Positions 1 to 64,000 of a DNA stretch of 64,000 nt are shown here, in pieces (within the stretch, counting starts at the first letter, position 1; each line of letters begins with the position of its first letter). Origin of the DNA: Amoebophrya sp. A120 (lineage: Eukaryota; Protista; Dinoflagellata); the NCBI GenBank assembly GCA_905178155.1, contig CAJINV010000001.1, positions 5,002,747 through 5,066,746 of the forward strand, given 5' to 3'. The translations under genes and the position numbers were made by a program. The notes under the pieces are model-generated. The model searched no databases and was not told where the DNA came from. It saw only the letters and a list, made by a program, of their open reading frames with translations.

Positions 1-279
1 AAGTCTCTCACGCGGAGACCAAGACAGCTCCGCTTGCGGCCACCGGGCTTGCGCCTGCGAAGAGTCTGACCCGGCTTCCGTACGTGGCAGGACCTAGGAT
101 TGGCCTGCGCCGCCCCTTGCGGGGCACTGGCTATCTCGGTGCTAATTTTTGAACCGTCGAAGCCCATGCGCAACCCGGCGACCCAAATGACCGCCGCGCC
201 AGGGAGGCAAAGAAAAAAACAAAAAAAGGAAGGCGCAAACGCGCAAGGCCAACAGCCCAGGCCCCCCAGGCACAGAGGC

Positions 280-560
280 ATCGCGCCTATTTTTTTGCCT
301 ATTTCGCGCCTAATTCCCGGGCTATTGGTTTTCGCAGCGAAAAAAAAAAGTCGCCGAAATTAGACAAAAAATAGGCAAGCACGGCCGGGGAATCAGACAA
401 AAAAATAGACAGGAAATTAGGCAAAAAAATAGATACAAAATTAGACAAGGAATTAGACAAAGAATTAGCAAGGAAATAGGCAAAAAACCAAACACGAAAA
501 CCGTAGGATAAATAGCACAGAAATAGGCGCGAAATGGCAAGGGGAGGCGCCGCCTAACTA
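280..560. repeat. Degenerate ~10-bp tandem repeat (AATTAGACAA / AAATAGGCAA) downstream of ORF2, with a short inverted block at its left
   Basis: Repeated aattagacaa/aaataggcaa units at 358-490. Reverse-complement units (gcctattt, gcctaatt) at ~285-317. Confidence 0.7.
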
Positions 561-825
561 GGAACACGGCGACTTGTTCCCAGTTCACAGCAAGCGTTCA
601 ACTTTAGGTCGTAGGCGGCTCGCCCAGGTGAAGATGTATAGTAGCAGACGCAGTCAACTTAAGTACAAGGGAAAGAGACATCGCTTAATCGAACCTACTC
701 AGTGCCTTGAGGTCGTGCTCAGTGCTTTGAGGTCGTAAGCGGCTCTAATTATCAGAGACCGAGAGCACCGCCAGAAGGGAGCCCGGCTAGCCGCGTCTCG
801 CGGATTTACGTCCACGACCATCTTT

Positions 826-3800
826 TCATGACCCGACTGCAGAAGGCCGGGGGCTGGTTAGCGGGCTGCCGTCACCACCCTGCGTCGCGGCCCCTTCGAC
901 GTCGTACTCCTCCATCGGCACCACGACGACTTCTATTGATTCCGGTGGCGCTCCCTGCACAGGCGGGAGGCTAGGCTCGTTATGGGAGGCGCGTTGCGTG
1001 TTCATTTCGTCGATCTCGCTGTCCTGCGTCGCGACGTGACATAGGAACTCACTAATTGCCTGCGAGGGAGCATCGAAGGGGTTCGGAGCAACGTTCTGCG
1101 GATCCGATAGCAGCGCATCGATGCGACTGATGTCGATCAACTCGTGTAGGCCGTCATCGCTTGTACTGGCTCCCACCTCGTCCCGGAACCCTTCGTGGGA
1201 TCTCGTGATTAATGCCGCGAGAGCCCGCGCTTCTTCGTCGTCAACTGGCCGCTCTTCCCGCTCTTGGCGGGCCGGGGAGGGTGGAGGCCATTCGTCTTCC
1301 CCCAGGCCTTCTGGCCCATGAACGAGGGTCAACACTTTTCGCGCCACTCCTACTTTGTCCGCCAACCCGTGCTGGAAGTTCGGCGGCTGTATCTCGTCGC
1401 CCTTTAGGAGCTTCACCATGGCGGCGCAGCGGAAACTCACGAGGTGATGCACTATGGCCGTCCACCCCACGTCGGCCTCGCTTTCTTCTAGCGTCTCGAA
1501 CTCGTCCTCGTCCCCCTTGCGCTTCCGCTTGTTGCTCGTTTTTAGCGCGTCTATTTTACACCTACACTTTCCGCAATACAAGCGACCCATGTGCCACCAG
1601 CAACCCAATCCGGCTATTAGGTCGCTGCCGTCCCCTGGCAGTAGACTGAACGCCGTGCGTGCCCGGGCGGCATCGAGAGATTTTAGGAGGTCACGGGCAC
1701 ACCCCCACTCCGCAATTAGGGTGGAGCGCATGGAGGATGACGGGTGCGATTCCGCACGCTCTTTGAGGTCTTCACGGAGGGCTTCGCGCATCAGGTGGCG
1801 GAGCTCGTTCGCCACCACATGCACCGGCACCGTCGCGGAAAACCACCTGTCCAGGGAAATTGCGGGCAGGGCCCCCACGAGGTTCTTGGAAAGCGATTGC
1901 GCCAGATCCACCTCCCGACTTAGCGACACATCGGAGTGGCTTGGCACCCACTGCAAAAGAATCCGCACGCCGGGGAGCTTGCTTTTGATGAAGGCAAGTT
2001 GACGCCGGATATTGCGCACCGCTGTGCGCGGGCGGTTGTTTTTAATTACTGAGATGACGCCGCTGGCATCCGCTAGCAGTAGTATCATTCGGGTGGGGTG
2101 CTTGTGCAACCAGCTCTCCGGCCTGGCGGCTGCTTCCTCTAGCAGTGTCATTGCAGTGGATAGTGCCCCGAACTCCCCCAGGAATACTGTGAGGTTGTGC
2201 TCGAGGCGGACCGCTATTGCGGATTTCAGTGTCGCGGCCCCCGCCCGCGAGATGATCACAGAGGCCACATCGGGAATCTTTGCTGGAGGGCCCGCTGCTG
2301 GTCCGCCTGCTGTGGCCGCCGCCTTGGGAGGTAGACCTGCGCCGCGAAAGCCGGCCTGCGCTGCTGCGGCATCAGCCGGCTGGTCTTCTTGCTCCTCCTC
2401 CACCTCCGAGGCCTTCGCCTGTCCTTCGCCGCTATCGGTGGCTACGATTACTAACTTCGTGCGCAGGTTGTCCTCCAGCCTTGCTATGTCCTTTCGCAGC
2501 CGCTTCGCCGCGGTGATCGCGCTCTCTCGCGACGTGGGTAGGCCATAGCGTTTGAAGGTAGCTGAGGAGTCTCTGAAGGACACGCCCTCCGGTAGTGGCG
2601 TGCCCGGAGAGAAATCAAACTCCACCGGGAGGCTCGCCCACCTTTTGTCCGTTACGAATTTCCCCAGGATCCGCTCGGCCTTGATCGTCCGCGAGCCCGT
2701 TACATCGTAGGCCTGGTGTGCGATGAGGCTGAGCTGCTGCAAGGCCAACACGCTCGGAACAACTGCTCCGATTGATTCGAAGGCGCCGTAGCACGGGCCG
2801 TACTTCGTCATTCCCAGGAGGGATCGCAGCTCCGTCTCGGCAACCGCGTCTACGTGGGCAAGGGCAGGGCGGTGCAGGAGGGCGGCGACGGGAAGGGCAT
2901 ATTGCACTTTTGAAAGCACATCCGCGTGGAAGACTCTGCCGATGCTCAGCGGATGCTTAGCCTCCGGGTCCGTCGACTGCTCCAGAATCTGGAACGCCTG
3001 AGCCTGGGCGATTTGCAGCTCATTGGTTTTGGCCTTTAGCCAACATTGCCAGGCTTCGCTATTGATCGTGAGGGGGAGACCGAGAGCCGTCGCGTAGCTG
3101 CTGAAGTTCGTGCGCCCATGGTATGAGCTGCCTGTCTCGTCCTTGCTGCGTTGGACCTCTGGGGGCCGCAGTGCATCACCCGTTTTTAGCCGCGCGACCG
3201 CTGAGAGGAGAAGGCGACTCTTTCGCCTTTTCGCCGCCTCGTCGCCTGGCGCCGGAATGGCGTCCGGGTAGCGCAAGAGGCAAAATCGGTAGTCTGCGCA
3301 GGGGTAATTGAAGTGGTCGATCATCGTGTTGCCCGCCAACTCCAGCCGGGTCGTTAAGTCTTCCAAAGTCGCACCCGTACCGAACAGCTTGATGTCGTCT
3401 GAATACTCGTTCACGGATAGGTGCGGAATGTCCTGCACGCCGCTTGCCCGTGTGGCCGCTTCCACGCAGCGGCGGAAGAACAGCGGTGATATTAACGTCC
3501 CCTGCCCTAAACTTTCTGGAAGCCCGAACGCCTTGCCGATGAGGCCAGCAATGCAAATCACCGCCTGGCGAGCGGTGAGCCACACCCATAGAGCGCAGAG
3601 TAGGTAGCGAGGGAGGCCCGCCGCGTGGAGCATACGGAGCACATGCAGCTTTTTGACGTTTTCGAAGCCTCCCTTGATGTCCAGTATAAGTACTCCCGCG
3701 TACAAGTGCTCCGCTCCGCTGTAACAGAACAAGATCCCCCGGATGCATCCCGTCAGGCAGGAGAAGCCCGGGCGGTAGGCGAAGTCGCAGGCAATGTCCG

Positions 3801-6800
3801 AGAGGTAGGGCTTCATCATTGCATCCAGGATGGCCTCCATCCATTTTTCAACCGAGTCCCCTATCGCGATCGGCCTGGAATATTTCCTTAAGAAAGGACT
3901 CGCGCCGCTCTTTGCGGACTTGAAGAGGAAGATAATGAGAGATAAGCGCCGAAGGCCTAAGTTCGCAGCCCCGTCGCAGACGCGCTTCATGAAGTTCCTG
4001 CCTATCTCGTTTCGTAGTTCTGGTTCTTGTTGTAGGAAACTGCCCGGCACGCCATCTTCGCCCGGGGAGGCGCGCCCGTTGATGTGCTTCGCTGCTTGTT
4101 CCAGCGTATTTTCGCCACAGATGATGGGCGTGCTTGGGGCGTCACGGAAGATCTTCTGCGCCTCTTCCTCTTGGCGTTTCTGCTCCGCTTCAGAGGTGTC
4201 GCAGCCCCCTAGTGCCACCGAGGTTACCCGCTCCTCGAAGGCCGCGATGGTCTCCTCTGGCGTGAGCGTCAGCTGTGCCTGGGCGTCCAGAACCGAAACC
4301 ATGCCCGCATTTCTGGGACATTTCTTCGGAACCCCGTGCCGCTCGAATGCTTCGGCCACCATAGGGACCGCAAACTCGTCTGGAGTTTTTCGGAGTGATC
4401 CGCGAAGGTCCTCGCGCACTTTCGCCTTCACCTCCTCGGTGGCTGCGTGCCACTGGAACACCCGGCGCTTTTTGAGGTGTGACGAGACCGCCGGGGGAGG
4501 TGGGGAGCTTGGGGTCCTTTTCGACGGGTGCTCTGTAATCTCTGCTGTGATGGCGTGATGCCCGGTACCTCCCTGGGCGAACTGGACCGGGGGGCTGATT
4601 GAGTGAACCACCCGCAGTTGCTTGCTCCATGGCTTTATTAGCATCATGTCGGGCTGGGAGTTATGCAGCGGATATGTTGCAACGTGTGGCGGGAAAGCGG
4701 GCCCTACCCGCTCTTTTGCAAGTTCGGCCATTATGCTTTGCTTGACAGAGTGGTGGCGGCAGAAGTTCCCCTGGATTACATTCGCGACGTTTCCCCGACT
4801 GAAGTTGAGGTCGCCCGCAACCAGTGCGAGCGACTTCTTTTGCGAGAACAAGACATCTCGCAAGTCGTGCAAGGCCTGCGCCTGAACTGACGGCGATAAG
4901 TATCCCAGGACCGCTCTTCCTCGTATGTGATTGTGAGCGATGGTCCCCTGGACGAGGCCTGCCAGCGGCCCGGAATTCTTGACAGCGGAGAAGCGCGTGC
5001 CTGGTGGCGAGACACCTCGCGCCACCAGGGTGAGCGAGTTGAAGGCCATGTACAGATGGTACCGCCCCAGAGTACCTAAAGCGAGCTCCTTCTCGATTTT
5101 CCTCCATTTCGTATCTGCCGGGTCGAATCCCCCACTGGCGTTCGCCTTGAAGATTTCGGACAACACCACTACTAGCGGCGCCCGTCTCATTATTTCCGCT
5201 GCTACCGCCTGCCAGATGGATAACAGCCGTCCGTCGAGGTTCAGGAGCAGCACAGAGAATGGCGCAGCCAGCCCGTAGCCCGCGTCTTCTGGAATGGTGA
5301 TGTTAAGTGGGGAGAGCAGGTTGGCCGGGAGCGAGGACGCGATAATTGTTCTCGAGACTGGATCGAGCCGCCCGCCGGCGTAGCACAGCGCCATATGTGC
5401 TAGCATGTCCTGGAAGCAGGCCGCGTGGTCGCATCTTGTGCACGTCCACAACACCGCGGTAGGGTCCTCCGGTATGCTTGCTGGCAGCGTCGCCACCAGT
5501 GGGCGGCGTGTGGTAGCGGTGGCCAGGTCTTTGGGGGCGGTCGTGACCTTGAGGAAGCCCGCCGCAAAGGGGTGGACAAGGGGCGGAGCCCGGCGGCTGC
5601 CATCGTTGCTCCGGGCAATTGCTTCCAGCTGGAATCTCGACTGCTGCAGGCAGGTTGGGCAGCGCCAGCTGCTGGGAGTGTCGTCTATGCCGCCCCGCCC
5701 CGCCTTCCTGGTCGGCGCGCAGATCATGTCCTCTTCCGGCAATGTTAGATTTGTCAGTGACTTCAGATTTCCCCGCACCTTCAGCTTTTGCACTCCTGCT
5801 GCGTCGGCTACAAAAATGACCGGGAAACTGCTGAGGGTTTCGCAGCCCATATCCTCGTACCTCGCTGCCTTCGTCCATGGTGGCGGCGGATTAGTCATCC
5901 GGGTGAAGCCGAAGTTGCCTTTTATTACATCCTGGTTTTTCTTAATGCGCGAGGTTGTGTCGGGGTCCTCGAGGTGTCGCACGGGGCGCAACGACATGAC
6001 GTCGCATCTTGCGCGGCTGGTGAGGGCCTTCGCGGAGTAGTTGAACGATGGGGTCCCCAGAGCTCTATCGGCGGCTTCCTGTATCTGCGTTTCGTGCGAC
6101 TTCGCGTGCGTCCCCGGCTCCACTTTGTCTAGCCCCAAGCGAATACCCTTGAACGAGGAGTTGGGACGCGCCAGCTGGCGCAAGCAGTGGACGCCCATTT
6201 CCAGAAGCAGGCTCTTGTCATGGGCTGCTGCGAACAGGCGACGATGATTCGACGACAGGTTGCTGCAGACGGGGACGCGCACGGCCTTTTGGCCGGAGGG
6301 CCATATCGCGGGCATAACTTCGGTAAGCAGTGCAGTGCTTTTCGTCGCCCACTCCTGCGGCGCCGGTTTTTCCATGCTCTCCACCGCAGCGTCATGGATT
6401 GGCTCACAGAAGGAGGGAAGTTGAGATGCCAGCGCGTGCACTAGTCTGTCGCGAACGCGAGCCCCCTCCAGCTCGAAGAGGTCGTTGCTCCACGGGGCGT
6501 CCTTGGGAGGCAAGGGCTTTGGGGGGTTGAGGAATGTGTCCGCACTGCTGGCGGCGACCGACGCCGGGTCTTGAGATGGCCCCAGTGGAGCGAGGCCTTC
6601 TTGCGTGCCTAACGACGCCCCGGATCCGTCGGGGTACACTGGGTCGTTGCTGGCGCCCCGATATACTTCTGCCTGCTGCTCTCCACCCTGCGAGAGCGTA
6701 GCCTGGGAGGGCTTCGCCGGACCGTTTCTCCGCCGCCGTTTGGTGGTGTTCCCCGCTTGCGACAGCACTTGTCCGTTTGCCGGTCGCTCGGGAGCAGCGG

Positions 6801-7641
6801 GCTGTGTCTCCTTCTCGCCAGAAAGTGTAATGCTCGCGAGGCCACCCGGACGGGGCTGGCTGCCCCCCGAGTCTCCCCTGCCTCCTGCAGGAGCTCCTAC
6901 ATGCTGCCCCGGAGACGGCAGCTTCGCTGTGCACCCATAATGGACGCCCGCCCAGTAGGCAAGGGTGACCTTGCGCTGTGCTCCCAGTCCTCGCACCGGG
7001 GAGGGCACTGCTATCGGCGCCGGGTCGTCGTAATTCGTGATGAGGGTGAAGACGCAGTCGTAGTGCGTAGCTGCCGCGGCCAGGCAGACTTGGTCACCCC
7101 AGGTTTTGTCTTGTTCCATTTTCGCGGTGTAGGAGTTCCAATCGACGTCCGGGCCGGACAGGAAGCGCCGGTAGGTCTCCGGGCTTTGTCGTAGCTGCGC
7201 TACGGCCGCTGCTCGTGATTCGCCGTGCCTCTCTTCGCTCCCTAGCACAGCGTGCGCGATTGCGCGGAACATGCAGTTCCCATCGTCGCCTACGGGGACC
7301 AAAGACAGCTGGTGATCGGCGAGGCGGGAAAGTAGCAGCTCACTTGCTGCTTGTTGCTGTTCATAGTCCCGGAGCGTTGCATCCTTCGCCCGTTTCACTA
7401 CATCCTCCTCGTTGAAGAGCCCAGCGGCACCATTGAACTTGAGGCACAGCTCGTGCCATTGCTCCGCCGTTAGAGGACGGGCGACCCCGTTCGACGATGC
7501 GCCGCCAGTTCCCGTCCCGCTGGACGTCGTCATGTGTGCACGCGCTCCCGTTGCGACGCTTGCCAGCGCAGCTGTCGGCAGGGCTGCAAAAGCTAGTATC
7601 CAGCGGCGGAGTTGATGGCTGCCAGTCACTGTGGTCCACAT
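826..7641 (-). CDS. Retrotransposon ORF2 polyprotein (2271 aa): OTU cysteine protease, Cys/His cluster, AP-like endonuclease, reverse transcriptase, RNase H, C-terminal zinc-knuckle-like motif
   Basis: OTU: VGDDGNCMFRAIA...WGDQVCL...LAYWAGVHY (~6930-7310). EN: LLLNLDG, VVVLSEI, VAGDLN, SQPDMML, GHHAI (~4535-5262). RT: SPGEDG, RPIAI...EKWME, LDIKGGFENV, GQGTLISPLFF, YSDD (3394-3405). RNase H: ATDS, GEFGAL, LADASG, QWVPSH, EVD (~1900-2450). C-terminal CGKC...HHLVSFRC. Confidence 0.95.
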   Translation of the reverse strand: MWTTVTGSHQLRRWILAFAALPTAALASVATGARAHMTTSSGTGTGGASSNGVARPLTAEQWHELCLKFNGAAGLFNEEDVVKRAKDATLRDYEQQQAASELLLSRLADHQLSLVPVGDDGNCMFRAIAHAVLGSEERHGESRAAAVAQLRQSPETYRRFLSGPDVDWNSYTAKMEQDKTWGDQVCLAAAATHYDCVFTLITNYDDPAPIAVPSPVRGLGAQRKVTLAYWAGVHYGCTAKLPSPGQHVGAPAGGRGDSGGSQPRPGGLASITLSGEKETQPAAPERPANGQVLSQAGNTTKRRRRNGPAKPSQATLSQGGEQQAEVYRGASNDPVYPDGSGASLGTQEGLAPLGPSQDPASVAASSADTFLNPPKPLPPKDAPWSNDLFELEGARVRDRLVHALASQLPSFCEPIHDAAVESMEKPAPQEWATKSTALLTEVMPAIWPSGQKAVRVPVCSNLSSNHRRLFAAAHDKSLLLEMGVHCLRQLARPNSSFKGIRLGLDKVEPGTHAKSHETQIQEAADRALGTPSFNYSAKALTSRARCDVMSLRPVRHLEDPDTTSRIKKNQDVIKGNFGFTRMTNPPPPWTKAARYEDMGCETLSSFPVIFVADAAGVQKLKVRGNLKSLTNLTLPEEDMICAPTRKAGRGGIDDTPSSWRCPTCLQQSRFQLEAIARSNDGSRRAPPLVHPFAAGFLKVTTAPKDLATATTRRPLVATLPASIPEDPTAVLWTCTRCDHAACFQDMLAHMALCYAGGRLDPVSRTIIASSLPANLLSPLNITIPEDAGYGLAAPFSVLLLNLDGRLLSIWQAVAAEIMRRAPLVVVLSEIFKANASGGFDPADTKWRKIEKELALGTLGRYHLYMAFNSLTLVARGVSPPGTRFSAVKNSGPLAGLVQGTIAHNHIRGRAVLGYLSPSVQAQALHDLRDVLFSQKKSLALVAGDLNFSRGNVANVIQGNFCRHHSVKQSIMAELAKERVGPAFPPHVATYPLHNSQPDMMLIKPWSKQLRVVHSISPPVQFAQGGTGHHAITAEITEHPSKRTPSSPPPPAVSSHLKKRRVFQWHAATEEVKAKVREDLRGSLRKTPDEFAVPMVAEAFERHGVPKKCPRNAGMVSVLDAQAQLTLTPEETIAAFEERVTSVALGGCDTSEAEQKRQEEEAQKIFRDAPSTPIICGENTLEQAAKHINGRASPGEDGVPGSFLQQEPELRNEIGRNFMKRVCDGAANLGLRRLSLIIFLFKSAKSGASPFLRKYSRPIAIGDSVEKWMEAILDAMMKPYLSDIACDFAYRPGFSCLTGCIRGILFCYSGAEHLYAGVLILDIKGGFENVKKLHVLRMLHAAGLPRYLLCALWVWLTARQAVICIAGLIGKAFGLPESLGQGTLISPLFFRRCVEAATRASGVQDIPHLSVNEYSDDIKLFGTGATLEDLTTRLELAGNTMIDHFNYPCADYRFCLLRYPDAIPAPGDEAAKRRKSRLLLSAVARLKTGDALRPPEVQRSKDETGSSYHGRTNFSSYATALGLPLTINSEAWQCWLKAKTNELQIAQAQAFQILEQSTDPEAKHPLSIGRVFHADVLSKVQYALPVAALLHRPALAHVDAVAETELRSLLGMTKYGPCYGAFESIGAVVPSVLALQQLSLIAHQAYDVTGSRTIKAERILGKFVTDKRWASLPVEFDFSPGTPLPEGVSFRDSSATFKRYGLPTSRESAITAAKRLRKDIARLEDNLRTKLVIVATDSGEGQAKASEVEEEQEDQPADAAAAQAGFRGAGLPPKAAATAGGPAAGPPAKIPDVASVIISRAGAATLKSAIAVRLEHNLTVFLGEFGALSTAMTLLEEAAARPESWLHKHPTRMILLLADASGVISVIKNNRPRTAVRNIRRQLAFIKSKLPGVRILLQWVPSHSDVSLSREVDLAQSLSKNLVGALPAISLDRWFSATVPVHVVANELRHLMREALREDLKERAESHPSSSMRSTLIAEWGCARDLLKSLDAARARTAFSLLPGDGSDLIAGLGCWWHMGRLYCGKCRCKIDALKTSNKRKRKGDEDEFETLEESEADVGWTAIVHHLVSFRCAAMVKLLKGDEIQPPNFQHGLADKVGVARKVLTLVHGPEGLGEDEWPPPSPARQEREERPVDDEEARALAALITRSHEGFRDEVGASTSDDGLHELIDISRIDALLSDPQNVAPNPFDAPSQAISEFLCHVATQDSEIDEMNTQRASHNEPSLPPVQGAPPESIEVVVVPMEEYDVEGAATQGGDGSPLTSPRPSAVGS

Positions 7642-8139
7642 CGCGTTTCACGCCCGTTTTAGGGATGTGGGATAGCAAGGCCTCGGCTTGCAGCGGTCGC
7701 GATTTCAGTTAGATCAGTAGCAGGACTTGCTACTCGGTGGGTTGCTTAGGGTCGAGTTTTGGTGGTTGTGGTGTGGGTTCATTCTTACTTAAGTTAACGC
7801 TTCACCCGCGTGCACGTGCTTATAGTCAGGCTGTAACTTAGGTTCTTTCGTGTAAGCGTTTATTTTTCTTGCGTGCTTCGTGCAGAGACATTGTCAGGAA
7901 TCAACTCGCGCCTACCTGTGCTGAGAGCAGCTGACTTCTTTAGTTACGCGTCGCACGATGCGCATACGAAGAGAGTGTGGACGCACTGCGAGTACAGAGA
8001 GATCTGGCTCGTAGGGTGGGGGAGGGAGAAGTCGCGCTACGTGTCGGCACTCGCGCATGAGGAGAGCCACGGCAGAGACACGACCTGATGCGGGAGGGGG
8101 CGCAGCAGGGAGCCGGGGGCAAAGAGCGGCGACCATGGA

Positions 8140-8745
8140 GGAGGCCCACTCCATGGACGGGGACGGGCAAAAACCCAGCGGCGCAGCGCGAGGCAAAGAG
8201 GGGAAGAGACCCCTAGGGACAGGAAAAGGAGACCAGGGCGCAGCGCGAAGGGGGCGCAGGCTGCGGCCCGAAACCCAGCACGACTCCCACTTCCTGTTCC
8301 GAAATTCGGATGGTTTAGAGCCTTACTCAGGTCCAATTTGCAGCGCGTCTGACTACCGCGATCTTCGTTCATCCAGTCTAAATTTATGCTGTTCTGATGG
8401 CACGGCTCGCGCATTAGTTGGTCTGTTCGTTCCGACCACCTTCTGACTGGTTCTACTGGATCGCGTGAGGTCGCAAGTCCACACACACTGACCCGGCCGA
8501 AGTTGTATTGTTTGATGTTCATTTGTACTTCTATCATAGGCTTTTGTCGTCAGTGCAGCTGAGTCGCGAAGCGCGACGGCATTCGCGCATGGGGAGAACC
8601 CTAGCAGCGGGGGAGTCCCAATGCGCGAGGGGGCGCGGCGAGGACAATGGGCGAGAGGCTGCAGCCGAGGAGGAGGAGCACTCCACGGGCAGGAGGGGGG
8701 GAGAAACCCAGCGGCGCAGCGCGAGGCAGAGGCGGGGAAAAACCC
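8140..8745. repeat. Imperfect direct repeat in the ORF1-ORF2 spacer
   Basis: cactcca...aaacccagcggcgcagcgcgaggca at ~8147-8195 and ~8679-8728, with similar flanks. Confidence 0.7.
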
Positions 8746-9271
8746 CGACGGCAGGGGAAAGCGGAGATAACGGCGCAGCAGCAAGGGGCGCAAAGCAGCA
8801 GCCCGAGGCACAGCGCGAACTCAGATGCACGAGATTAGGACTGTTCAAGCTTTCTGGATGACCCGAGACTGGCCGCACGCATGGACCTCTCGCTATTACG
8901 ATTACGAAGAGACGCACTCTTTTAGTGCGAGCGTATTTTTCACCCCTTTGACAGCAGCATCTCGTGTGCAGGGCTCAAGGTCAAGAAACAATGTAACGCG
9001 CAGCCTTGTTGCGAGTATAGTGCCAAGTTCTCACTGAGCTGCTTTCTTGTGGCCAGCAGCTTTTCTTTGACCTTCGAAAACTGTTCATCTTCTAACTCGC
9101 TACACCTGCTAGTTCTTGCAGGCACCACAACCACCTTTAAGTTTAGCTTGCCTCGACGGCGATCACAGTGTGTCGCGCCCGATTGCCACGCTCCCGATGT
9201 AACTTGTCGTCAGCGCTGACGACGTCGCATACTAGCGTTGGTAGTGCCAACTGCCCCGATTTTGATGTGGA

Positions 9272-12200
9272 TCATTTACGCCAGACCCCATGGTGACTTC
9301 TGTTTCGATTTCCCGCTCTGCCGAAGTCCGCGCTTCGGTTGTGCCAGTTTCTGTTGCCCCAATTTTGATTACGGCGGTTCCTTCGCCCGTTGTAGCGCCT
9401 GCCCTGGCGACTGACGGACTTCTCCTTGCGGCGCGAGTCATTGCTGCCAGAACGACGACTGCCATGCGGACTCCTGATTCGAGCGCGCGAGGGTTTCCGC
9501 CTCTCGCTGGGGTCTCGGCTGCGAGAGTGCCGGCTCTTGCCACGGTTGTCGTTGTCATCACCCTGGTGCCCGTTTGTTCGCTTCCGCGAGGACTGCCGCT
9601 TGATGTGGTCGCCCTTCCGCCTACTCGTGGCGGAGCGGCGACTGCGCGATCGGCACCGGCTTGACTTCGGGTTGCGTGCTTGTGGAGAGCGCGGCTTTAC
9701 TTCCGACGAACGCGCCAGGTTTCCGCGGTCGTCGCTGCTGCGAACGCCTACCACGCTGGAGCATTGCTTCGTCTGCACCGCGTCCTTGCTTTCGCTGTCT
9801 CCCGAGTCGGAGTCGGAATCATCTGACTCCCCCGAAGAAGAGCTCCCGCGCTCCGGCACGATGTCTTTGTGACCCCCCGTTGGTGCTTGGGCAGATACCG
9901 GATCATCAGGAGCCCTTGGCGATTGCGGAAATGCCTCCTCGTGCCCCTGGGCCTCCAGGGTGGTGGCTGGAGAAGGAGACGCGGCGGGGCCTGGCTGCGC
10001 GTATTGGTTGCCAGCTGCGTGCTTAAGTTTCGGGGGGGGCATTGCTACTTGGCTCGCAGAGGATGGGTTGTGGCGCTCGCCGCATTGGTGCAGGTCCGGC
10101 TCTGCGTTGACCGCCGCGGGGGCCGTGTCACTAACTCCTGTGCCGTTTGCCAGATCCACGGCTTTGCTGATGAGGTCAGCCAAGCCGATGTTGCTCGCTG
10201 CCGCTCTGCAAATGGCCCCGGCGAAGACGGCAGCGTCCGCCTCTGCCACTTTGCCGGTTGATCGAAGGAATCCCAACACCTCGCTTGTGCACGGCCGACC
10301 GCCGCAATTGTCGACGACAGCCTGCAGGTCCGCCCTGGTGTACACCCCGCCCGGCCCCGTGCCAGTGCGAGATGAGGTCCGCGCTTCTTCTATCGCAACT
10401 GCCATTGCCGTTGCCTGCGTGGCCTGGAAGGGGTTAAGCATCGGGACGTGCGGCGGTGCCTCTTCGCTACTCCGTTGGAAACCGGCCTCTGCCGGCCGAT
10501 CAGCTATGTGCCCGTCCTTGGTGAAGATCTTATCTCCGTTTGCCACATCCACGGCCGCTTCGATCCACTCCCGGCAGCCGACCTTCGACGCGCTGGCTTT
10601 TTCCACCTCCGCTGCGATCTTCAGCGCGTCGCCGAAGCTTAGCATTTCTCTTGACCAGAGCAGGTTGGCCAGAGGCACAGTAATCAGTGCGTTGTCACGC
10701 CCCGCTAGGTCGTCGAAAACCTTTTGTACGTCCTCGACCCGAACGGCGCCGCCAGGCCCTGTGCCCTGCCGAGCGTGGGCGATTGTTTCTTGGGGGGGCT
10801 TGCTGCGGACGACTTGGCCGCCAGAGCCTGAGAGCGGGACCTGGTTGGCAGTAGCAGCTGTGGAAGACGGGAAGACGGCACTGGGTGCCGCTGCGTCCGA
10901 GCTGCGCCCGTCCGCGCTGCGCTCGTTGGTCACGTTCCTCTCCGCGGCTACGAGCTCCTCCTTCACCCCGACCGTGCCCTCCTCGGGCATGCCCGTGGAC
11001 TTCGCCGTCCCGTCGTCCGCTTCCCCCTCACCTGAGCTCTCCGCGACGCCATAGTTGGAGCTCGAGGAGGAGCCTGCAACGGGGGTCGGGTTTTCGGCTG
11101 CGCCACCTAGCCCGGCATTCGCGCCGGTGGACTCGCTTCGCTGGGAGGTTTGCTCTGATCCGGACGCCGCCACGGGCTGGCTCGAACCGCACGCGCTTTG
11201 CTGTGACTTGGTAGCGGAGGAAGTCTGGTTGGCAGAGGAAGATGACTCCTCTTTGTATGCATTCTCTATGCATAACTCAATGCACCGGTCAAGATCTTTT
11301 CTGTTGTTCGCTAGGCCCATACTGATCGCCGTGCAGGCTAAGCTGCAACGCTTCTCGCTGCATCCGGTCTTCCTCAGCTTTCGCTGCAGTTGTATGGCCA
11401 GCTGCAACGAGTCCACGAAGCCGTCCTCCTCCTGCGTGAATCGCTTGATCAGTCTGGTCACGTCCTCCGTGGTGAGCCTGGGGGCAGGCACCGGAACGGC
11501 TGCTTGCGCATTGGTCTCAGCGGGAGCCCGTAGCGAGCTGTTGCGGCTCGGCTTTTGGTCGTGCGGAGACTCATCTCGCGCCGATGTACCCCGTCCTTGT
11601 CCGCCAGCCTCGTACCCCGACCGCTTCCGGCGCTTGGCCCTGTACCGCGAGTCGCGGCGGGGGCGCGAATCGTGTGTACGCCCAGTTTGGCGTCCGTCCC
11701 GGCTCGCCGAGCGTCGCCGCTTGAGCTGGATTCTCCCTGCACCTCCGCGTCCCGATCCAGAGACCCCCCCGTAGGTGGTGACGTTGTCGGTACATCCCTC
11801 GCTAATAGTAGAAATGTCCCGGCCATGGCGAGTGCGACTATCTCGCTTGGCGCGGCGCTCTGCGTCTCGACGGCTCGTAAGCACGACCTCCACGCCCGCC
11901 TGGTTATCCAGAGCGGATACCGGAAGGCTGTTTGGGCCGCTCAGGGGGATGCCGTGGTTGTGTAACGCCTTGCCACCCCCTTTCCCCTTTCCTTTCAGCT
12001 GCTTCTGCTTCGTTTGCGGTGGCCGCGGCGGACGGATGTGCAGGTCTGGCGAGTTGTAAACTTTGGTGACGTTCAGCACGTCGCGGCAGGCGTAGTCGTT
12101 CAAGAAGTTCAGGGTGGAGGTCGGGGACATTTTGATCTCGCCCCAGTTGTCACCTGTTTTACGAATGTGCTTGATCGTTTGCGGCTCCTTGGATATGACC

Positions 12201-12493
12201 AGCAGGACTTCGGCCAGCTTTGCAATTCCGTCCTTGAAGTGCTTCTCCTCGACCTTGCTCCACTGCTTGCTTTCGTCCATTGTCGCGGCTTGGGCGACGT
12301 CAGCTAGGCGCTTCGCAATCCCTGCTTTGTCTGGCAGGTTGACGTTCTGCCGGATGTCCTCGCTGTCTGCGAAGATCGCCGGGCAGCGAATGCAGACCTT
12401 GAAGCGGTTTTCGATGTGACCCACAGTGTGGGTTAGAGCTTCCAGCGAGGACTGCAGTGCCGCGTCCTCCTCCGTGGCGCGGGTCCACGACAT
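9272..12493 (-). CDS. Retrotransposon ORF1 (1073 aa), basic/RS-rich putative nucleic-acid chaperone with internal helical repeats
   Basis: Long uninterrupted ORF upstream of and co-oriented with ORF2, with similar GC-rich composition. It has Arg/Ser-rich tracts and two GTGPGG...AVDxANG repeats. No CCHC gag knuckle seen. Confidence 0.75.
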   Translation of the reverse strand: MSWTRATEEDAALQSSLEALTHTVGHIENRFKVCIRCPAIFADSEDIRQNVNLPDKAGIAKRLADVAQAATMDESKQWSKVEEKHFKDGIAKLAEVLLVISKEPQTIKHIRKTGDNWGEIKMSPTSTLNFLNDYACRDVLNVTKVYNSPDLHIRPPRPPQTKQKQLKGKGKGGGKALHNHGIPLSGPNSLPVSALDNQAGVEVVLTSRRDAERRAKRDSRTRHGRDISTISEGCTDNVTTYGGVSGSGRGGAGRIQLKRRRSASRDGRQTGRTHDSRPRRDSRYRAKRRKRSGYEAGGQGRGTSARDESPHDQKPSRNSSLRAPAETNAQAAVPVPAPRLTTEDVTRLIKRFTQEEDGFVDSLQLAIQLQRKLRKTGCSEKRCSLACTAISMGLANNRKDLDRCIELCIENAYKEESSSSANQTSSATKSQQSACGSSQPVAASGSEQTSQRSESTGANAGLGGAAENPTPVAGSSSSSNYGVAESSGEGEADDGTAKSTGMPEEGTVGVKEELVAAERNVTNERSADGRSSDAAAPSAVFPSSTAATANQVPLSGSGGQVVRSKPPQETIAHARQGTGPGGAVRVEDVQKVFDDLAGRDNALITVPLANLLWSREMLSFGDALKIAAEVEKASASKVGCREWIEAAVDVANGDKIFTKDGHIADRPAEAGFQRSSEEAPPHVPMLNPFQATQATAMAVAIEEARTSSRTGTGPGGVYTRADLQAVVDNCGGRPCTSEVLGFLRSTGKVAEADAAVFAGAICRAAASNIGLADLISKAVDLANGTGVSDTAPAAVNAEPDLHQCGERHNPSSASQVAMPPPKLKHAAGNQYAQPGPAASPSPATTLEAQGHEEAFPQSPRAPDDPVSAQAPTGGHKDIVPERGSSSSGESDDSDSDSGDSESKDAVQTKQCSSVVGVRSSDDRGNLARSSEVKPRSPQARNPKSSRCRSRSRRSATSRRKGDHIKRQSSRKRTNGHQGDDNDNRGKSRHSRSRDPSERRKPSRARIRSPHGSRRSGSNDSRRKEKSVSRQGRRYNGRRNRRNQNWGNRNWHNRSADFGRAGNRNRSHHGVWRK

Positions 12494-14326
12494 CGCCGGC
12501 GAGTCTCCTTGTGGATTATAGTGCTTGTCTTTATTAATTCAAAGCGCTTCAGATTAAATTTGATGATGCGCTGCAGGCACCTCCGTGCCAAAAACCTGTG
12601 CGCACTACCTCGATGATAACTGAGAGCCCGATGAAGGTTAAACAGCGTTCAATGGCACAGATTGACTTCGACAGTGACAGTCTTAATAGGTTCGAAGTGT
12701 TAGTTGACAATTGATGAGGCTAGTTGGCCGAGCTTGTGCAACATAAATTACTCGCTAGCAGACTAGCAATGCTTTCTCCGTTGGAACTAAGGATACCTGC
12801 CTGCCGATTCAAGTCCTGTTTTGTCTTGCAATTTATCAAATTTCTGCTCGTCTACCAGAGACAATTCCACGGCTTATCGGCCTGAGAGATCTTATTTTAC
12901 GCTGCGGATGATCCTTGTCCAATTGATGCTAGCAGGGAATACACCGCTCCTCTGCCTTTCGCGTTCCGTCTGACTTTTTTCACTTTTTGTCCTGCGGCTC
13001 GCCCTCCAGGGTCCAATAACTGAGCTAGACTAGTCTGATTGTTCATGATTGAATTCTCACAGTGACGCATCGGGGGCTATACGATAATGTAGGCGAGAGA
13101 CGACCTGGGGTCGACAGGCTTGGCGTGCTGCCCGGTCGTAGGCCGGAATCAAGAACCGGGGGGGACGCGGGCGCCTACGCGCTAAGGCGAGAGCCCAGAA
13201 TCCAAACACACTCTATCAGGGGTGCCGCTAGAGTCACAGCAGGGACTTTACGCGCACAGACTATCAGGTCTGCCCTGGATTCTGGGGGGGAAGATGCGGT
13301 GGGGGCGCAGGCCAGTCCGGAACCGCCGCGGTGGGCCGCACTGTACCTTCAACCTTGTCCCGCGGGCCGCAGGACCGTACTATCGCGCGTTCGCCATCGC
13401 CACACTCGAGTCCAAGTCCATTGCATGTTCTGCCGCCGGGGACTGGGCCATCAGTGCGCCGTCCGGTGATGCACAGTACGAGCGGATTCTGCGGAGGAGC
13501 TGGCAGCTTCTCGACTCTAGTTGGGGAGAGCCGGGTCCGACTGGAACCTGAGGTACATTTTTGGAGCAAAGGCGGGGACGGACGTGCTCCGCCCCCGAGC
13601 ACCCGCAACACGCCGCCATATTCGTATATATAATATCCACTCGTAATTAGACAGTAAAAACAGGGGCAATTTTTAATTTTTAATTCTAAGCATGCAAAAC
13701 ATTCGAAAAAAAAAAAAAGCAAATTCTGCAGCATTCCCGGGACTAAAATACCGTCTAAGCTGGCTTTTGCAGCTGCCTCGCGGACGCTACCGGAACTGGA
13801 CGGACCGCCGAACGGGCGAGGCATGGCTTCATCGAGACGATGCCCGAGGCGTCCCGACTCGGCGGGCTCACGCCAGGAGTTTGCTGTGTGTAAAGTCTTC
13901 CGAGTCCGCTCGTGTTGTGCGTTGACCTGAGGCCCATGCTGTGCTTGCCTTGGCGCCTGCCAAATCCACCGGCGGAGGAGCGGTCTTTGTCTGTGTGGCG
14001 GTCTTTTCCCGTGCTTCTAGGCGTGGGCAAGTCGGTGAGTCGAAGGCTGTCTCCGGAGGAGAGGTCATGTTCATTTGAAGTGTGCGCACGGACGCTCGGG
14101 GCGTCGATGCTCTAGCTAGCACTACTGTAAAAGGGGCACAGAGGACCCGCCACGTACGGGTGTTTATGTAATTTCATTTCGAAACTCCACTGCAGGGAGT
14201 CGGGGGAGGTACCGACGTGGCGTCAGTGGTAGGTAAACAATTGATGAGAAAAGCAAGAGATGGTCCTACTCTACGGCATAGCTCCCCCTGTTCTACATTG
14301 ATGGATCTCAGGCAACAAGACAAAGT

Positions 14327-14348
14327 CTTGAGCCAAAATGGCTACGGA
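14327..14348 (-). other. Complete genomic copy of the dinoflagellate spliced leader (DinoSL)
   Basis: The minus strand reads TCCGTAGCCATTTTGGCTCAAG, a 22/22 match to DCCGTAGCCATTTTGGCTCAAG. It is followed by AC rather than the GT donor of an SL RNA gene. Confidence 0.97.
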
Positions 14349-14643
14349 GTCTGGCATGACTCTGTCTACTCTATCATGCTAGTCTGGCATGACTCTGAGC
14401 TCTGTCTACTTGCGTGCCCACGAAAAGCTCCTCTTGTCTGTCATGCAAAAACGCAGGAGCTTCTCATGCGGAGTGCGCAACTCTGTCTCTGAACCACGGA
14501 AAGACTTGTCATGCTGGGGAGCGCATAATTTTTGCATTGTGCTCACTATAATGCCCCTCCTTGCATCACATCGGAGGTCTACGGGCTGTTCGTCCCCTCC
14601 TTGCATCACAAGTTTCCAGACCCAGACACATTTGCAATGCATA
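14349..14643. mobile_element. Half introner (family 1): one TIR only, truncated at the spliced leader/LINE junction
   Basis: Right TIR ttccagacccagacacatttgcaatgcata (14614-14643). Internal tgtcatgcaaaaacgcag...ttctcatgcgga matches the reverse complement of the interior of the 49155-49406 copy. No left TIR is present. Confidence 0.85.
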
Positions 14644-14683
14644 CCTGCCTTCCTCGTCTCAGCGGTAGTTCCACTTCCTTCTC

Positions 14684-17600
14684 TTACCGGCTCCCGGCCT
14701 GCGCAGGAGCAGTTGCAGTGCCTGCATCTTGTTCTTCGTGTTTGGCTCCGGCAGCTTGTTCTTCTTCTTGTTGTTCTGCTTCATTGCTTTCGTCCCGGTG
14801 GTGGGAGGTTTCCATGAATGAAGCTGAAATCGCACTACGAGCTGCACCCGCACCACGAAACGCATTGGTGGCCGCGATGCCCGTGCGCGGAACTGTCCAG
14901 AGCGCAGCCGCCCCACCGAGCGGTGTTCCCGGCGGGGGAGTCCCAGACATTGAAGATGGCCACACGACCGATGCTGGCGAGCCCAACCGCCAGGAGGTGG
15001 AGGACGGAACAGCAGAAACCGGTGGCGAAGCTGCAACAGCCGAAGATGGCTGCTGCTGCTGCAGTGCTGGCTGAGTCTGCTGCACTCGTTGGTTCCGTGG
15101 GTCTTCCGTCCACAGGTTCCAGTTGCCGTTTCTGCCGTCCCAGTCCTTCCAGTACTGGTTGCCGCCATTGTCCGTAGCCCAAGCGTACCACTTGCCATCG
15201 GAATTTTGCTCGTATTTGACGTTGCGATTCAGTGTCGGGTCCCAGTGGTACGTCTCGGGCCGGTTGCGGTCGTTTCCATTGTTCCAGTTGTTCCACCCGC
15301 GACCGTTTCCACTTCCTCCTCCGCACTTATGAAACTGTCAGGCTCGAAATCGACAAAGTTGAAATGCTTTGATATAACGCTAAACCGACCACCGAAACCG
15401 CTACACAACACGTAAACGTTGGCACCTTTCCGCAGAAGGTCAGGCCACCAGGTCGTCATGACAAATACATCGATACCAGCTGGACCCAGAGTTTGTAGTC
15501 GTCGCATGACAAATTTCCCCCGTGCCGGAAGTGATAGTGAATCTGTCATGCCGTTTACGGCAAAGGAGCTCCTCCCCTCTGTCATGCTATTCAGCAAGAC
15601 CCTTAGCAGGACGGTTGTACAATCTTCTGCCTCCCTTGCATCCTCAGCAATAGAGTCACTTTTTGCATCGCAGTTTATGCATTATACCAGTTATCGATTT
15701 CGATCCTGACACTCCCATAGTGCTGACCGCGATTGTTTTCATCCCGCCACCACGTGCTTCCAGATTGGCCACGATTGCCACCACGACGGCCGCCCCAGTT
15801 GTTGTTGTTGTTGTTGTTGTTGTCATTCGTGTTTTTCACCCACTGCAATGCGAAGTAGGGCGCGTGCAGCAGATTCAAATCCAGGGTTTCTGCGGACCAA
15901 TGCCGCGGCGAGCCTTCTGGCGGCGGTCGCTGCCCGTCCGTTTTGGGCGGGATCTCTGTACAGTATTGGTTGAAGGCATTTCTATAAAATTTTGGCATAA
16001 AAAGCGCAATTTTGCATGAAATCAGGTCAAGTTTGAAGATGGAAGGAAGCAACAACAAGAAAATGTCTCAGAACTGCACAAACAGAAACAACCCTCACCG
16101 ATGGGATCACACCGATCGCTCGTGGTCGTGGCATAAGATGAATATAGAAATTCAAATTGAAATTGAAATAGGAAAAGAAGAAGAACTCTGAAAAAATAAT
16201 AAAGCACCGAGAAACTCTGAAACTGCGTTCTGGTCGCGCAGCGAGAACGCTACGCGACCGTAATGCAATATGAATATTCTCATTCTCAACCGAAGAATGT
16301 ATGAGCATTATAAATATATATTTTTATGTAGTGCGGCAGCAAGAGTTTGTTGTTGTTTTTTTACCTTACCCGTTCTTTCTTGCGTTGGTTTGACCAGCCT
16401 GCTACGAATCTAAATTAGAACGCAGATCCAGCAACAGTGATTTACTTTGCTCTGTCACTTCGATGTGGATGAATCTTCATATCTATGGAGTATGGCGCTG
16501 GTGGTGGTGCTCATATTTCTGTCACCCAATACGAGAAATAGAAAATCTAAGTAGATTCATACCATTTGGAAAGTCCACGAATTCAATCGCGTACTCGGCT
16601 TCTGCTCCATCTGGGTGCTGCACCTCGAGGTTTTGGAAGACTGCGACATTCTTCTGGCGAGAATCTGGAAGCATGCAAAAAACTTGATCCTGCTCCTCGT
16701 AGTCGTTAGCCTGCGGTTTGTTCGGGCCAAGGCAGTCATCTAGGAGCACTATGGGGACCTAACATATCACGCCCCGTTGCGATTTTCGCTCCGCAAACTC
16801 TGTCGTTGATGTATCTCAATCTCTCATTAACATCATCATCAGCATCATCATCATCTTCATCAACTTCTACAAGTACAACTTACCCTTACGTAAAACAATA
16901 ATAAAACACATCACACTCATTGTCATTCTTCATCATGCACGAATCGATTGTAAATGTAAAGTAGAGATGCCAAAGAAAACAAGCAAAGCGAAAGATCGGC
17001 CATGGGCGTGTGAAGAAAAACCATGGATACACAGAGGCCCGGTTTCTCCTTCATCATCTCCATCTAGCTCCTCCGACACTCGCGTCAAACAAAGGCGTAT
17101 GCTGCGCAAAAGTATCGCACTCGTACAATTTGCAGCTATGCATGACACATCTTCTAGTAAGTTTCTTACATGAATCACCATTAGGAATTCGAATTGCACT
17201 TATTCTTCTTGATAAAATAAAAATTTGTCGTGCAAGAATACATACCAGTTCTAGTACGATATTACTTTTGCAACGAATACGGGAGGCAGGCAGATGAGAT
17301 GAAGCGGCAAGGTTCGAGTTTACTTCGGCTGCCCGCAAGGCTTCTTCGTTCAGCCAGGGATCCCCCACGGCTCGTTTGTACTTGTTCATCCGCTGTTGGT
17401 TGTAGTTCCGCACCAGAGTCTCCGCTTGCCCATTTCGATTCTTGTACACGAAATCGAGTTCCAGCGTACGAACACTCACGAACTTTCCACAGGGAAAATG
17501 GTCATTAGTGGTACGCCGGAATTCGAATTGGACGCTGTTTGCAGGACTGAGATCTTCGAACGGCATGTCCTGCTCGGACCCCGAGGTAAGGATTTCTTGG

Positions 17601-19240
17601 AACCAAAGTGCAGCCCCTGGATGGCCAGCTTGGACGTCGTTTTTGTAGCGTTCTTCGTGAACTGCCAGAACCACGCTCTGCTGGTCCGCATAAGAAACGA
17701 TGTAGAACGGCTGGCTTTTTTTCCCGCTCTCGGAGGAGACTTTTTGCAGGAATTCCGTTCGTAAGCCGCCGTCGCTGTCCGTCGCAGTTGTGAACGGGAA
17801 TTCGGGTGTGATCAACGACGAAGTTGCCCGGGATGGATCTGGTGGATGATCAGAAGTTGCCGGTCCCCACCAGCCCCAGGAACTATCAAATGCGAATATG
17901 TCTGGGTCTGGAACAAGAATACGCGATTTGTATCTATGTAATGCAGGTTTTCCATGACCCATGAGGTCTGGAATGCAGGACCTAGCATGACAGCTTCTAT
18001 GGGATCTCTATCATGTCTATTCTGCATGAGAAACTCCCCCGCACCTCCCTGGTCAAAAATGGACGGCTCTTGGTACTCAAACTCATGCAACACAGATTCT
18101 TGCATGATTCAGATGTAGCATGACAAGTTGCTATGTTCCAGACCCAGACTTATTTGCACTGGATAGGAACCTCCCCCGCCCCAGGAACTTCTGTCCCGCC
18201 CTTTGCCATCGACATCGTGTTCGTCGCCGTAGTTCTCGTCCCAGTTGTTTTTTTTCCACCAGCCCCAGGAACCGTCCCAACCCTCGCCATGATCGACATC
18301 GTCTTCGTCGTAGTCCCACCAGTCGTCGTAGTCCCCGTTCTTATCCAAGAAAAAAAGACCATCACGATAATCATCGCGGCAACTATTGCTCTAGCACAGC
18401 CAGCACGTCTTGCCTGGTGCTTTGCATAGAGACCACAGATACATGACTCTCAAGGGGCGAGCGACCAAAAATTATTTTACTGATATCTCTTCTACTTGTT
18501 CTACTATCAAACAAAAAAGTGCTGTTAACGTTAACGGTTTGGGTTTTCACATCAGATCCAGATGGCAGTCATGCATTACAAATTTTGCCTTCCGTGCTCG
18601 TGCTCGTGCATGCTCCTACGCAATGGCAATACAAATTTGGGCACCTTTTCTGATGCGTCACTGCATCACAACTTCCGTTAACGGTATCTACTTACGTGAA
18701 GCTTGCAATGGTTCTTCTGATGAAGATCGTGACAAAGACAATAAATGAACCGTCATACTAGTTGTCCCAGTTCCAGTCCTCGTATTCATCTTGTTCGTAG
18801 ACATGATCTTCACCGGAGGCGTAGTCGTGCCACAGCCATTGTTCCTCGCCATGGGGTCCAGTTGTACGGCGCCAATAACCACCAGGTCCAGTTTGTTCAC
18901 GGTCCCAATGTTGACCACCAGGTCCAGTAGTTTCACCACGGCGCCAACGTTGACCACCAGGTCCAGTAGTTGCAGGGCGCCAAGATCCATCAGGTCCAGT
19001 TTCATGGCTGGATTGTCCACGCCGAGTCCGCGGTTTTTTCCCGGTGGTGCCTGGTGCCCCCATCCCGAAGGACGGTCCCGGAATTCCAGACAGAGAAGAC
19101 GTCGGCCCACGTGTATGCAATGTAAAAAACTTCCATTTGCTCTGCCTATAACTGGGGTGGTTGTCATCTACAACACTGCAAAGAAACAGCAAAAAACAAA
19201 GAAATATAATAATCATGTTGAGCTGCGTCGTGCTCAACAA
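14684..19240 (-). CDS. Multi-exon hypothetical protein rich in W/G/N/D, with TTGPGG repeats; may be continuous with the 19446-21133 CDS
   Basis: Exon-like ORFs at ~18758-19170, 18166-18348, ~17325-17883, ~16560-16740, 15720-16030 and 14684-15327. Removing the TIR elements joins frames (GGGGS|WGWWGP; RGQ|CGGGSGNGRGW...QQTQPALQQQQ). Confidence 0.55.
15328..15719. mobile_element. Introner, family 2 (392 bp)
   Basis: TIRs tatgaaactgtcaggctcgaaatcga / tcgatttcgatcctgacactcccata. Degenerate direct repeat GCACT/GTGCT. Removal fuses the flanking reading frames. Confidence 0.75.
17884..18165. mobile_element. Introner, family 1 (282 bp), TSD GGAAC
   Basis: TIRs tatcaaatgcgaatatgtctgggtctggaaca / tgttccagacccagacttatttgcactggata, with a perfect 5-bp direct repeat. 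Confidence 0.92.
18876..19000. repeat. Coding minisatellite (~33-bp period, ccaggtccagt core) encoding TTGPGG-like repeats
   Basis: accaccaggtccagt(a/t)gtt repeated about 4-5 times. Confidence 0.7.
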
Positions 19241-19445
19241 CTAGGAGGTAAACTAAAGGAGGTATTTTTTTACTATCAGGACCTGACGCACAGGGTCATT
19301 TAGCTGCTTCATTACAAGAGCTGACGCATCTTCAATGTAGTACAACGAACATTTTCATCTTTCGGCACGTATTAAAAGTATCGAGGTTTGTAAGTACATT
19401 TTAAAAATTTTAGCATCTTTAATATATTCTGCAGACGACGCTCCG

Positions 19446-21133
19446 CTACCGCTCCCTCAACAGAGAAACGGATATTTTTACAGAAGAAATTTGTCTGTGA
19501 TACACCGTGGAGACTGAGGACAGCGTTGGGAAGGTTTCCGAAGTCATCCGCAGGTCATGATCTTCATCGTCTTGTTCCGCCGTCGCTTTTATCAATCGCA
19601 AACATGTCTGGGTCTGGGTGATTCTGAGACTAGTCATGCACGTTTTGCATGAGCCATGATGTCTCGTCTGCGATGCATGCTCGAGCATCACAGATTTTTC
19701 GAGGGCTTCTTGATGCCTACTCCGCATGAAAATAAATGCCTTCTCCTCCGCGTAGCACAAATTAGATTCCTTTTGCTGCTCATGCAGTACAGATTTTCAT
19801 TTTTTTGGAATCCAAATGCAGCAGCGCAAGTCCTCGTATTCTTCCAGACCCAGACACGTTTGCGATCGATAGCCTTCGCGGCAGCTTCGGCACTGACGCT
19901 GGTGCTGCTTCCGCCACAGGAGCCCCCGAGGCAGCCAAGACGGGAGGTAGTACTCGAGGACGCTGCCTCGGCTTCAGCCGCCGCGCTGCTGGTACTACCT
20001 CCGCCGGCGCCGGTGTGTTCTTCACCTCCATTTTCCGAGGCGGATGCGGGCAGCGGGCCGAGCACCGAATCGCCGCCGCCGCTGGTCAGCGCAGGCAGCA
20101 CTTCGTCGCCGTCGGAGACCGAGGAGAAGTTTTCGGCAGACGCGGAGGCGGTCGCGGAGGCCGCGGCCCGCTTCGCGCGGCCCCCACGCTTCTTCTTGCC
20201 CGTCGTGCAGCCGCCGGCCCCGCAGGAGGCCCCCGCGCGCCGGTTCTTCTTGTTCCGACTGCCGCGACGACCACGCTTGTTGGAGGTCGTCCCCCGGACC
20301 GTCTTCCGTTCTTTCGTCGCAACGGCAACCCCTTCTTTGGTTCCCGTTCCCACGCGTCCTTCCTTCACCTCCAGCGCAGAGAACAACTGCGTAGGAGGAG
20401 CACCCGCGGAGGTCGGGTTTTGATCATCTTGCAGCTCACCTCCGGGTGGATGAATTCCAGCACCGAGAGCCCCGCCGCCCGGGATCATCGTGGGAGAAGT
20501 TGTCGGCAGAGGATCACCGCCGGCACCGTCGGTGGCGGGAAGATGTTCTTGAACAGGAGCAGCCTGCTCCGTCTGCAGCATGATGCCGGCTTCACCCGAT
20601 TGATGTTCGTCCGAGGATGCAGCAGGAGTCGCAACCTCGTCGCCCATGTTGACGGAGGATGAATCCGCAGGCTCTTTAGCCGCATCTTCGACCACATCAT
20701 GTTGAACACGATCGACTTCGTCGACGACTTGCTTGCGCTGCAGGAAGCCCCCGCCGGGAGAGGACGAGGAGGGGGCCATGTGGTCCTTGAGTCCCTCGAA
20801 CAAGTTGTCCAGCAAGCCTCCAGCGACGTTCTTGTTCGCGGCCCCACGAGGCGCCATGAAGCCCGCAGTAGCGGAGGTGGTGGGCGCAGCGGCAGCGATC
20901 GTCTCGGCGTCGTTCTTGTTTAACACATCCTGGCCGCCCACTTCGTCCACGACCTTCTCCGTCGTCGTCCCCTCCGCCGGGGGGAGGGCAGCTCCCGGAG
21001 TGGTTTCGGTCTCGCCCTCCGCTGATACCGCGACCACGGCCCCGGGCGCGGCCTGCTGGTGGTCCACGAGCTCGGCCGCGGCCGTCGTCGCCCAGTAGAG
21101 CGACCCCGCGATGAACTTTTTACAGCCCACCAT
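19446..21133 (-). CDS. Hypothetical low-complexity protein with a signal-peptide-like N terminus
   Basis: Long ORF from MVGCKKFIAGSLYWATTAAA. Removing the 19590-19871 element continues the frame as AAAKA|TAEQDDEDHDLR. Confidence 0.6.
19590..19871. mobile_element. Introner, family 1 (282 bp), TSD GCTTT/GCCTT
   Basis: TIRs tatcaatcgcaaacatgtctgggtctgg / ccagacccagacacgtttgcgatcgata, with a 4/5 direct repeat. Confidence 0.9.
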
Positions 21134-22221
21134 GATGCAGGATGTAGTTGTGTTGTTCCTCGTGCGAGTTGTTCTACTTCGTTCTGCTGCTGCTCGTCCA
21201 CGGAATAAAGTAGAGGACGTTTTGTTTCCAAAACACAAGTTTTTCGAGATGTTTTTCGCTTGTTGAAAGAGCTTCTCGTCGGATTGAAGTTGCTCTCGTT
21301 CACGTTCTTGTTTCCGATTTGTTTTCGCAACGCCTTATTTCGCGTCGATGCTTCTCGTGGTCCTTTTGTTGCAGCCTTTCTTGTCGGAAAGCGAATTACG
21401 CGGTGTGCTGTGCAGTTGCAGTTGCAGATGCTTGTTGCTGTTCGACGTAAGTGTAGTTGTAGCGTAGAAGTGCTTCTAAAAGACCTCCACACAGGCACTG
21501 GTTGTACTGCTCGTCCTCACAAGAAGTTACTTAAGCACCGAGATGTCTTCAGTCCTTCTTTTTCTTCGCCTCCTCGTTGCGAGCCTGCTCCAAGAAATAC
21601 AACAGTGAGAAAAGCATTTTCAAGATGATGCTGAAAGTTATTTGTGAACGTTGGCTTCTTGTTGTAGTTTAGATGAACGTCTGCACTGAGTTCCTTTGTT
21701 GTGTCTTGTTGGCAATATTAGCGTTGCCAACAAGTTGCTTTAGTCGTCGTAAGTGTCTCCTTCACAAGACGAGATCCAAGAATAGTAGAAGAGGTGTACT
21801 ACGAGCGCTTCTCTTCAGATGTAGTAAACCTTACGAGTCTTGATTTGTTCAACAAGACGAATCAGTCAGACTTCTTCTGCTTTGTTGAGTGGACGTTGTT
21901 GTGAATACTGAAGGTAGAAGTTTTGCAAAAATCTTCTTTAAGTTTAATTCGACAGCAGATTAAAACTGAGGAAGTTGTTGAGTGTAAACGTGCACAAGAC
22001 GGGGAGTCATGCACACCACATTCAACCTGGAAGGCAAAATGATCGCAAACCTTGTTAAGTTTCTTCTAGTTCGTTGTACAACCGGAGCTTTCATCGCACC
22101 AAAGGCACAAAAAAGATTTAAGTTGCAAAAAGCCGAGGACGTATCAGTTGTTGCACCGCAATTTTTGCACGACAAACGACATCCATGCTTGGAGACAAGC
22201 CTGGGCACAGAACGATACGCG

Positions 22222-22294
22222 CCGACCGCAGCACGAGCAACCGACGCGATTAAGCATACGCACCGACCGCAGCACGACCAACCGACGCGATTAA
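22222..22294. repeat. Two-copy 41-bp-period tandem repeat
   Basis: ccgaccgcagcacga(g/c)caaccgacgcgattaag occurs twice. Confidence 0.7.
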
Positions 22295-22952
22295 GTAGCA
22301 CAGAGAAGCTCCACCTAAGATAATTCGAACTACACAGATTGCAGCCTCTTAAAAGTGTGGGCCGTGGGACTTTCTTTGCATTTAACATACGTGAACGTCG
22401 TGTCTTCGGACGAACTAGCACGAGTAGTATCTTCTGCTCCATCTGTTCTTTATTTTCAGCACCCGATCAAATTGGCATTGCACGAAGGAACCGAAGATTT
22501 AGATTCTTGAAGCCGTTGTAGGCGGTACGAATTGCAGTTTGTCCACAAAAATTTTGCACATAGAGGCACTTCGTTCTCTACTCCTGCGGCAATGGGAAGG
22601 ACGCTACGACACCGAGAGTTCGTGACACCAATTTTTCTTAAACCACTGACCGACGGTTGTACGCTAGAGAGAAAAGTAAAAGACCGAGTTAATACATCTC
22701 GTTGTGACGCTAGCTAGTACACAACGATAACAGCTAATATTGTCGCTGGAGTTGTACTAGCAAATGAGAGACGCAGACCGAGCATCTACTTCATGTTAAT
22801 TAGAGATGACCGAGTCGATATAGCGATTCAAAAAAAGCGCAGGTCAGAAGATGAAGAAGAATGAACATCATCAATTCGCATCCCTTAGTGGATGCGGAAA
22901 ACTGCGAAAATAAAAGCTCAACAAAAAACTACGCAGGAGCCGCAAATTCCTT

Positions 22953-25900
22953 TCAAGCCAAAGCCTGGCGTTTGTTCATGTGCACTTGTACGTCTAGTCT
23001 CACGGGAAAAATGCCACGAAAGGCGTTGAAGGCAACGCAGCGCAACTGCCGTGGCCTAGCTGTATCGCAGTTTCGGTTTCCTCCAGCAGTTCTTTCCGCG
23101 TTCCCATCCCAACCTGCGCTCCTGCACAGGTCGCCGACGGTAAGAACCTGTTCTCGAATAAGTTGTAACCGCAGCAAATGGGATCGAACAACCCACCATC
23201 CTAGGTAAAATCATTTCCATCGTCAGCAATTCGCAATTTTTCAGTATCATGCATGCGCTAGAGCGAGAGGGACGAGAATCTAAAAGCATGTAAAAGTAAA
23301 CAATAATATAAGTACAAACAAATGCATACCATATCATGAAGAGGTACTCGCTGTCTTCATATCAGACATAGAACGGCAATTTCTTTATGTAGTTGTTCTT
23401 GCTCTTGGTTCATTATGGCATGCAGACATTGCCATGGGAAAGCAGTGACGCTGAAAATGGCAATTTATCCGGCGATATTCCAGGCAGGAGACCACTACGC
23501 AATGGCGGCGTTATCCAGAGACCGGGACGAATCTCAAAAGCCACGTTGGCAATGGTAAGTTCCGTCACCTCGCCACGTAAGTTGTACAGGAGAGCAGATT
23601 CTATTTCTTGAGAAGCGCTTAGCGTTGCATTTGTGGCCTGATCATCGACATCCTCCATAGCCCCTTCAGGCTGGCTTCCGCTTGTTTTGGCTCCTTCGGC
23701 TTTCGAACTACTTGAACTATCATTCCCACTACCACGCAGACCATTTGCGTCATCGTTATTATCATTTCCACCGGTTCTGCATTCTTTCTCGTGTCGACGA
23801 CGAGGGAGCTGATTCAGTATTTCATCTCGCACTCGCTGCAGACTCCGGTCGTAGAGCGGCCTGCCTTCTAGTGCCTTGCTGTACATTTCATACCGATCGG
23901 TCCGTGTTGGACTCACGTCGAGCGCTACCCTCATAAACCCAGTACGAGGTTCTTGGGGAGAGCGTTTATTTTCAGGTTCAAAGCAGTTTTCTCGGCGCCT
24001 TTGACTCACTCTTCCGTTACCGCTGGTCGAAGGTTCTGTACATCTATACCACATCTCCAAAAGTAGAGCATCTATATTATCAGCACAAGAAAAATCAGAA
24101 GACTTGTTCTGCGATGCTGCAAAGCACATCAGTTGAAAAATCGCGGTGACATCCCATGCGGACGGCAGACCGGACTGCGGTACTGGGAAAGCTTCGATTT
24201 TCATCCCGTTTGATGTCACCGCATGCTGATGTCCTCTCATCGCGATGTTTCTTGCACTAGATCCATCAGTTTCCACGTCGACCACGCCCGCAGATGCATC
24301 ACTTCGTAGAACAACCCTTGTTCCAGCATCCTTGTTTTCCGCACCTGCGACTGAGTCCGATTGAAGAAACGAAGACCCCAAGACCGATACCTTTACTCGA
24401 AAAGCACGCACTTGCGGGAGCAATGCAACTGACTGTTCCTCATCAGGTTTTCTTTTCGTTTTTGTCATGTCGTCGTTATCATCGCCAACGACTGCCCGTT
24501 GGGGGGCGATTTTTCTCCTACGATCTTCTTCAATCTGAGAGAGGGCTGTCTTCTTGATTGCGTCCAAGAGTGCTTCCGGCGTGCGGAGTGGATCGGGAAG
24601 CGTTCCGCGGGCCCCCTCGCAGAGGCGCGCCCAGTGGTCGCGAAGAAAAGGGACGAAAGACGAGGCATTTTGCGGAAAGTACAGAAACAACAGTGTGGTG
24701 AAAATACCGCAACATGGGGACGATACAACTGGTCGTGGGCATAATTCTTGTTTGGTGGTCTGCACCTCATCTACTTCATCTTCCCGCTTCGTCCTCGTCC
24801 CGCTGGAGAAATGGGAATGCATGCCCTCTCCTTCCTCTCGTCCTCGTACTTCTCGTTGATGGCGGCAGTCCACGTATTTGAGCTTGAGTCGACCATGGCC
24901 TTGATGATGATTACTTGTAGTTCTTCCGTTTGTAGTTCCACACGGAAACGAAGGCGGGTCGTCCTCGCATTTCATTTTCATCGTGCTCGCCCACAACGAA
25001 GTCACCTGCTGCAGTACGCGCCCTTTGAGCAACATTTCATCGTACTCGTCACTGGCATCTGACAGCACGGTGACCGCTCCCCCAGCGTTGGCTCGGACGG
25101 TGAAGACCACGACATCCTGGCGCCTGTGCTGCACCGCGTCTGGGCCACGACGATCTCGTGGTGAAGGAGGGAAGAGTTGTCGTTGATGCTGGGCTTCTAC
25201 TGCATGAAGATCCTCATCATCTTGTTCACTCTTTACTTTGCTTGACACAAGTTTTGAAGAGAAGGAGGAACTACAAACTGTACCGGCAGATTTCGGGGGC
25301 GGCCGCGGCGCAGCAGTACAATGATCAATGCTCGTCTCGACCATCAAAGTTCGGATGACGACGCTGAGCTCGCAGCACTCCCCGAGCCCAATGAAGCCGA
25401 GACAGCCGCTGTAGAGTCCGCGCTCCCGCCCGCCCTCGAGCGCATCCAGGAGCTCGCAACTGCGCTTCTTGGGGGCCCCGGTCATGCTGCCCGGCGGGAA
25501 GCAGGCCGCCACAGTCGGCAGCACGCTTCTAGAGGTCGTGTTCCGCTCATCTGATGTACAACTAGTTGTGCTTCGTCTTTGTCCTGCGCACTTGCCGCGC
25601 ACCGTGGACACCAACTGGTGCACGGTCTGGTAGGACTCGACGTGCATCAGGTTGGGGCAGTGCACTGACCCCGGTTCGCAGACCTTGGCCAGGTCGTTCC
25701 GCACCAGATCGGCAATCATCAAGTTCTCTGCCCGGTTCTTCCGATCATGCTGCAGCCAGTGCCGCAGCGCCTCGTCCTCCTCCGCAGAGTCGCCCCGCCG
25801 CGCAGTGCCCTTGATCGGCTTCATCTCCGCCCAGCCGGCAAGGTCCACCTTGAGAAAACGCTCCGTATCAAATGTAAAAATGTCTGGGTCTGGAAGATTC

Positions 25901-28900
25901 TGAGACTTGTCATGCATGTTTTGCCTGGGCCATCATGTCTGTAATGCATGCCCTAGCATCACAGATTTTTTGAGGGCCTCGCGATGCCTATTCCGCATGA
26001 CAAATGCCCTCTCCGCGTAGCAAAAATTACACGCCCTTTGCTGCTCATGCTGCAATACAAATTTTTTTGGAATCCAAATTCAGCATCACAAGTTGCATTC
26101 TTCCAGACCCAGACATATTTGCATTTCATACTCCGGCGAGGAGGACAAAACGTGCAACACACCACTGGTCTCAATTCTCACACTGGTGAGGCGGCACTCT
26201 TTGGCGCTAGATGAGGATGAGGTCGTACTAGGCTTTGATGGAGCTCTTCCGTAGTGGAAGAGGTCGTGCCTCTCTTGCTCATGTTGCCGGAGATGACTTT
26301 TAAGCCCTAGCAAAGGAACTTCGAGATAGCAGCCGTAGGGGGCGGGGTTCTTGCGGCGCAGTCGGCTGTACAGAGCGAAGGGATCATGATCAAGAGAACC
26401 ACCCACTGGAAGATCATGCTGCTGCTGGTCGTGGTCACCATTGTTACTAGAATTATGTGGATGTTGCTCCTGAGTCGTGCAGCACGCCTGATTTTCGGGA
26501 GAAGCTACTCCAGCACACGACCACGGTGTGGTGATATGGAGTTCTCAAATGTTACAATTACATTCTCAACTGTTACATGATTTGTCATGCAAAACTACCA
26601 TTATCATCTACACGATCAAGCTGTTCTGCATGACAAATTCTGGAAGGGCCAAACAGGCTGACAATCTGTGCCAAATCTGTCATGCAAGACGCGCAATGCC
26701 CCCCCTTTCATTTTTCCCATTCTTGCATCACAAATCCATGTAACAGTTGAGAATGTAACGTTTGAGAACGCCGTAGGTGAGGCAGAGTTCGTAGGAGTCT
26801 CCGGCGAGCAGATGTTGTCGGCAGGCCTCAACTATCAACTGTAAAAATGTCTGGGTCTGGAAGAATCCAACTTGTCATGCTAATTTTGGATTCTAAAAAA
26901 ATCAGTGTTGCATGAGCAGCAAAGAGAGTCCAAGTTTTGCTACACGGAAAGAGCATTTGTCATGCGGTATAGGCATCAGGAAGCTCTCACAAAATCTGTG
27001 ATGCTAGGGCATGCGTCACAGGTATCAGGAGTCATGCAAAATATACATGACAAACCTGGCAATCTTCCAGACCCAGACATTTTTACATTTGATATCAACC
27101 CTTTCCTGGTAAACTGCTCTCTCGACCACCGGGGAGATCTTCCACATGTCGCAAGTAGAATTGGTGGTCACGTTTTCTGCGTTTTTCTCTGCCGGTTTTT
27201 GTGAGGCCAGATCCAGATGAACCGTTGCTGGAAGACTTTGGCCCTCCTGTTGTTCGTCGTCGAGTTTGTTGTTGCTCATGATCGACGCACGGCCGCGCTC
27301 CACAAGTTTCTCGAGGGTCCCAGCTGGATAAGCTTTTCCGAGCGAAAGCAAATACATCTCTCCACTGGCATGATCGAGCACCACACAGCGTGTCACGTAG
27401 GACCAGAAAGCGTCCGGCTCCTCTCGTCCCGCATTCTTGATGTGCGATCCCCGCGTAGATGCGGTGCGATGATTTTCGCTTTCCGCCCCCGGCTGTTCGG
27501 ATGAAAATTTAGCCTCTCCTTGAGCTTGTTGAGCGGCCATCTTTCGTATGTTGCTAAAGTCGTAGCCTGCAAGTGTCTCAGTTCGCAACCCATAGCCAAA
27601 GTAGCCCACGAAACCACATCTGAAGTCAAACGGAAGACGCTCGTTGCTTTCAGCACTTCCTGCGCCAACAATTTCCGGCTCAGTGAGGTGTCCGAGGCGA
27701 TGAGTAAAGTCCTCAAACCATGGGAGAAAACCATCGTCGACAGGTTCCACCTTTCTACTCGAGTTTGTGGTAGATCTAGTTTCAACGTCCGGCACGGTTT
27801 TATTTCCTGGCGCATCGCTTGAATCGGCTCTTGCGCCGACAGTGTATACGTCTGCGACACATCTTTCGTGGTCTGTCCGCCGCTGGACATAAGCTGTCCC
27901 GGTGCTACTTTTGCAGCAGCGGCTTTTGGTCATCGCGCCTCTTGCAGGAAGCAGCTGCTCGGGGTTCCGATGATACCAAACTAGGTATTCCTCTGAAGCA
28001 GGCACTGGATTATCCGCGGCCCGCGGCGGCCCCAATTCGTGGTCCGCCCCCTCTGGTGCAATAGTTGTACAACTCCCTCTTATCCAACAAGGCTCCTTGC
28101 TTATGCATTCGTCCAGAAGCTCCGCAAAGTAACCTCCTCCCATGTAGGAAAAGCCACGAGCCGGTGCACACCTGAACGACGACGAGGTCGAGAAATTATA
28201 AATGTTCGCTGTTGACGTCGATCCAGATCCTTTCTCGGCAAGCGCATTGTCGAGCCAGAACCGTGGCCAGGGCGTGGAGGGCAGCGGATCATCATCCGAA
28301 GTTTCTACTTCTGTCAGCACATCACGACCTGCAGAGTCCTCCTGCAGGTAGTCGTTGGGACGACTACTAGAGTTGGTTTCGTTTCGTCCAGCCAAGGTTT
28401 CTTGCGGCGATGAACGACCACCGGGAACTACAGCAGAATGGGTTCTGCTTCTCGTGATGTAGTCAAAAAATTGCTCTGTATCCAGGTCCGCCGGCGTTGC
28501 CATTTTCTGTACGTAGAGGTGTGGTCGAGCAGGGGGTGCGGTTTCTCTGTCCGTGCGGCTCGGGCTTGCCGGAATCTGATTGTGTTCTTCACAAAGAATC
28601 TTCATCTTGTTTTCGTGTGACTGTGATCTTTGTAATGCATCCCCTCCTGCTGCTGCGCCGTTCTTCACTTCATCGACCGCGTCCAGCAGTTGTTCGTTGT
28701 CACTGCACGAAGTACTTGTTGTGAGCGAGGCCGAGGGAGCAGGGGACAGTGGCACCGCCGCAAGCCGAGCGCGTTGACCATCAACAGAATAAAAATCACA
28801 GGAGTTTTCTTTCTGCTGCATCTGGTCAGCACTAGAGCCCAGCACAAGAGCTTGCGGTTTGTATTCGTCCACAACATTCTTGCCAGAAGCGCCGGCCGCA

Positions 28901-31524
28901 GTACCGGTTGTAGCAGAGAGGGATATGATGTCCGGTCTGCAATCCCCGGCTACATCTGCGCTTGGCGGAACAACAACAAGTGCTTTCTCATCGTCATTAT
29001 CCTGGTGGGAAAAGATTATCGCATCGTTGTTTGTTCTCGGAACAAAACTTCTACCTGCCGCAGTGCTTGTACTTCTTGCGCTCCTGCAATGTCGCGCTAT
29101 GCGCAAGAAGTTTCCGACAATGCTGACGCCACGCTCCGTCGAGATCGATTCCGGGTGAAACTGCACTCCGTAATGCGGCTGGTCCGGAATCTTGGCAGCC
29201 ATGACAAGCTGCCGGTCGACGGTGGTCGCCAAAACTTGGATCCTGCGGTCAGCTTGCGCATCCGCGACTCGCGCGGCCAGACTGTGGTACCGGACCACCG
29301 AAAACCGCTCGTCCTCGTGTACTCGATGTTCAGCTTCACGACATGTTTATGGACGGACACAATACCGCTGCGGTACCATCGCGACTTCGCTCATGATCGA
29401 AAAAATGTTGCGATCATGAGCGAAAAACATAGCAAAAAAGGGCGACGAATCGCGACGGTGGTGCTCTGTTTGTGGGTTTTGGTATCATCGCGCGGCCACC
29501 AGTGGCGCACTTTCAGTAGCTGACAGGCCGCCGCTTTTGCGTGGTGAGACAGGCGTTGCGCGTCTTGCCCCCAGACACGCGGATAAAGGTGAGCCCGGCT
29601 CGCAGCGTTGGCGCCCTTCCGCCCCGGAAGGGCGCAGTCCGGCAGCCCAAGTACTGGCGGGCGTTTCTAAAATGCCTGGAACCGTTGGGCGGTGCATCGC
29701 TAGCGGGCCTCAGCAAGCCGGAGCGTAGTGGCCCTGTTTCTCTTGAAAGAAGGGTGAAGCCTGTGCTGCCAGCGCCGGCTCGGCCGGCCGCGGAAATTTG
29801 ATTGTGCGTCCACGCACGCGCTGCAGAGCCCCGCGCACACACCGCGACCCTCTGCGAAGCGCCGGCGCCGTTGGCCTGTGTGCCGGCCTGTGCGATTTTT
29901 TGGTATGCAGCCAGCGGCCACAGAGCCGTTGCTGTGTGCAGCCAGCGCCACAGAGCCCGCCCTCCATCGCCGGAAGGGGGCGGGACCACAGCCATTTTGC
30001 CGCCCCCCCTTTATCCCGCAGGCCCATGCCCGCGCGACGAGCAGTCCGCGCCATGAATCGGGCTGCCACCGCAGCGGCTTTCCAGGCCGGCCGCATCCAG
30101 CCAGCGGCAGACCACACACAGGGGCGCAGCGCCCGCCTGCCTTTTTCTGTACCTTGTGCCGGCCGCCCGCGCTCACCACACACGGGCAGCATTCTCGAAC
30201 GGGGCCGAGGGCGCCGGAGCTGTTGCGCTGGCCACGCGTGCAGCTTCGCAGCGGCGTGGGCGTTGCAGCAGCACCGCGAGGCGTAGGTGTAGTCGGCCCC
30301 TTGCCTGCGATGCGGCAATGAGCGGTCTCCATGGGTGTGCCTGTGGTGGTGGCTTCGCTGGTTCTGGTAGCTAGTTTTGAGATTGGGGGCGCAGCGTTTG
30401 GGGATTGCGCCTAGCTTGCGTGGCCGTGTCCCCACCCCACCCAGGTGCGATTAGTTAGACGCAACAGCCAGCCCGCATTGCGAATTGCCTGGGCTTGTGG
30501 GGCCGGTCCGGCGGCGTGGGACTTACTCGCCCGGTGTGCGAAACCGTTCGGCGCCATGTGCTGCCCCCACGGATCTAGCTCGATGTCGGTGGCTGTGGCA
30601 TCGTGATTGCGCGCGGCTCCCGGCACTACTGAACGAGCCCACTTTTCGATCATGATCGAACTCGCGATGGTACCGCAACGGATGAGTGTCCATCCATATC
30701 GATGGATCCTCGTGTACTCGATGTTCAGCTTCACGACATGTTGAACTTTTTGCTGAAGGTACTATGCCGTTTGGTCTGCTGGTGGATATAGCTCCTGACG
30801 TGCTGGAAAGTAGCGGAATGTAGTTATCTTCACCTCCCCCAAAGCATGATGTGTCGTCCTCCTGCTGTCTTATGCATATTATCTCGTCGACGAGCCCGTG
30901 CGCCGGCGTCGCCTTCACAACAGCCACCCCTTGCGAACGACACAGAATCTGCAAACCCAGACAGACGCCAAGGACTGGAATTTGCGATGCTCGAGCAGTG
31001 TGTAGCAGGCGATCCGTCGGCGTGGCTTGTCCTGCGGAATCTTCACTCTGAAAAAAGACGTCTGCATCTACTCCGTCCTCTCCCTCAGAAGTAGTTGTCC
31101 CCGCCGGTGCAGGGCCAGATCGTTTCTCGCGTGTTGCTCTGGTCGAAACAGCAGCTGAAACATACTCATCGGGATGTCCTGGTCCCGGAGAAAGCACAAC
31201 CGCATCAAAATCTCCCAAGGAGTAGGTTTTGTAGTCTTCCGCGTCGCCCTCTTCATTTCGAACTACACCCGGCGCTTGCCCTCCTTGGTCTATCTCCCCT
31301 TGGTTCCGAGCATATTCGTAGTTCTCTTTCGTGCTCCTCTGGTCTGTCGTGAACCTCGACGACGATTTTTCTACAATAAACCGAAACTGATCGTGGTACA
31401 CACAGACGGGTTTCTCGCCGGTGAGGCAATGAATCAGGTCCACCAGGTTGTACGTGTAGGAATCGTAGTAGTCAAGAACTAGAACGCGCAGACCCAGCGC
31501 GGGACAGCACGGCGTGGAGGTCAT
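22953..31524 (-). CDS. Trifunctional aminodeoxychorismate synthase/lyase (PabA glutamine amidotransferase + PabB chorismate-binding domain + PabC class IV aminotransferase-like lyase), multi-exon
   Basis: PabA: LDYYDSYTYNL, LSPGPGHP, GVCLGLQ, VVRYHSL, GVQFHPES. PabB: GFVGYFGY, AGDSYELCLT, NPAPYG, SSPERFL, MKPIKGT, KNRAENLMIADLVRNDL, FPPGSMTGAPK, RGLYSG, AGGAV. PabC: YSKALEGRPLYD, LLYNLRGEVTELTIANV, WITPPLRSGLLPG, VRSHLL...EQVLTVGDL...FNAFRG. Confidence 0.9.
23218..23477. mobile_element. Degenerate introner-like TIR element in the last intron of the pabABC gene
   Basis: Weak inverted repeats catcgtcagcaattcgcaatttttcag / ctgaaaatggcaatttatccggcgata. It interrupts the lyase domain after GLLPG. 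No clean TSD. Confidence 0.5.
25866..26130. mobile_element. Introner, family 1 (265 bp), TSD CTCCG
   Basis: TIRs tatcaaatgtaaaaatgtctgggtctggaag / cttccagacccagacatatttgcatttcata. Exact removal rebuilds the conserved PabB motif SSPE|RFL. Confidence 0.95.
26535..26775. mobile_element. Introner, family 3 (241 bp), TSD GGTGA
   Basis: TIRs tatggagttctcaaatgttac..attctcaactgttacatg / catgtaacagttgagaatgtaacgtttgagaacgccgta. Removal gives YELCLT|TPW in frame with DPFALYSRLRRKNPAPYG. Confidence 0.92.
26833..27094. mobile_element. Introner, family 1 (262 bp), TSD TCAAC
   Basis: TIRs tatcaactgtaaaaatgtctgggtctggaag / cttccagacccagacatttttacatttgata. Removal gives YQERV|EACRQHLLAGDSYELCL. Confidence 0.95.
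29348..30698. mobile_element. Long (1351 bp) TIR element inside the PabA domain, flanked by a 36-bp direct repeat
   Basis: ~60-bp TIRs tatggacggacacaataccgctgcggtaccatcgcgacttcgctcatgatcgaaaa / ttttcgatcatgatcgaactcgcgatggtaccgcaacggatgagtgtccatccata. Direct repeat tcctcgtgtactcgatgttcagcttcacgacatgtt at 29312-29347 and 30707-30742. Confidence 0.9.
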
Positions 31525-32472
31525 GGTTCGAGAAAATCTTCTTCGAGGGTTTACTTATTTCGCGCCGAATGGAAACGGAGGAGAGCATGCACCCGCTCGT
31601 TTTGCGTTATTTTCCCGGTCGTCGACCACCTCCCACTGGTCCATTTCACCTGCTTACTGCCACGACGAGTTACAGTTCTAGTTCTTCGTTGAAAAGTAGA
31701 AATCCACGACGACCATTTTCTGTGACAGACTGGTGTCAAGAAACAACTCTTGTTCACTACGTAAAGATATAATTTGTGCTAGATTGATTCGTGGTGTAGT
31801 TCTGTAGTTGAGAAACAATTGATGCTTTTCCCACTATACACTTACCACTTACACGACGCAGCGCCGAAGTGACCTGTACTTCTAGAGACTTGGAAAAATG
31901 GTGGAGATTGAATTGCAACAAATTCAAATTGTACCAAGTAGAGGAAGAATCACGACAAGGACAACAGTAAAGAGGGAGCTATTTGAATTTGCATATGATT
32001 CGCATCCATTATAATCGCCAGTTGTACTACTAGTCGCTGTCTTTTTATTGTTCCGGTTCCATCACTCTATCGGAGTCGGACAAAAAGCGACGACCACAAT
32101 AATTTTCACAATGATGATATACGTTGGACGACCAAAACGGCAACGGCCTGAAGCGGACAAAATGCGGCTAGGTTACGGCGCTTGAGATCAACCCTACAAT
32201 TATCACAACCGCAGATACGCAAAAGGTTGAGGTTCTACAACACGAAGACAACGACGAGGAAGATAGTACCAGTCTTGCGCTTTCCATCATGGTCACCCAG
32301 TAGCAGAAGTGCGAACGGCAATCATTGAAATATACAGCTTCACGCATCGCCATGAAGATCGTCACACTTGTACTTGTTCCATCACATTCACAAACGTGGT
32401 GTCAACTACTACATCAACTGCCTTTCTTCTTGTTGAGACGACAGGATCCATCGGTTCCACGCGAGTCACATC

Positions 32473-32557
32473 GCCAAGACTGATAGCTGCCAGCTATCAC
32501 TCTTGGCTTCAATAAGTAACGCCGACCCATCTATTAGCTGGGTCGGCGTTACTTATT
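32473..32557. repeat. Two adjacent strong hairpins (intergenic)
   Basis: gccaagactgatagctg-c-cagctatcactcttggc (32473-32507) and aataagtaacgccgaccca-N9-tgggtcggcgttacttatt (32511-32557, perfect 19-bp stem). Confidence 0.85.
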
Positions 32558-32831
32558 TTGAAGAGATCAAATAAGGAGACCGATCGCTCAGACTAGAAGA
32601 TCTAGTACTGACAGTAGAACATTTCGATTTTGATTTTGTTTCCACGTTTCGAACGAGCGTATGGAAATCTGGGCAAACACTAACGCAGCTGCTGAGTTCC
32701 ATGCAGGTGGAGGTGGGTGCTCGCATTTACTTTTTTTCAAGAGGCTGTCCTTCGACTTCGACATCGACCCTGCTAGAGCCAACACAGCTTTTTCTTTTTG
32801 TTCATGAACCACATGAAACAACCAGCTGTAT

Positions 32832-35800
32832 CTACTCAGGTGCAAGGGACAAGTTTGCGGTTCTTGTCCTGCTTTGGTTTAATTCCGTGTCTGAAGAATC
32901 ACGGTCCAAAAGCGGTTCCTGCGAGCGAATGTTTGTTCCCTCCCTTCGTGAAGCGGCACGACCCGCGCTGCCGGGAAAGGACAGTCCGCCAGTCCAGGAA
33001 CTGAAGAGAGTCCGGATCATGCCGCTGCCGGTCGACATCGGTGACTCCAACTCGCCAAGCGCGGCAAAATCCGTCAGCTCGCGCCCGTCAGAACGCGCGG
33101 AGGTGGCGGGAAGTGCAATATTACCGGTAGTAGATCTCGCAGAGGTAGAAGACGATGCGGGGGCGGCAGAAATTGGTCCTCTACTAGTGCTTCCGGCCAG
33201 TCTAGTACTGAAATCTTCACCGGGCACAGAATGACCGCCGAGTAGTGGTCTCATTGCAGCAGCTGTTGCCGACGACTGTCGCAGCAATTCCTGTGGAGAC
33301 GTCCGCGCCCGAATCTTGTTCTTCTGCTTCTTTAGTCCGCCGGTTCCGGTACTACTTTTCGCACCATTATAGCGATCACTGGAAGAACTACTGGTACGAG
33401 TACTACCGCGCGTCGACATGCTTGTCCCGGTCTTGTTCATCGCTGTTCCACGCGATGTGCCTACTCCTTCCTCCTCTACTTCTTCCGTCACTTGTAACGC
33501 TCGGTACTTGGTCTTCTTCGACCTGCTTCGCCGCGACGTAGAGCCCACTTCTGTGCTTCCGGACGAATCCTGAACCACAACTTCAACGGCGCCTCTTTTG
33601 TACTTTCCAACTGATGTTCTCCTCCCGGAGGACGAAAACTTTATTTCCGACTCCACGCCGTCGTCGATCTGGATGCCTTCGTCCGATGAAGTAGAAGTAC
33701 TCTCGCTTGTGTCGTAATCTGCCGATGTTGATCCTGTTGCGTTCTTCTTGTTTCTGCAACTTTTTCTTTTTCGTCCCCCGCGGGTCGTACTGTTAGAAGT
33801 TGTCTCGCCAGGGCCCGGCAGCGTAGTTGTGCTCGTCGTGTCTCCTCCCTCAGTGTCTTCGACATCCGAATCCTCAGACGCGGCACCACCTCCGGGTGGC
33901 GACTTACTTTCCCTGCGCTTCTTCCGTTGTGGTGACTTTCCGTTGGCGTCGTCCATCCCTGTGTCGTCGTCAGACGAACTTGACGACGATGTTGACCTCC
34001 CCTCGCCCGAACTTCCACGACGGTTGCGCGAGGACGTCCGCCGCAGCCGAGGGAAGCTGACGTGCTTGTCGAACTGGGAGCGGAACTATGAATGTGGACA
34101 ACTTCTTGGTTCCACAGAAGGACCTAACGCCAACGATGAAAAAAATTATACATGCAAAATAATCTTCAATGAAACGCAAACGACACTGAGCACCTCCTTC
34201 CGTCACTACAACCTGCAGGAGCACTGCAGCTGCACCAATTAGCACGACGAAGATCCATGGGCGAGCTTTCGTCGTGTATGGTTTGAAATCTATCAATTTC
34301 TGCTAATGTAGCCTCTGCTGCTGTTCGTGTTCTACTACGTACAAATGCGGGGAGCAAAGCGGGTGAAAACTATAAGATTGTCCACTTTGATAGGCACAGC
34401 GGGCACTTTTCTTCGCGGAGCGACCGCAGACAGACCGAGCAGGTGCTGCAGTGGCGGCAGGGGAGCAGCATGCAGTTTTTCGTGCGCTCGTAGCAAATCA
34501 TGCACTCCGCGCTGGCTGGGTCCTCCGGCTCGGCGTCTTCGAACCCGTAGATTGCAGCGAGCTCCACCGCATCTTCGCCGGCAATGGCCACTTGCCGGAT
34601 GAGCTCCAGTGGCAGGAGCTGGGAGGTGCTGGTGGACGTAGTCTTTGCCGCCGCTTGTTGGCCAGCACCTCCGCGTGGAGGCGGCACGCTGTTGATCTTC
34701 CACAGAGACGCTTCGACGTCGGCAGTCACCACTGGTTTCCCGCCTATCCGCGCCCGTGGCCCGCCGCGCCTGCTGGGATTGATGGTCTTCGCTCTCGACG
34801 ACGCGTGTTGCGGATCATTGCGATAGTTGGCATTTTTGGACGACGCGGTCGTGGTCGACGAGGAGGGTGACACTGTCACTGAACTTCTTCTTGTTGAATG
34901 TCTTTCGTAATCCGCCGGGGAAACTGTTTGAAGGAGGAAAAGCATGGGCACCCGTCGCTGCCGCACCAGGTCCAGGTCGATGTTTGGCACGGACAGCGAA
35001 ACGTGCTGAGAGACAACCTGCTGCTCCACAACCTCCTGGTCACCTGCTGTAGTACGACTTGTTGGACCTCCGGATGATGCTGTTCTCGTGCTCCTGGTAA
35101 TATCATTCGTAATTGGTGCTTCTTCAAGTTCATCAACCAAGAACTCGTGCATGCCGGACCGGTACCGCGCGTCCACATTTTCCCCGGGAAACAGATCATC
35201 GTCCTCATCTGGCTCGTAGTCTGTTCGTCCGGTACTGCTGGAAGTTGAGACAACGCGGCTCCGACTGCTGGCCATCGAAATCAGGGTCTGACTATCCTCT
35301 GCGCGCACGCCTAATAGCAACTCCGCGCGGACCAGCCTGACTTGTGCCGGGGACACCGCCAGATCTATTTCGAACTGAACAGTTGTGGAGGAGGCAGAAG
35401 AAGATGAACCAGTGTTGGTTTTACTTTTTGCTGTAGCTGCGAGGCCTGCTGTTCCTGTATTTTCGAAACCTTCACTGCCGCCCGTGGCGCGACCACGCTT
35501 GCTGGCAGGCGATGCGTTCTGTGGAGAGGTAGCCGAAGTTGACGTGGTCGCTGCCGAGGAAGCATTGCTACTAACAGGAGCAGTCGTGGAAGTAGATGAC
35601 AGCAACGTGAGCCGCACACTCTCGGTGATCGCGTGGCACGGCACCACGCACCGCTGGATGGGAACGCTCGGCTGCCGGTAGCGCATGCGGAGAATCTGCT
35701 TCATATGCATTTTCTCCAGCTGCCGCATGTCCCACTGGTACGGACCTAGAAGTACAATTTTACATTTACGATCACGATTTATTTCCACGAAAATGAATGA

Positions 35801-36419
35801 TCACAACACGTGTAGTTCTTTTGGACGTATCAGCTACTTTTACTGCACTGTCCTCGTCGGCGGGTTCCTCATCGCAGCGAACCGCGGAGAACTACAAACC
35901 AAAAAATCAGCAAGAAATCCATCAACAACGTCCATGACCACGCGACTGTCGATGTATATGAAGATAAGTACTCATGCCCGCAAGTTGCAGCACCCTCACG
36001 TCCCCAAGTTCCAACGCCTTGTGAGTTTCCAGATACTGTGCCCACGTGTGCGCAATTTTCGCCGCCCACAGGATATTCCCTGAAAATTTAGTACCATCCG
36101 TTTGAACCAACTTGAACTTGTCATGCAAAGCATCTTCTCGGAGTACGTAGATCTAGATTTTTTTGTTTCTTTTTCATATAAAAAGTGGATGGAGAACAAG
36201 ATGGTATATTTTCACGGGTGGATACAGGACCAGCAGCACGAACAAGACAACACTCCCGAGGTTGAACAACCCCGGAGAGTACGAGGTCAGCACGGTTGCC
36301 GAATTCAGGAGGTCATTGCCGCCTAACAGCACGCTTGCCGTTGTAGCGGTTCTTGCAGAAGACGACACGACGGGTGGAAAGGCGGCTACCATCGAGGCAT
36401 CACGCATCTTGACTTGCAA
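32832..36419 (-). CDS. RING-type E3 ubiquitin ligase, LOG2/MGRN1(RNF157)-like, multi-exon, with possible N-terminal transmembrane segment
   Basis: LIRQVAIAGEDAVELAAIYG followed by CMICYERTKNCMLLPCRHCSTCSVCLRSLREEKCPLC|RSQF (C3HC5-type RING). Removing 34087-34392 joins it to the 32832-33956 ORF. 5' exons are approximate. Confidence 0.8.
34087..34392. mobile_element. Introner, family 4 (306 bp), TSD GGAAC/GGCAC
   Basis: TIRs tatgaatgtggacaa / ttgtccactttgata. Removal restores the RING end CPLCRSQF and a long open frame. Confidence 0.85.
35747..36090. other. Probable non-canonical intron (eroded introner) with TA...TA ends and direct repeat GGACC/GTACC
   Basis: Removal joins KLVQTDG to PYQWDMRQLE in frame. 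The inverted repeat is very weak. Confidence 0.4.
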
Positions 36420-38097
36420 TTGAAGTGCCTTTGTTTATTCCTCCAGTTTGTTATTATATGTACTTACAACTACACACCACCACGGCGACGCGTGCGCGTC
36501 TTTTACTACGGGCGACTCTGATAGAAGTACGCCAAACTACACTCGAAAAGAAGAAGAAGTAAACTTCGTCTTGCGCTGGGCGCAATTTCTAAAAGACGAT
36601 CTTTGAAGATGGTGGAACTATGGCTACCTTCTTTCACTGTCAAGAAGGGTGGCTATTTGATAGCCCTCGCGGAAAAAATATTTTCTCTCTCTGGGATAAT
36701 AGCTAGATGTGCAGGCTTCAAATTAACAGCTTGAGAGCGACTTCAGAATGACCCGCGATGTAGTTTTATCTACATTTCTGTCGGTGGCCTGCTGCAGCGA
36801 CAACGACTTAGTCAAGCAGCAAAGAAAGCGGCGCTGATGTCGTACATCTCTTGGCGTACTGATGGACAGCACCAAGAGTAAGTAGTACTCCTCATTGTGT
36901 GAAGAAAACTCGTCGTCCGACGAAAATCACGAACACATACTCTGCATCGACGGCACTCGCATCGGCCGATGGAGCTACACTTCTTCCACAAGAGGAGCGT
37001 CAAAGAACGCAGCTCCCGCATAAACAAATTGTTTTATTGCAATGGCATGGCGTGGCATGCGTCTTGCCGTGCATGTTCTTCGATCAGATAAAAGAGGTGT
37101 GGTCGATGAAATCGGAATACTGGTTAACTGTTTTGATGAACTTTTTGGTGGTCCGCGTACGGGTAGGCAAGGGAGTTGTAGTGCTCCGGTTGTAGCAAAT
37201 TGAAAGACGCGCCATTATAGGCGTCTAATTTTTATATGTTTGTGGTGAGGGGGGGCAACCCCTCACCAGATCCAGACTTAGGTGTGCACCTCTGGTTCGC
37301 AATCGTCGCTGCCTCCAAACGACGCGCGCTGGTGCTATTGTTTGGTCTCCCGCAACTTCAACGCAAGAATTATCCGATAAGTCGTTGCCCTGGCCAGGCC
37401 GCAATAGCTCCGCTTTCGCGGTGCGGCCTTGCCCAGCAAGTAAGTCTAGTAGGGTGAAGAACCTGGCATAAGAAATTGTCTACGTTTATTGCGCAGCGGT
37501 TATCTTTATTTTTACCGCTCCCCGTCAGTGCAACTCCGTCCTGCTTGCGCTTACCTTGAGGACATACAACGACGGCGTGTTGCAATCTTCATATTCTTGG
37601 CCTCAATTTTTTTCCTCGCCTGTCCCAGAAGCGGTGAATATACGCGGCCTGCTCCACCGAGCTTGTTTTCTAGCTCCGCGCTGGTAAGTTTAAGTAGGTA
37701 TCACTCTGTAGTGCCTTTCTTCGGTGCGAATACTTCGACTACTTGCTCCTACAGCTCCAAGACCTGGGAGCGTAGGCCGCAAGCACATCTAAATATTCAG
37801 CCTAGACGTTGCGACGTTTAGTTAGAAGCAAGTAGTGGGTTCTTGCGGCCCTACAAAAAAAGAGGCTACAGTTGCTTTTGTCACAATTTCCTAGTAGCGT
37901 CACGCATCGTTCTATTTCATTCAGCCTTGGCATTTAGATTGATTTGAAGCTTGTTGCTCTTGTAAAAGTCGAAAGTCATCATCATCATCATCAACTGCTT
38001 TAATCCGTGGTGTTTCTGTGTAGCTTCGCGATTAAGTTCTTTCATGGATGTGCAGTGCTTTTGCTATCTCCTGGCCCTGTGGGACCCCTCAAACTCA

Positions 38098-38830
38098 TCA
38101 CACGACGGGGGTGGCTGCAGTCCAGATCTTCGTGGCGTTGTTCTGCTGGAATGTGTGCCCCAGTACTGTTGCCTCCTCCATCCCGGAATTTTCGCAGAAG
38201 AAGAAGCCTGTTACCCGAAAACTAATGTGTTCGCCGCTTTCCGCCAAGACAGAGAAATTGTACTTAGACCGCGACTGCTTTCCCCACACTTTCCCGTCGA
38301 TTTGTAATAGCAATTTTTTATTTGCTTCCTCAGTCTCTCGTCGTTGCTGCTCCAATCGCCTCTGCCTCTCCTCTTCCATTGCTGTCCGTTTTTCTGTTTT
38401 CGGGCGCCCCGCTACTATTCCTCTCTGCTTCTTTATCGGCTGTATCGGTTTCTTTTTCGACAGTGTTGCCCGCAATGCTGCTGCTGTTGGTTTTGCTTCT
38501 TTGAGTGCCTGCATTGAGAGGCCGAACGCATAAAAGTCGTCTTCGAGCTGCCGACCCCATACAGATTTGTTGCTGAGCTCTTTCTCTATGCGGGAGACAG
38601 AGCCCTCCGCCTCATCGCCTCTGCACGCATGGGCAACCCACCCAAGACGCCTGGTGGCGATTTCTACTTCTAGCGGCTGCACACCGAGATCGGTGCACAG
38701 CTGGAGGCGGTTCCTGTCCTGGTTTTTGTAGTGCCCGCCTAGGGCGTATCACATATTGAAGTAAGAATCTCCTGCTCAACACCTTTGCACGATCCAGGTA
38801 CACAGCCGTAGGCCTGTCGAGGAAGGAGCA
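38098..38830 (-). pseudogene. Degenerate, 5'-truncated non-LTR retrotransposon fragment (post-RT region, RTE-like)
   Basis: LCTDLGVQPLEVEIATRRLGWVAHACR resembles the post-RT RRLxWxGHxxR motif. An upstream AYGC is separated from it by a stop/frameshift. Confidence 0.5.
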
Positions 38831-40769
38831 CTGTTTAGATATTATGCTGTAGCTCTTGTCCCCTAAGATTTCAGTTGTGACAACGAAGCTGTATCTCGTC
38901 TGCTAAAAAAGTCTTGACCCCTCGTTCTCGTCTCCTGCAAGCCGAACTATTTATCTGTAAAATGGAATTATGCAACGCTGCGTCGATAAAAATGGATACT
39001 AGCTCAGATTTTTCTTGTGATGAAGTTGTAAAGTGGCAAATAAACAAATAGAAGATGAATAATATTCTGGGCACAGGAGGCCATCCAGACATTCTTCGCG
39101 TTTTTCGAATGTGAGGGTGGCTTCCGTGCCTTCTACACGAAATAAAATCGTCTCAGCCGCGAAAACCATCTCGACTACTTTGTGTTTCTGTTCTGCTTCT
39201 GTCTTCCTCTTTTGCACGAATAAAAAGAGTTCCATAAACTACGCCCGCTATGGTCCCTCTCCACCACCACTTTACGTTTATTGTAGCTGCACTCGTCGTA
39301 TAAAAATTGACAAGCATTTTCAGTCCAAGGACCTAGCAGTGGAGAAGCCAATTTTAGATCTTTTCAGTCGATTAAAAAGTAGAGACAAGCAGAAGTATTT
39401 GTTTTTCGATCGGTCTTGTTGAGTGGCGTTCTTTTCCGCCGAGATGCATAACCACGGACTGAGGATTTTCTTCGATAATTTTTGCTTCCCACTCGCGAAC
39501 ATGAGTAGCAAGGAGAATTTTTACAATCGTGATCGTAGCTTTTATCTGCGAGGTCGAAAACAAAACTTAAACAGGCAAGAATGGAAGGTCGTCTTAAAAA
39601 GCAGCTGCATATTGTTGATCTCGATTATTTGCTGAAAGATGTAAAATGTTTCGTGGCGTCGCGAATGTTGATAGACTTCTAAATACGTCGAACGAAAAAT
39701 TTGTTGTAAAACGAGTAAAAGCATAAACAGGTAAAAAAATCATCAAAAGCCATGCTCCACAGAAAGATAAAAAAATCATTCTGCGAGCAGACCTCTGTTT
39801 TGGTGTGCTGCTAGGTACCAGGAATTCACAAGCAGTGAGTTCAAATCGGGATCCTAACGCATCTCTTTTAGTTTTAAACATACTTACATCCAAACTAGAA
39901 ATAATAGTATTTGCTCTTTGTCTTTTGTTATGTTTTCTGACTAGTATCTGAAAAACCTTGGTGACCTTCATAATAAAGCATGCTCGTACTTGCTTGATGA
40001 CGGCGCTACAACAGACAAACAGTTCTACGACAATCATTTGATTTTGATACAACATAGGCCTGGGAGGGTGCAGCAACCTTTTTCGGCGGTTTAGGTTTAC
40101 TCATTCCGGAACTCACGCTCAATCGTGCATGCACCTGCGGCATTCTTTTAGGACGTCCACAACAACTTGTATCTACCATCAATTTGATTTCCCTACTTCT
40201 CGGAATCCTCATGAGAGAAAAGCCGGTTGCTGGTGGTCCTTGCTGGCTGTAAGGAAAGTAGTTTCGTACGTCGCAGAGTCGCAAAGGTGGAAGTAGTACT
40301 TGTACTGTGGTGATACTTTATTTAATAGTGCGGCGCTGCATCGATTGACATTGATTTGGTGCAAGCGGCATGTATCTTCTCCCGCACCGCGGTAGAGAGT
40401 CCAAAGTGTAGTCTAAGTCTTGGTGGCCACAGGGCCTTCTGGTGCCGCTCGGCCGAAGGACGAGCAATTAGCTCATCCTTCTACCGCTTCAACTACTGCG
40501 GGCGCGGGAGGACAAATTACTCGCTCTATCGTCGCGAAAGATACAGTACTAGGATTGCGTTATTTGGTGACACCGTTCTTGTCGGCGGTCGCGGTGAACA
40601 AACGTCGTGAGTGTGGCAACAGGAGGTCGTGCGCGTTTGGGTCCGGAACAAGATTCTCGTAATGAGGGCAGTTTAGCGTAGTTGTTCTTGTTGGGAAAGG
40701 CAAACTACAGGGCTTCTGAACTTCTGGTGAGCAGTACCGAGGATCGATGCAGATGATGTCGTTTGTACA

Positions 40770-43700
40770 TCATTGGTACTGTCGCGACGCGTAATTGCTC
40801 GCTGGGTCGCCGGTGGAGGATGGGTTATTGGGTGCGCTGTGAGTGGTGGGCGGTTGTAGCGTTTTCGACCACGATTGCGTGGGCGGACGGGGAGGTCGCT
40901 TGCTCTGCCACGGCGGCGACGCAATACTGCTTTCGCGGCTCGTCTGCTGCTGCTGTGAGCTGCCTCCACCGTGGTCTCCGCTGGCGGCCCGGCGCGAAGC
41001 CGCGGCGCCGGGCACGGGGTCAGTCAGCGTGCGCGCCGCGATGCGGGCCTGCTGCTGCTGATAGGCGTGGTTGTTGATGTAGCCCTGCTGCTGCGCCAGG
41101 TGCTTCTGGTCGCACCGCGGACTGGAATTATACGTGGCTGATATCGGTGCGGGGTAGCTGTACCCGCCGCGACTGCTCGTGCTGTTGTTCCACGAATTGT
41201 TGTTTCCACCATGCGTCTGTTGCCCTGGTGCCCCGCCTCCTGCCCCTGTCTGCATCGGATACAAGTAACTTCGCCCGCCCGGCGCCAATGGCACTGTGCG
41301 CGAACTTGTATTTATTGCTCCGGTGGAATTATTCGCACCATGCTGCGAGGGCGTCGACGTCCAAGATGTTGTTGTACTAGTCGGTGCTCCTGTTGTTCCT
41401 GTTGCGCCGTGTTGGTGCGGCAGTTGATTCAAACTAATGTGGTGATGACCAAGAGGACCTCCACTGTTACTATGTTGTGGCGCACCAGCCTGATGGAAAC
41501 TGTGCTGCAGATTGTTGTTGTACTGTGCATGATGCGCTCCGCCTGCACCATTGTAGCCCCCGTTCATCATATTACCTGTTGCAGTAGATCCGTTCGCGCC
41601 CCAGCGACGAAGCGAGGGTGACGCGCTGTGGTGCTGTTGCATGCGGCTGTTCGGCGTGCTGTTTGGCGTGCAGTTCGTGCTGCTGGTCACCGAGCTACTG
41701 GTCGTTTCCCAGCCGCCCCCCGTGGCCGTGTTGTTAACATAATTGCTGCCGTGGTAATTCTTGTTGCTGTTGCTGTTGTACGGGCCGCCCCCACCTCCCC
41801 GGCCGCTGTTATTCAACATCATGCCACCCCCGTTTGTTCCCACTCCGCCATGGTGACCTGCGCCCTTCGCAGCCCGGCTGTCGTGGCCGTAGTACCAGTC
41901 GTCGTGGTAATCGTAGCGGTAGTAGTGGTAATACGACCCTACCCGCGTGTTGTAGTTGTTCCGCCGGTACTGCTCCCTTTCCCGCTCCCGCGCTCCCGGA
42001 CTGGGCCAGAAGCTACTCGTTTTGTACAAGTCTTCCGCCCGGTTGTAAGAACTGTTAATATTGGACGTCGTCCCTCCCCCTCCGTTGTTGTAGCTCATCG
42101 CAGCCGTGGTGGTGTTTGCACCCGATCTGGACGTGGACGAGTCGTAGAGGGAAGTCGTGTCGTACAGGCGATGCGCGTGCTCCACGCCCTGCTCTAAGGC
42201 GCGCGCCCGGGCGCGACGGGCCGCGGCCTCGCGGCTCCAGTACTCCTGGTATGCCCGGGCAATCGCGGCGTAGTTGTAGTGCCCGGTGGACGTCACTTGC
42301 AATGCCTCCACCCCGAAGTGGCGGATGATCTCCTGGACCACGCGCGCAATGTTTTTGCAGTCGTCGATGCCGCGGTGCTCCCAACCGTCAAAGTCCAGGT
42401 CGAAGTACTCGAGCATCTGCGGGATGTCGCGCGTGACAATCTCCCCGGTCAAGGCGGTAAACACCTGTTTCAAATTGCACCAGCGCTTGATCGGCGTGTT
42501 CTTGCCCCAGTACGTGTTGCTGCGCCGCTCCGGGTCGGCGACGGCGAGCTGTTTCGGCAAGCATTGCCGAAAGTCCCAGTCTCCGCAAGTGATGAACAGA
42601 ACCTTCTCCGCGGGGTATTTACCTGTTGAGAACCAATTTTTTGGCAAATCATTTTTGCGCTTCTTGTTGTCTCATCAAATCATCTTCATCTTCTTTCACA
42701 TGTTGACAAAGAGAACTAACAACTTCAACTGCACTTTTAGCACAAGCCAAGACAGCGTAAATCCGGTGGTATTCAAAATCAAAGCCTTGATGTTGATATC
42801 ACGCAAGCAGAAGAACTAGAACAAGAATTCGAACTGAGCGTGAGCGGCGAGAGCAACTATAAAAAAAACGTGAGTCTGAACTACATCAGTACTCATAAAC
42901 TGCTGCCATCGTTCCCAGACGGGATGGAAGGTGTCTGCAGTCTCGACCTGGTCCTGCGTGATGCTGGTCAGTGACTTGCAGAAAGGCGTCAGTATCGGAA
43001 AGCGGACGGGACGCACAAAGGAGTTGAACTCCTCCGTTACCGCCCACCGGGGCGGGTGAAACGAGGAGCGCTTCGTCGTGGGTGTGGGTACCGAGGACGA
43101 GGAATCAAATCCGCTGTTGGGCTTGCTACCTGGTTCAGCATCTTCCCTGCGATTTTGATGTTCCAGCTCGCCCAACCTCACTTCAACACTGGCGTGCTGT
43201 GGTCCCGTTACAACTGCTGTTCCCGCGGCGGCGCGAGTCGCGGTGGACGGCGTATCGATATCGTTACAACTTTTTTCTTCCTCCCCTGCAGCAGGCGCTG
43301 CACCGTCGACGCTGGGCGCAGCTGGAAGGTCCTTCGAGGTGCTGGGGGAGGCGGGGGTCGGACCCGAGGAGCAGCTCGCGGTGCTGCTCACGGGTAGCGA
43401 AGCGGAAGTTTCCTCTTGCTTTATTATCCCTTTGTTTTTTGAGGTAACATCAAGCGCGAGGCTAGCTGTCTCCACGACGGCTTTGTCTTCGTCATGATGG
43501 ACTACTGGTATGGCTGGCTCTTCGCTCTTTTTGCTAGTCGAAAGAGCTCCATCACCTCCTCCTGTTGCCACTACGGGTAGTTCTTGGGGGGCTCCCGCTG
43601 CTGGTGCTGTTGAACCAGGTCTACTACTGCTCTTCCCTACTAAAGATGAACCCTGTTCCGTTATTTGCAGCTCCCCGCCCGATGAAATAACGGCGCGAGA

Positions 43701-44885
43701 TATTAATTCGGATGTTGCCGAAGACAGGGGCGTGCTGACTAGCGGCTCTTCTTGGCAGGTCAAGATGACGGTCGGAAACTCGATGATTTCGTTGACGAAT
43801 CCCTCGATCTGGTGTTTCGGGTCCGCCCACTCCGGCCCATCGCGCCCGGGGTTCGGCACGCAGTTTGCCTCGAAGTCCACAATCGCGATGACCAAATCCC
43901 GGCGGCCCCGGCGGGAAGTAGAACTCCCGTGGTTGCTGCGGCCGGAAAAGGCCGTCTTCGTCGCGGTCGTGGTTCCCGTGATGTCCTCGGAGGCCGTGGG
44001 GCTCGTCGGGAGGTGGTTGTCGTGGTCACTAGCGCCGCCCCCCACGATGTTCGCGGACTTCGTGGTGGGGCAACTGTGGCTCACGGCGTCCTCCTCCTGC
44101 TCCGAGCAGAACCCGTTGCCCACCAGCATCGGAAGCGAGCTCTGACTCGAGTAGGTGCTGGGGCGCCCTCGCGGCGGGGGGGTCAAAGACTGGTCCTCCG
44201 CGTCCTCGTCCATGGCGCGGCGATGGAGAAAATTCTCGTCCTGGAGCAAATCGACCACCACCTTGTGCGGGTTGCTGTTCACGACCAAATTCACGCCGCC
44301 GCCCGGTCCGTCCGTTTGCACGCTCGCCTCGCCCTTGGATGCTACCACAGAAGATTGATGTGGGACTTCTTGCAGCTGGTTGTGATCAACATCGTGCTCC
44401 TCATGCAGCAGGGGTACAACTTGGTGGTGCAGCTGCTGCCGCGCCCCCGCGTTCGTTGTGTAGCTGCTTATTTCGTGTTGATTGTCTACTTGAACTTGTT
44501 CCTTGGAAGGAGGACCTCCTGCTTGTCTTCCCATAATAGGTCTATTCAACATCTTGCTCTTGTTGTGTTCGTCCAGGCTCAAAAACGCAGGCGCGCTGTT
44601 CGACGATATGTGGTCGTGCTGCCCTATCGCTATCGGCAACAGGTCCGGGGACGGCCGCGGACTCGAATCTCGACTGTTGTCCGACCGTTGGTCAATATGA
44701 AGTTCCACTTGTGCAGCCGGTGGGTCCTCTCGGCGCTCACCGCTGACACTCGTCGCCTCCGCGGAGTTCGTTGCTTTCATACTGTTCTTTCTATCGTTAC
44801 TTGGCGTCCGTTCTACTTGCACTTCATCACTGAGTAAACAACTAAAAATATCGACTGCTTGCTGTGCACGAATTCCTAAGTCCAA
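40770..44885 (-). CDS. ERI1-family DEDDh 3'-5' exoribonuclease with long low-complexity extensions (two main exons, intron ~42625-42870)
   Basis: IVDFEANC, EIIEFP, FNSFVRP...LTPFCKSLTSITQDQV, ITCGDWDF, WCNLKQVF, HRGIDDCKNIARVV. Confidence 0.9.
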
Positions 44886-47477
44886 AACTACTGCTTGTCA
44901 TCAAATTTTCGCGGTTCCGTCCTGCTAGCTTCGTAGGAGACGAATGAAGTTTTACTCGGACGTAGAAGATCGCAGGAAGGTATGATGTACGTTCTGAATT
45001 ATGGACTCCACGATTTCTTCTACCGTGGTGGTGCGTATTTCTACTCTTCTTGGCTCCTCACAATTCTTATCTACAAAAATGCTACTCGAGGACGACGTCA
45101 TCTTCATCTTCTCTTCCTTGCTCTTCACATGATTTACCTTCTTGACCAGACGTCACTTTGCCAAACTTAGTATTTGTAGTAGTACTGTGTGTTGTACTGC
45201 TTGTGTAGTTCCTAAAAAGTCCTCTCTAGATGTTGTATCCATGATATGCGAGGAATTTATTTGCACCAGTGGAGACCACAGAGACTGACAGATCTACAAG
45301 ATCATTTATTAATGAGGTGTGGCCAATCGTAATGAAGTACTTTTATTTCCATATCGATATCTGATTGCTGCTGACGACGTAGAGTACTATCGGCCAGGAG
45401 GTGGACTAGCTACAGTATCATGGTGTAGGAAGCCCTGTGTCATCATTAACATTGATTATTCAGCTTGCTCGCTATCCGGTCGCTGCGTCAAAGCAATAGA
45501 AGTACTTGTAGTGTTACACGACGAAAGCCAAAGTGAGTCGTAATTAGCTCCAAATTTCATAGGGGACAGTTCAAGAATTGCCATTAAGATTAATTTCGGT
45601 TCGTAGTCCCTCGTCTCGCATGAGAAAAAAGCTCTCTCGCTAGTATTTGTATTGTTCCACAGGGGTGATTTGTGCTTCTCATTCTCATCAGCCGAGCTCG
45701 GCTACATAATGAATAGCACGCTATCTGACGAGTAAGTCTTCGAGTTGATCCTCGAATCTTTCGCCTCAAGAAGTCTTATCAAAAAATTTGGATTTTCTAC
45801 TTTTCATGCATGTAGGTGCGCATGCGCTTCAAGTGTAAAATAAACACCTAACTTAAACTTGATGGGAGGGATAAACAAAATCGGGTAACATAATCGCTTC
45901 GGGCATGTTGTGATTCACCCACATGAACCAGACGAGGTGAAATCTTCTATCTGTATTCGGGTACCTCAGAGAGGAGTAGAGGGATCTGTAGTTGGCACGA
46001 CCACGATCATTTTTCCGACGTCCTTTGAAGATTCAAGCTACTGCTGGCACGCAGCACACACACAGTACTAGTACACGACTTCTAATATGTAAACCGAAAA
46101 ATAAATCGAATGTCACATGGACTCGCTCAACCTTGCTCACACATAGGACAACCGAGCCTGCGAAAATATGCTCATCATGCTCCACCACCCTCCTCAACCC
46201 GACGAAAATCTGAATTCATCGCGTCGCCAAGACCAACGAATACTGCTGCCCGTAGAACTAGAAAGCGATGCTGACGATTTATACTTTGATTTTACATAGT
46301 TCATGGGTCTCTCGTCCGAGGCTAGACAACGAGTGCCTACGTAGCGGTAGTTTCGGCCGACCATGGTCATGTCTAATTTTTTCTTTTTCCATCGATTATT
46401 GCATCAAACCGACGTGGTTACTAGTAGGATTGCTAGGTCTAACATCATGCGTGATACATACTTATCATAGTCATGCAGTAAAAAGGGGCACCCCCACGAC
46501 GACCCAGGTCAGATAGTACCAAAACCAATCGAGTACGATTTCTCCACCCCACCTAGAGGACGAAGCCCCCGCTGCGACAATCGTTCAAGTGGAACTATCG
46601 CTCAGGCTCCTTAAGTAGAAAAGCACTGATTAAGGCAAGAACACAGAGAGGACATCCCTGCTTAGTACGAACATGATGATGCGCATGCGATTCACACCTG
46701 CGAGGAAATAAAGCGGAAACTTTTCATCTTACTACTTCACCGCAATGTGCGAAAGGTACGAAAATCCGATTGCTTGTTGGTGAACCCTGCAGAAGTTTCC
46801 AGCAGACTCGTTCGTGCTACTGCTACTAGCAGTGTTGCATTGTGATGATTTTGCACCAGCACACCAACATCAAAGAAGAAGTAGTAGACAAGAGAATTAT
46901 TTGCACCTAGCTGTAATAAAGTCAGGTCAGCAATTATGAGATGAATGCACCTTGTCATCTACTCCGAACAAGAAGTCGGATGGCGCTTGTCTGTCGTGTG
47001 TGCGTGTCCAGAATGCTGCTGGCGGGCGCAGTCGACTAACACTAAGGGAAATCTATGGTCGACAGGCAGCACGTGAAAAAGAAAGCACCTCCTCCTGACT
47101 GGCGCGAAACAAAATACTTTTGGGTCGCATGATAAGTCCTCTACCTCTACGTACAACTAACTTGAAACTCAGTCATGTACTAGTGATATAAAAAACCGAA
47201 AAGCAGGGAAGGCGTCGGGACAGAAAAACATGATAAATATATGCGTTATCTACTTAATAGGGGAAAAACAGAGACTCATATTGGTGAAATTAATACGCGA
47301 AAAAAAATAAAAAGAGAAAAATTGAAAAAAAAACATAATGAGAAAAAGTGAGGAATAGTACCGAGGCCGTCGCCGTGCTGTAAAGAAAAAAAATGCACGA
47401 ATGTTCTTGAAACAACAGCAGCACAACGAACAGTGTACGCTCAAACTTCATTTTTATTGGTGTGTTTAACAGTACAC

Positions 47478-50242
47478 TTAGTCGTCGTCATTCGGCTCGT
47501 CGTCGTCGTCTTCTTGCGGGGCCATCTCTTCGGGAGTGAGTCGCGCTTCCCTTCGCCTCTCGAAGTAGTCGTCCTCGTACTTGAGCTTCAGCAGGAGGTC
47601 CCAGTTTTTGTAGATAACCGTGACTCGCCGTACCGCTTCGTACTCCGATTTGTTGTCGGGGTGCAATATCACGTCGTTTGTCGGTGCAAGGACCTGTGGT
47701 GGGATGAAGAGAGCACGAATTATTAGAATCTTCGTCGTGCTGCTGCCGGAGAGTTGTACTAGAATAAAAGTACTTCTACACACAGGAGATCATAAGTACA
47801 TGCAATTACAAATCATGATCATCATGGGAAAATGGTGTAAGTAAGCTATTGCTATTCATACCGGGCCTTCGTAGGCGGCTCGGTCTGCAAGTGCTAAGCT
47901 CTTCCACCGTCGCAGCTCCCGCTTTTGAATGATGCGGAGCTTGTCTTTTCGCTCCAAGATGGTTTCTTTCGTGAGCAGGCGGAGCTTGGCACGGAGCTCC
48001 GTGACGATTTCTTCGATGTCGTGCTGCAGTGCTGCGAGTTCCTCCCGAATCACTGCAAGCTGTTTTCATTTTGAAAGAAAACACTTCGATACAGTACTTA
48101 TTTCCTCTACTTTTCGACAAGATGAATGCAGTACCACTCACATGAAGGTCAAGGTTCAGGTTGCTCTTTCGCGTGGAGCGGCAGCGCTTATTCAAGACGG
48201 TTTGTCGCTCACGCTCCTTTAAGCGCTATAGCACATTGATGAATGTATACTATAGCGCACGAGCAAGAAGAAGAACGAGAAAAACATATGATATATAAGT
48301 ACCTCTTGTGTGTTCTGCCCATCGTGCACGACGAAATTTTTGATGACATAGTCCATAGATCGCCGCTTCTTTAGCATCCGAGCTTCATCGGTTTTGGGTA
48401 TCAGTCCGTATTCGACATGGTTCTCCACTAGCAGCTGCGTCAACGACGGCCCTTTGCCTGTTCATTTTTATAATAATGGAATGATCAACTTATAATTTTC
48501 CCCTTATGTACTAGTGCGCATGCGCGTAATCCACCACCTGACACGCTTTCTTTCTATTCGTACTTTAGAACAATGCAAGTGTCACTAAACTTTTATCATT
48601 TCGCAGCAGCGCTGGAGGCAGTGGTAGAGCCGTAGGAACACACGGCGTGTTCCTAGGGCTCTACCACTACCTTGGCTTGTGTGCTGTCTGTTTGTTACAC
48701 ACAGCACACAAGCATAGAAAATGCAAAAAAGCAAACCGAAACCAGACTAACTATGCTGGCAGCATTCAATAAAACAACTCTCTCTTTACCTGCTTTCTGC
48801 GTCAGGAATCGTTCTGGTTCTTCTTCGTTTGACTTGAGCAGGTTCCCCTTGAAGTACTCCCAGCCCATTTTCAAGCCGCCCTTCGGCTTGTGCTCTGCCG
48901 CGTTGGCCTGACCGACGAGCTCGGCCGTGGTGTGTTGGGGTTCGTCCTCGTCCCCACACTGCAGGCGCAGGAGTTCCGCCTGCGACTTCAGTTCCAACCG
49001 GTCCGTCGCGAGCTCCCAGTCGCGCACGTCGCGCTCCAATTTTTCGATGCGGATACGCTGGATCAGCGCCGTGGTCGGGATCCGCGGGTTGCACTCCCGC
49101 CCGCACGGGGAGTCGTGAATGTTCACCGCTCCGTACCGGGGCAGCAGACTCGCCTATGAAATGCAAAAATGTCTGGGTCTGGAAACTTGTGATGCTAAAA
49201 ATGCATGATGAAAACACTTTCGAATGCAGTCCGGCATGACAACTTCCCAAAACGCTTTCTCATAGGCAATCCGCATGAGAAACTGCGTTTTTGTATGACA
49301 AACGAGGCTGCGACTTTTGCTGGTTATGCAATACAGATTTTCTACGTATGGGAAGCTAGCATTACAAGTTCCAACCTTCCAGACCCAGACATTTTTACAA
49401 TCCATATCGCCTCGCGCTCCACAAATCTCTGCTTCATCGTCTCCTGGCGCCGCTGCACCTCGCCGACAAACTTGGACTGCGGGGACAGGGTACTGGCGGA
49501 AAGCTGAAATAAATTATTTCATCGGCGTGTGAGTTTAAAGTGTTGATTTCATCATCTGTGACCCTTTATTATTGTGCTAAGCCTCGGCCGACGACGACCA
49601 GCGATTCGTTTTCGACGACCGTGATCTAATTAAGCGGCACTATCAACTACGTGACGAATCAGCTGAGGCAAGAGGAACACAGTCACAGTTACATTTGGAT
49701 TTGTGTGTGCGCTGGAGCTGGACGTAGAAGTGAACAAAGATCACTCACGTAGAACAAGCACCATTTAAAACTGAAATCAAAAGCCGAATCAGTACCACTG
49801 TGCTTGTGTAGCCCGTCCCGGAGAGCGCGGGAAATTCGTCTTCCAGGATTTTTTGTCTGGTTGGGTCGAGCGAGTTCATTTCCGCCACCATCTCCTCGAC
49901 GCTAATGTTGTCGGCCTCGTCGTGAAGATTGTTGACCGCGGTCGCCCGATCCGCCTCTGCCGCTTCTTCCCTAATCGCCCCCATCACGCCCGCGGTGGTT
50001 TGCGGGGGGGACTCTTCTCCCCTGCTGGAGGCCATTTTTCGGGCCTGCATCAGATTTCGCTTGTCCTGTAGCTTCCGGACAATGAGCTCCCCCTCCCGCA
50101 CGGAGCGGATGCGGAGGCATTTGCGCAGAATCTCTTTTTCGTATCTGATGTCTTTCAGCTCCTGCCACTCCGCGACCAAATCCTCCACTTCGGTCAGTAC
50201 CGGGTGCTTCGGCTGGCAACACGCAGAGCAACCACCACCCAT
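47478..50242 (-). CDS. Multi-exon coiled-coil protein with predicted N-myristoylation/palmitoylation start (MGGGCSACC)
   Basis: Exon-like coiled-coil ORFs at 49790-50242, 49407-49505, 48790-49154, ~48300-48460, 47860-48056 and 47478-47725, separated by AT-rich introns and one introner. Confidence 0.6.
48616..48672. repeat. Intronic near-perfect palindrome (~26-bp arms, 5-nt loop)
   Basis: aggcagtggtagagccgtaggaacac-acggc-gtgttcctagggctctaccactacct. Confidence 0.85.
49155..49406. mobile_element. Introner, family 1 (252 bp), TSD TCGCC
   Basis: TIRs tatgaaatgcaaaaatgtctgggtctggaa / ttccagacccagacatttttacaatccata, with a perfect 5-bp direct repeat. Confidence 0.93.
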
Positions 50243-51037
50243 GATCCTTTACGTACTTATCACGATATTCTTAAAGTATAAGCACAGGTGGGTGCTTCTC
50301 TTCGAATTTGATTTTTAAGCAGTCGAGGAGAAAAGTAGGAAATATGGCATGGGCATCATGATCCTAAGAAGGACATTTAACTAAGGGTAAAAGTTATTAC
50401 GAGTGACTCACAAAAAGAAAAATCCGATGAATATCATGACAGGGAAGGTAAAAAAGTGGTTTTGATTTTGTAGCGGGGGAATGGTTTTGAGTGTCACCTC
50501 CTCTGTGTCACCTTGTGTTTTGTTCGGGAGTGGTTGATATCCGACTATCTAAACGACCATCATGCATCAACTAATACATGTTTGTGTTTCTAATATCTCT
50601 ACCGTTGATCATTGCGGGAACGACATCTAAGCTGGACGAAAACGAGTACAACTGAGGAGTTCACGAAAGATTACCGATGGCGTATTTCTGCGAGATGATT
50701 GTTGTAGTAAAACTTGCAGTCGCAGTTGCACGAACCGAATCGTTATTCGTTTTCGATGTTGACAGTTCAATATCTTTCTTCTCAAGGTAGACAACTACAG
50801 TAGCATTGCACGAACCGATGAGCAGCTGTCGCACGAACCGATCAGGGGCGAAAACAGTTTGACTTTGAGATTGTTCGCGGCCTAAAGACTTACGGCTGCC
50901 TCTGCATATGAACACGATGGTGAAATTAGTCGCCGGGAGGTGCTCGCTTCTTCAGGCGAGCGAGTAGCAGCTGTTTAATAGCGTACTAGTATCTACTTTA
51001 TGATGTTCGTGCTTTTAAGTAGCTGGCGCCTAGCGTC

Positions 51038-53185
51038 TCAACCGATCGCGCCAGAGCCTGACGAAACACCACCCTTCTTAGGAGCCTGTACCGCCAGACT
51101 CGGGGAGTTATTGTCGGGGACGAACATCGTACCAAACTTTCGTACCACGGATACGTTCCAGTTGGACAGGTCGCCATTGAAGCTCGTGCAGCCACTGAAC
51201 ATTTCGAAAACTGAGACGGCTCGGAAGTTATGATGAGCTTCTCCGTCATCAAAAATGCTGATGAATAAATTTTTCAATTTGTCATAACGGCAAGGAAGAA
51301 CCATGTTCTTCGTGCCTCCACGAACCTTCCAGTCGCGTAAATCCTGATCGAAGCACTCGCACCCGAAGAACATGCGTGAAAAGCTGATCACGTTGGACAC
51401 GTCCCACTTCGATAAATCTTGGTTGAACGCCACGCAACCAGAAAACATGTCGTCGAGCCTAGTTGCACTGGCCAGATCCCATTCGCCTATGTTCTCGTTG
51501 AAGCACTCGCACCCAAAGAACATGCGTGAAAAGCTGATCACGTTGGACACGCGCCACTTTGATAAATCTTGGTTGAACTCCACGCAACCAGAAAACATGT
51601 CGTCAAGGCTAGTTGCACTGCCCAGATCCCATTCGCCTATGTTCTCGTTGAAGCGCTCGCACCCGAAGAACATGCGCGAAAAGCTGATCACGTTGGACAC
51701 GTCCCACTTTGATAAATCTTGGTTGAACGCCACGCAACCAGAAAACATGTCGTCGAGCCTAGTTGCACTGCCCAGATCCCATTCGCCTATGTTCTCGTTG
51801 AAGCGCTCGCACTCACGGAACATCGAGCGGAAATCCGTTGCGTTCTTCACGTTCCACCGGCGGAGGTTTCTGCCCTGAAAGTGAATGCAGCCCTCAAACA
51901 TTCCTCGGAAGGTCTCCGCACTGCTCACATCCCACGCACCCAAATCTTGGTCGAGCCCGAACTCTAGAAGGACGCGATCGCGGCCATGGTACGTGCCCGC
52001 GCGCAACTGAAATAGGTAAGAAAAGTTTTTGACCCCTTTCACGTTCCACTGCGAGACGTCGAGTTTAGATTTCAATAAAGCATGTGTCTGCGGGTAGCGT
52101 TCCAACGTTTGCAGGCCCAAGGTTTCTCGTTCATCCTCCGCCAGTCTGAAAATGTCAGACATAAGGTCGCTCAAGTCGCGAATGTTCGACAAGTCCCAGA
52201 TTCGCATTGGGCCGTAGGTTTCGAAGTTTTTTCTCGCACGTTCGAGCCGCTTTGCGCGTCGCTTGCCGCGTCTTGAATTTGGGTCGAAGAGCGGCGTTCT
52301 GGTCGGCTCTCCTGCGTTTACTCTTCCGACCTCCCGGCGGTGGAGGTGCCACTCCCACCAAAGGCGCAGCGCAAGGTCCAACTCGGCGCGGTTCGGGAAA
52401 GCGTCGAAAATGCGGATGAAATAAAAAATCTTTATCTTAAACCTTATTGCTCCTTGACATTGACCCGGGGCTTCCGTACTACCTGCAGGCACCACGAAGC
52501 CCTCTCGGTCTCCTTCGACACTGTTGCGCATCGATGAAAATAGGGACGTTAACGCGTCGAAGAGGCATTCCTTCGGTTTCTCACCGATCTCGTCGTCCGT
52601 TGCGTCGTGAAGCGCAATTGGCTCTACACCATCTTCATGCCGGTCTCCCGAAAGAATCGAACTTTCCGCTGAAGTAGAAGACGCTGGATTACTTCTAGCA
52701 TGATCGGGGTTGTCGTGGGTATGACTTTCTTGACATGGACTACCCACCTCCTTCGACTTCTGCAGCTGGCTCTGTGGTCCATGCGCACCACCCGGATCAG
52801 CTGCGAAGAGGTGCACGTTCTCCCAAAACAACCGGCTCGGATCACGAGCAGACGCCAGAGCACGCCCGGGTTCACCAACTAGAATTTCCTCGGAAGCGAT
52901 TTGGTTTGTCCAAATCTCCGCCACTGTGGCTGCAATGGCCTCCCGAATCCCTCGAAGGGTCGTGTGTCCTTTGTCCCACTCTTTTCCGGCTTCGCCCCCG
53001 AGCGCTTCCAAGTAGTCGCCGGTTACCGCATTGCAAATCGAAAGGCGAAATGAGTCTGAAGAGGAGGTGGTCTGCTCACCATCAACAAGGCTGGTCGGTT
53101 GGTCGCAACCTGCTGCGGAAGCAGGAACCAAAGTCGCGTCTTGCTTTGGGCGCCAGGACACGCGGCCACGCCGCCTCCGGGTCAT
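51038..53185 (-). CDS. DUF285/BspA-like surface-protein-repeat protein, copy 1 (715 aa)
   Basis: 25-aa repeats FNQDLSKWDVSNVISFSRMFFGC / FNENIGEWDLGSATRLDDMFSGC, and a YGPMRIWDLSNIRDLS entry motif. Three 150-bp units at ~51350-51810. Confidence 0.9.
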   Translation of the reverse strand: MTRRRRGRVSWRPKQDATLVPASAAGCDQPTSLVDGEQTTSSSDSFRLSICNAVTGDYLEALGGEAGKEWDKGHTTLRGIREAIAATVAEIWTNQIASEEILVGEPGRALASARDPSRLFWENVHLFAADPGGAHGPQSQLQKSKEVGSPCQESHTHDNPDHARSNPASSTSAESSILSGDRHEDGVEPIALHDATDDEIGEKPKECLFDALTSLFSSMRNSVEGDREGFVVPAGSTEAPGQCQGAIRFKIKIFYFIRIFDAFPNRAELDLALRLWWEWHLHRREVGRVNAGEPTRTPLFDPNSRRGKRRAKRLERARKNFETYGPMRIWDLSNIRDLSDLMSDIFRLAEDERETLGLQTLERYPQTHALLKSKLDVSQWNVKGVKNFSYLFQLRAGTYHGRDRVLLEFGLDQDLGAWDVSSAETFRGMFEGCIHFQGRNLRRWNVKNATDFRSMFRECERFNENIGEWDLGSATRLDDMFSGCVAFNQDLSKWDVSNVISFSRMFFGCERFNENIGEWDLGSATSLDDMFSGCVEFNQDLSKWRVSNVISFSRMFFGCECFNENIGEWDLASATRLDDMFSGCVAFNQDLSKWDVSNVISFSRMFFGCECFDQDLRDWKVRGGTKNMVLPCRYDKLKNLFISIFDDGEAHHNFRAVSVFEMFSGCTSFNGDLSNWNVSVVRKFGTMFVPDNNSPSLAVQAPKKGGVSSGSGAIG

Positions 53186-53864
53186 GGGGATTAAGATTAT
53201 GTTATGCTGGGAAGTAATACTAGGAAAACTTTATTAGCTCTGATCTTTTTCTCTCATAGCTCCTTTACAAAGGTTGGGGTTGTAGAGAGGGGAAAAGTAC
53301 TGGAGCGATTTCGTGGATTCGATCGTATGCACCAGGCAAAACGAAGATACACGAAGAGCACTGTAGGCATTTGCGCGCTGCAAAGACAAGACCGAGTGCT
53401 AACCGACCGACGTCGATGTTGTCACCATTTCTGCCCCACTCGCCAGCAAAGCCGATGACTCAGTTCTGGATTCAGGTCTTTAAAGCAAACAGAAATAAGT
53501 TGTGAAGCCCATTCCTTGAAATGCGACATAATCAGGAACCGAGAGATCACAAGCGAGCAGCATCTCGTTGCTCCGGCTGCTATGCAGACGGCTTGACGGT
53601 TGGTTAGCAGTGTTCATATACGAAGATGGAAGATACCGAGAGAGCCTTGAACAGAAACGAACCGAGAAGTCTTTGACTTTGTACTCACACAACAAAGGAC
53701 ATCAACTTACGGCGGCCTCTGCATATGATGATGAACACGATGGTGAAATTAGTCGCGGGGTGCTCGCTTCTTCAGGCGAGCGAGTAGCAGCTGTTTAACA
53801 GCGTACTAGTATCTACTTTAATGATGTTCGTGCTTTCAAGATCAAGTAGCTGGCGCCTAGCGTC

Positions 53865-55688
53865 TCAACCGATCGCGCCAGAGCCTGACGAAACACTACC
53901 CTTCTGAGCCTGTACCGCCAGACTCGGGGAGTTACAGGGGACGAACATCCTACCAAACTTTCGTACCACGGATACGTTCCAGTTGGACAGGTCGCCATCG
54001 AAGCTCGTGCAACCACTGAACATTTCGAAAACTGAGACGGCTCGGAAGTTCTGATAAGCTGCTCCGTCAATGGTGATGAATACATTATTCAATTTGTCAT
54101 CACGGCAAGGGAGAACCATGTTCTTCGTGCCTCCACCAACCTTCCAGTCGCGTAAATCCTGATCGAATCGCACGCAACCGAAGAACATGCGTGAAAAGCT
54201 GATCACGTTGGACACGTCCCACTTCGATAAATCTTGGTTGAACGACTTGCAACCAGAAAACATGTCGTCGAGCCTAGTTGCACTGCCCAGATCCCATTCG
54301 CCTATGTTCTCGTTGAAGCGCCCGCACTTACGGAACATCGAGCTGAAGTCTGTGGCGTTCTTCACGTTCCACCGGTGGAGGTTTCTGCCCTGAAAGTGAG
54401 TGCAGTCCTCAAACATTCCTCGGAAGGTCTCCGCACTGCTCACATCCCACGCACCCAAATCCTGGTCGAACCCGAGCTCTAGCATGCGACGACCATAACA
54501 GACCGAGTGCTCCTGAAATAGGTAAGAAAAGTTTTTGACCCCTTTCACGTTCCACTGCGAGACGTCGAGTTTAGATTTCAATAAAGCATGTGTCTGCGGG
54601 TAGCGTTCCCACGATTGCGGGTGCCATGTGTTTCGTCTAAAGTCCTCCGCCAGTCTGAAGATCTGAGACATAAGGTTGCTCAAGTCGCGAATGTTCGACA
54701 AGTCCCAGATTCGTATTGGGCCGTAGGTTTCGAAGTTTTTTCTCACACGTTCGAGGCGCTTTGCGCGTCGCTTGCCGCGTATTGAATTTAGGTCGAAGAG
54801 TGGCGTTCTGGTCGGCTGTCCGGCGTTTATTCTATCGACCTTGCGGCGGTGGAGGTGCCACTCCCGCCAAAGGCGCAGCGCAAGGTCCAACTCGGCGCGG
54901 TTCGGGAAAGCGTCGAAAATGCGAATGAAATAAAAAATCTTAAACCTTATTGCTCTTTGACATTGACCCGGGGCTTTCGTACTACCTGCCGGCACCACGA
55001 CGACCTCTCCGTCTGCTTCGACACTGTTGCGCATCGATGAAAATAGGGACGTTAACGCGTCGAAGAGGCGTTCCTTCGGTTTCTCACCGATCTCGTCGTC
55101 CGTTGCGTCGTGAAGTGCAATTGGCTCCACACCATCTTCATGCCGGTCTCCGGAAAGAATCGAGCTTTCCGCTGAACAAGTAGATGCTGGATTAATAGCA
55201 TCGGGGTTGTCGTGGTTATCATGACAACTTTGACATGGATTACCCCCCTCCTCCGACTTCTGCAGCTGGCTCTGTGGTCCATGCGCACCACCCGGATCAG
55301 CTGCGAAGAGGTGCACATTCTCCCAAAACAACCGGCTCGGATCACGACGAGTAGACGCCATAGCCCCGCCGGGCTCACCATCTAGAACTTCCTCGGAAGC
55401 GATTTGGTTTGTCCAAATCTCCGCCACTGTGGCTGCAATGGCCTCCCGAATCCCTCGAAGTGTCGTGTGTCTTTTGTCCCACTCTTTTCCGGCTTCGCCC
55501 CCGAGCGCTTCCAAGTAGTCGCCGGTTACCGCATTGCGAATCGAAAGGCGAAATGAGTCTGAAGAGGAGGTTGTCTTCTCACCATCAGCAAGGCTGGTCG
55601 GTTGGTCGCAACCTGCTGCGGAAGCAGGAACCAAAGTCGCGTCTTGCTTTGGGCGCCAGAGCACGCGGCCACGGCGCCTACGGGTCAT
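53865..55688 (-). CDS. DUF285/BspA-like surface-protein-repeat protein, copy 2 (607 aa)
   Basis: Close paralog of 51038-53185 with only one 50-aa repeat unit. Confidence 0.9.
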   Translation of the reverse strand: MTRRRRGRVLWRPKQDATLVPASAAGCDQPTSLADGEKTTSSSDSFRLSIRNAVTGDYLEALGGEAGKEWDKRHTTLRGIREAIAATVAEIWTNQIASEEVLDGEPGGAMASTRRDPSRLFWENVHLFAADPGGAHGPQSQLQKSEEGGNPCQSCHDNHDNPDAINPASTCSAESSILSGDRHEDGVEPIALHDATDDEIGEKPKERLFDALTSLFSSMRNSVEADGEVVVVPAGSTKAPGQCQRAIRFKIFYFIRIFDAFPNRAELDLALRLWREWHLHRRKVDRINAGQPTRTPLFDLNSIRGKRRAKRLERVRKNFETYGPIRIWDLSNIRDLSNLMSQIFRLAEDFRRNTWHPQSWERYPQTHALLKSKLDVSQWNVKGVKNFSYLFQEHSVCYGRRMLELGFDQDLGAWDVSSAETFRGMFEDCTHFQGRNLHRWNVKNATDFSSMFRKCGRFNENIGEWDLGSATRLDDMFSGCKSFNQDLSKWDVSNVISFSRMFFGCVRFDQDLRDWKVGGGTKNMVLPCRDDKLNNVFITIDGAAYQNFRAVSVFEMFSGCTSFDGDLSNWNVSVVRKFGRMFVPCNSPSLAVQAQKGSVSSGSGAIG

Positions 55689-56537
55689 GGGTATTAAGAT
55701 TGTGCTATGCTGGGAGATAATAGGAAAACTTTAGCTCTGATCTTTTTCTTTCATAGCTCCTTTACAAAGGTTGGGGTTGTAGAGAGGAGAAAAGTACTGG
55801 AGCGATTTCGTGGATTCGATGGTATGCACCAGGCAAAACGAAGATACACTAGAAGTACTCTAAGCATTTGCGCGCTGCAAAGACGAGACCGAGTGCTAAC
55901 CGACCGACGTCGATGTTGTCACCAGTTCTGCCCCACTCGCCAGCAAAGCCGATAACTCAGCTCAGGTCTTCGGCTTCATCAAAGCAAACAGAAATAAGGT
56001 GTGAAGCCCATTCTTCTTTCAAATGCGACATAATCAGGAACCGAGATGAGATCACGAGTGGGCAGCATCTCGTCGCTCTGGCTGCTATGAAGACGGCTGG
56101 ACGGTTGGTTAGCGTTGTTCATGATAACGCAGATGGAAAATACCGAGAGAACCTGGGACAGAAACGAACCGAAAAGTCTTTGACTTCGTACTTACACATA
56201 CAAAAACATCAACAAGGTGCTTGATTTTACAGATCGTCGAAGCAGAAAAATGATAAAGATAAGGAGATACCGTATACATAGATACACGAACCTGCGTGAA
56301 AAAACAGCATAAAAAGCTTTTTGTAAGTAACTCGCGATTGATTTGTTCCAACAGCGCGTGCGCATCTGTGTACTTAGATTTTTTACATTTCCGCATTTGG
56401 TGTAGAGAACAATCCTTGCGTTTGTTTCCGCTGGCGCTTCTTTCTGCAGCTGGTTTTATCATGTCGAAACTCTGCTACAGTCTTACGCCCAACTCACGGC
56501 CTGCCCGCGTCCTCGAGCTTCCAGGCCCAAGACAGCC

Positions 56538-59500
56538 TCATGACAAAACCTTTCCTGCTGGCCGCATTGCGGCTTCTTTGTTCTCTGTCTCTCTTTCTTC
56601 CCGAATAAGTCTCTTTGCACGCCAGATCGCAACGGACCCTACTAATTCCGCGTGCAGCAAATGCATGTGGTGATTCCCGATGCTGGCGTCCACATGGGTC
56701 AGCCAACGCAGGTTGAGCAGCTTTCGAGTGTATTTCTCCACCGTGACCACCGTTGCGTCAGCCGTGAGAGGTTCGATCTGGGAGTAATGGGAAAAGAACA
56801 CCGCCGGAACGTCCGTGCAGACTTCCCAATTGTATGCAATGAGTTCCTCTGTCGGTACGGTTGTGGTATGTTTACGTTCATCAAGGTCTCCTGCAGCTTT
56901 ACTAGATTGCTCGAAAAAATTCTCCCCAGCAAAAATCCTCGCCATCAACGGATTGCACCAATCTAGGGTTTTGGAAAACGGTAAGGGAACGGAGGAAATT
57001 TTGATCAGGGGAATGCAGCCCGACACGATGGACTCTGCGAACCTTGTCGTGAAGAGGCCGGACCCCGGAACCACGAGGCAAAACTTCGAGGTGTGCATGT
57101 AGTTGTTGAACTGGTTGGAAATGCGGTCTCGCCGAGTCGTATTGAAGTACCTTTCCTCGCTGATTAAGTCCTCCGGCAACAGATGGTCCGACGACGCGAG
57201 ATGATGCAGAAATAAATCATCCGCGCTAGAAGTACTCTTAGTTGGAGCACCGGTCGTGATGTTTGGGTTTGCGACAGGTCCTCCGCCAGCCTCGATGTTG
57301 TTCCTGAACTTCTTCAAAAACAGATACAGAAACAATTCCTGTCTCCGAACGCTGTTGCATCCGCCCGCGAAGAAAACCGCACGCTCGCGGCGGTGATACT
57401 CGGTCGCGGCTGAGTACACAGTGTAAAACTTCTTGCTATCGCTTTTTTTGTTTTTCTGCCCATTTGTTCCATAATTTTTCCTCAAGTCCAGCCTTCCGCT
57501 GACATAATCCCACCACGCGGGCGTATCGCCCTCCTCCCACAGGAAGCCCCACTCGTTCTCGTACTGGTTTCGGAAGATTCTCGTCCAGGGATTGCGCACG
57601 TAGTCGCGGCTGCCGACGTTTGCCAGACTTATCATCGGTGGAATGATCACGTCCTGAGCAAACATCCGCGCAGCCGTGGCGGGCCCACGGAGCGCGTCTT
57701 TGCTGTTGAACAAAAGGTGGTGCTGAAGTTTTTGTTTTTCTTTTTGGTTGTGGTTCGCTGCATTCGCTTCCTGCCTAATAAAGCTGTCGTCTTCCGACCC
57801 GATCAGTTGCCTCCACCAGTCGGCTAACCGGTACAGCTGATTCATGTACATGCTGTAGAGGACCGTCCTCGCTCCTCCCGAGGAACGGTCGCCGATTGCA
57901 GAAAACATCTTCCCCAAGTGAAGCGTCCAAGTCGTGATTTCATTTTCCTTCGTCCCAACATCTCCAGAAATAGACAGGTTTTTGTTGCTGCTGGTGCTGG
58001 GTGGATCAAGATCATCTTCTTCGTAAGTTTGTTGTTGTTGATCGTTCGGGTTGTAGTTCTTTTCACCACCCACCAGAAGATCGCGCTCTTCACTCTTTCC
58101 CCTTCGACTTCGCTTGCCTTGCCAAAAGAGCTCCTCCTGTTCCAACTCCTGAGTCATCAAAAGTATTGGCGGTTGCTTCAAATGTACGTTGGTTACCGTT
58201 GCGGGGATTTCTTCACCAAACAAAATTGCCGCTCCTCGCGGAGATGAAACATTAGGCTCCGCGGTCCTCGCTGCGGTCGTGGTGTGGTCTACTTCGACTT
58301 TATAATTTGAATCCGATTTTTCCGTGCTGCTGGCCGCGTTCCCGGACATCCACACTAGCGCTCGACGGTTCCTGTCCGAAGCCTCCTGCTGTACGTATGC
58401 TGCGAACTGGCGCCAGCTGCCGAAAATACTAGTATAATGAGGACCCTTCTGTGGTTTGTCTCTGTCTTTGTCCTCCTCCTCCTCCTCCTCCCGCTTCTGA
58501 GTCGATTGCATAATTCCAATCGCAAGCGTCCCACTTGGCCACCGCTGAACCCAGGCAAGGTGCGGGGACAATTCTCCGAATGCTGTCCTTGTGTAGAAAT
58601 TCTGCCGGATCTTCGCTACCAGCGCATCGAGGAGCTCAAGAGGACGTGTTGTCCCCGTTGTAGTATCCAAGAACTTTCTGTCGCCACGCCTGCTCGCATC
58701 TACTTCCCCCGCTGCAGGCACTTCCACGTGTCCGATTTTTTTGAAGGGAATACAGCCATCTCTGCGAAGTTCGACCAGCAGACACTTGTGGTTCTCGACG
58801 GCCGTCCCAATGCAGTCGCTCTGACAGACAGATAGTGCGCTTGCCACACCCTCGTCTGTGGGGCGGTTCAACTTTAGTCCCGATGACATCGTCGACGGCG
58901 TGGAAAAACTATACCGTGTCTCATTCACCGCAGCTTGGAAAATAGCGATGCGCTTGACGGGAATTGTTGCTTTCTTGTCTACTGCTCCGGTGTGGTTGGA
59001 GCCGAACTCTAGTACTTCTTTCTCAGGTACTTTGTAGACAAACTCTCCCCAGCGAACGTGCTGCGCTGCAACAGGCGGCACAAAACAAAATGTAGGGGGC
59101 CGGGGCTCGCGCTCGTCCTCGCCATCATTATCAATTCTCTCAGATGCTGTTCTTGTCAGCAGTGTCGAGCCTGCTTGATAATGCACCTGCTTTGAGGAAG
59201 ATTCTATTGTGTTCGCGATTTCATTGCCAACTTGTTCATCTTCCGGGCCCTGCTTGGTGCTCCCAAGATCACGACGCTCCTCGCTCCGTGCAGGCTTCCT
59301 CGTGCCGTCGTCTCCTGCTCTACTCGGAGCGAAAAACTCGCGCAGGTACTTTGTCGCCGCCGAGTCTTTCTGTCGGAGCTGCTGCGACGTCGAGTCAGTG
59401 TGGTTCCAAGCCACGCGCAACGCGGCCTGCTGCACTTCCTTCGGATCCACCCCGCCCCACTCGGCAGCGGTCAAGCCCATGTGGCCCATCAGAATCCAAT

Positions 59501-61517
59501 CCTTGGTCACTTCCAAAACTTCCGGATCGCCCCACAACCAGTCCGCGCGACCGTTCTCCCGCGGAGACGCGATGATTTTTGGCTTGTTTGCGTACTTTGT
59601 GTGTGTGTTCAACACATGCGCCATTTCTAAGAGCGTCGCTTTCTGCATCCGTCGCATCACCTGGGACTGCTGCAGTGCATCCTGACAGACACGAATCCGC
59701 TTCTCCGGAGCGAGTTCTGGCCATAGAACGCCCAGGCCGTTTCCTTTGTAGTGATCGTCTTTCCGGCCAAATAGGAATGGTAGCTCCGCTTTTATTTTTT
59801 GTTTACCAGCACCAAGTAAGTGAGAACTAGTAGTAGAACTGCGCCGACAAGTGCCGTGCTGTTTCTCACAGTTCTTCTGCAGCTCCAATGAGTTGCTTTT
59901 GTTCCCGCCGAAGACATCGAGTACCTCTTTGCGCGAGCTGGTCCTTGCAGAACCGTTGAAATTTAGATACACATCCTCCAACACCGCGCGAAATATTTTC
60001 CGTCGCCTGGGCGTGAGCCAATTCAGCGTCGTACTACCGCAAATGTCATCAATCGCCAAGTTCCAGCACTGCAGAACCCAAATAGCGTCTGCCCTTTGGA
60101 TATCGCGTACGGCGTAGATCGGTGCGCGGGGAGGCCTGATGCGCTGCTTCGGAGCGTTGGACGCAGATCTTCGTGCAGTAGACACCTGTTCATCTTCTGA
60201 GACAGGAGGTCGTTCGCCGTATCCATATCCAGATCTTGCTGGGTTGTCAACTAGCGCCATGTTGTCCGATAATAGCAGCACCCGATCTTGCGCCTCAGCC
60301 TCGTCCGCGGGCAGGATCGGAACCTCAGCCCCACTCACACTAGCGCGCATCAATCGGGCACCGTGCGACGTGTAGTTTCCAAGTGGAACCTTCTGGAGAG
60401 CCTTTTCCTCAACATCACGAGGCACCTCCGATAGTTTATTTGCCTCTTCCGACGTTGCCGGCGACATGCCTTCTGTTTGCCGCAGTCCTGACTCGAAGGC
60501 TTCATTCTTCGTTCGATCTCGAGAGGCCACATGCATCCATGCCTCTTGAATTTTGTCCAGTAGTTTGCCCTCTGTGAGTGCGCCGGCGGGGGTTCGTCGC
60601 CGTGGTGATGAGGAATGCTTAGCCGGTGGCACGCCGATGGTGCTGCCCGGCGATGCAAGCTGTTCTTCCTGTTCCTCACGTAGCTCATGATCTTGCCGCA
60701 CATGGCTCCGCAGCAGCGCGTCCCTTTCGTCATCCAGGACGGTCGTGAGGATGGACTGCGTCCTGTTCACAACAAACCAGTATACGCTCTCGATCGCGTG
60801 GTACCACCCGCCGGTCGGGGGGCACATCTCGTGGCCGGAAAACACGCCTGGGTGCGCGTACATGAAGACGCGCAGGTAGTCAAGTTTCTTGTGATAGAAA
60901 CGCCGAGCAGCCCGCGGCTGTGACATCCAAGACGCATTGGCATCTTCCGGCGCTGCTCCTTCTCGCTCTGCATTTCCATTTCCATTTTTCTTGCGACGAG
61001 AAGAAACCGTGTGTAAGTCTTCTTGTCTCTTCTGATACTGGTCTCCATGGTGTAGCAAGGCAGCTGGCGACGCTCCGTATTCATAGGCCTTCGGCAACCA
61101 GCGGAAGCTCGATGCCTTCGTCTTCCAATATTCTACAATGCCCTTTTCTGCTGCACAGAGTATGTGGCAAAGGTGAAGGAGCCGCAGCAAAAACAAAAGA
61201 ATCCTGTTGCTCCACCACAAACACGAAAAGCGCCGGCGACATCGGTCACACAAGAACAGAGGAAGATCATAATGTTTAGAACGAAGTAGCATTAAAGAGC
61301 TAGAGGAGTCATCAAGCGGGATAAAGGCAACCGGAACAGGGGCTACTTCGCGTCTTCTATCTTGTTGATATTTTCCGGATATGGCTGTGGTTCTGAGGGA
61401 TAAAACTACTGAAATACGCCGATAATTTGATATAGCGCACGGTGCGGATCCGATCGCTTGCTTGCAAGAGTTGATCTTGATTGCCGCATCTTGTCGACCC
61501 AAAATCATGGAACACAA
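56538..61517 (-). CDS. Exostosin-family (GT47) glycosyltransferase-like protein; true start may be near 61292
   Basis: C-terminal DVIIPP, RRERAVFFAG, RRQEL, MHTSKFCLVVPGSGLFTTRFAESIVSGCIPL...PLPFSKTLDW. Hydrophobic N-terminal segment. Confidence 0.8.
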   Translation of the reverse strand: MCSMILGRQDAAIKINSCKQAIGSAPCAISNYRRISVVLSLRTTAISGKYQQDRRREVAPVPVAFIPLDDSSSSLMLLRSKHYDLPLFLCDRCRRRFSCLWWSNRILLFLLRLLHLCHILCAAEKGIVEYWKTKASSFRWLPKAYEYGASPAALLHHGDQYQKRQEDLHTVSSRRKKNGNGNAEREGAAPEDANASWMSQPRAARRFYHKKLDYLRVFMYAHPGVFSGHEMCPPTGGWYHAIESVYWFVVNRTQSILTTVLDDERDALLRSHVRQDHELREEQEEQLASPGSTIGVPPAKHSSSPRRRTPAGALTEGKLLDKIQEAWMHVASRDRTKNEAFESGLRQTEGMSPATSEEANKLSEVPRDVEEKALQKVPLGNYTSHGARLMRASVSGAEVPILPADEAEAQDRVLLLSDNMALVDNPARSGYGYGERPPVSEDEQVSTARRSASNAPKQRIRPPRAPIYAVRDIQRADAIWVLQCWNLAIDDICGSTTLNWLTPRRRKIFRAVLEDVYLNFNGSARTSSRKEVLDVFGGNKSNSLELQKNCEKQHGTCRRSSTTSSHLLGAGKQKIKAELPFLFGRKDDHYKGNGLGVLWPELAPEKRIRVCQDALQQSQVMRRMQKATLLEMAHVLNTHTKYANKPKIIASPRENGRADWLWGDPEVLEVTKDWILMGHMGLTAAEWGGVDPKEVQQAALRVAWNHTDSTSQQLRQKDSAATKYLREFFAPSRAGDDGTRKPARSEERRDLGSTKQGPEDEQVGNEIANTIESSSKQVHYQAGSTLLTRTASERIDNDGEDEREPRPPTFCFVPPVAAQHVRWGEFVYKVPEKEVLEFGSNHTGAVDKKATIPVKRIAIFQAAVNETRYSFSTPSTMSSGLKLNRPTDEGVASALSVCQSDCIGTAVENHKCLLVELRRDGCIPFKKIGHVEVPAAGEVDASRRGDRKFLDTTTGTTRPLELLDALVAKIRQNFYTRTAFGELSPHLAWVQRWPSGTLAIGIMQSTQKREEEEEEDKDRDKPQKGPHYTSIFGSWRQFAAYVQQEASDRNRRALVWMSGNAASSTEKSDSNYKVEVDHTTTAARTAEPNVSSPRGAAILFGEEIPATVTNVHLKQPPILLMTQELEQEELFWQGKRSRRGKSEERDLLVGGEKNYNPNDQQQQTYEEDDLDPPSTSSNKNLSISGDVGTKENEITTWTLHLGKMFSAIGDRSSGGARTVLYSMYMNQLYRLADWWRQLIGSEDDSFIRQEANAANHNQKEKQKLQHHLLFNSKDALRGPATAARMFAQDVIIPPMISLANVGSRDYVRNPWTRIFRNQYENEWGFLWEEGDTPAWWDYVSGRLDLRKNYGTNGQKNKKSDSKKFYTVYSAATEYHRRERAVFFAGGCNSVRRQELFLYLFLKKFRNNIEAGGGPVANPNITTGAPTKSTSSADDLFLHHLASSDHLLPEDLISEERYFNTTRRDRISNQFNNYMHTSKFCLVVPGSGLFTTRFAESIVSGCIPLIKISSVPLPFSKTLDWCNPLMARIFAGENFFEQSSKAAGDLDERKHTTTVPTEELIAYNWEVCTDVPAVFFSHYSQIEPLTADATVVTVEKYTRKLLNLRWLTHVDASIGNHHMHLLHAELVGSVAIWRAKRLIREERETENKEAAMRPAGKVLS

Positions 61518-61989
61518 CGTTGACCAATTTCACCATGGACGCTCGCAAGCAAGAATACGAGAAGCGCTCCGAATTCGAAGTTTCTTACTTCTTCGAGCCC
61601 GAATTTGGGAGTTTTTTCTGTATTTATAGTCGTTGTCTTGAAATGGCAAAGATAATGAGAGGAACAAATCCTCTTGTGACCGATGCCGCCAAGCTGCCAG
61701 TTTGTATGCTTGGTAGCAAATGAACGGCAGCGCATACGTCTTTGTGTCTGGTGGGAACATCAACAGTGCTTGCATTCTCCGATTTTTTTAGATGGTATTA
61801 CATTCTTTCTCTTTCATCTCGGTCTGTGCGCCATCGCGACCGCCGCTTCGCATTACAGCAGTAGCTTACGTGTGTTTTTCAAAAAGTAAACGGTTGCACG
61901 CAGTAGAAGCCCCTCCAGAACAAACATCTTGTGTTCTTCGTCTATCAAAGTTTGCCCAGGATACTTCTATCTTTCCGAAAATGCATCTT

Positions 61990-64000
61990 CTACGCCCGGC
62001 TGTTGTGCTGTTCCCGACTCGGCGTCATTTGCGTTGGTGTGAACACGCCGCTTTTGTTCGACGCGTTGGTCTCTGCGCGCCGCGTGCCGAACACCGTGAC
62101 GGTCTCCGGCGTCCCGACGGAGATGCCCCGCTGCGCGCGCAAGTTCGACAACCGGGAACTGAAGCTGGAGTGGGCGCTGGCGGGGTTGTAGGCCTGCTGC
62201 GTGCGCATCTTGTCGATCTTCGTGTCGGTTTCCGACCGGATCTGATCCCGCGCGTCGGCGAGCATACGCTCAAAGTTCTTCTGCATCTCCGTCAGTTCCG
62301 CCTGGAAGGCGCCCTCGGTCTCGTCACGCTGGCGGTTCACGGATTCCAGGATGGTCTCCTGCTGCTCGTTCAGAAGTTCGTACACCCGGCTGGACTCCAT
62401 CTGGCTGCTGGTCGACATCACCGCCGGACTGCGGGCGCTGGTCTTTACCGCGTTCATCTCCGCCGTCAGTTTCGTACGTAAACTCTGGATCTTGTCGGTC
62501 GTCTGTTTTTTTTGTTTCAGGTTGATAAAAGATAAACGAAGTTCTTGTGGTGGTGCAGCTGGGAGTACTAGAACAGAAACTAGTAACAAACTTGCTACCC
62601 TAAACTACATATCGTTGAATTTCATTTGTTTTCCTCCTCGACAGAGATCTTCATGCAGGGCATGAAAACGATATTACGATATGCCCTATTTACCTGATTG
62701 TTCAGGGACCGCTCCAACTCCACCATTCTGGAGTCCACCTCGACCGCCGCGGTTTCGTGCTGCGTGGCGAGATTGTCGATCTTTTCCGCGAGGTACGAAA
62801 ACTGTTTGTTGTTGCCCTCCTCCGCTTTCTGCAGTCGCGTGGTCAGTGCCTCGATTTTCCGCACTGCGTCCCGAGCCTGCTGCTCCGCGAGAGCGGAACT
62901 GGAGGTGTGATCCATGGTCGGGGCGCGCGCGCTAGCGTCCTGCGCCATCGCCAGTGCCTGTTGAACGTTTTTTCGAAAAACGTGTACGTTGTAGAAGTTG
63001 AATGGATGTTACTATGCATCCATCTGAAGCAACTAAAAAAGAAGATCAAGATGACCAAAACAGAAACAGATAGAAAGAGAAACATTTTTTCAAGAACGGA
63101 AAAGAGCAAAAAAGTCCTTGTTACGTCTTCCACTTGTCTTCGCAGCCCGTCGATCTCCTGATTCACTGTCATTCGGAAAGCCGCCTGGGAATCGGCAGCT
63201 TCGCGTACTCGCTGGGAAAGTTGTCTGACCTCGGTGGAAGAAGCAGCGTTGACCGCCGGGGAGGGCGGCACTGCTGGGGACGATGTCAAGGGCAACTTGT
63301 GATGCGCTGCGGGCGACTGCTCCTCTCTTGCTGCCGGCGCAAAGACGCTGGTGGTCGCAGGTGCAGCGGGGGCTGCGGTTTGCCCGAAACCTCCGAAGAG
63401 ACTACCAGTACCCAAGGGTGTCGCGTTGGATCCAGAGACGGGTGCTCCACTGTTGTGAAAAATTTGAAATAGTTAAAGGGAGAATCACAAGATGAAGTAA
63501 AAGGAATTGCTGCAGAGGAGCGAGAAGTCACTTAAGAGCAATACGAACAAACCAAAAACAAAACCATCGCGGAGAACATTCTTCATGATGACATATGCTT
63601 GTTTCTGGCTCGTTTTTGCTTTTATTCCTTTTTCGAAACAAGAATTCTAAATGAATCAGAAAAGCGTGGTATGCAATACAAAGTGATGGGCGCAGCTGCT
63701 GTCGCACTGCTGGTTCCGGCTCCGAAAGCGAAGACTGACGCACTTGCGGCCGCGGCACCAAGAGCGCTTCCCGAACTGCTTCCTTGGTCTCCGCCGCTGG
63801 AGACGCCCAGTTTTGCCAGAGTCTCCTTTTTCTTCGCTTCTTGCTCCTTCTGGATCGCTGCCACGTCGACGCCCGGCTTGTAACTCTCGCAGGCACCGCA
63901 CTGGTTCACGTTCTGGTCCCACTTCAGCATGCAGGTGTCGCAGCTCCACTTGTCCTTGTCCTGCGGCTTCAACTGATTCAATGCCAACGGGGGCGTTGCG
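61990..64000 (-). CDS. RanBP2-type zinc finger and FG-motif protein with C-terminal coiled coil (nucleoporin-like), 5'-truncated by the window, multi-exon
   Basis: WSCDTCMLKWDQNVNQCGACESYKP; FAFGAG and SLFGGFGQ motifs; coiled-coil exons at ~63125-63415, 62690-62950 and 61990-62480. Confidence 0.65.

Follow-up and report, generated by a model that had tools for sequence, protein, structure and literature searches.

How a LINE regains its 5' end is a fundamental question in the biology of non-LTR elements. To our knowledge, two routes are known, by an internal promoter and by a self-cleaving ribozyme. Elements of the SLACS/CZAR/CRE and NeSL groups insert in spliced leader (SL) RNA genes and encode a restriction-like endonuclease. 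In dinoflagellates, DinoSL relics mark retrogenes that arose by mRNA recycling (Slamovits and Keeling 2008, as presented in passages of PMC3229502, PMC5585692 and PMC12014239). Section 11 of PMC3229502 sets out a recycling model for host genes in which the AG of the integrated SL is reused as the next acceptor, and a passage of PMC5585692 treats the RT source for retrogenes as unknown, with LINEs presumed. Passages of PMC5832876 mention Schistosoma mansoni SL exons merged to transposable elements (TEs), with the suggestion that these derive from trans-spliced, retro-transcribed elements.

In the window, by which we mean the whole 64,000-nucleotide stretch of Amoebophrya sp. A120 DNA analysed here, this known dinoflagellate mRNA recycling is applied to a LINE. 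The reading that we favour, with somewhat better than even confidence, is that the locus holds an intact, SL-headed LINE with two ORFs, whose trans-spliced RNA was reverse-transcribed and inserted in an introner, and whose 5' end would be renewed by read-through and trans-splicing. No description of an SL-headed dinoflagellate LINE was found in the literature searched, which took in neither subscription journals and Repbase reports nor figures and bioRxiv supplements.

Results

The spliced leader and its junction

An exact 22-nt DinoSL lies at 14327-14348 on the minus strand, in the same orientation as ORF1 and ORF2, and is likely the head of the LINE. It is the sole match at up to three mismatches in the 64-kb window, where no other SL suffix of at least 9 nt occurs on either strand; none of 100 shuffles gave a match. 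Its sequence is identical to the DinoSL printed in a passage of PMC5585692. The SL is followed directly by AC, not GT, with the junction exactly at its terminal AG, and the sequence 3' of it is unlike the public SL+GT continuations (the 25 commonest listed, from 39 GT sites). The original observation, an exact co-oriented SL followed by AC outside any SL-gene repeat, is borne out by these results.

The layout of an SL RNA gene (SL exon, GT donor, SL intron, array) was not found in the window, where AC comes next and the SL is single; in this one respect the arrangement is that of a DinoSL-tagged retrocopy, which lacks the SL RNA intron GT after the SL. It is highly improbable that the SL is target DNA outside the element, as it would be in an SL RNA gene or beside an SL-targeting element of the SLACS/CRE/NeSL type. 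The SL does adjoin a non-LTR element, and a passage of PMC7789003 took one complete SL per Amoebophrya genome for the SL gene. Against this, AC and not GT comes next, the upstream flank is an introner, and ORF2 carries APE-like and RNase H domains in place of the restriction-like endonuclease of those groups; in line with the original observation, the window has no SL array.

Immediately upstream, a 26-nt junction insert (14348-14373, minus strand) is a rearranged copy of upstream target DNA. It consists of 11 nt from 14410-14400 overlapping 17 nt from 14397-14381, and its last T overlaps the first base of the SL. As T14348 also fits the 17-nt target copy, the unambiguous SL measures 21 nt. 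This insert, next to an introner without its second terminal repeat, is as expected of a retro-insertion. The SL-plus-relic tandem is absent at the element 5' end, which thus bears no direct trace of an earlier round. Acquisition of the SL from a trans-spliced RNA, copied by reverse transcription as far as the tip, as originally proposed, is well supported by the junction at the terminal AG, the missing SL-RNA intron and the target-derived insert.

The insertion site and its host gene

The interrupted sequence is an inverted-repeat introner of the host (14374-14644, minus strand), which begins with a GT donor used by the host transcript and breaks off just before the second terminal repeat. 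Its left repeat lies at about 14606-14644 but it has no right repeat, while both repeats are present in five other introners of the window; the truncated introner that had been noted upstream of the SL is therefore real. Other introner copies diverge from the window sequence at 14374 into terminal-repeat-like sequence (a loose end in run X6).

The introner follows the last three placed exons of a co-oriented host gene (14645-16745, minus strand), at 16745-16563, 15955-15720 and 15322-14645, recovered in a contig of run X1 with a depth of 327.6. The sole open frame of these exons stops about 40 nt before the introner, which places the introner in the 3' UTR. All 12 ORFs of at least 400 aa in the window are on the minus strand, in agreement with an element co-oriented within a unidirectional cluster. 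Neither a flank word of at least 10 nt nor the right introner repeat recurs in 1-14348, so that position 1 appears to fall short of the element's 3' end and of any target-site duplication.

Anatomy of the element

Judged by its sequence, the element is a LINE of at least 14 kb with two unbroken ORFs. The 5' leader (12494-14326, minus strand; 1,833 nt) contains 20 upstream ATGs and no poly(A) run. Its first ORF of at least 80 aa begins 502 nt from the SL and ORF1 1,833 nt from it, unlike an ordinary retrogene; among 173 public SL sites without GT, 159 have such an ORF within 300 nt. For an HDV-like ribozyme, a home-made descriptor that lacked a positive control gave 0 matches, and Rfam gave no ribozyme at E up to 1 and no credible family. 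The 5' 369 nt of the element fold with z = -0.8, and no tRNA genes were found.

ORF1 (9272-12493, minus strand; ATG 12493, stop 9272) encodes 1,073 aa with long basic Arg/Ser-rich tracts, which suggest that it is likely RNA-binding. It has no family match, and its N-terminus gave no usable match in the ESM Atlas. The 1,630-nt spacer between the ORFs (7642-9271, minus strand) contains two A-poor repeats of about 255 nt (8562-8818 and 8030-8283) that are 71% identical. A fold of these repeats with compensatory pairs (6 of 62) compares two sequences only and was not accepted as evidence.

ORF2 (826-7641, minus strand; ATG 7641, stop 826) encodes 2,271 aa with an OTU protease (about 7284-7018, minus strand), an APE-like region, an RT, an RNase H (about 2232-1915, minus strand) and Cys/His motifs. 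The RT is of non-LTR type: Pfam RVT_1 matches at E 2e-5, below the curated cut-off, the best PDB matches of its profile are R2 and L1 ORF2p (E 1e-7 to 4e-7), and all nine of the more distant matches inspected, among 150 listed, are LINE-type RT proteins. The RNase H follows the RT at residues 1806-1911 and scores 23.9 bits, where 200 shuffles reached at most 2.2. The APE-like endonuclease is weak, with 5.6 bits to our own profile against a maximum of -0.3 in 200 shuffles and no Pfam match; the aligned region spans the GDxN and D motifs, which are partly preserved in relatives from Amoebophrya AT5.2. A restriction-like endonuclease had no match in ORF2 in Pfam, the only profile source used for this domain.

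The nearest ORF2 relatives are AT5.2 proteins (g8496, g12720/g12721, g15099/g15100 and g15807), the best four having 28-31% identity. Word-based protein searches returned nothing, ORF1 itself or six 100% pieces of ORF2, and the RT alignment, when used to scan metagenomes, produced 356 pattern matches, none of which was confirmed. AlphaFold models had mean pLDDT values of 46 and 38, too poor for structure search.

The 3' trailer (1-825, minus strand) has neither a poly(A) tail nor the right introner repeat, and the element end therefore appears to lie outside the window; LTRs and terminal inverted repeats are absent from 1-14348. GC3 is 0.71 in ORF1 and 0.70 in ORF2, against 0.53-0.63 in six of seven host ORFs and 0.72 in one.

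Copy number and sibling loci

Multiplicity was read from contigs of sequencing runs, of which X1, X4, X6 and X10 were compared with the window; in such data contig depth is not copy number; contigs also lose rare variants and cannot show RNA starts. Run X4 is DNA-like and run X1 was called RNA by guess, and both may be the window's own source material. In X4, positions 558-13235 form one contig at single-copy depth, and ORF1 and ORF2 appear single-copy by this measure. The 5' tip at 14130-14324 (minus strand) appears to be common to about 4-5 further loci, its contig having a depth of 204.8 against about 46, and differs from the window by 10 substitutions and 1 gap. In the trailer, 102-558 also appears to be common to other loci, with a summed depth of 246.9 at position 434, so the two element ends are alike in multiplicity, at 5.4 and 5.3 times single-copy depth. 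Bin means suggest that the shared 5' part probably reaches about 14000, with a further patch of about 180 nt near 13235-13260. The tip contig stops at 14324, 2 nt short of the SL junction, and does not run through the SL. The branch may be at about 14294; if it is at 14325, siblings differ at the junction or before it.

As ORF1 and ORF2 appear single-copy, the other tip-sharing loci would lack near-identical ORFs, and these roughly 4-5 loci sharing both ends would be non-autonomous partners. This tells against the simplest form of the original proposal. No second copy with SL, ORF1 and ORF2 was seen by contig depth or in protein searches, which gave own pieces or the 28-31% relatives. According to PMC7789003, there is one complete DinoSL in each Amoebophrya genome; many copies with a full SL would then hardly fit in genomes of this kind.

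The multi-copy tip beside single-copy ORFs could also be explained by a composite locus, in which the SL is the head of an independent retrocopy or short retro-element (either the multi-copy tip or leader plus ORF1) and the RT part adjoins it by nested insertion or 5' transduction. The unusually long leader and spacer would fit, as would the lack of a homologue tying ORF1 to LINEs. However, no poly(A) run interrupts the element strand from the SL to ORF2, no retrogene-like ORF follows the SL, the trailer has nearly the same multiplicity as the tip, and the two ORFs share a high GC3; we hold this origin to be quite unlikely.

RNA-like contigs and host read-through

An X1 contig is identical to 8740-14627, with no gap, and spans the SL together with 279 nt on its upstream side. 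This abundant, 5.9-kb RNA-like contig is unspliced from the introner across the SL through ORF1 and terminates inside the first spacer repeat. The X1 host-gene contig departs from the window at the GT donor at 14644, as the host message is spliced at the introner donor. Host read-through into the element, as originally predicted, is thus seen at the contig level. Two further runs add little, with 3 partial reads only from raw RNA run X10 and sparse pieces from run X6.

The X1 contig across the SL bears on whether the junction is a chimera of the assembly, its SL having come from cDNA. None of the 22 records listed, beside 3,763 further rows, is a DNA contig that spans the SL, and at 14168-14257 the listed DNA-like contigs mostly carry sibling letters, but a short-read contig from another run is identical to the window across the junction, which makes a chimera barely credible.

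Sibling letters are absent from X1 at 10 listed variant sites in 14168-14257, as expected if only the window copy is transcribed, by its host gene. This result weighs on a further explanation, which we consider unlikely, that the tip is a Pr77-like internal promoter or signal common to the LINE and its short partners, with an SL that was added once and is dispensable for the cycle. The one-time SL would reflect the general trans-splicing of dinoflagellate messages, and a tip of about 200-330 nt is kept at about 94% among loci with differing interiors. It would resemble Pr77, which passages of PMC1874656 describe as common to L1Tc, NARTc, RIME and ingi; PMC5585692 proposes that TTT(T/G) within the SL itself serves retrogenes as a promoter motif. 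Yet the missing sibling letters, and an RNA contig that contains the upstream introner, favour transcription from the host. An SL intact at 22 of 22 positions suits recent renewal over long inheritance, a weak point since a young copy gives the same.

Public spliced leader sites

Adjacency of SL copies to this LINE family, for which a survey had been proposed originally, was not recovered at public SL sites. Metagenomes, represented by 2 of the collection's 64 parts, contributed 126 of the loci reported and viral contigs 119; the 242 loci analysed had 258 distinct SL sites, and the positive control passed. A LINE RT, ORF1 or nucleotide match to the element occurred near 0 of 258 public SL sites, 151 of which had at least 1,500 nt downstream; with short contigs and a partial sample, this negative is weak.

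Discussion

For the SL-headed LINE that we favour, the cycle would begin with trans-splicing of the full-length element RNA, which would place the SL at its 5' end. The SL-capped RNA would then be reverse-transcribed to the tip, and the copy would enter an introner in a co-oriented host gene that is expressed, presumably by target-primed reverse transcription, with leader, ORF1 and ORF2 moving as one unit. Host transcription through the intron, followed by trans-splicing at the integrated SL, would create the same 5' end for the next round. Host transcription appears to cross the intron in which the element lies, so that the element could be re-capped without a promoter of its own. Further trans-splice acceptors near ORF1 and near ORF2 may contribute, and are likely needed because 20 ATGs precede ORF1.

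More tentatively, and with well under even confidence, the element may be a promoter-less, ribozyme-less polycistronic LINE (SL, leader, ORF1, spacer, ORF2), in which read-through and SL trans-splicing free and cap a full-length RNA and two mRNAs. One master copy in a host-spliced introner would mobilise the short partners that share both ends, and its RT would be a possible source of SL-relic retrogenes.

In this genome of the dinoflagellate lineage, an SL-capped RNA of 14 kb or more was likely copied as far as its tip by LINE-type machinery, a result relevant to the origin of SL-relic retrogenes. Because the genome is compact and only one intact copy was seen, the proposal is also simple to test.

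Comparison with known systems

The SLACS/CZAR/CRE and NeSL elements differ from this LINE in their target, here an introner, and in the layout of ORF2, here APE-like with RNase H. The domain order of ORF2 is that of APE-RT-RNase H LINEs, including the Amoebophrya AT5.2 proteins, from which it differs in the N-terminal OTU protease, the long leader and spacer, and an unrecognisable ORF1. OTU domains also occur in some LINEs. They are reported in Ginger and Helitron elements (PMC2836005).

The 5' ribozyme of R2 and L1Tc/ingi has no counterpart here by the home-made descriptor and Rfam. Among the trypanosome elements, RIME and ingi share both ends. Passages of PMC1874656 and PMC3383444 place L1Tc/ingi and NARTc/RIME, like the present element, in a trans-splicing host with unidirectional gene clusters, and in PMC1874656 short partners share the LINE 5' end. 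The RNAs of L1Tc/ingi are, in these passages, unspliced, with a Pr77 start and an HDV-like ribozyme, whereas the 5' end here is the SL itself. Trypanosome LINEs are thus reported to avoid trans-splicing, which the window element appears to have undergone.

In Schistosoma mansoni, the SL is likewise genome-encoded on TEs; PMC5832876 mentions six cases briefly, allows for mis-assembly and, in the passages concerned, gives no anatomy, junction or cycle. DinoSL-relic retrogenes, as described in the passages cited above, resemble this locus in that a genomic SL stands at the head of a retro-copied RNA. Here there is no tandem relic and the SL stands 1,833 nt from the ORF, and what was copied is the retrotransposon's own RNA, with two ORFs and a length of at least 14 kb.

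Spliced leader and element structure

An exact 22-nt copy of DinoSL, the dinoflagellate spliced leader (SL), lies at 14327-14348 on the minus strand and is identical to the sequence printed in PMC5585692. It is the only match in the window at up to three mismatches, with none in 100 shuffles, and SL suffixes of at least 9 nt are otherwise absent from the window. As the original prediction stated, the SL is followed by AC and stands outside any SL-gene repeat; a GT continuation is typical of SL RNA gene-like public sites (39 of 258). Since its first T also fits the adjoining copy of target sequence, the unambiguous SL comprises 21 nt.

The SL is followed on the minus strand by a 5′ leader of 1,833 nt with 20 ATGs, ORF1 (12493-9272; 1,073 aa), a spacer of 1,630 nt, ORF2 (7641-826; 2,271 aa) and a 3′ trailer of at least 825 nt. 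The minus strand carries all 12 of the window's ORFs of at least 400 aa, in keeping with the predicted co-orientation of the element with a unidirectional gene cluster. Two A-poor spacer repeats (8562-8818 and 8030-8283) share 71% identity; part of the first folds with a z of -3.05, and an abundant RNA-like contig stops within it at 8740. These repeats are possibly processing or translation signals. Short GC-rich hairpins, some with GCAA loops, cluster at trailer positions 1-130, and positions 1-200 have no significant overall fold (z -1.07). No HDV-like ribozyme was found in the element by Rfam, folding or a descriptor used without a positive control.

ORF2 matches OTU protease (E = 4e-9) and reverse transcriptase (RT; E = 2e-5) in Pfam, and a profile built from ORF2 and four relatives has R2 and L1 ORF2p as its best solved-structure matches. 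Profiles from more distant hits add RNase H (23.9 bits versus a shuffled maximum of 2.2); their signal for an APE endonuclease is weak (5.6 bits versus -0.3). Among 1.84 billion representatives, the nearest proteins other than the element's own are gene models of Amoebophrya AT5.2, with 28-31% identity. ORF1 has no family match or relative in Pfam and protein searches, and a metagenome scan found no relative. Together, these features identify a divergent two-ORF LINE. The AT5.2 relatives, the inverted-repeat introners and the unidirectional layout, the last described for Amoebophrya genomes in PMC7789003, point to a Syndiniales-type host.

Elsewhere in the window, consecutive ORFs at 23413-31554 encode chorismate-binding, glutamine amidotransferase and aminotransferase class IV domains, likely a single introner-split, PabABC-like fusion gene for p-aminobenzoate synthesis. 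Two inverted repeats of 56 nt, separated by 1.2 kb (29348-29403 and 30643-30698), are unrelated to the common introner repeat and possibly belong to another element type. At 50934-56213, a DUF285 repeat gene with an internal 150-nt array shows a tandem duplication of about 2.5-2.8 kb.

Insertion site and host transcription

The introner upstream of the SL keeps its left repeat and lacks the right one, while both are intact in five other introners of the window. Introner and SL are separated by 26 nt, which consist of an 11-nt and a 17-nt copy of target sequence from close by, overlapping each other. Target-templated extra bases are typical of 5′ joints in non-LTR insertion. Positions 1-14348 contain no right introner repeat, tail or target duplication, so the 3′ end of the element appears to lie outside the window.

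Contigs from four of twelve listed public sequencing runs were placed on positions 1-17000; two of these runs, X1 and X4, possibly derive from the window's source material. X1 is RNA-like, with a GT-AG intron skipped and very uneven coverage, the run type being a guess. Its host contig (depth 327.6) departs from the window exactly at the introner GT donor and continues for 1,214 nt from elsewhere, likely because the introner is spliced out together with the LINE, with the acceptor past position 1. As the host reading frame ends about 40 nt ahead of this donor, the introner is a 3′ UTR intron. Another host intron (15323-15719), with non-canonical ends (TA..GC on the minus strand as aligned), is also skipped in an RNA-like contig.

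A second X1 contig (depth 38.2) spans 8740-14627 with zero differences or gaps, running from the introner interior through the SL to beyond ORF1. It confirms the SL junction independently of the assembly, and host read-through is seen at contig level. Such contigs cannot locate RNA starts, and RNA trans-spliced at the terminal AG of the SL would equal the DNA sequence. ORF2 is covered by scattered pieces only, at depth 3-5. Letters of sibling loci are absent from X1 at 10 listed variant sites, a pattern that fits expression of this copy alone, although contigs drop rare variants.

Copy number and related loci

X4 is DNA-like, and its base depth is about 44-46. A single contig covers 558-13235 at a depth of 46.2, near the base, so ORF1 and ORF2 appear to be single-copy, which agrees with the protein searches. 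The 5′ tip (14130-14324) is matched by a contig 94% alike at depth 204.8, and summed depth reaches 249.9 at 14168 and 246.9 at 434; a 2,482-nt contig shares 326-554 with the window and then diverges. Taken as multiples of 46, with depth not equated to copy number, these values suggest about 4-5 other loci carrying both tip and trailer. The shared tip stops 2 nt short of the SL junction. This position suggests that the family has a fixed 5′ end, although the contig may also have been broken there by a branch, either at 14325 or around 14294. At 434 and 509 every X4 and X1 contig differs from the window, whose letters there may be assembly errors.

Discussion

The SL passes into other sequence directly after its terminal AG, as a product of trans-splicing does, and its presence in DNA implies reverse transcription to the RNA tip. 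The predicted capture of the SL by trans-splicing and reverse transcription is thus very probably correct. The SL might instead head a neighbouring retrocopy. Against this less likely reading, the stretch from SL to ORF2 lacks a poly(A) run, tip and trailer are common to a similar number of loci, and no retrogene-like ORF follows: the first ORF of at least 80 aa begins 502 nt from the SL, compared with 300 nt or less at 159 of 173 public sites. The SL therefore probably heads the LINE.

Overall, the observation is confirmed and the original interpretation is supported in part, for SL capture, co-orientation and host read-through; a second SL-headed copy was not seen in the contigs of the runs examined, in which the shared sibling tip is covered up to 14324. 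One complete DinoSL per Amoebophrya genome is reported and read as the SL gene in PMC7789003; should genomes of this kind contain a single full SL gene and few other copies, siblings may carry only partial SLs or none. A survey of 258 public SL sites found none with a LINE RT, which is a weak negative because the contigs are short and the sample is partial.

Contigs labelled as viral, many of them as giant-virus bins, hold numerous exact copies of DinoSL, in either orientation (survey loci L125-L229, e.g. L132-L136, L143, L147 and L174-L180). GT does not follow the SL at 131 of 134 distinct sites, and an ORF of at least 80 aa begins within 300 nt (median 50) in 108 of the 118 with enough sequence. 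Six of 16 scanned ORFs match Pfam (DUF4116, three; CCCH zinc fingers, two; ABC transporter, one). These sites resemble retro-copies of dinoflagellate mRNAs, present in DNA that is either viral or mis-binned.

Host read-through RNA entering the element might be re-capped at the integrated SL, following the published recycling model, which uses the AG dinucleotides of the SL as acceptors (PMC3229502, section 11; relic patterns are treated in PMC12014239). No tandem SL relic recording an earlier round was found at the element. Both the 20 upstream ATGs and the spacer of 1.6 kb suggest a separate acceptor for each of ORF1 and ORF2; the element would then be a small polycistron. In the main rival explanation, the conserved tip contains an internal promoter of the Pr77 type and SL capture was incidental.

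SL-relic retrogenes are established, with their RT described as unknown and LINEs presumed in PMC5585692, and Ty1/copia proposed as its source in PMC3942190. The available portions of the literature, including PMC8045281, PMC2836005, PMC5890265 and PMC5240408, describe no SL-headed dinoflagellate LINE. This case adds evidence, at contig level, that host transcripts read through the element and are spliced around it. It also adds an introner as target, a divergent lineage with the layout OTU-APE-RT-RNase H and what appear to be short partners with both ends in common. In S. mansoni, six SL exons fused to transposable elements were suggested to represent trans-spliced and retro-transcribed elements (PMC5832876). 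Trypanosome LINE RNAs are reported as unspliced (PMC1874656), whereas here the SL probably forms the 5′ end of the element.
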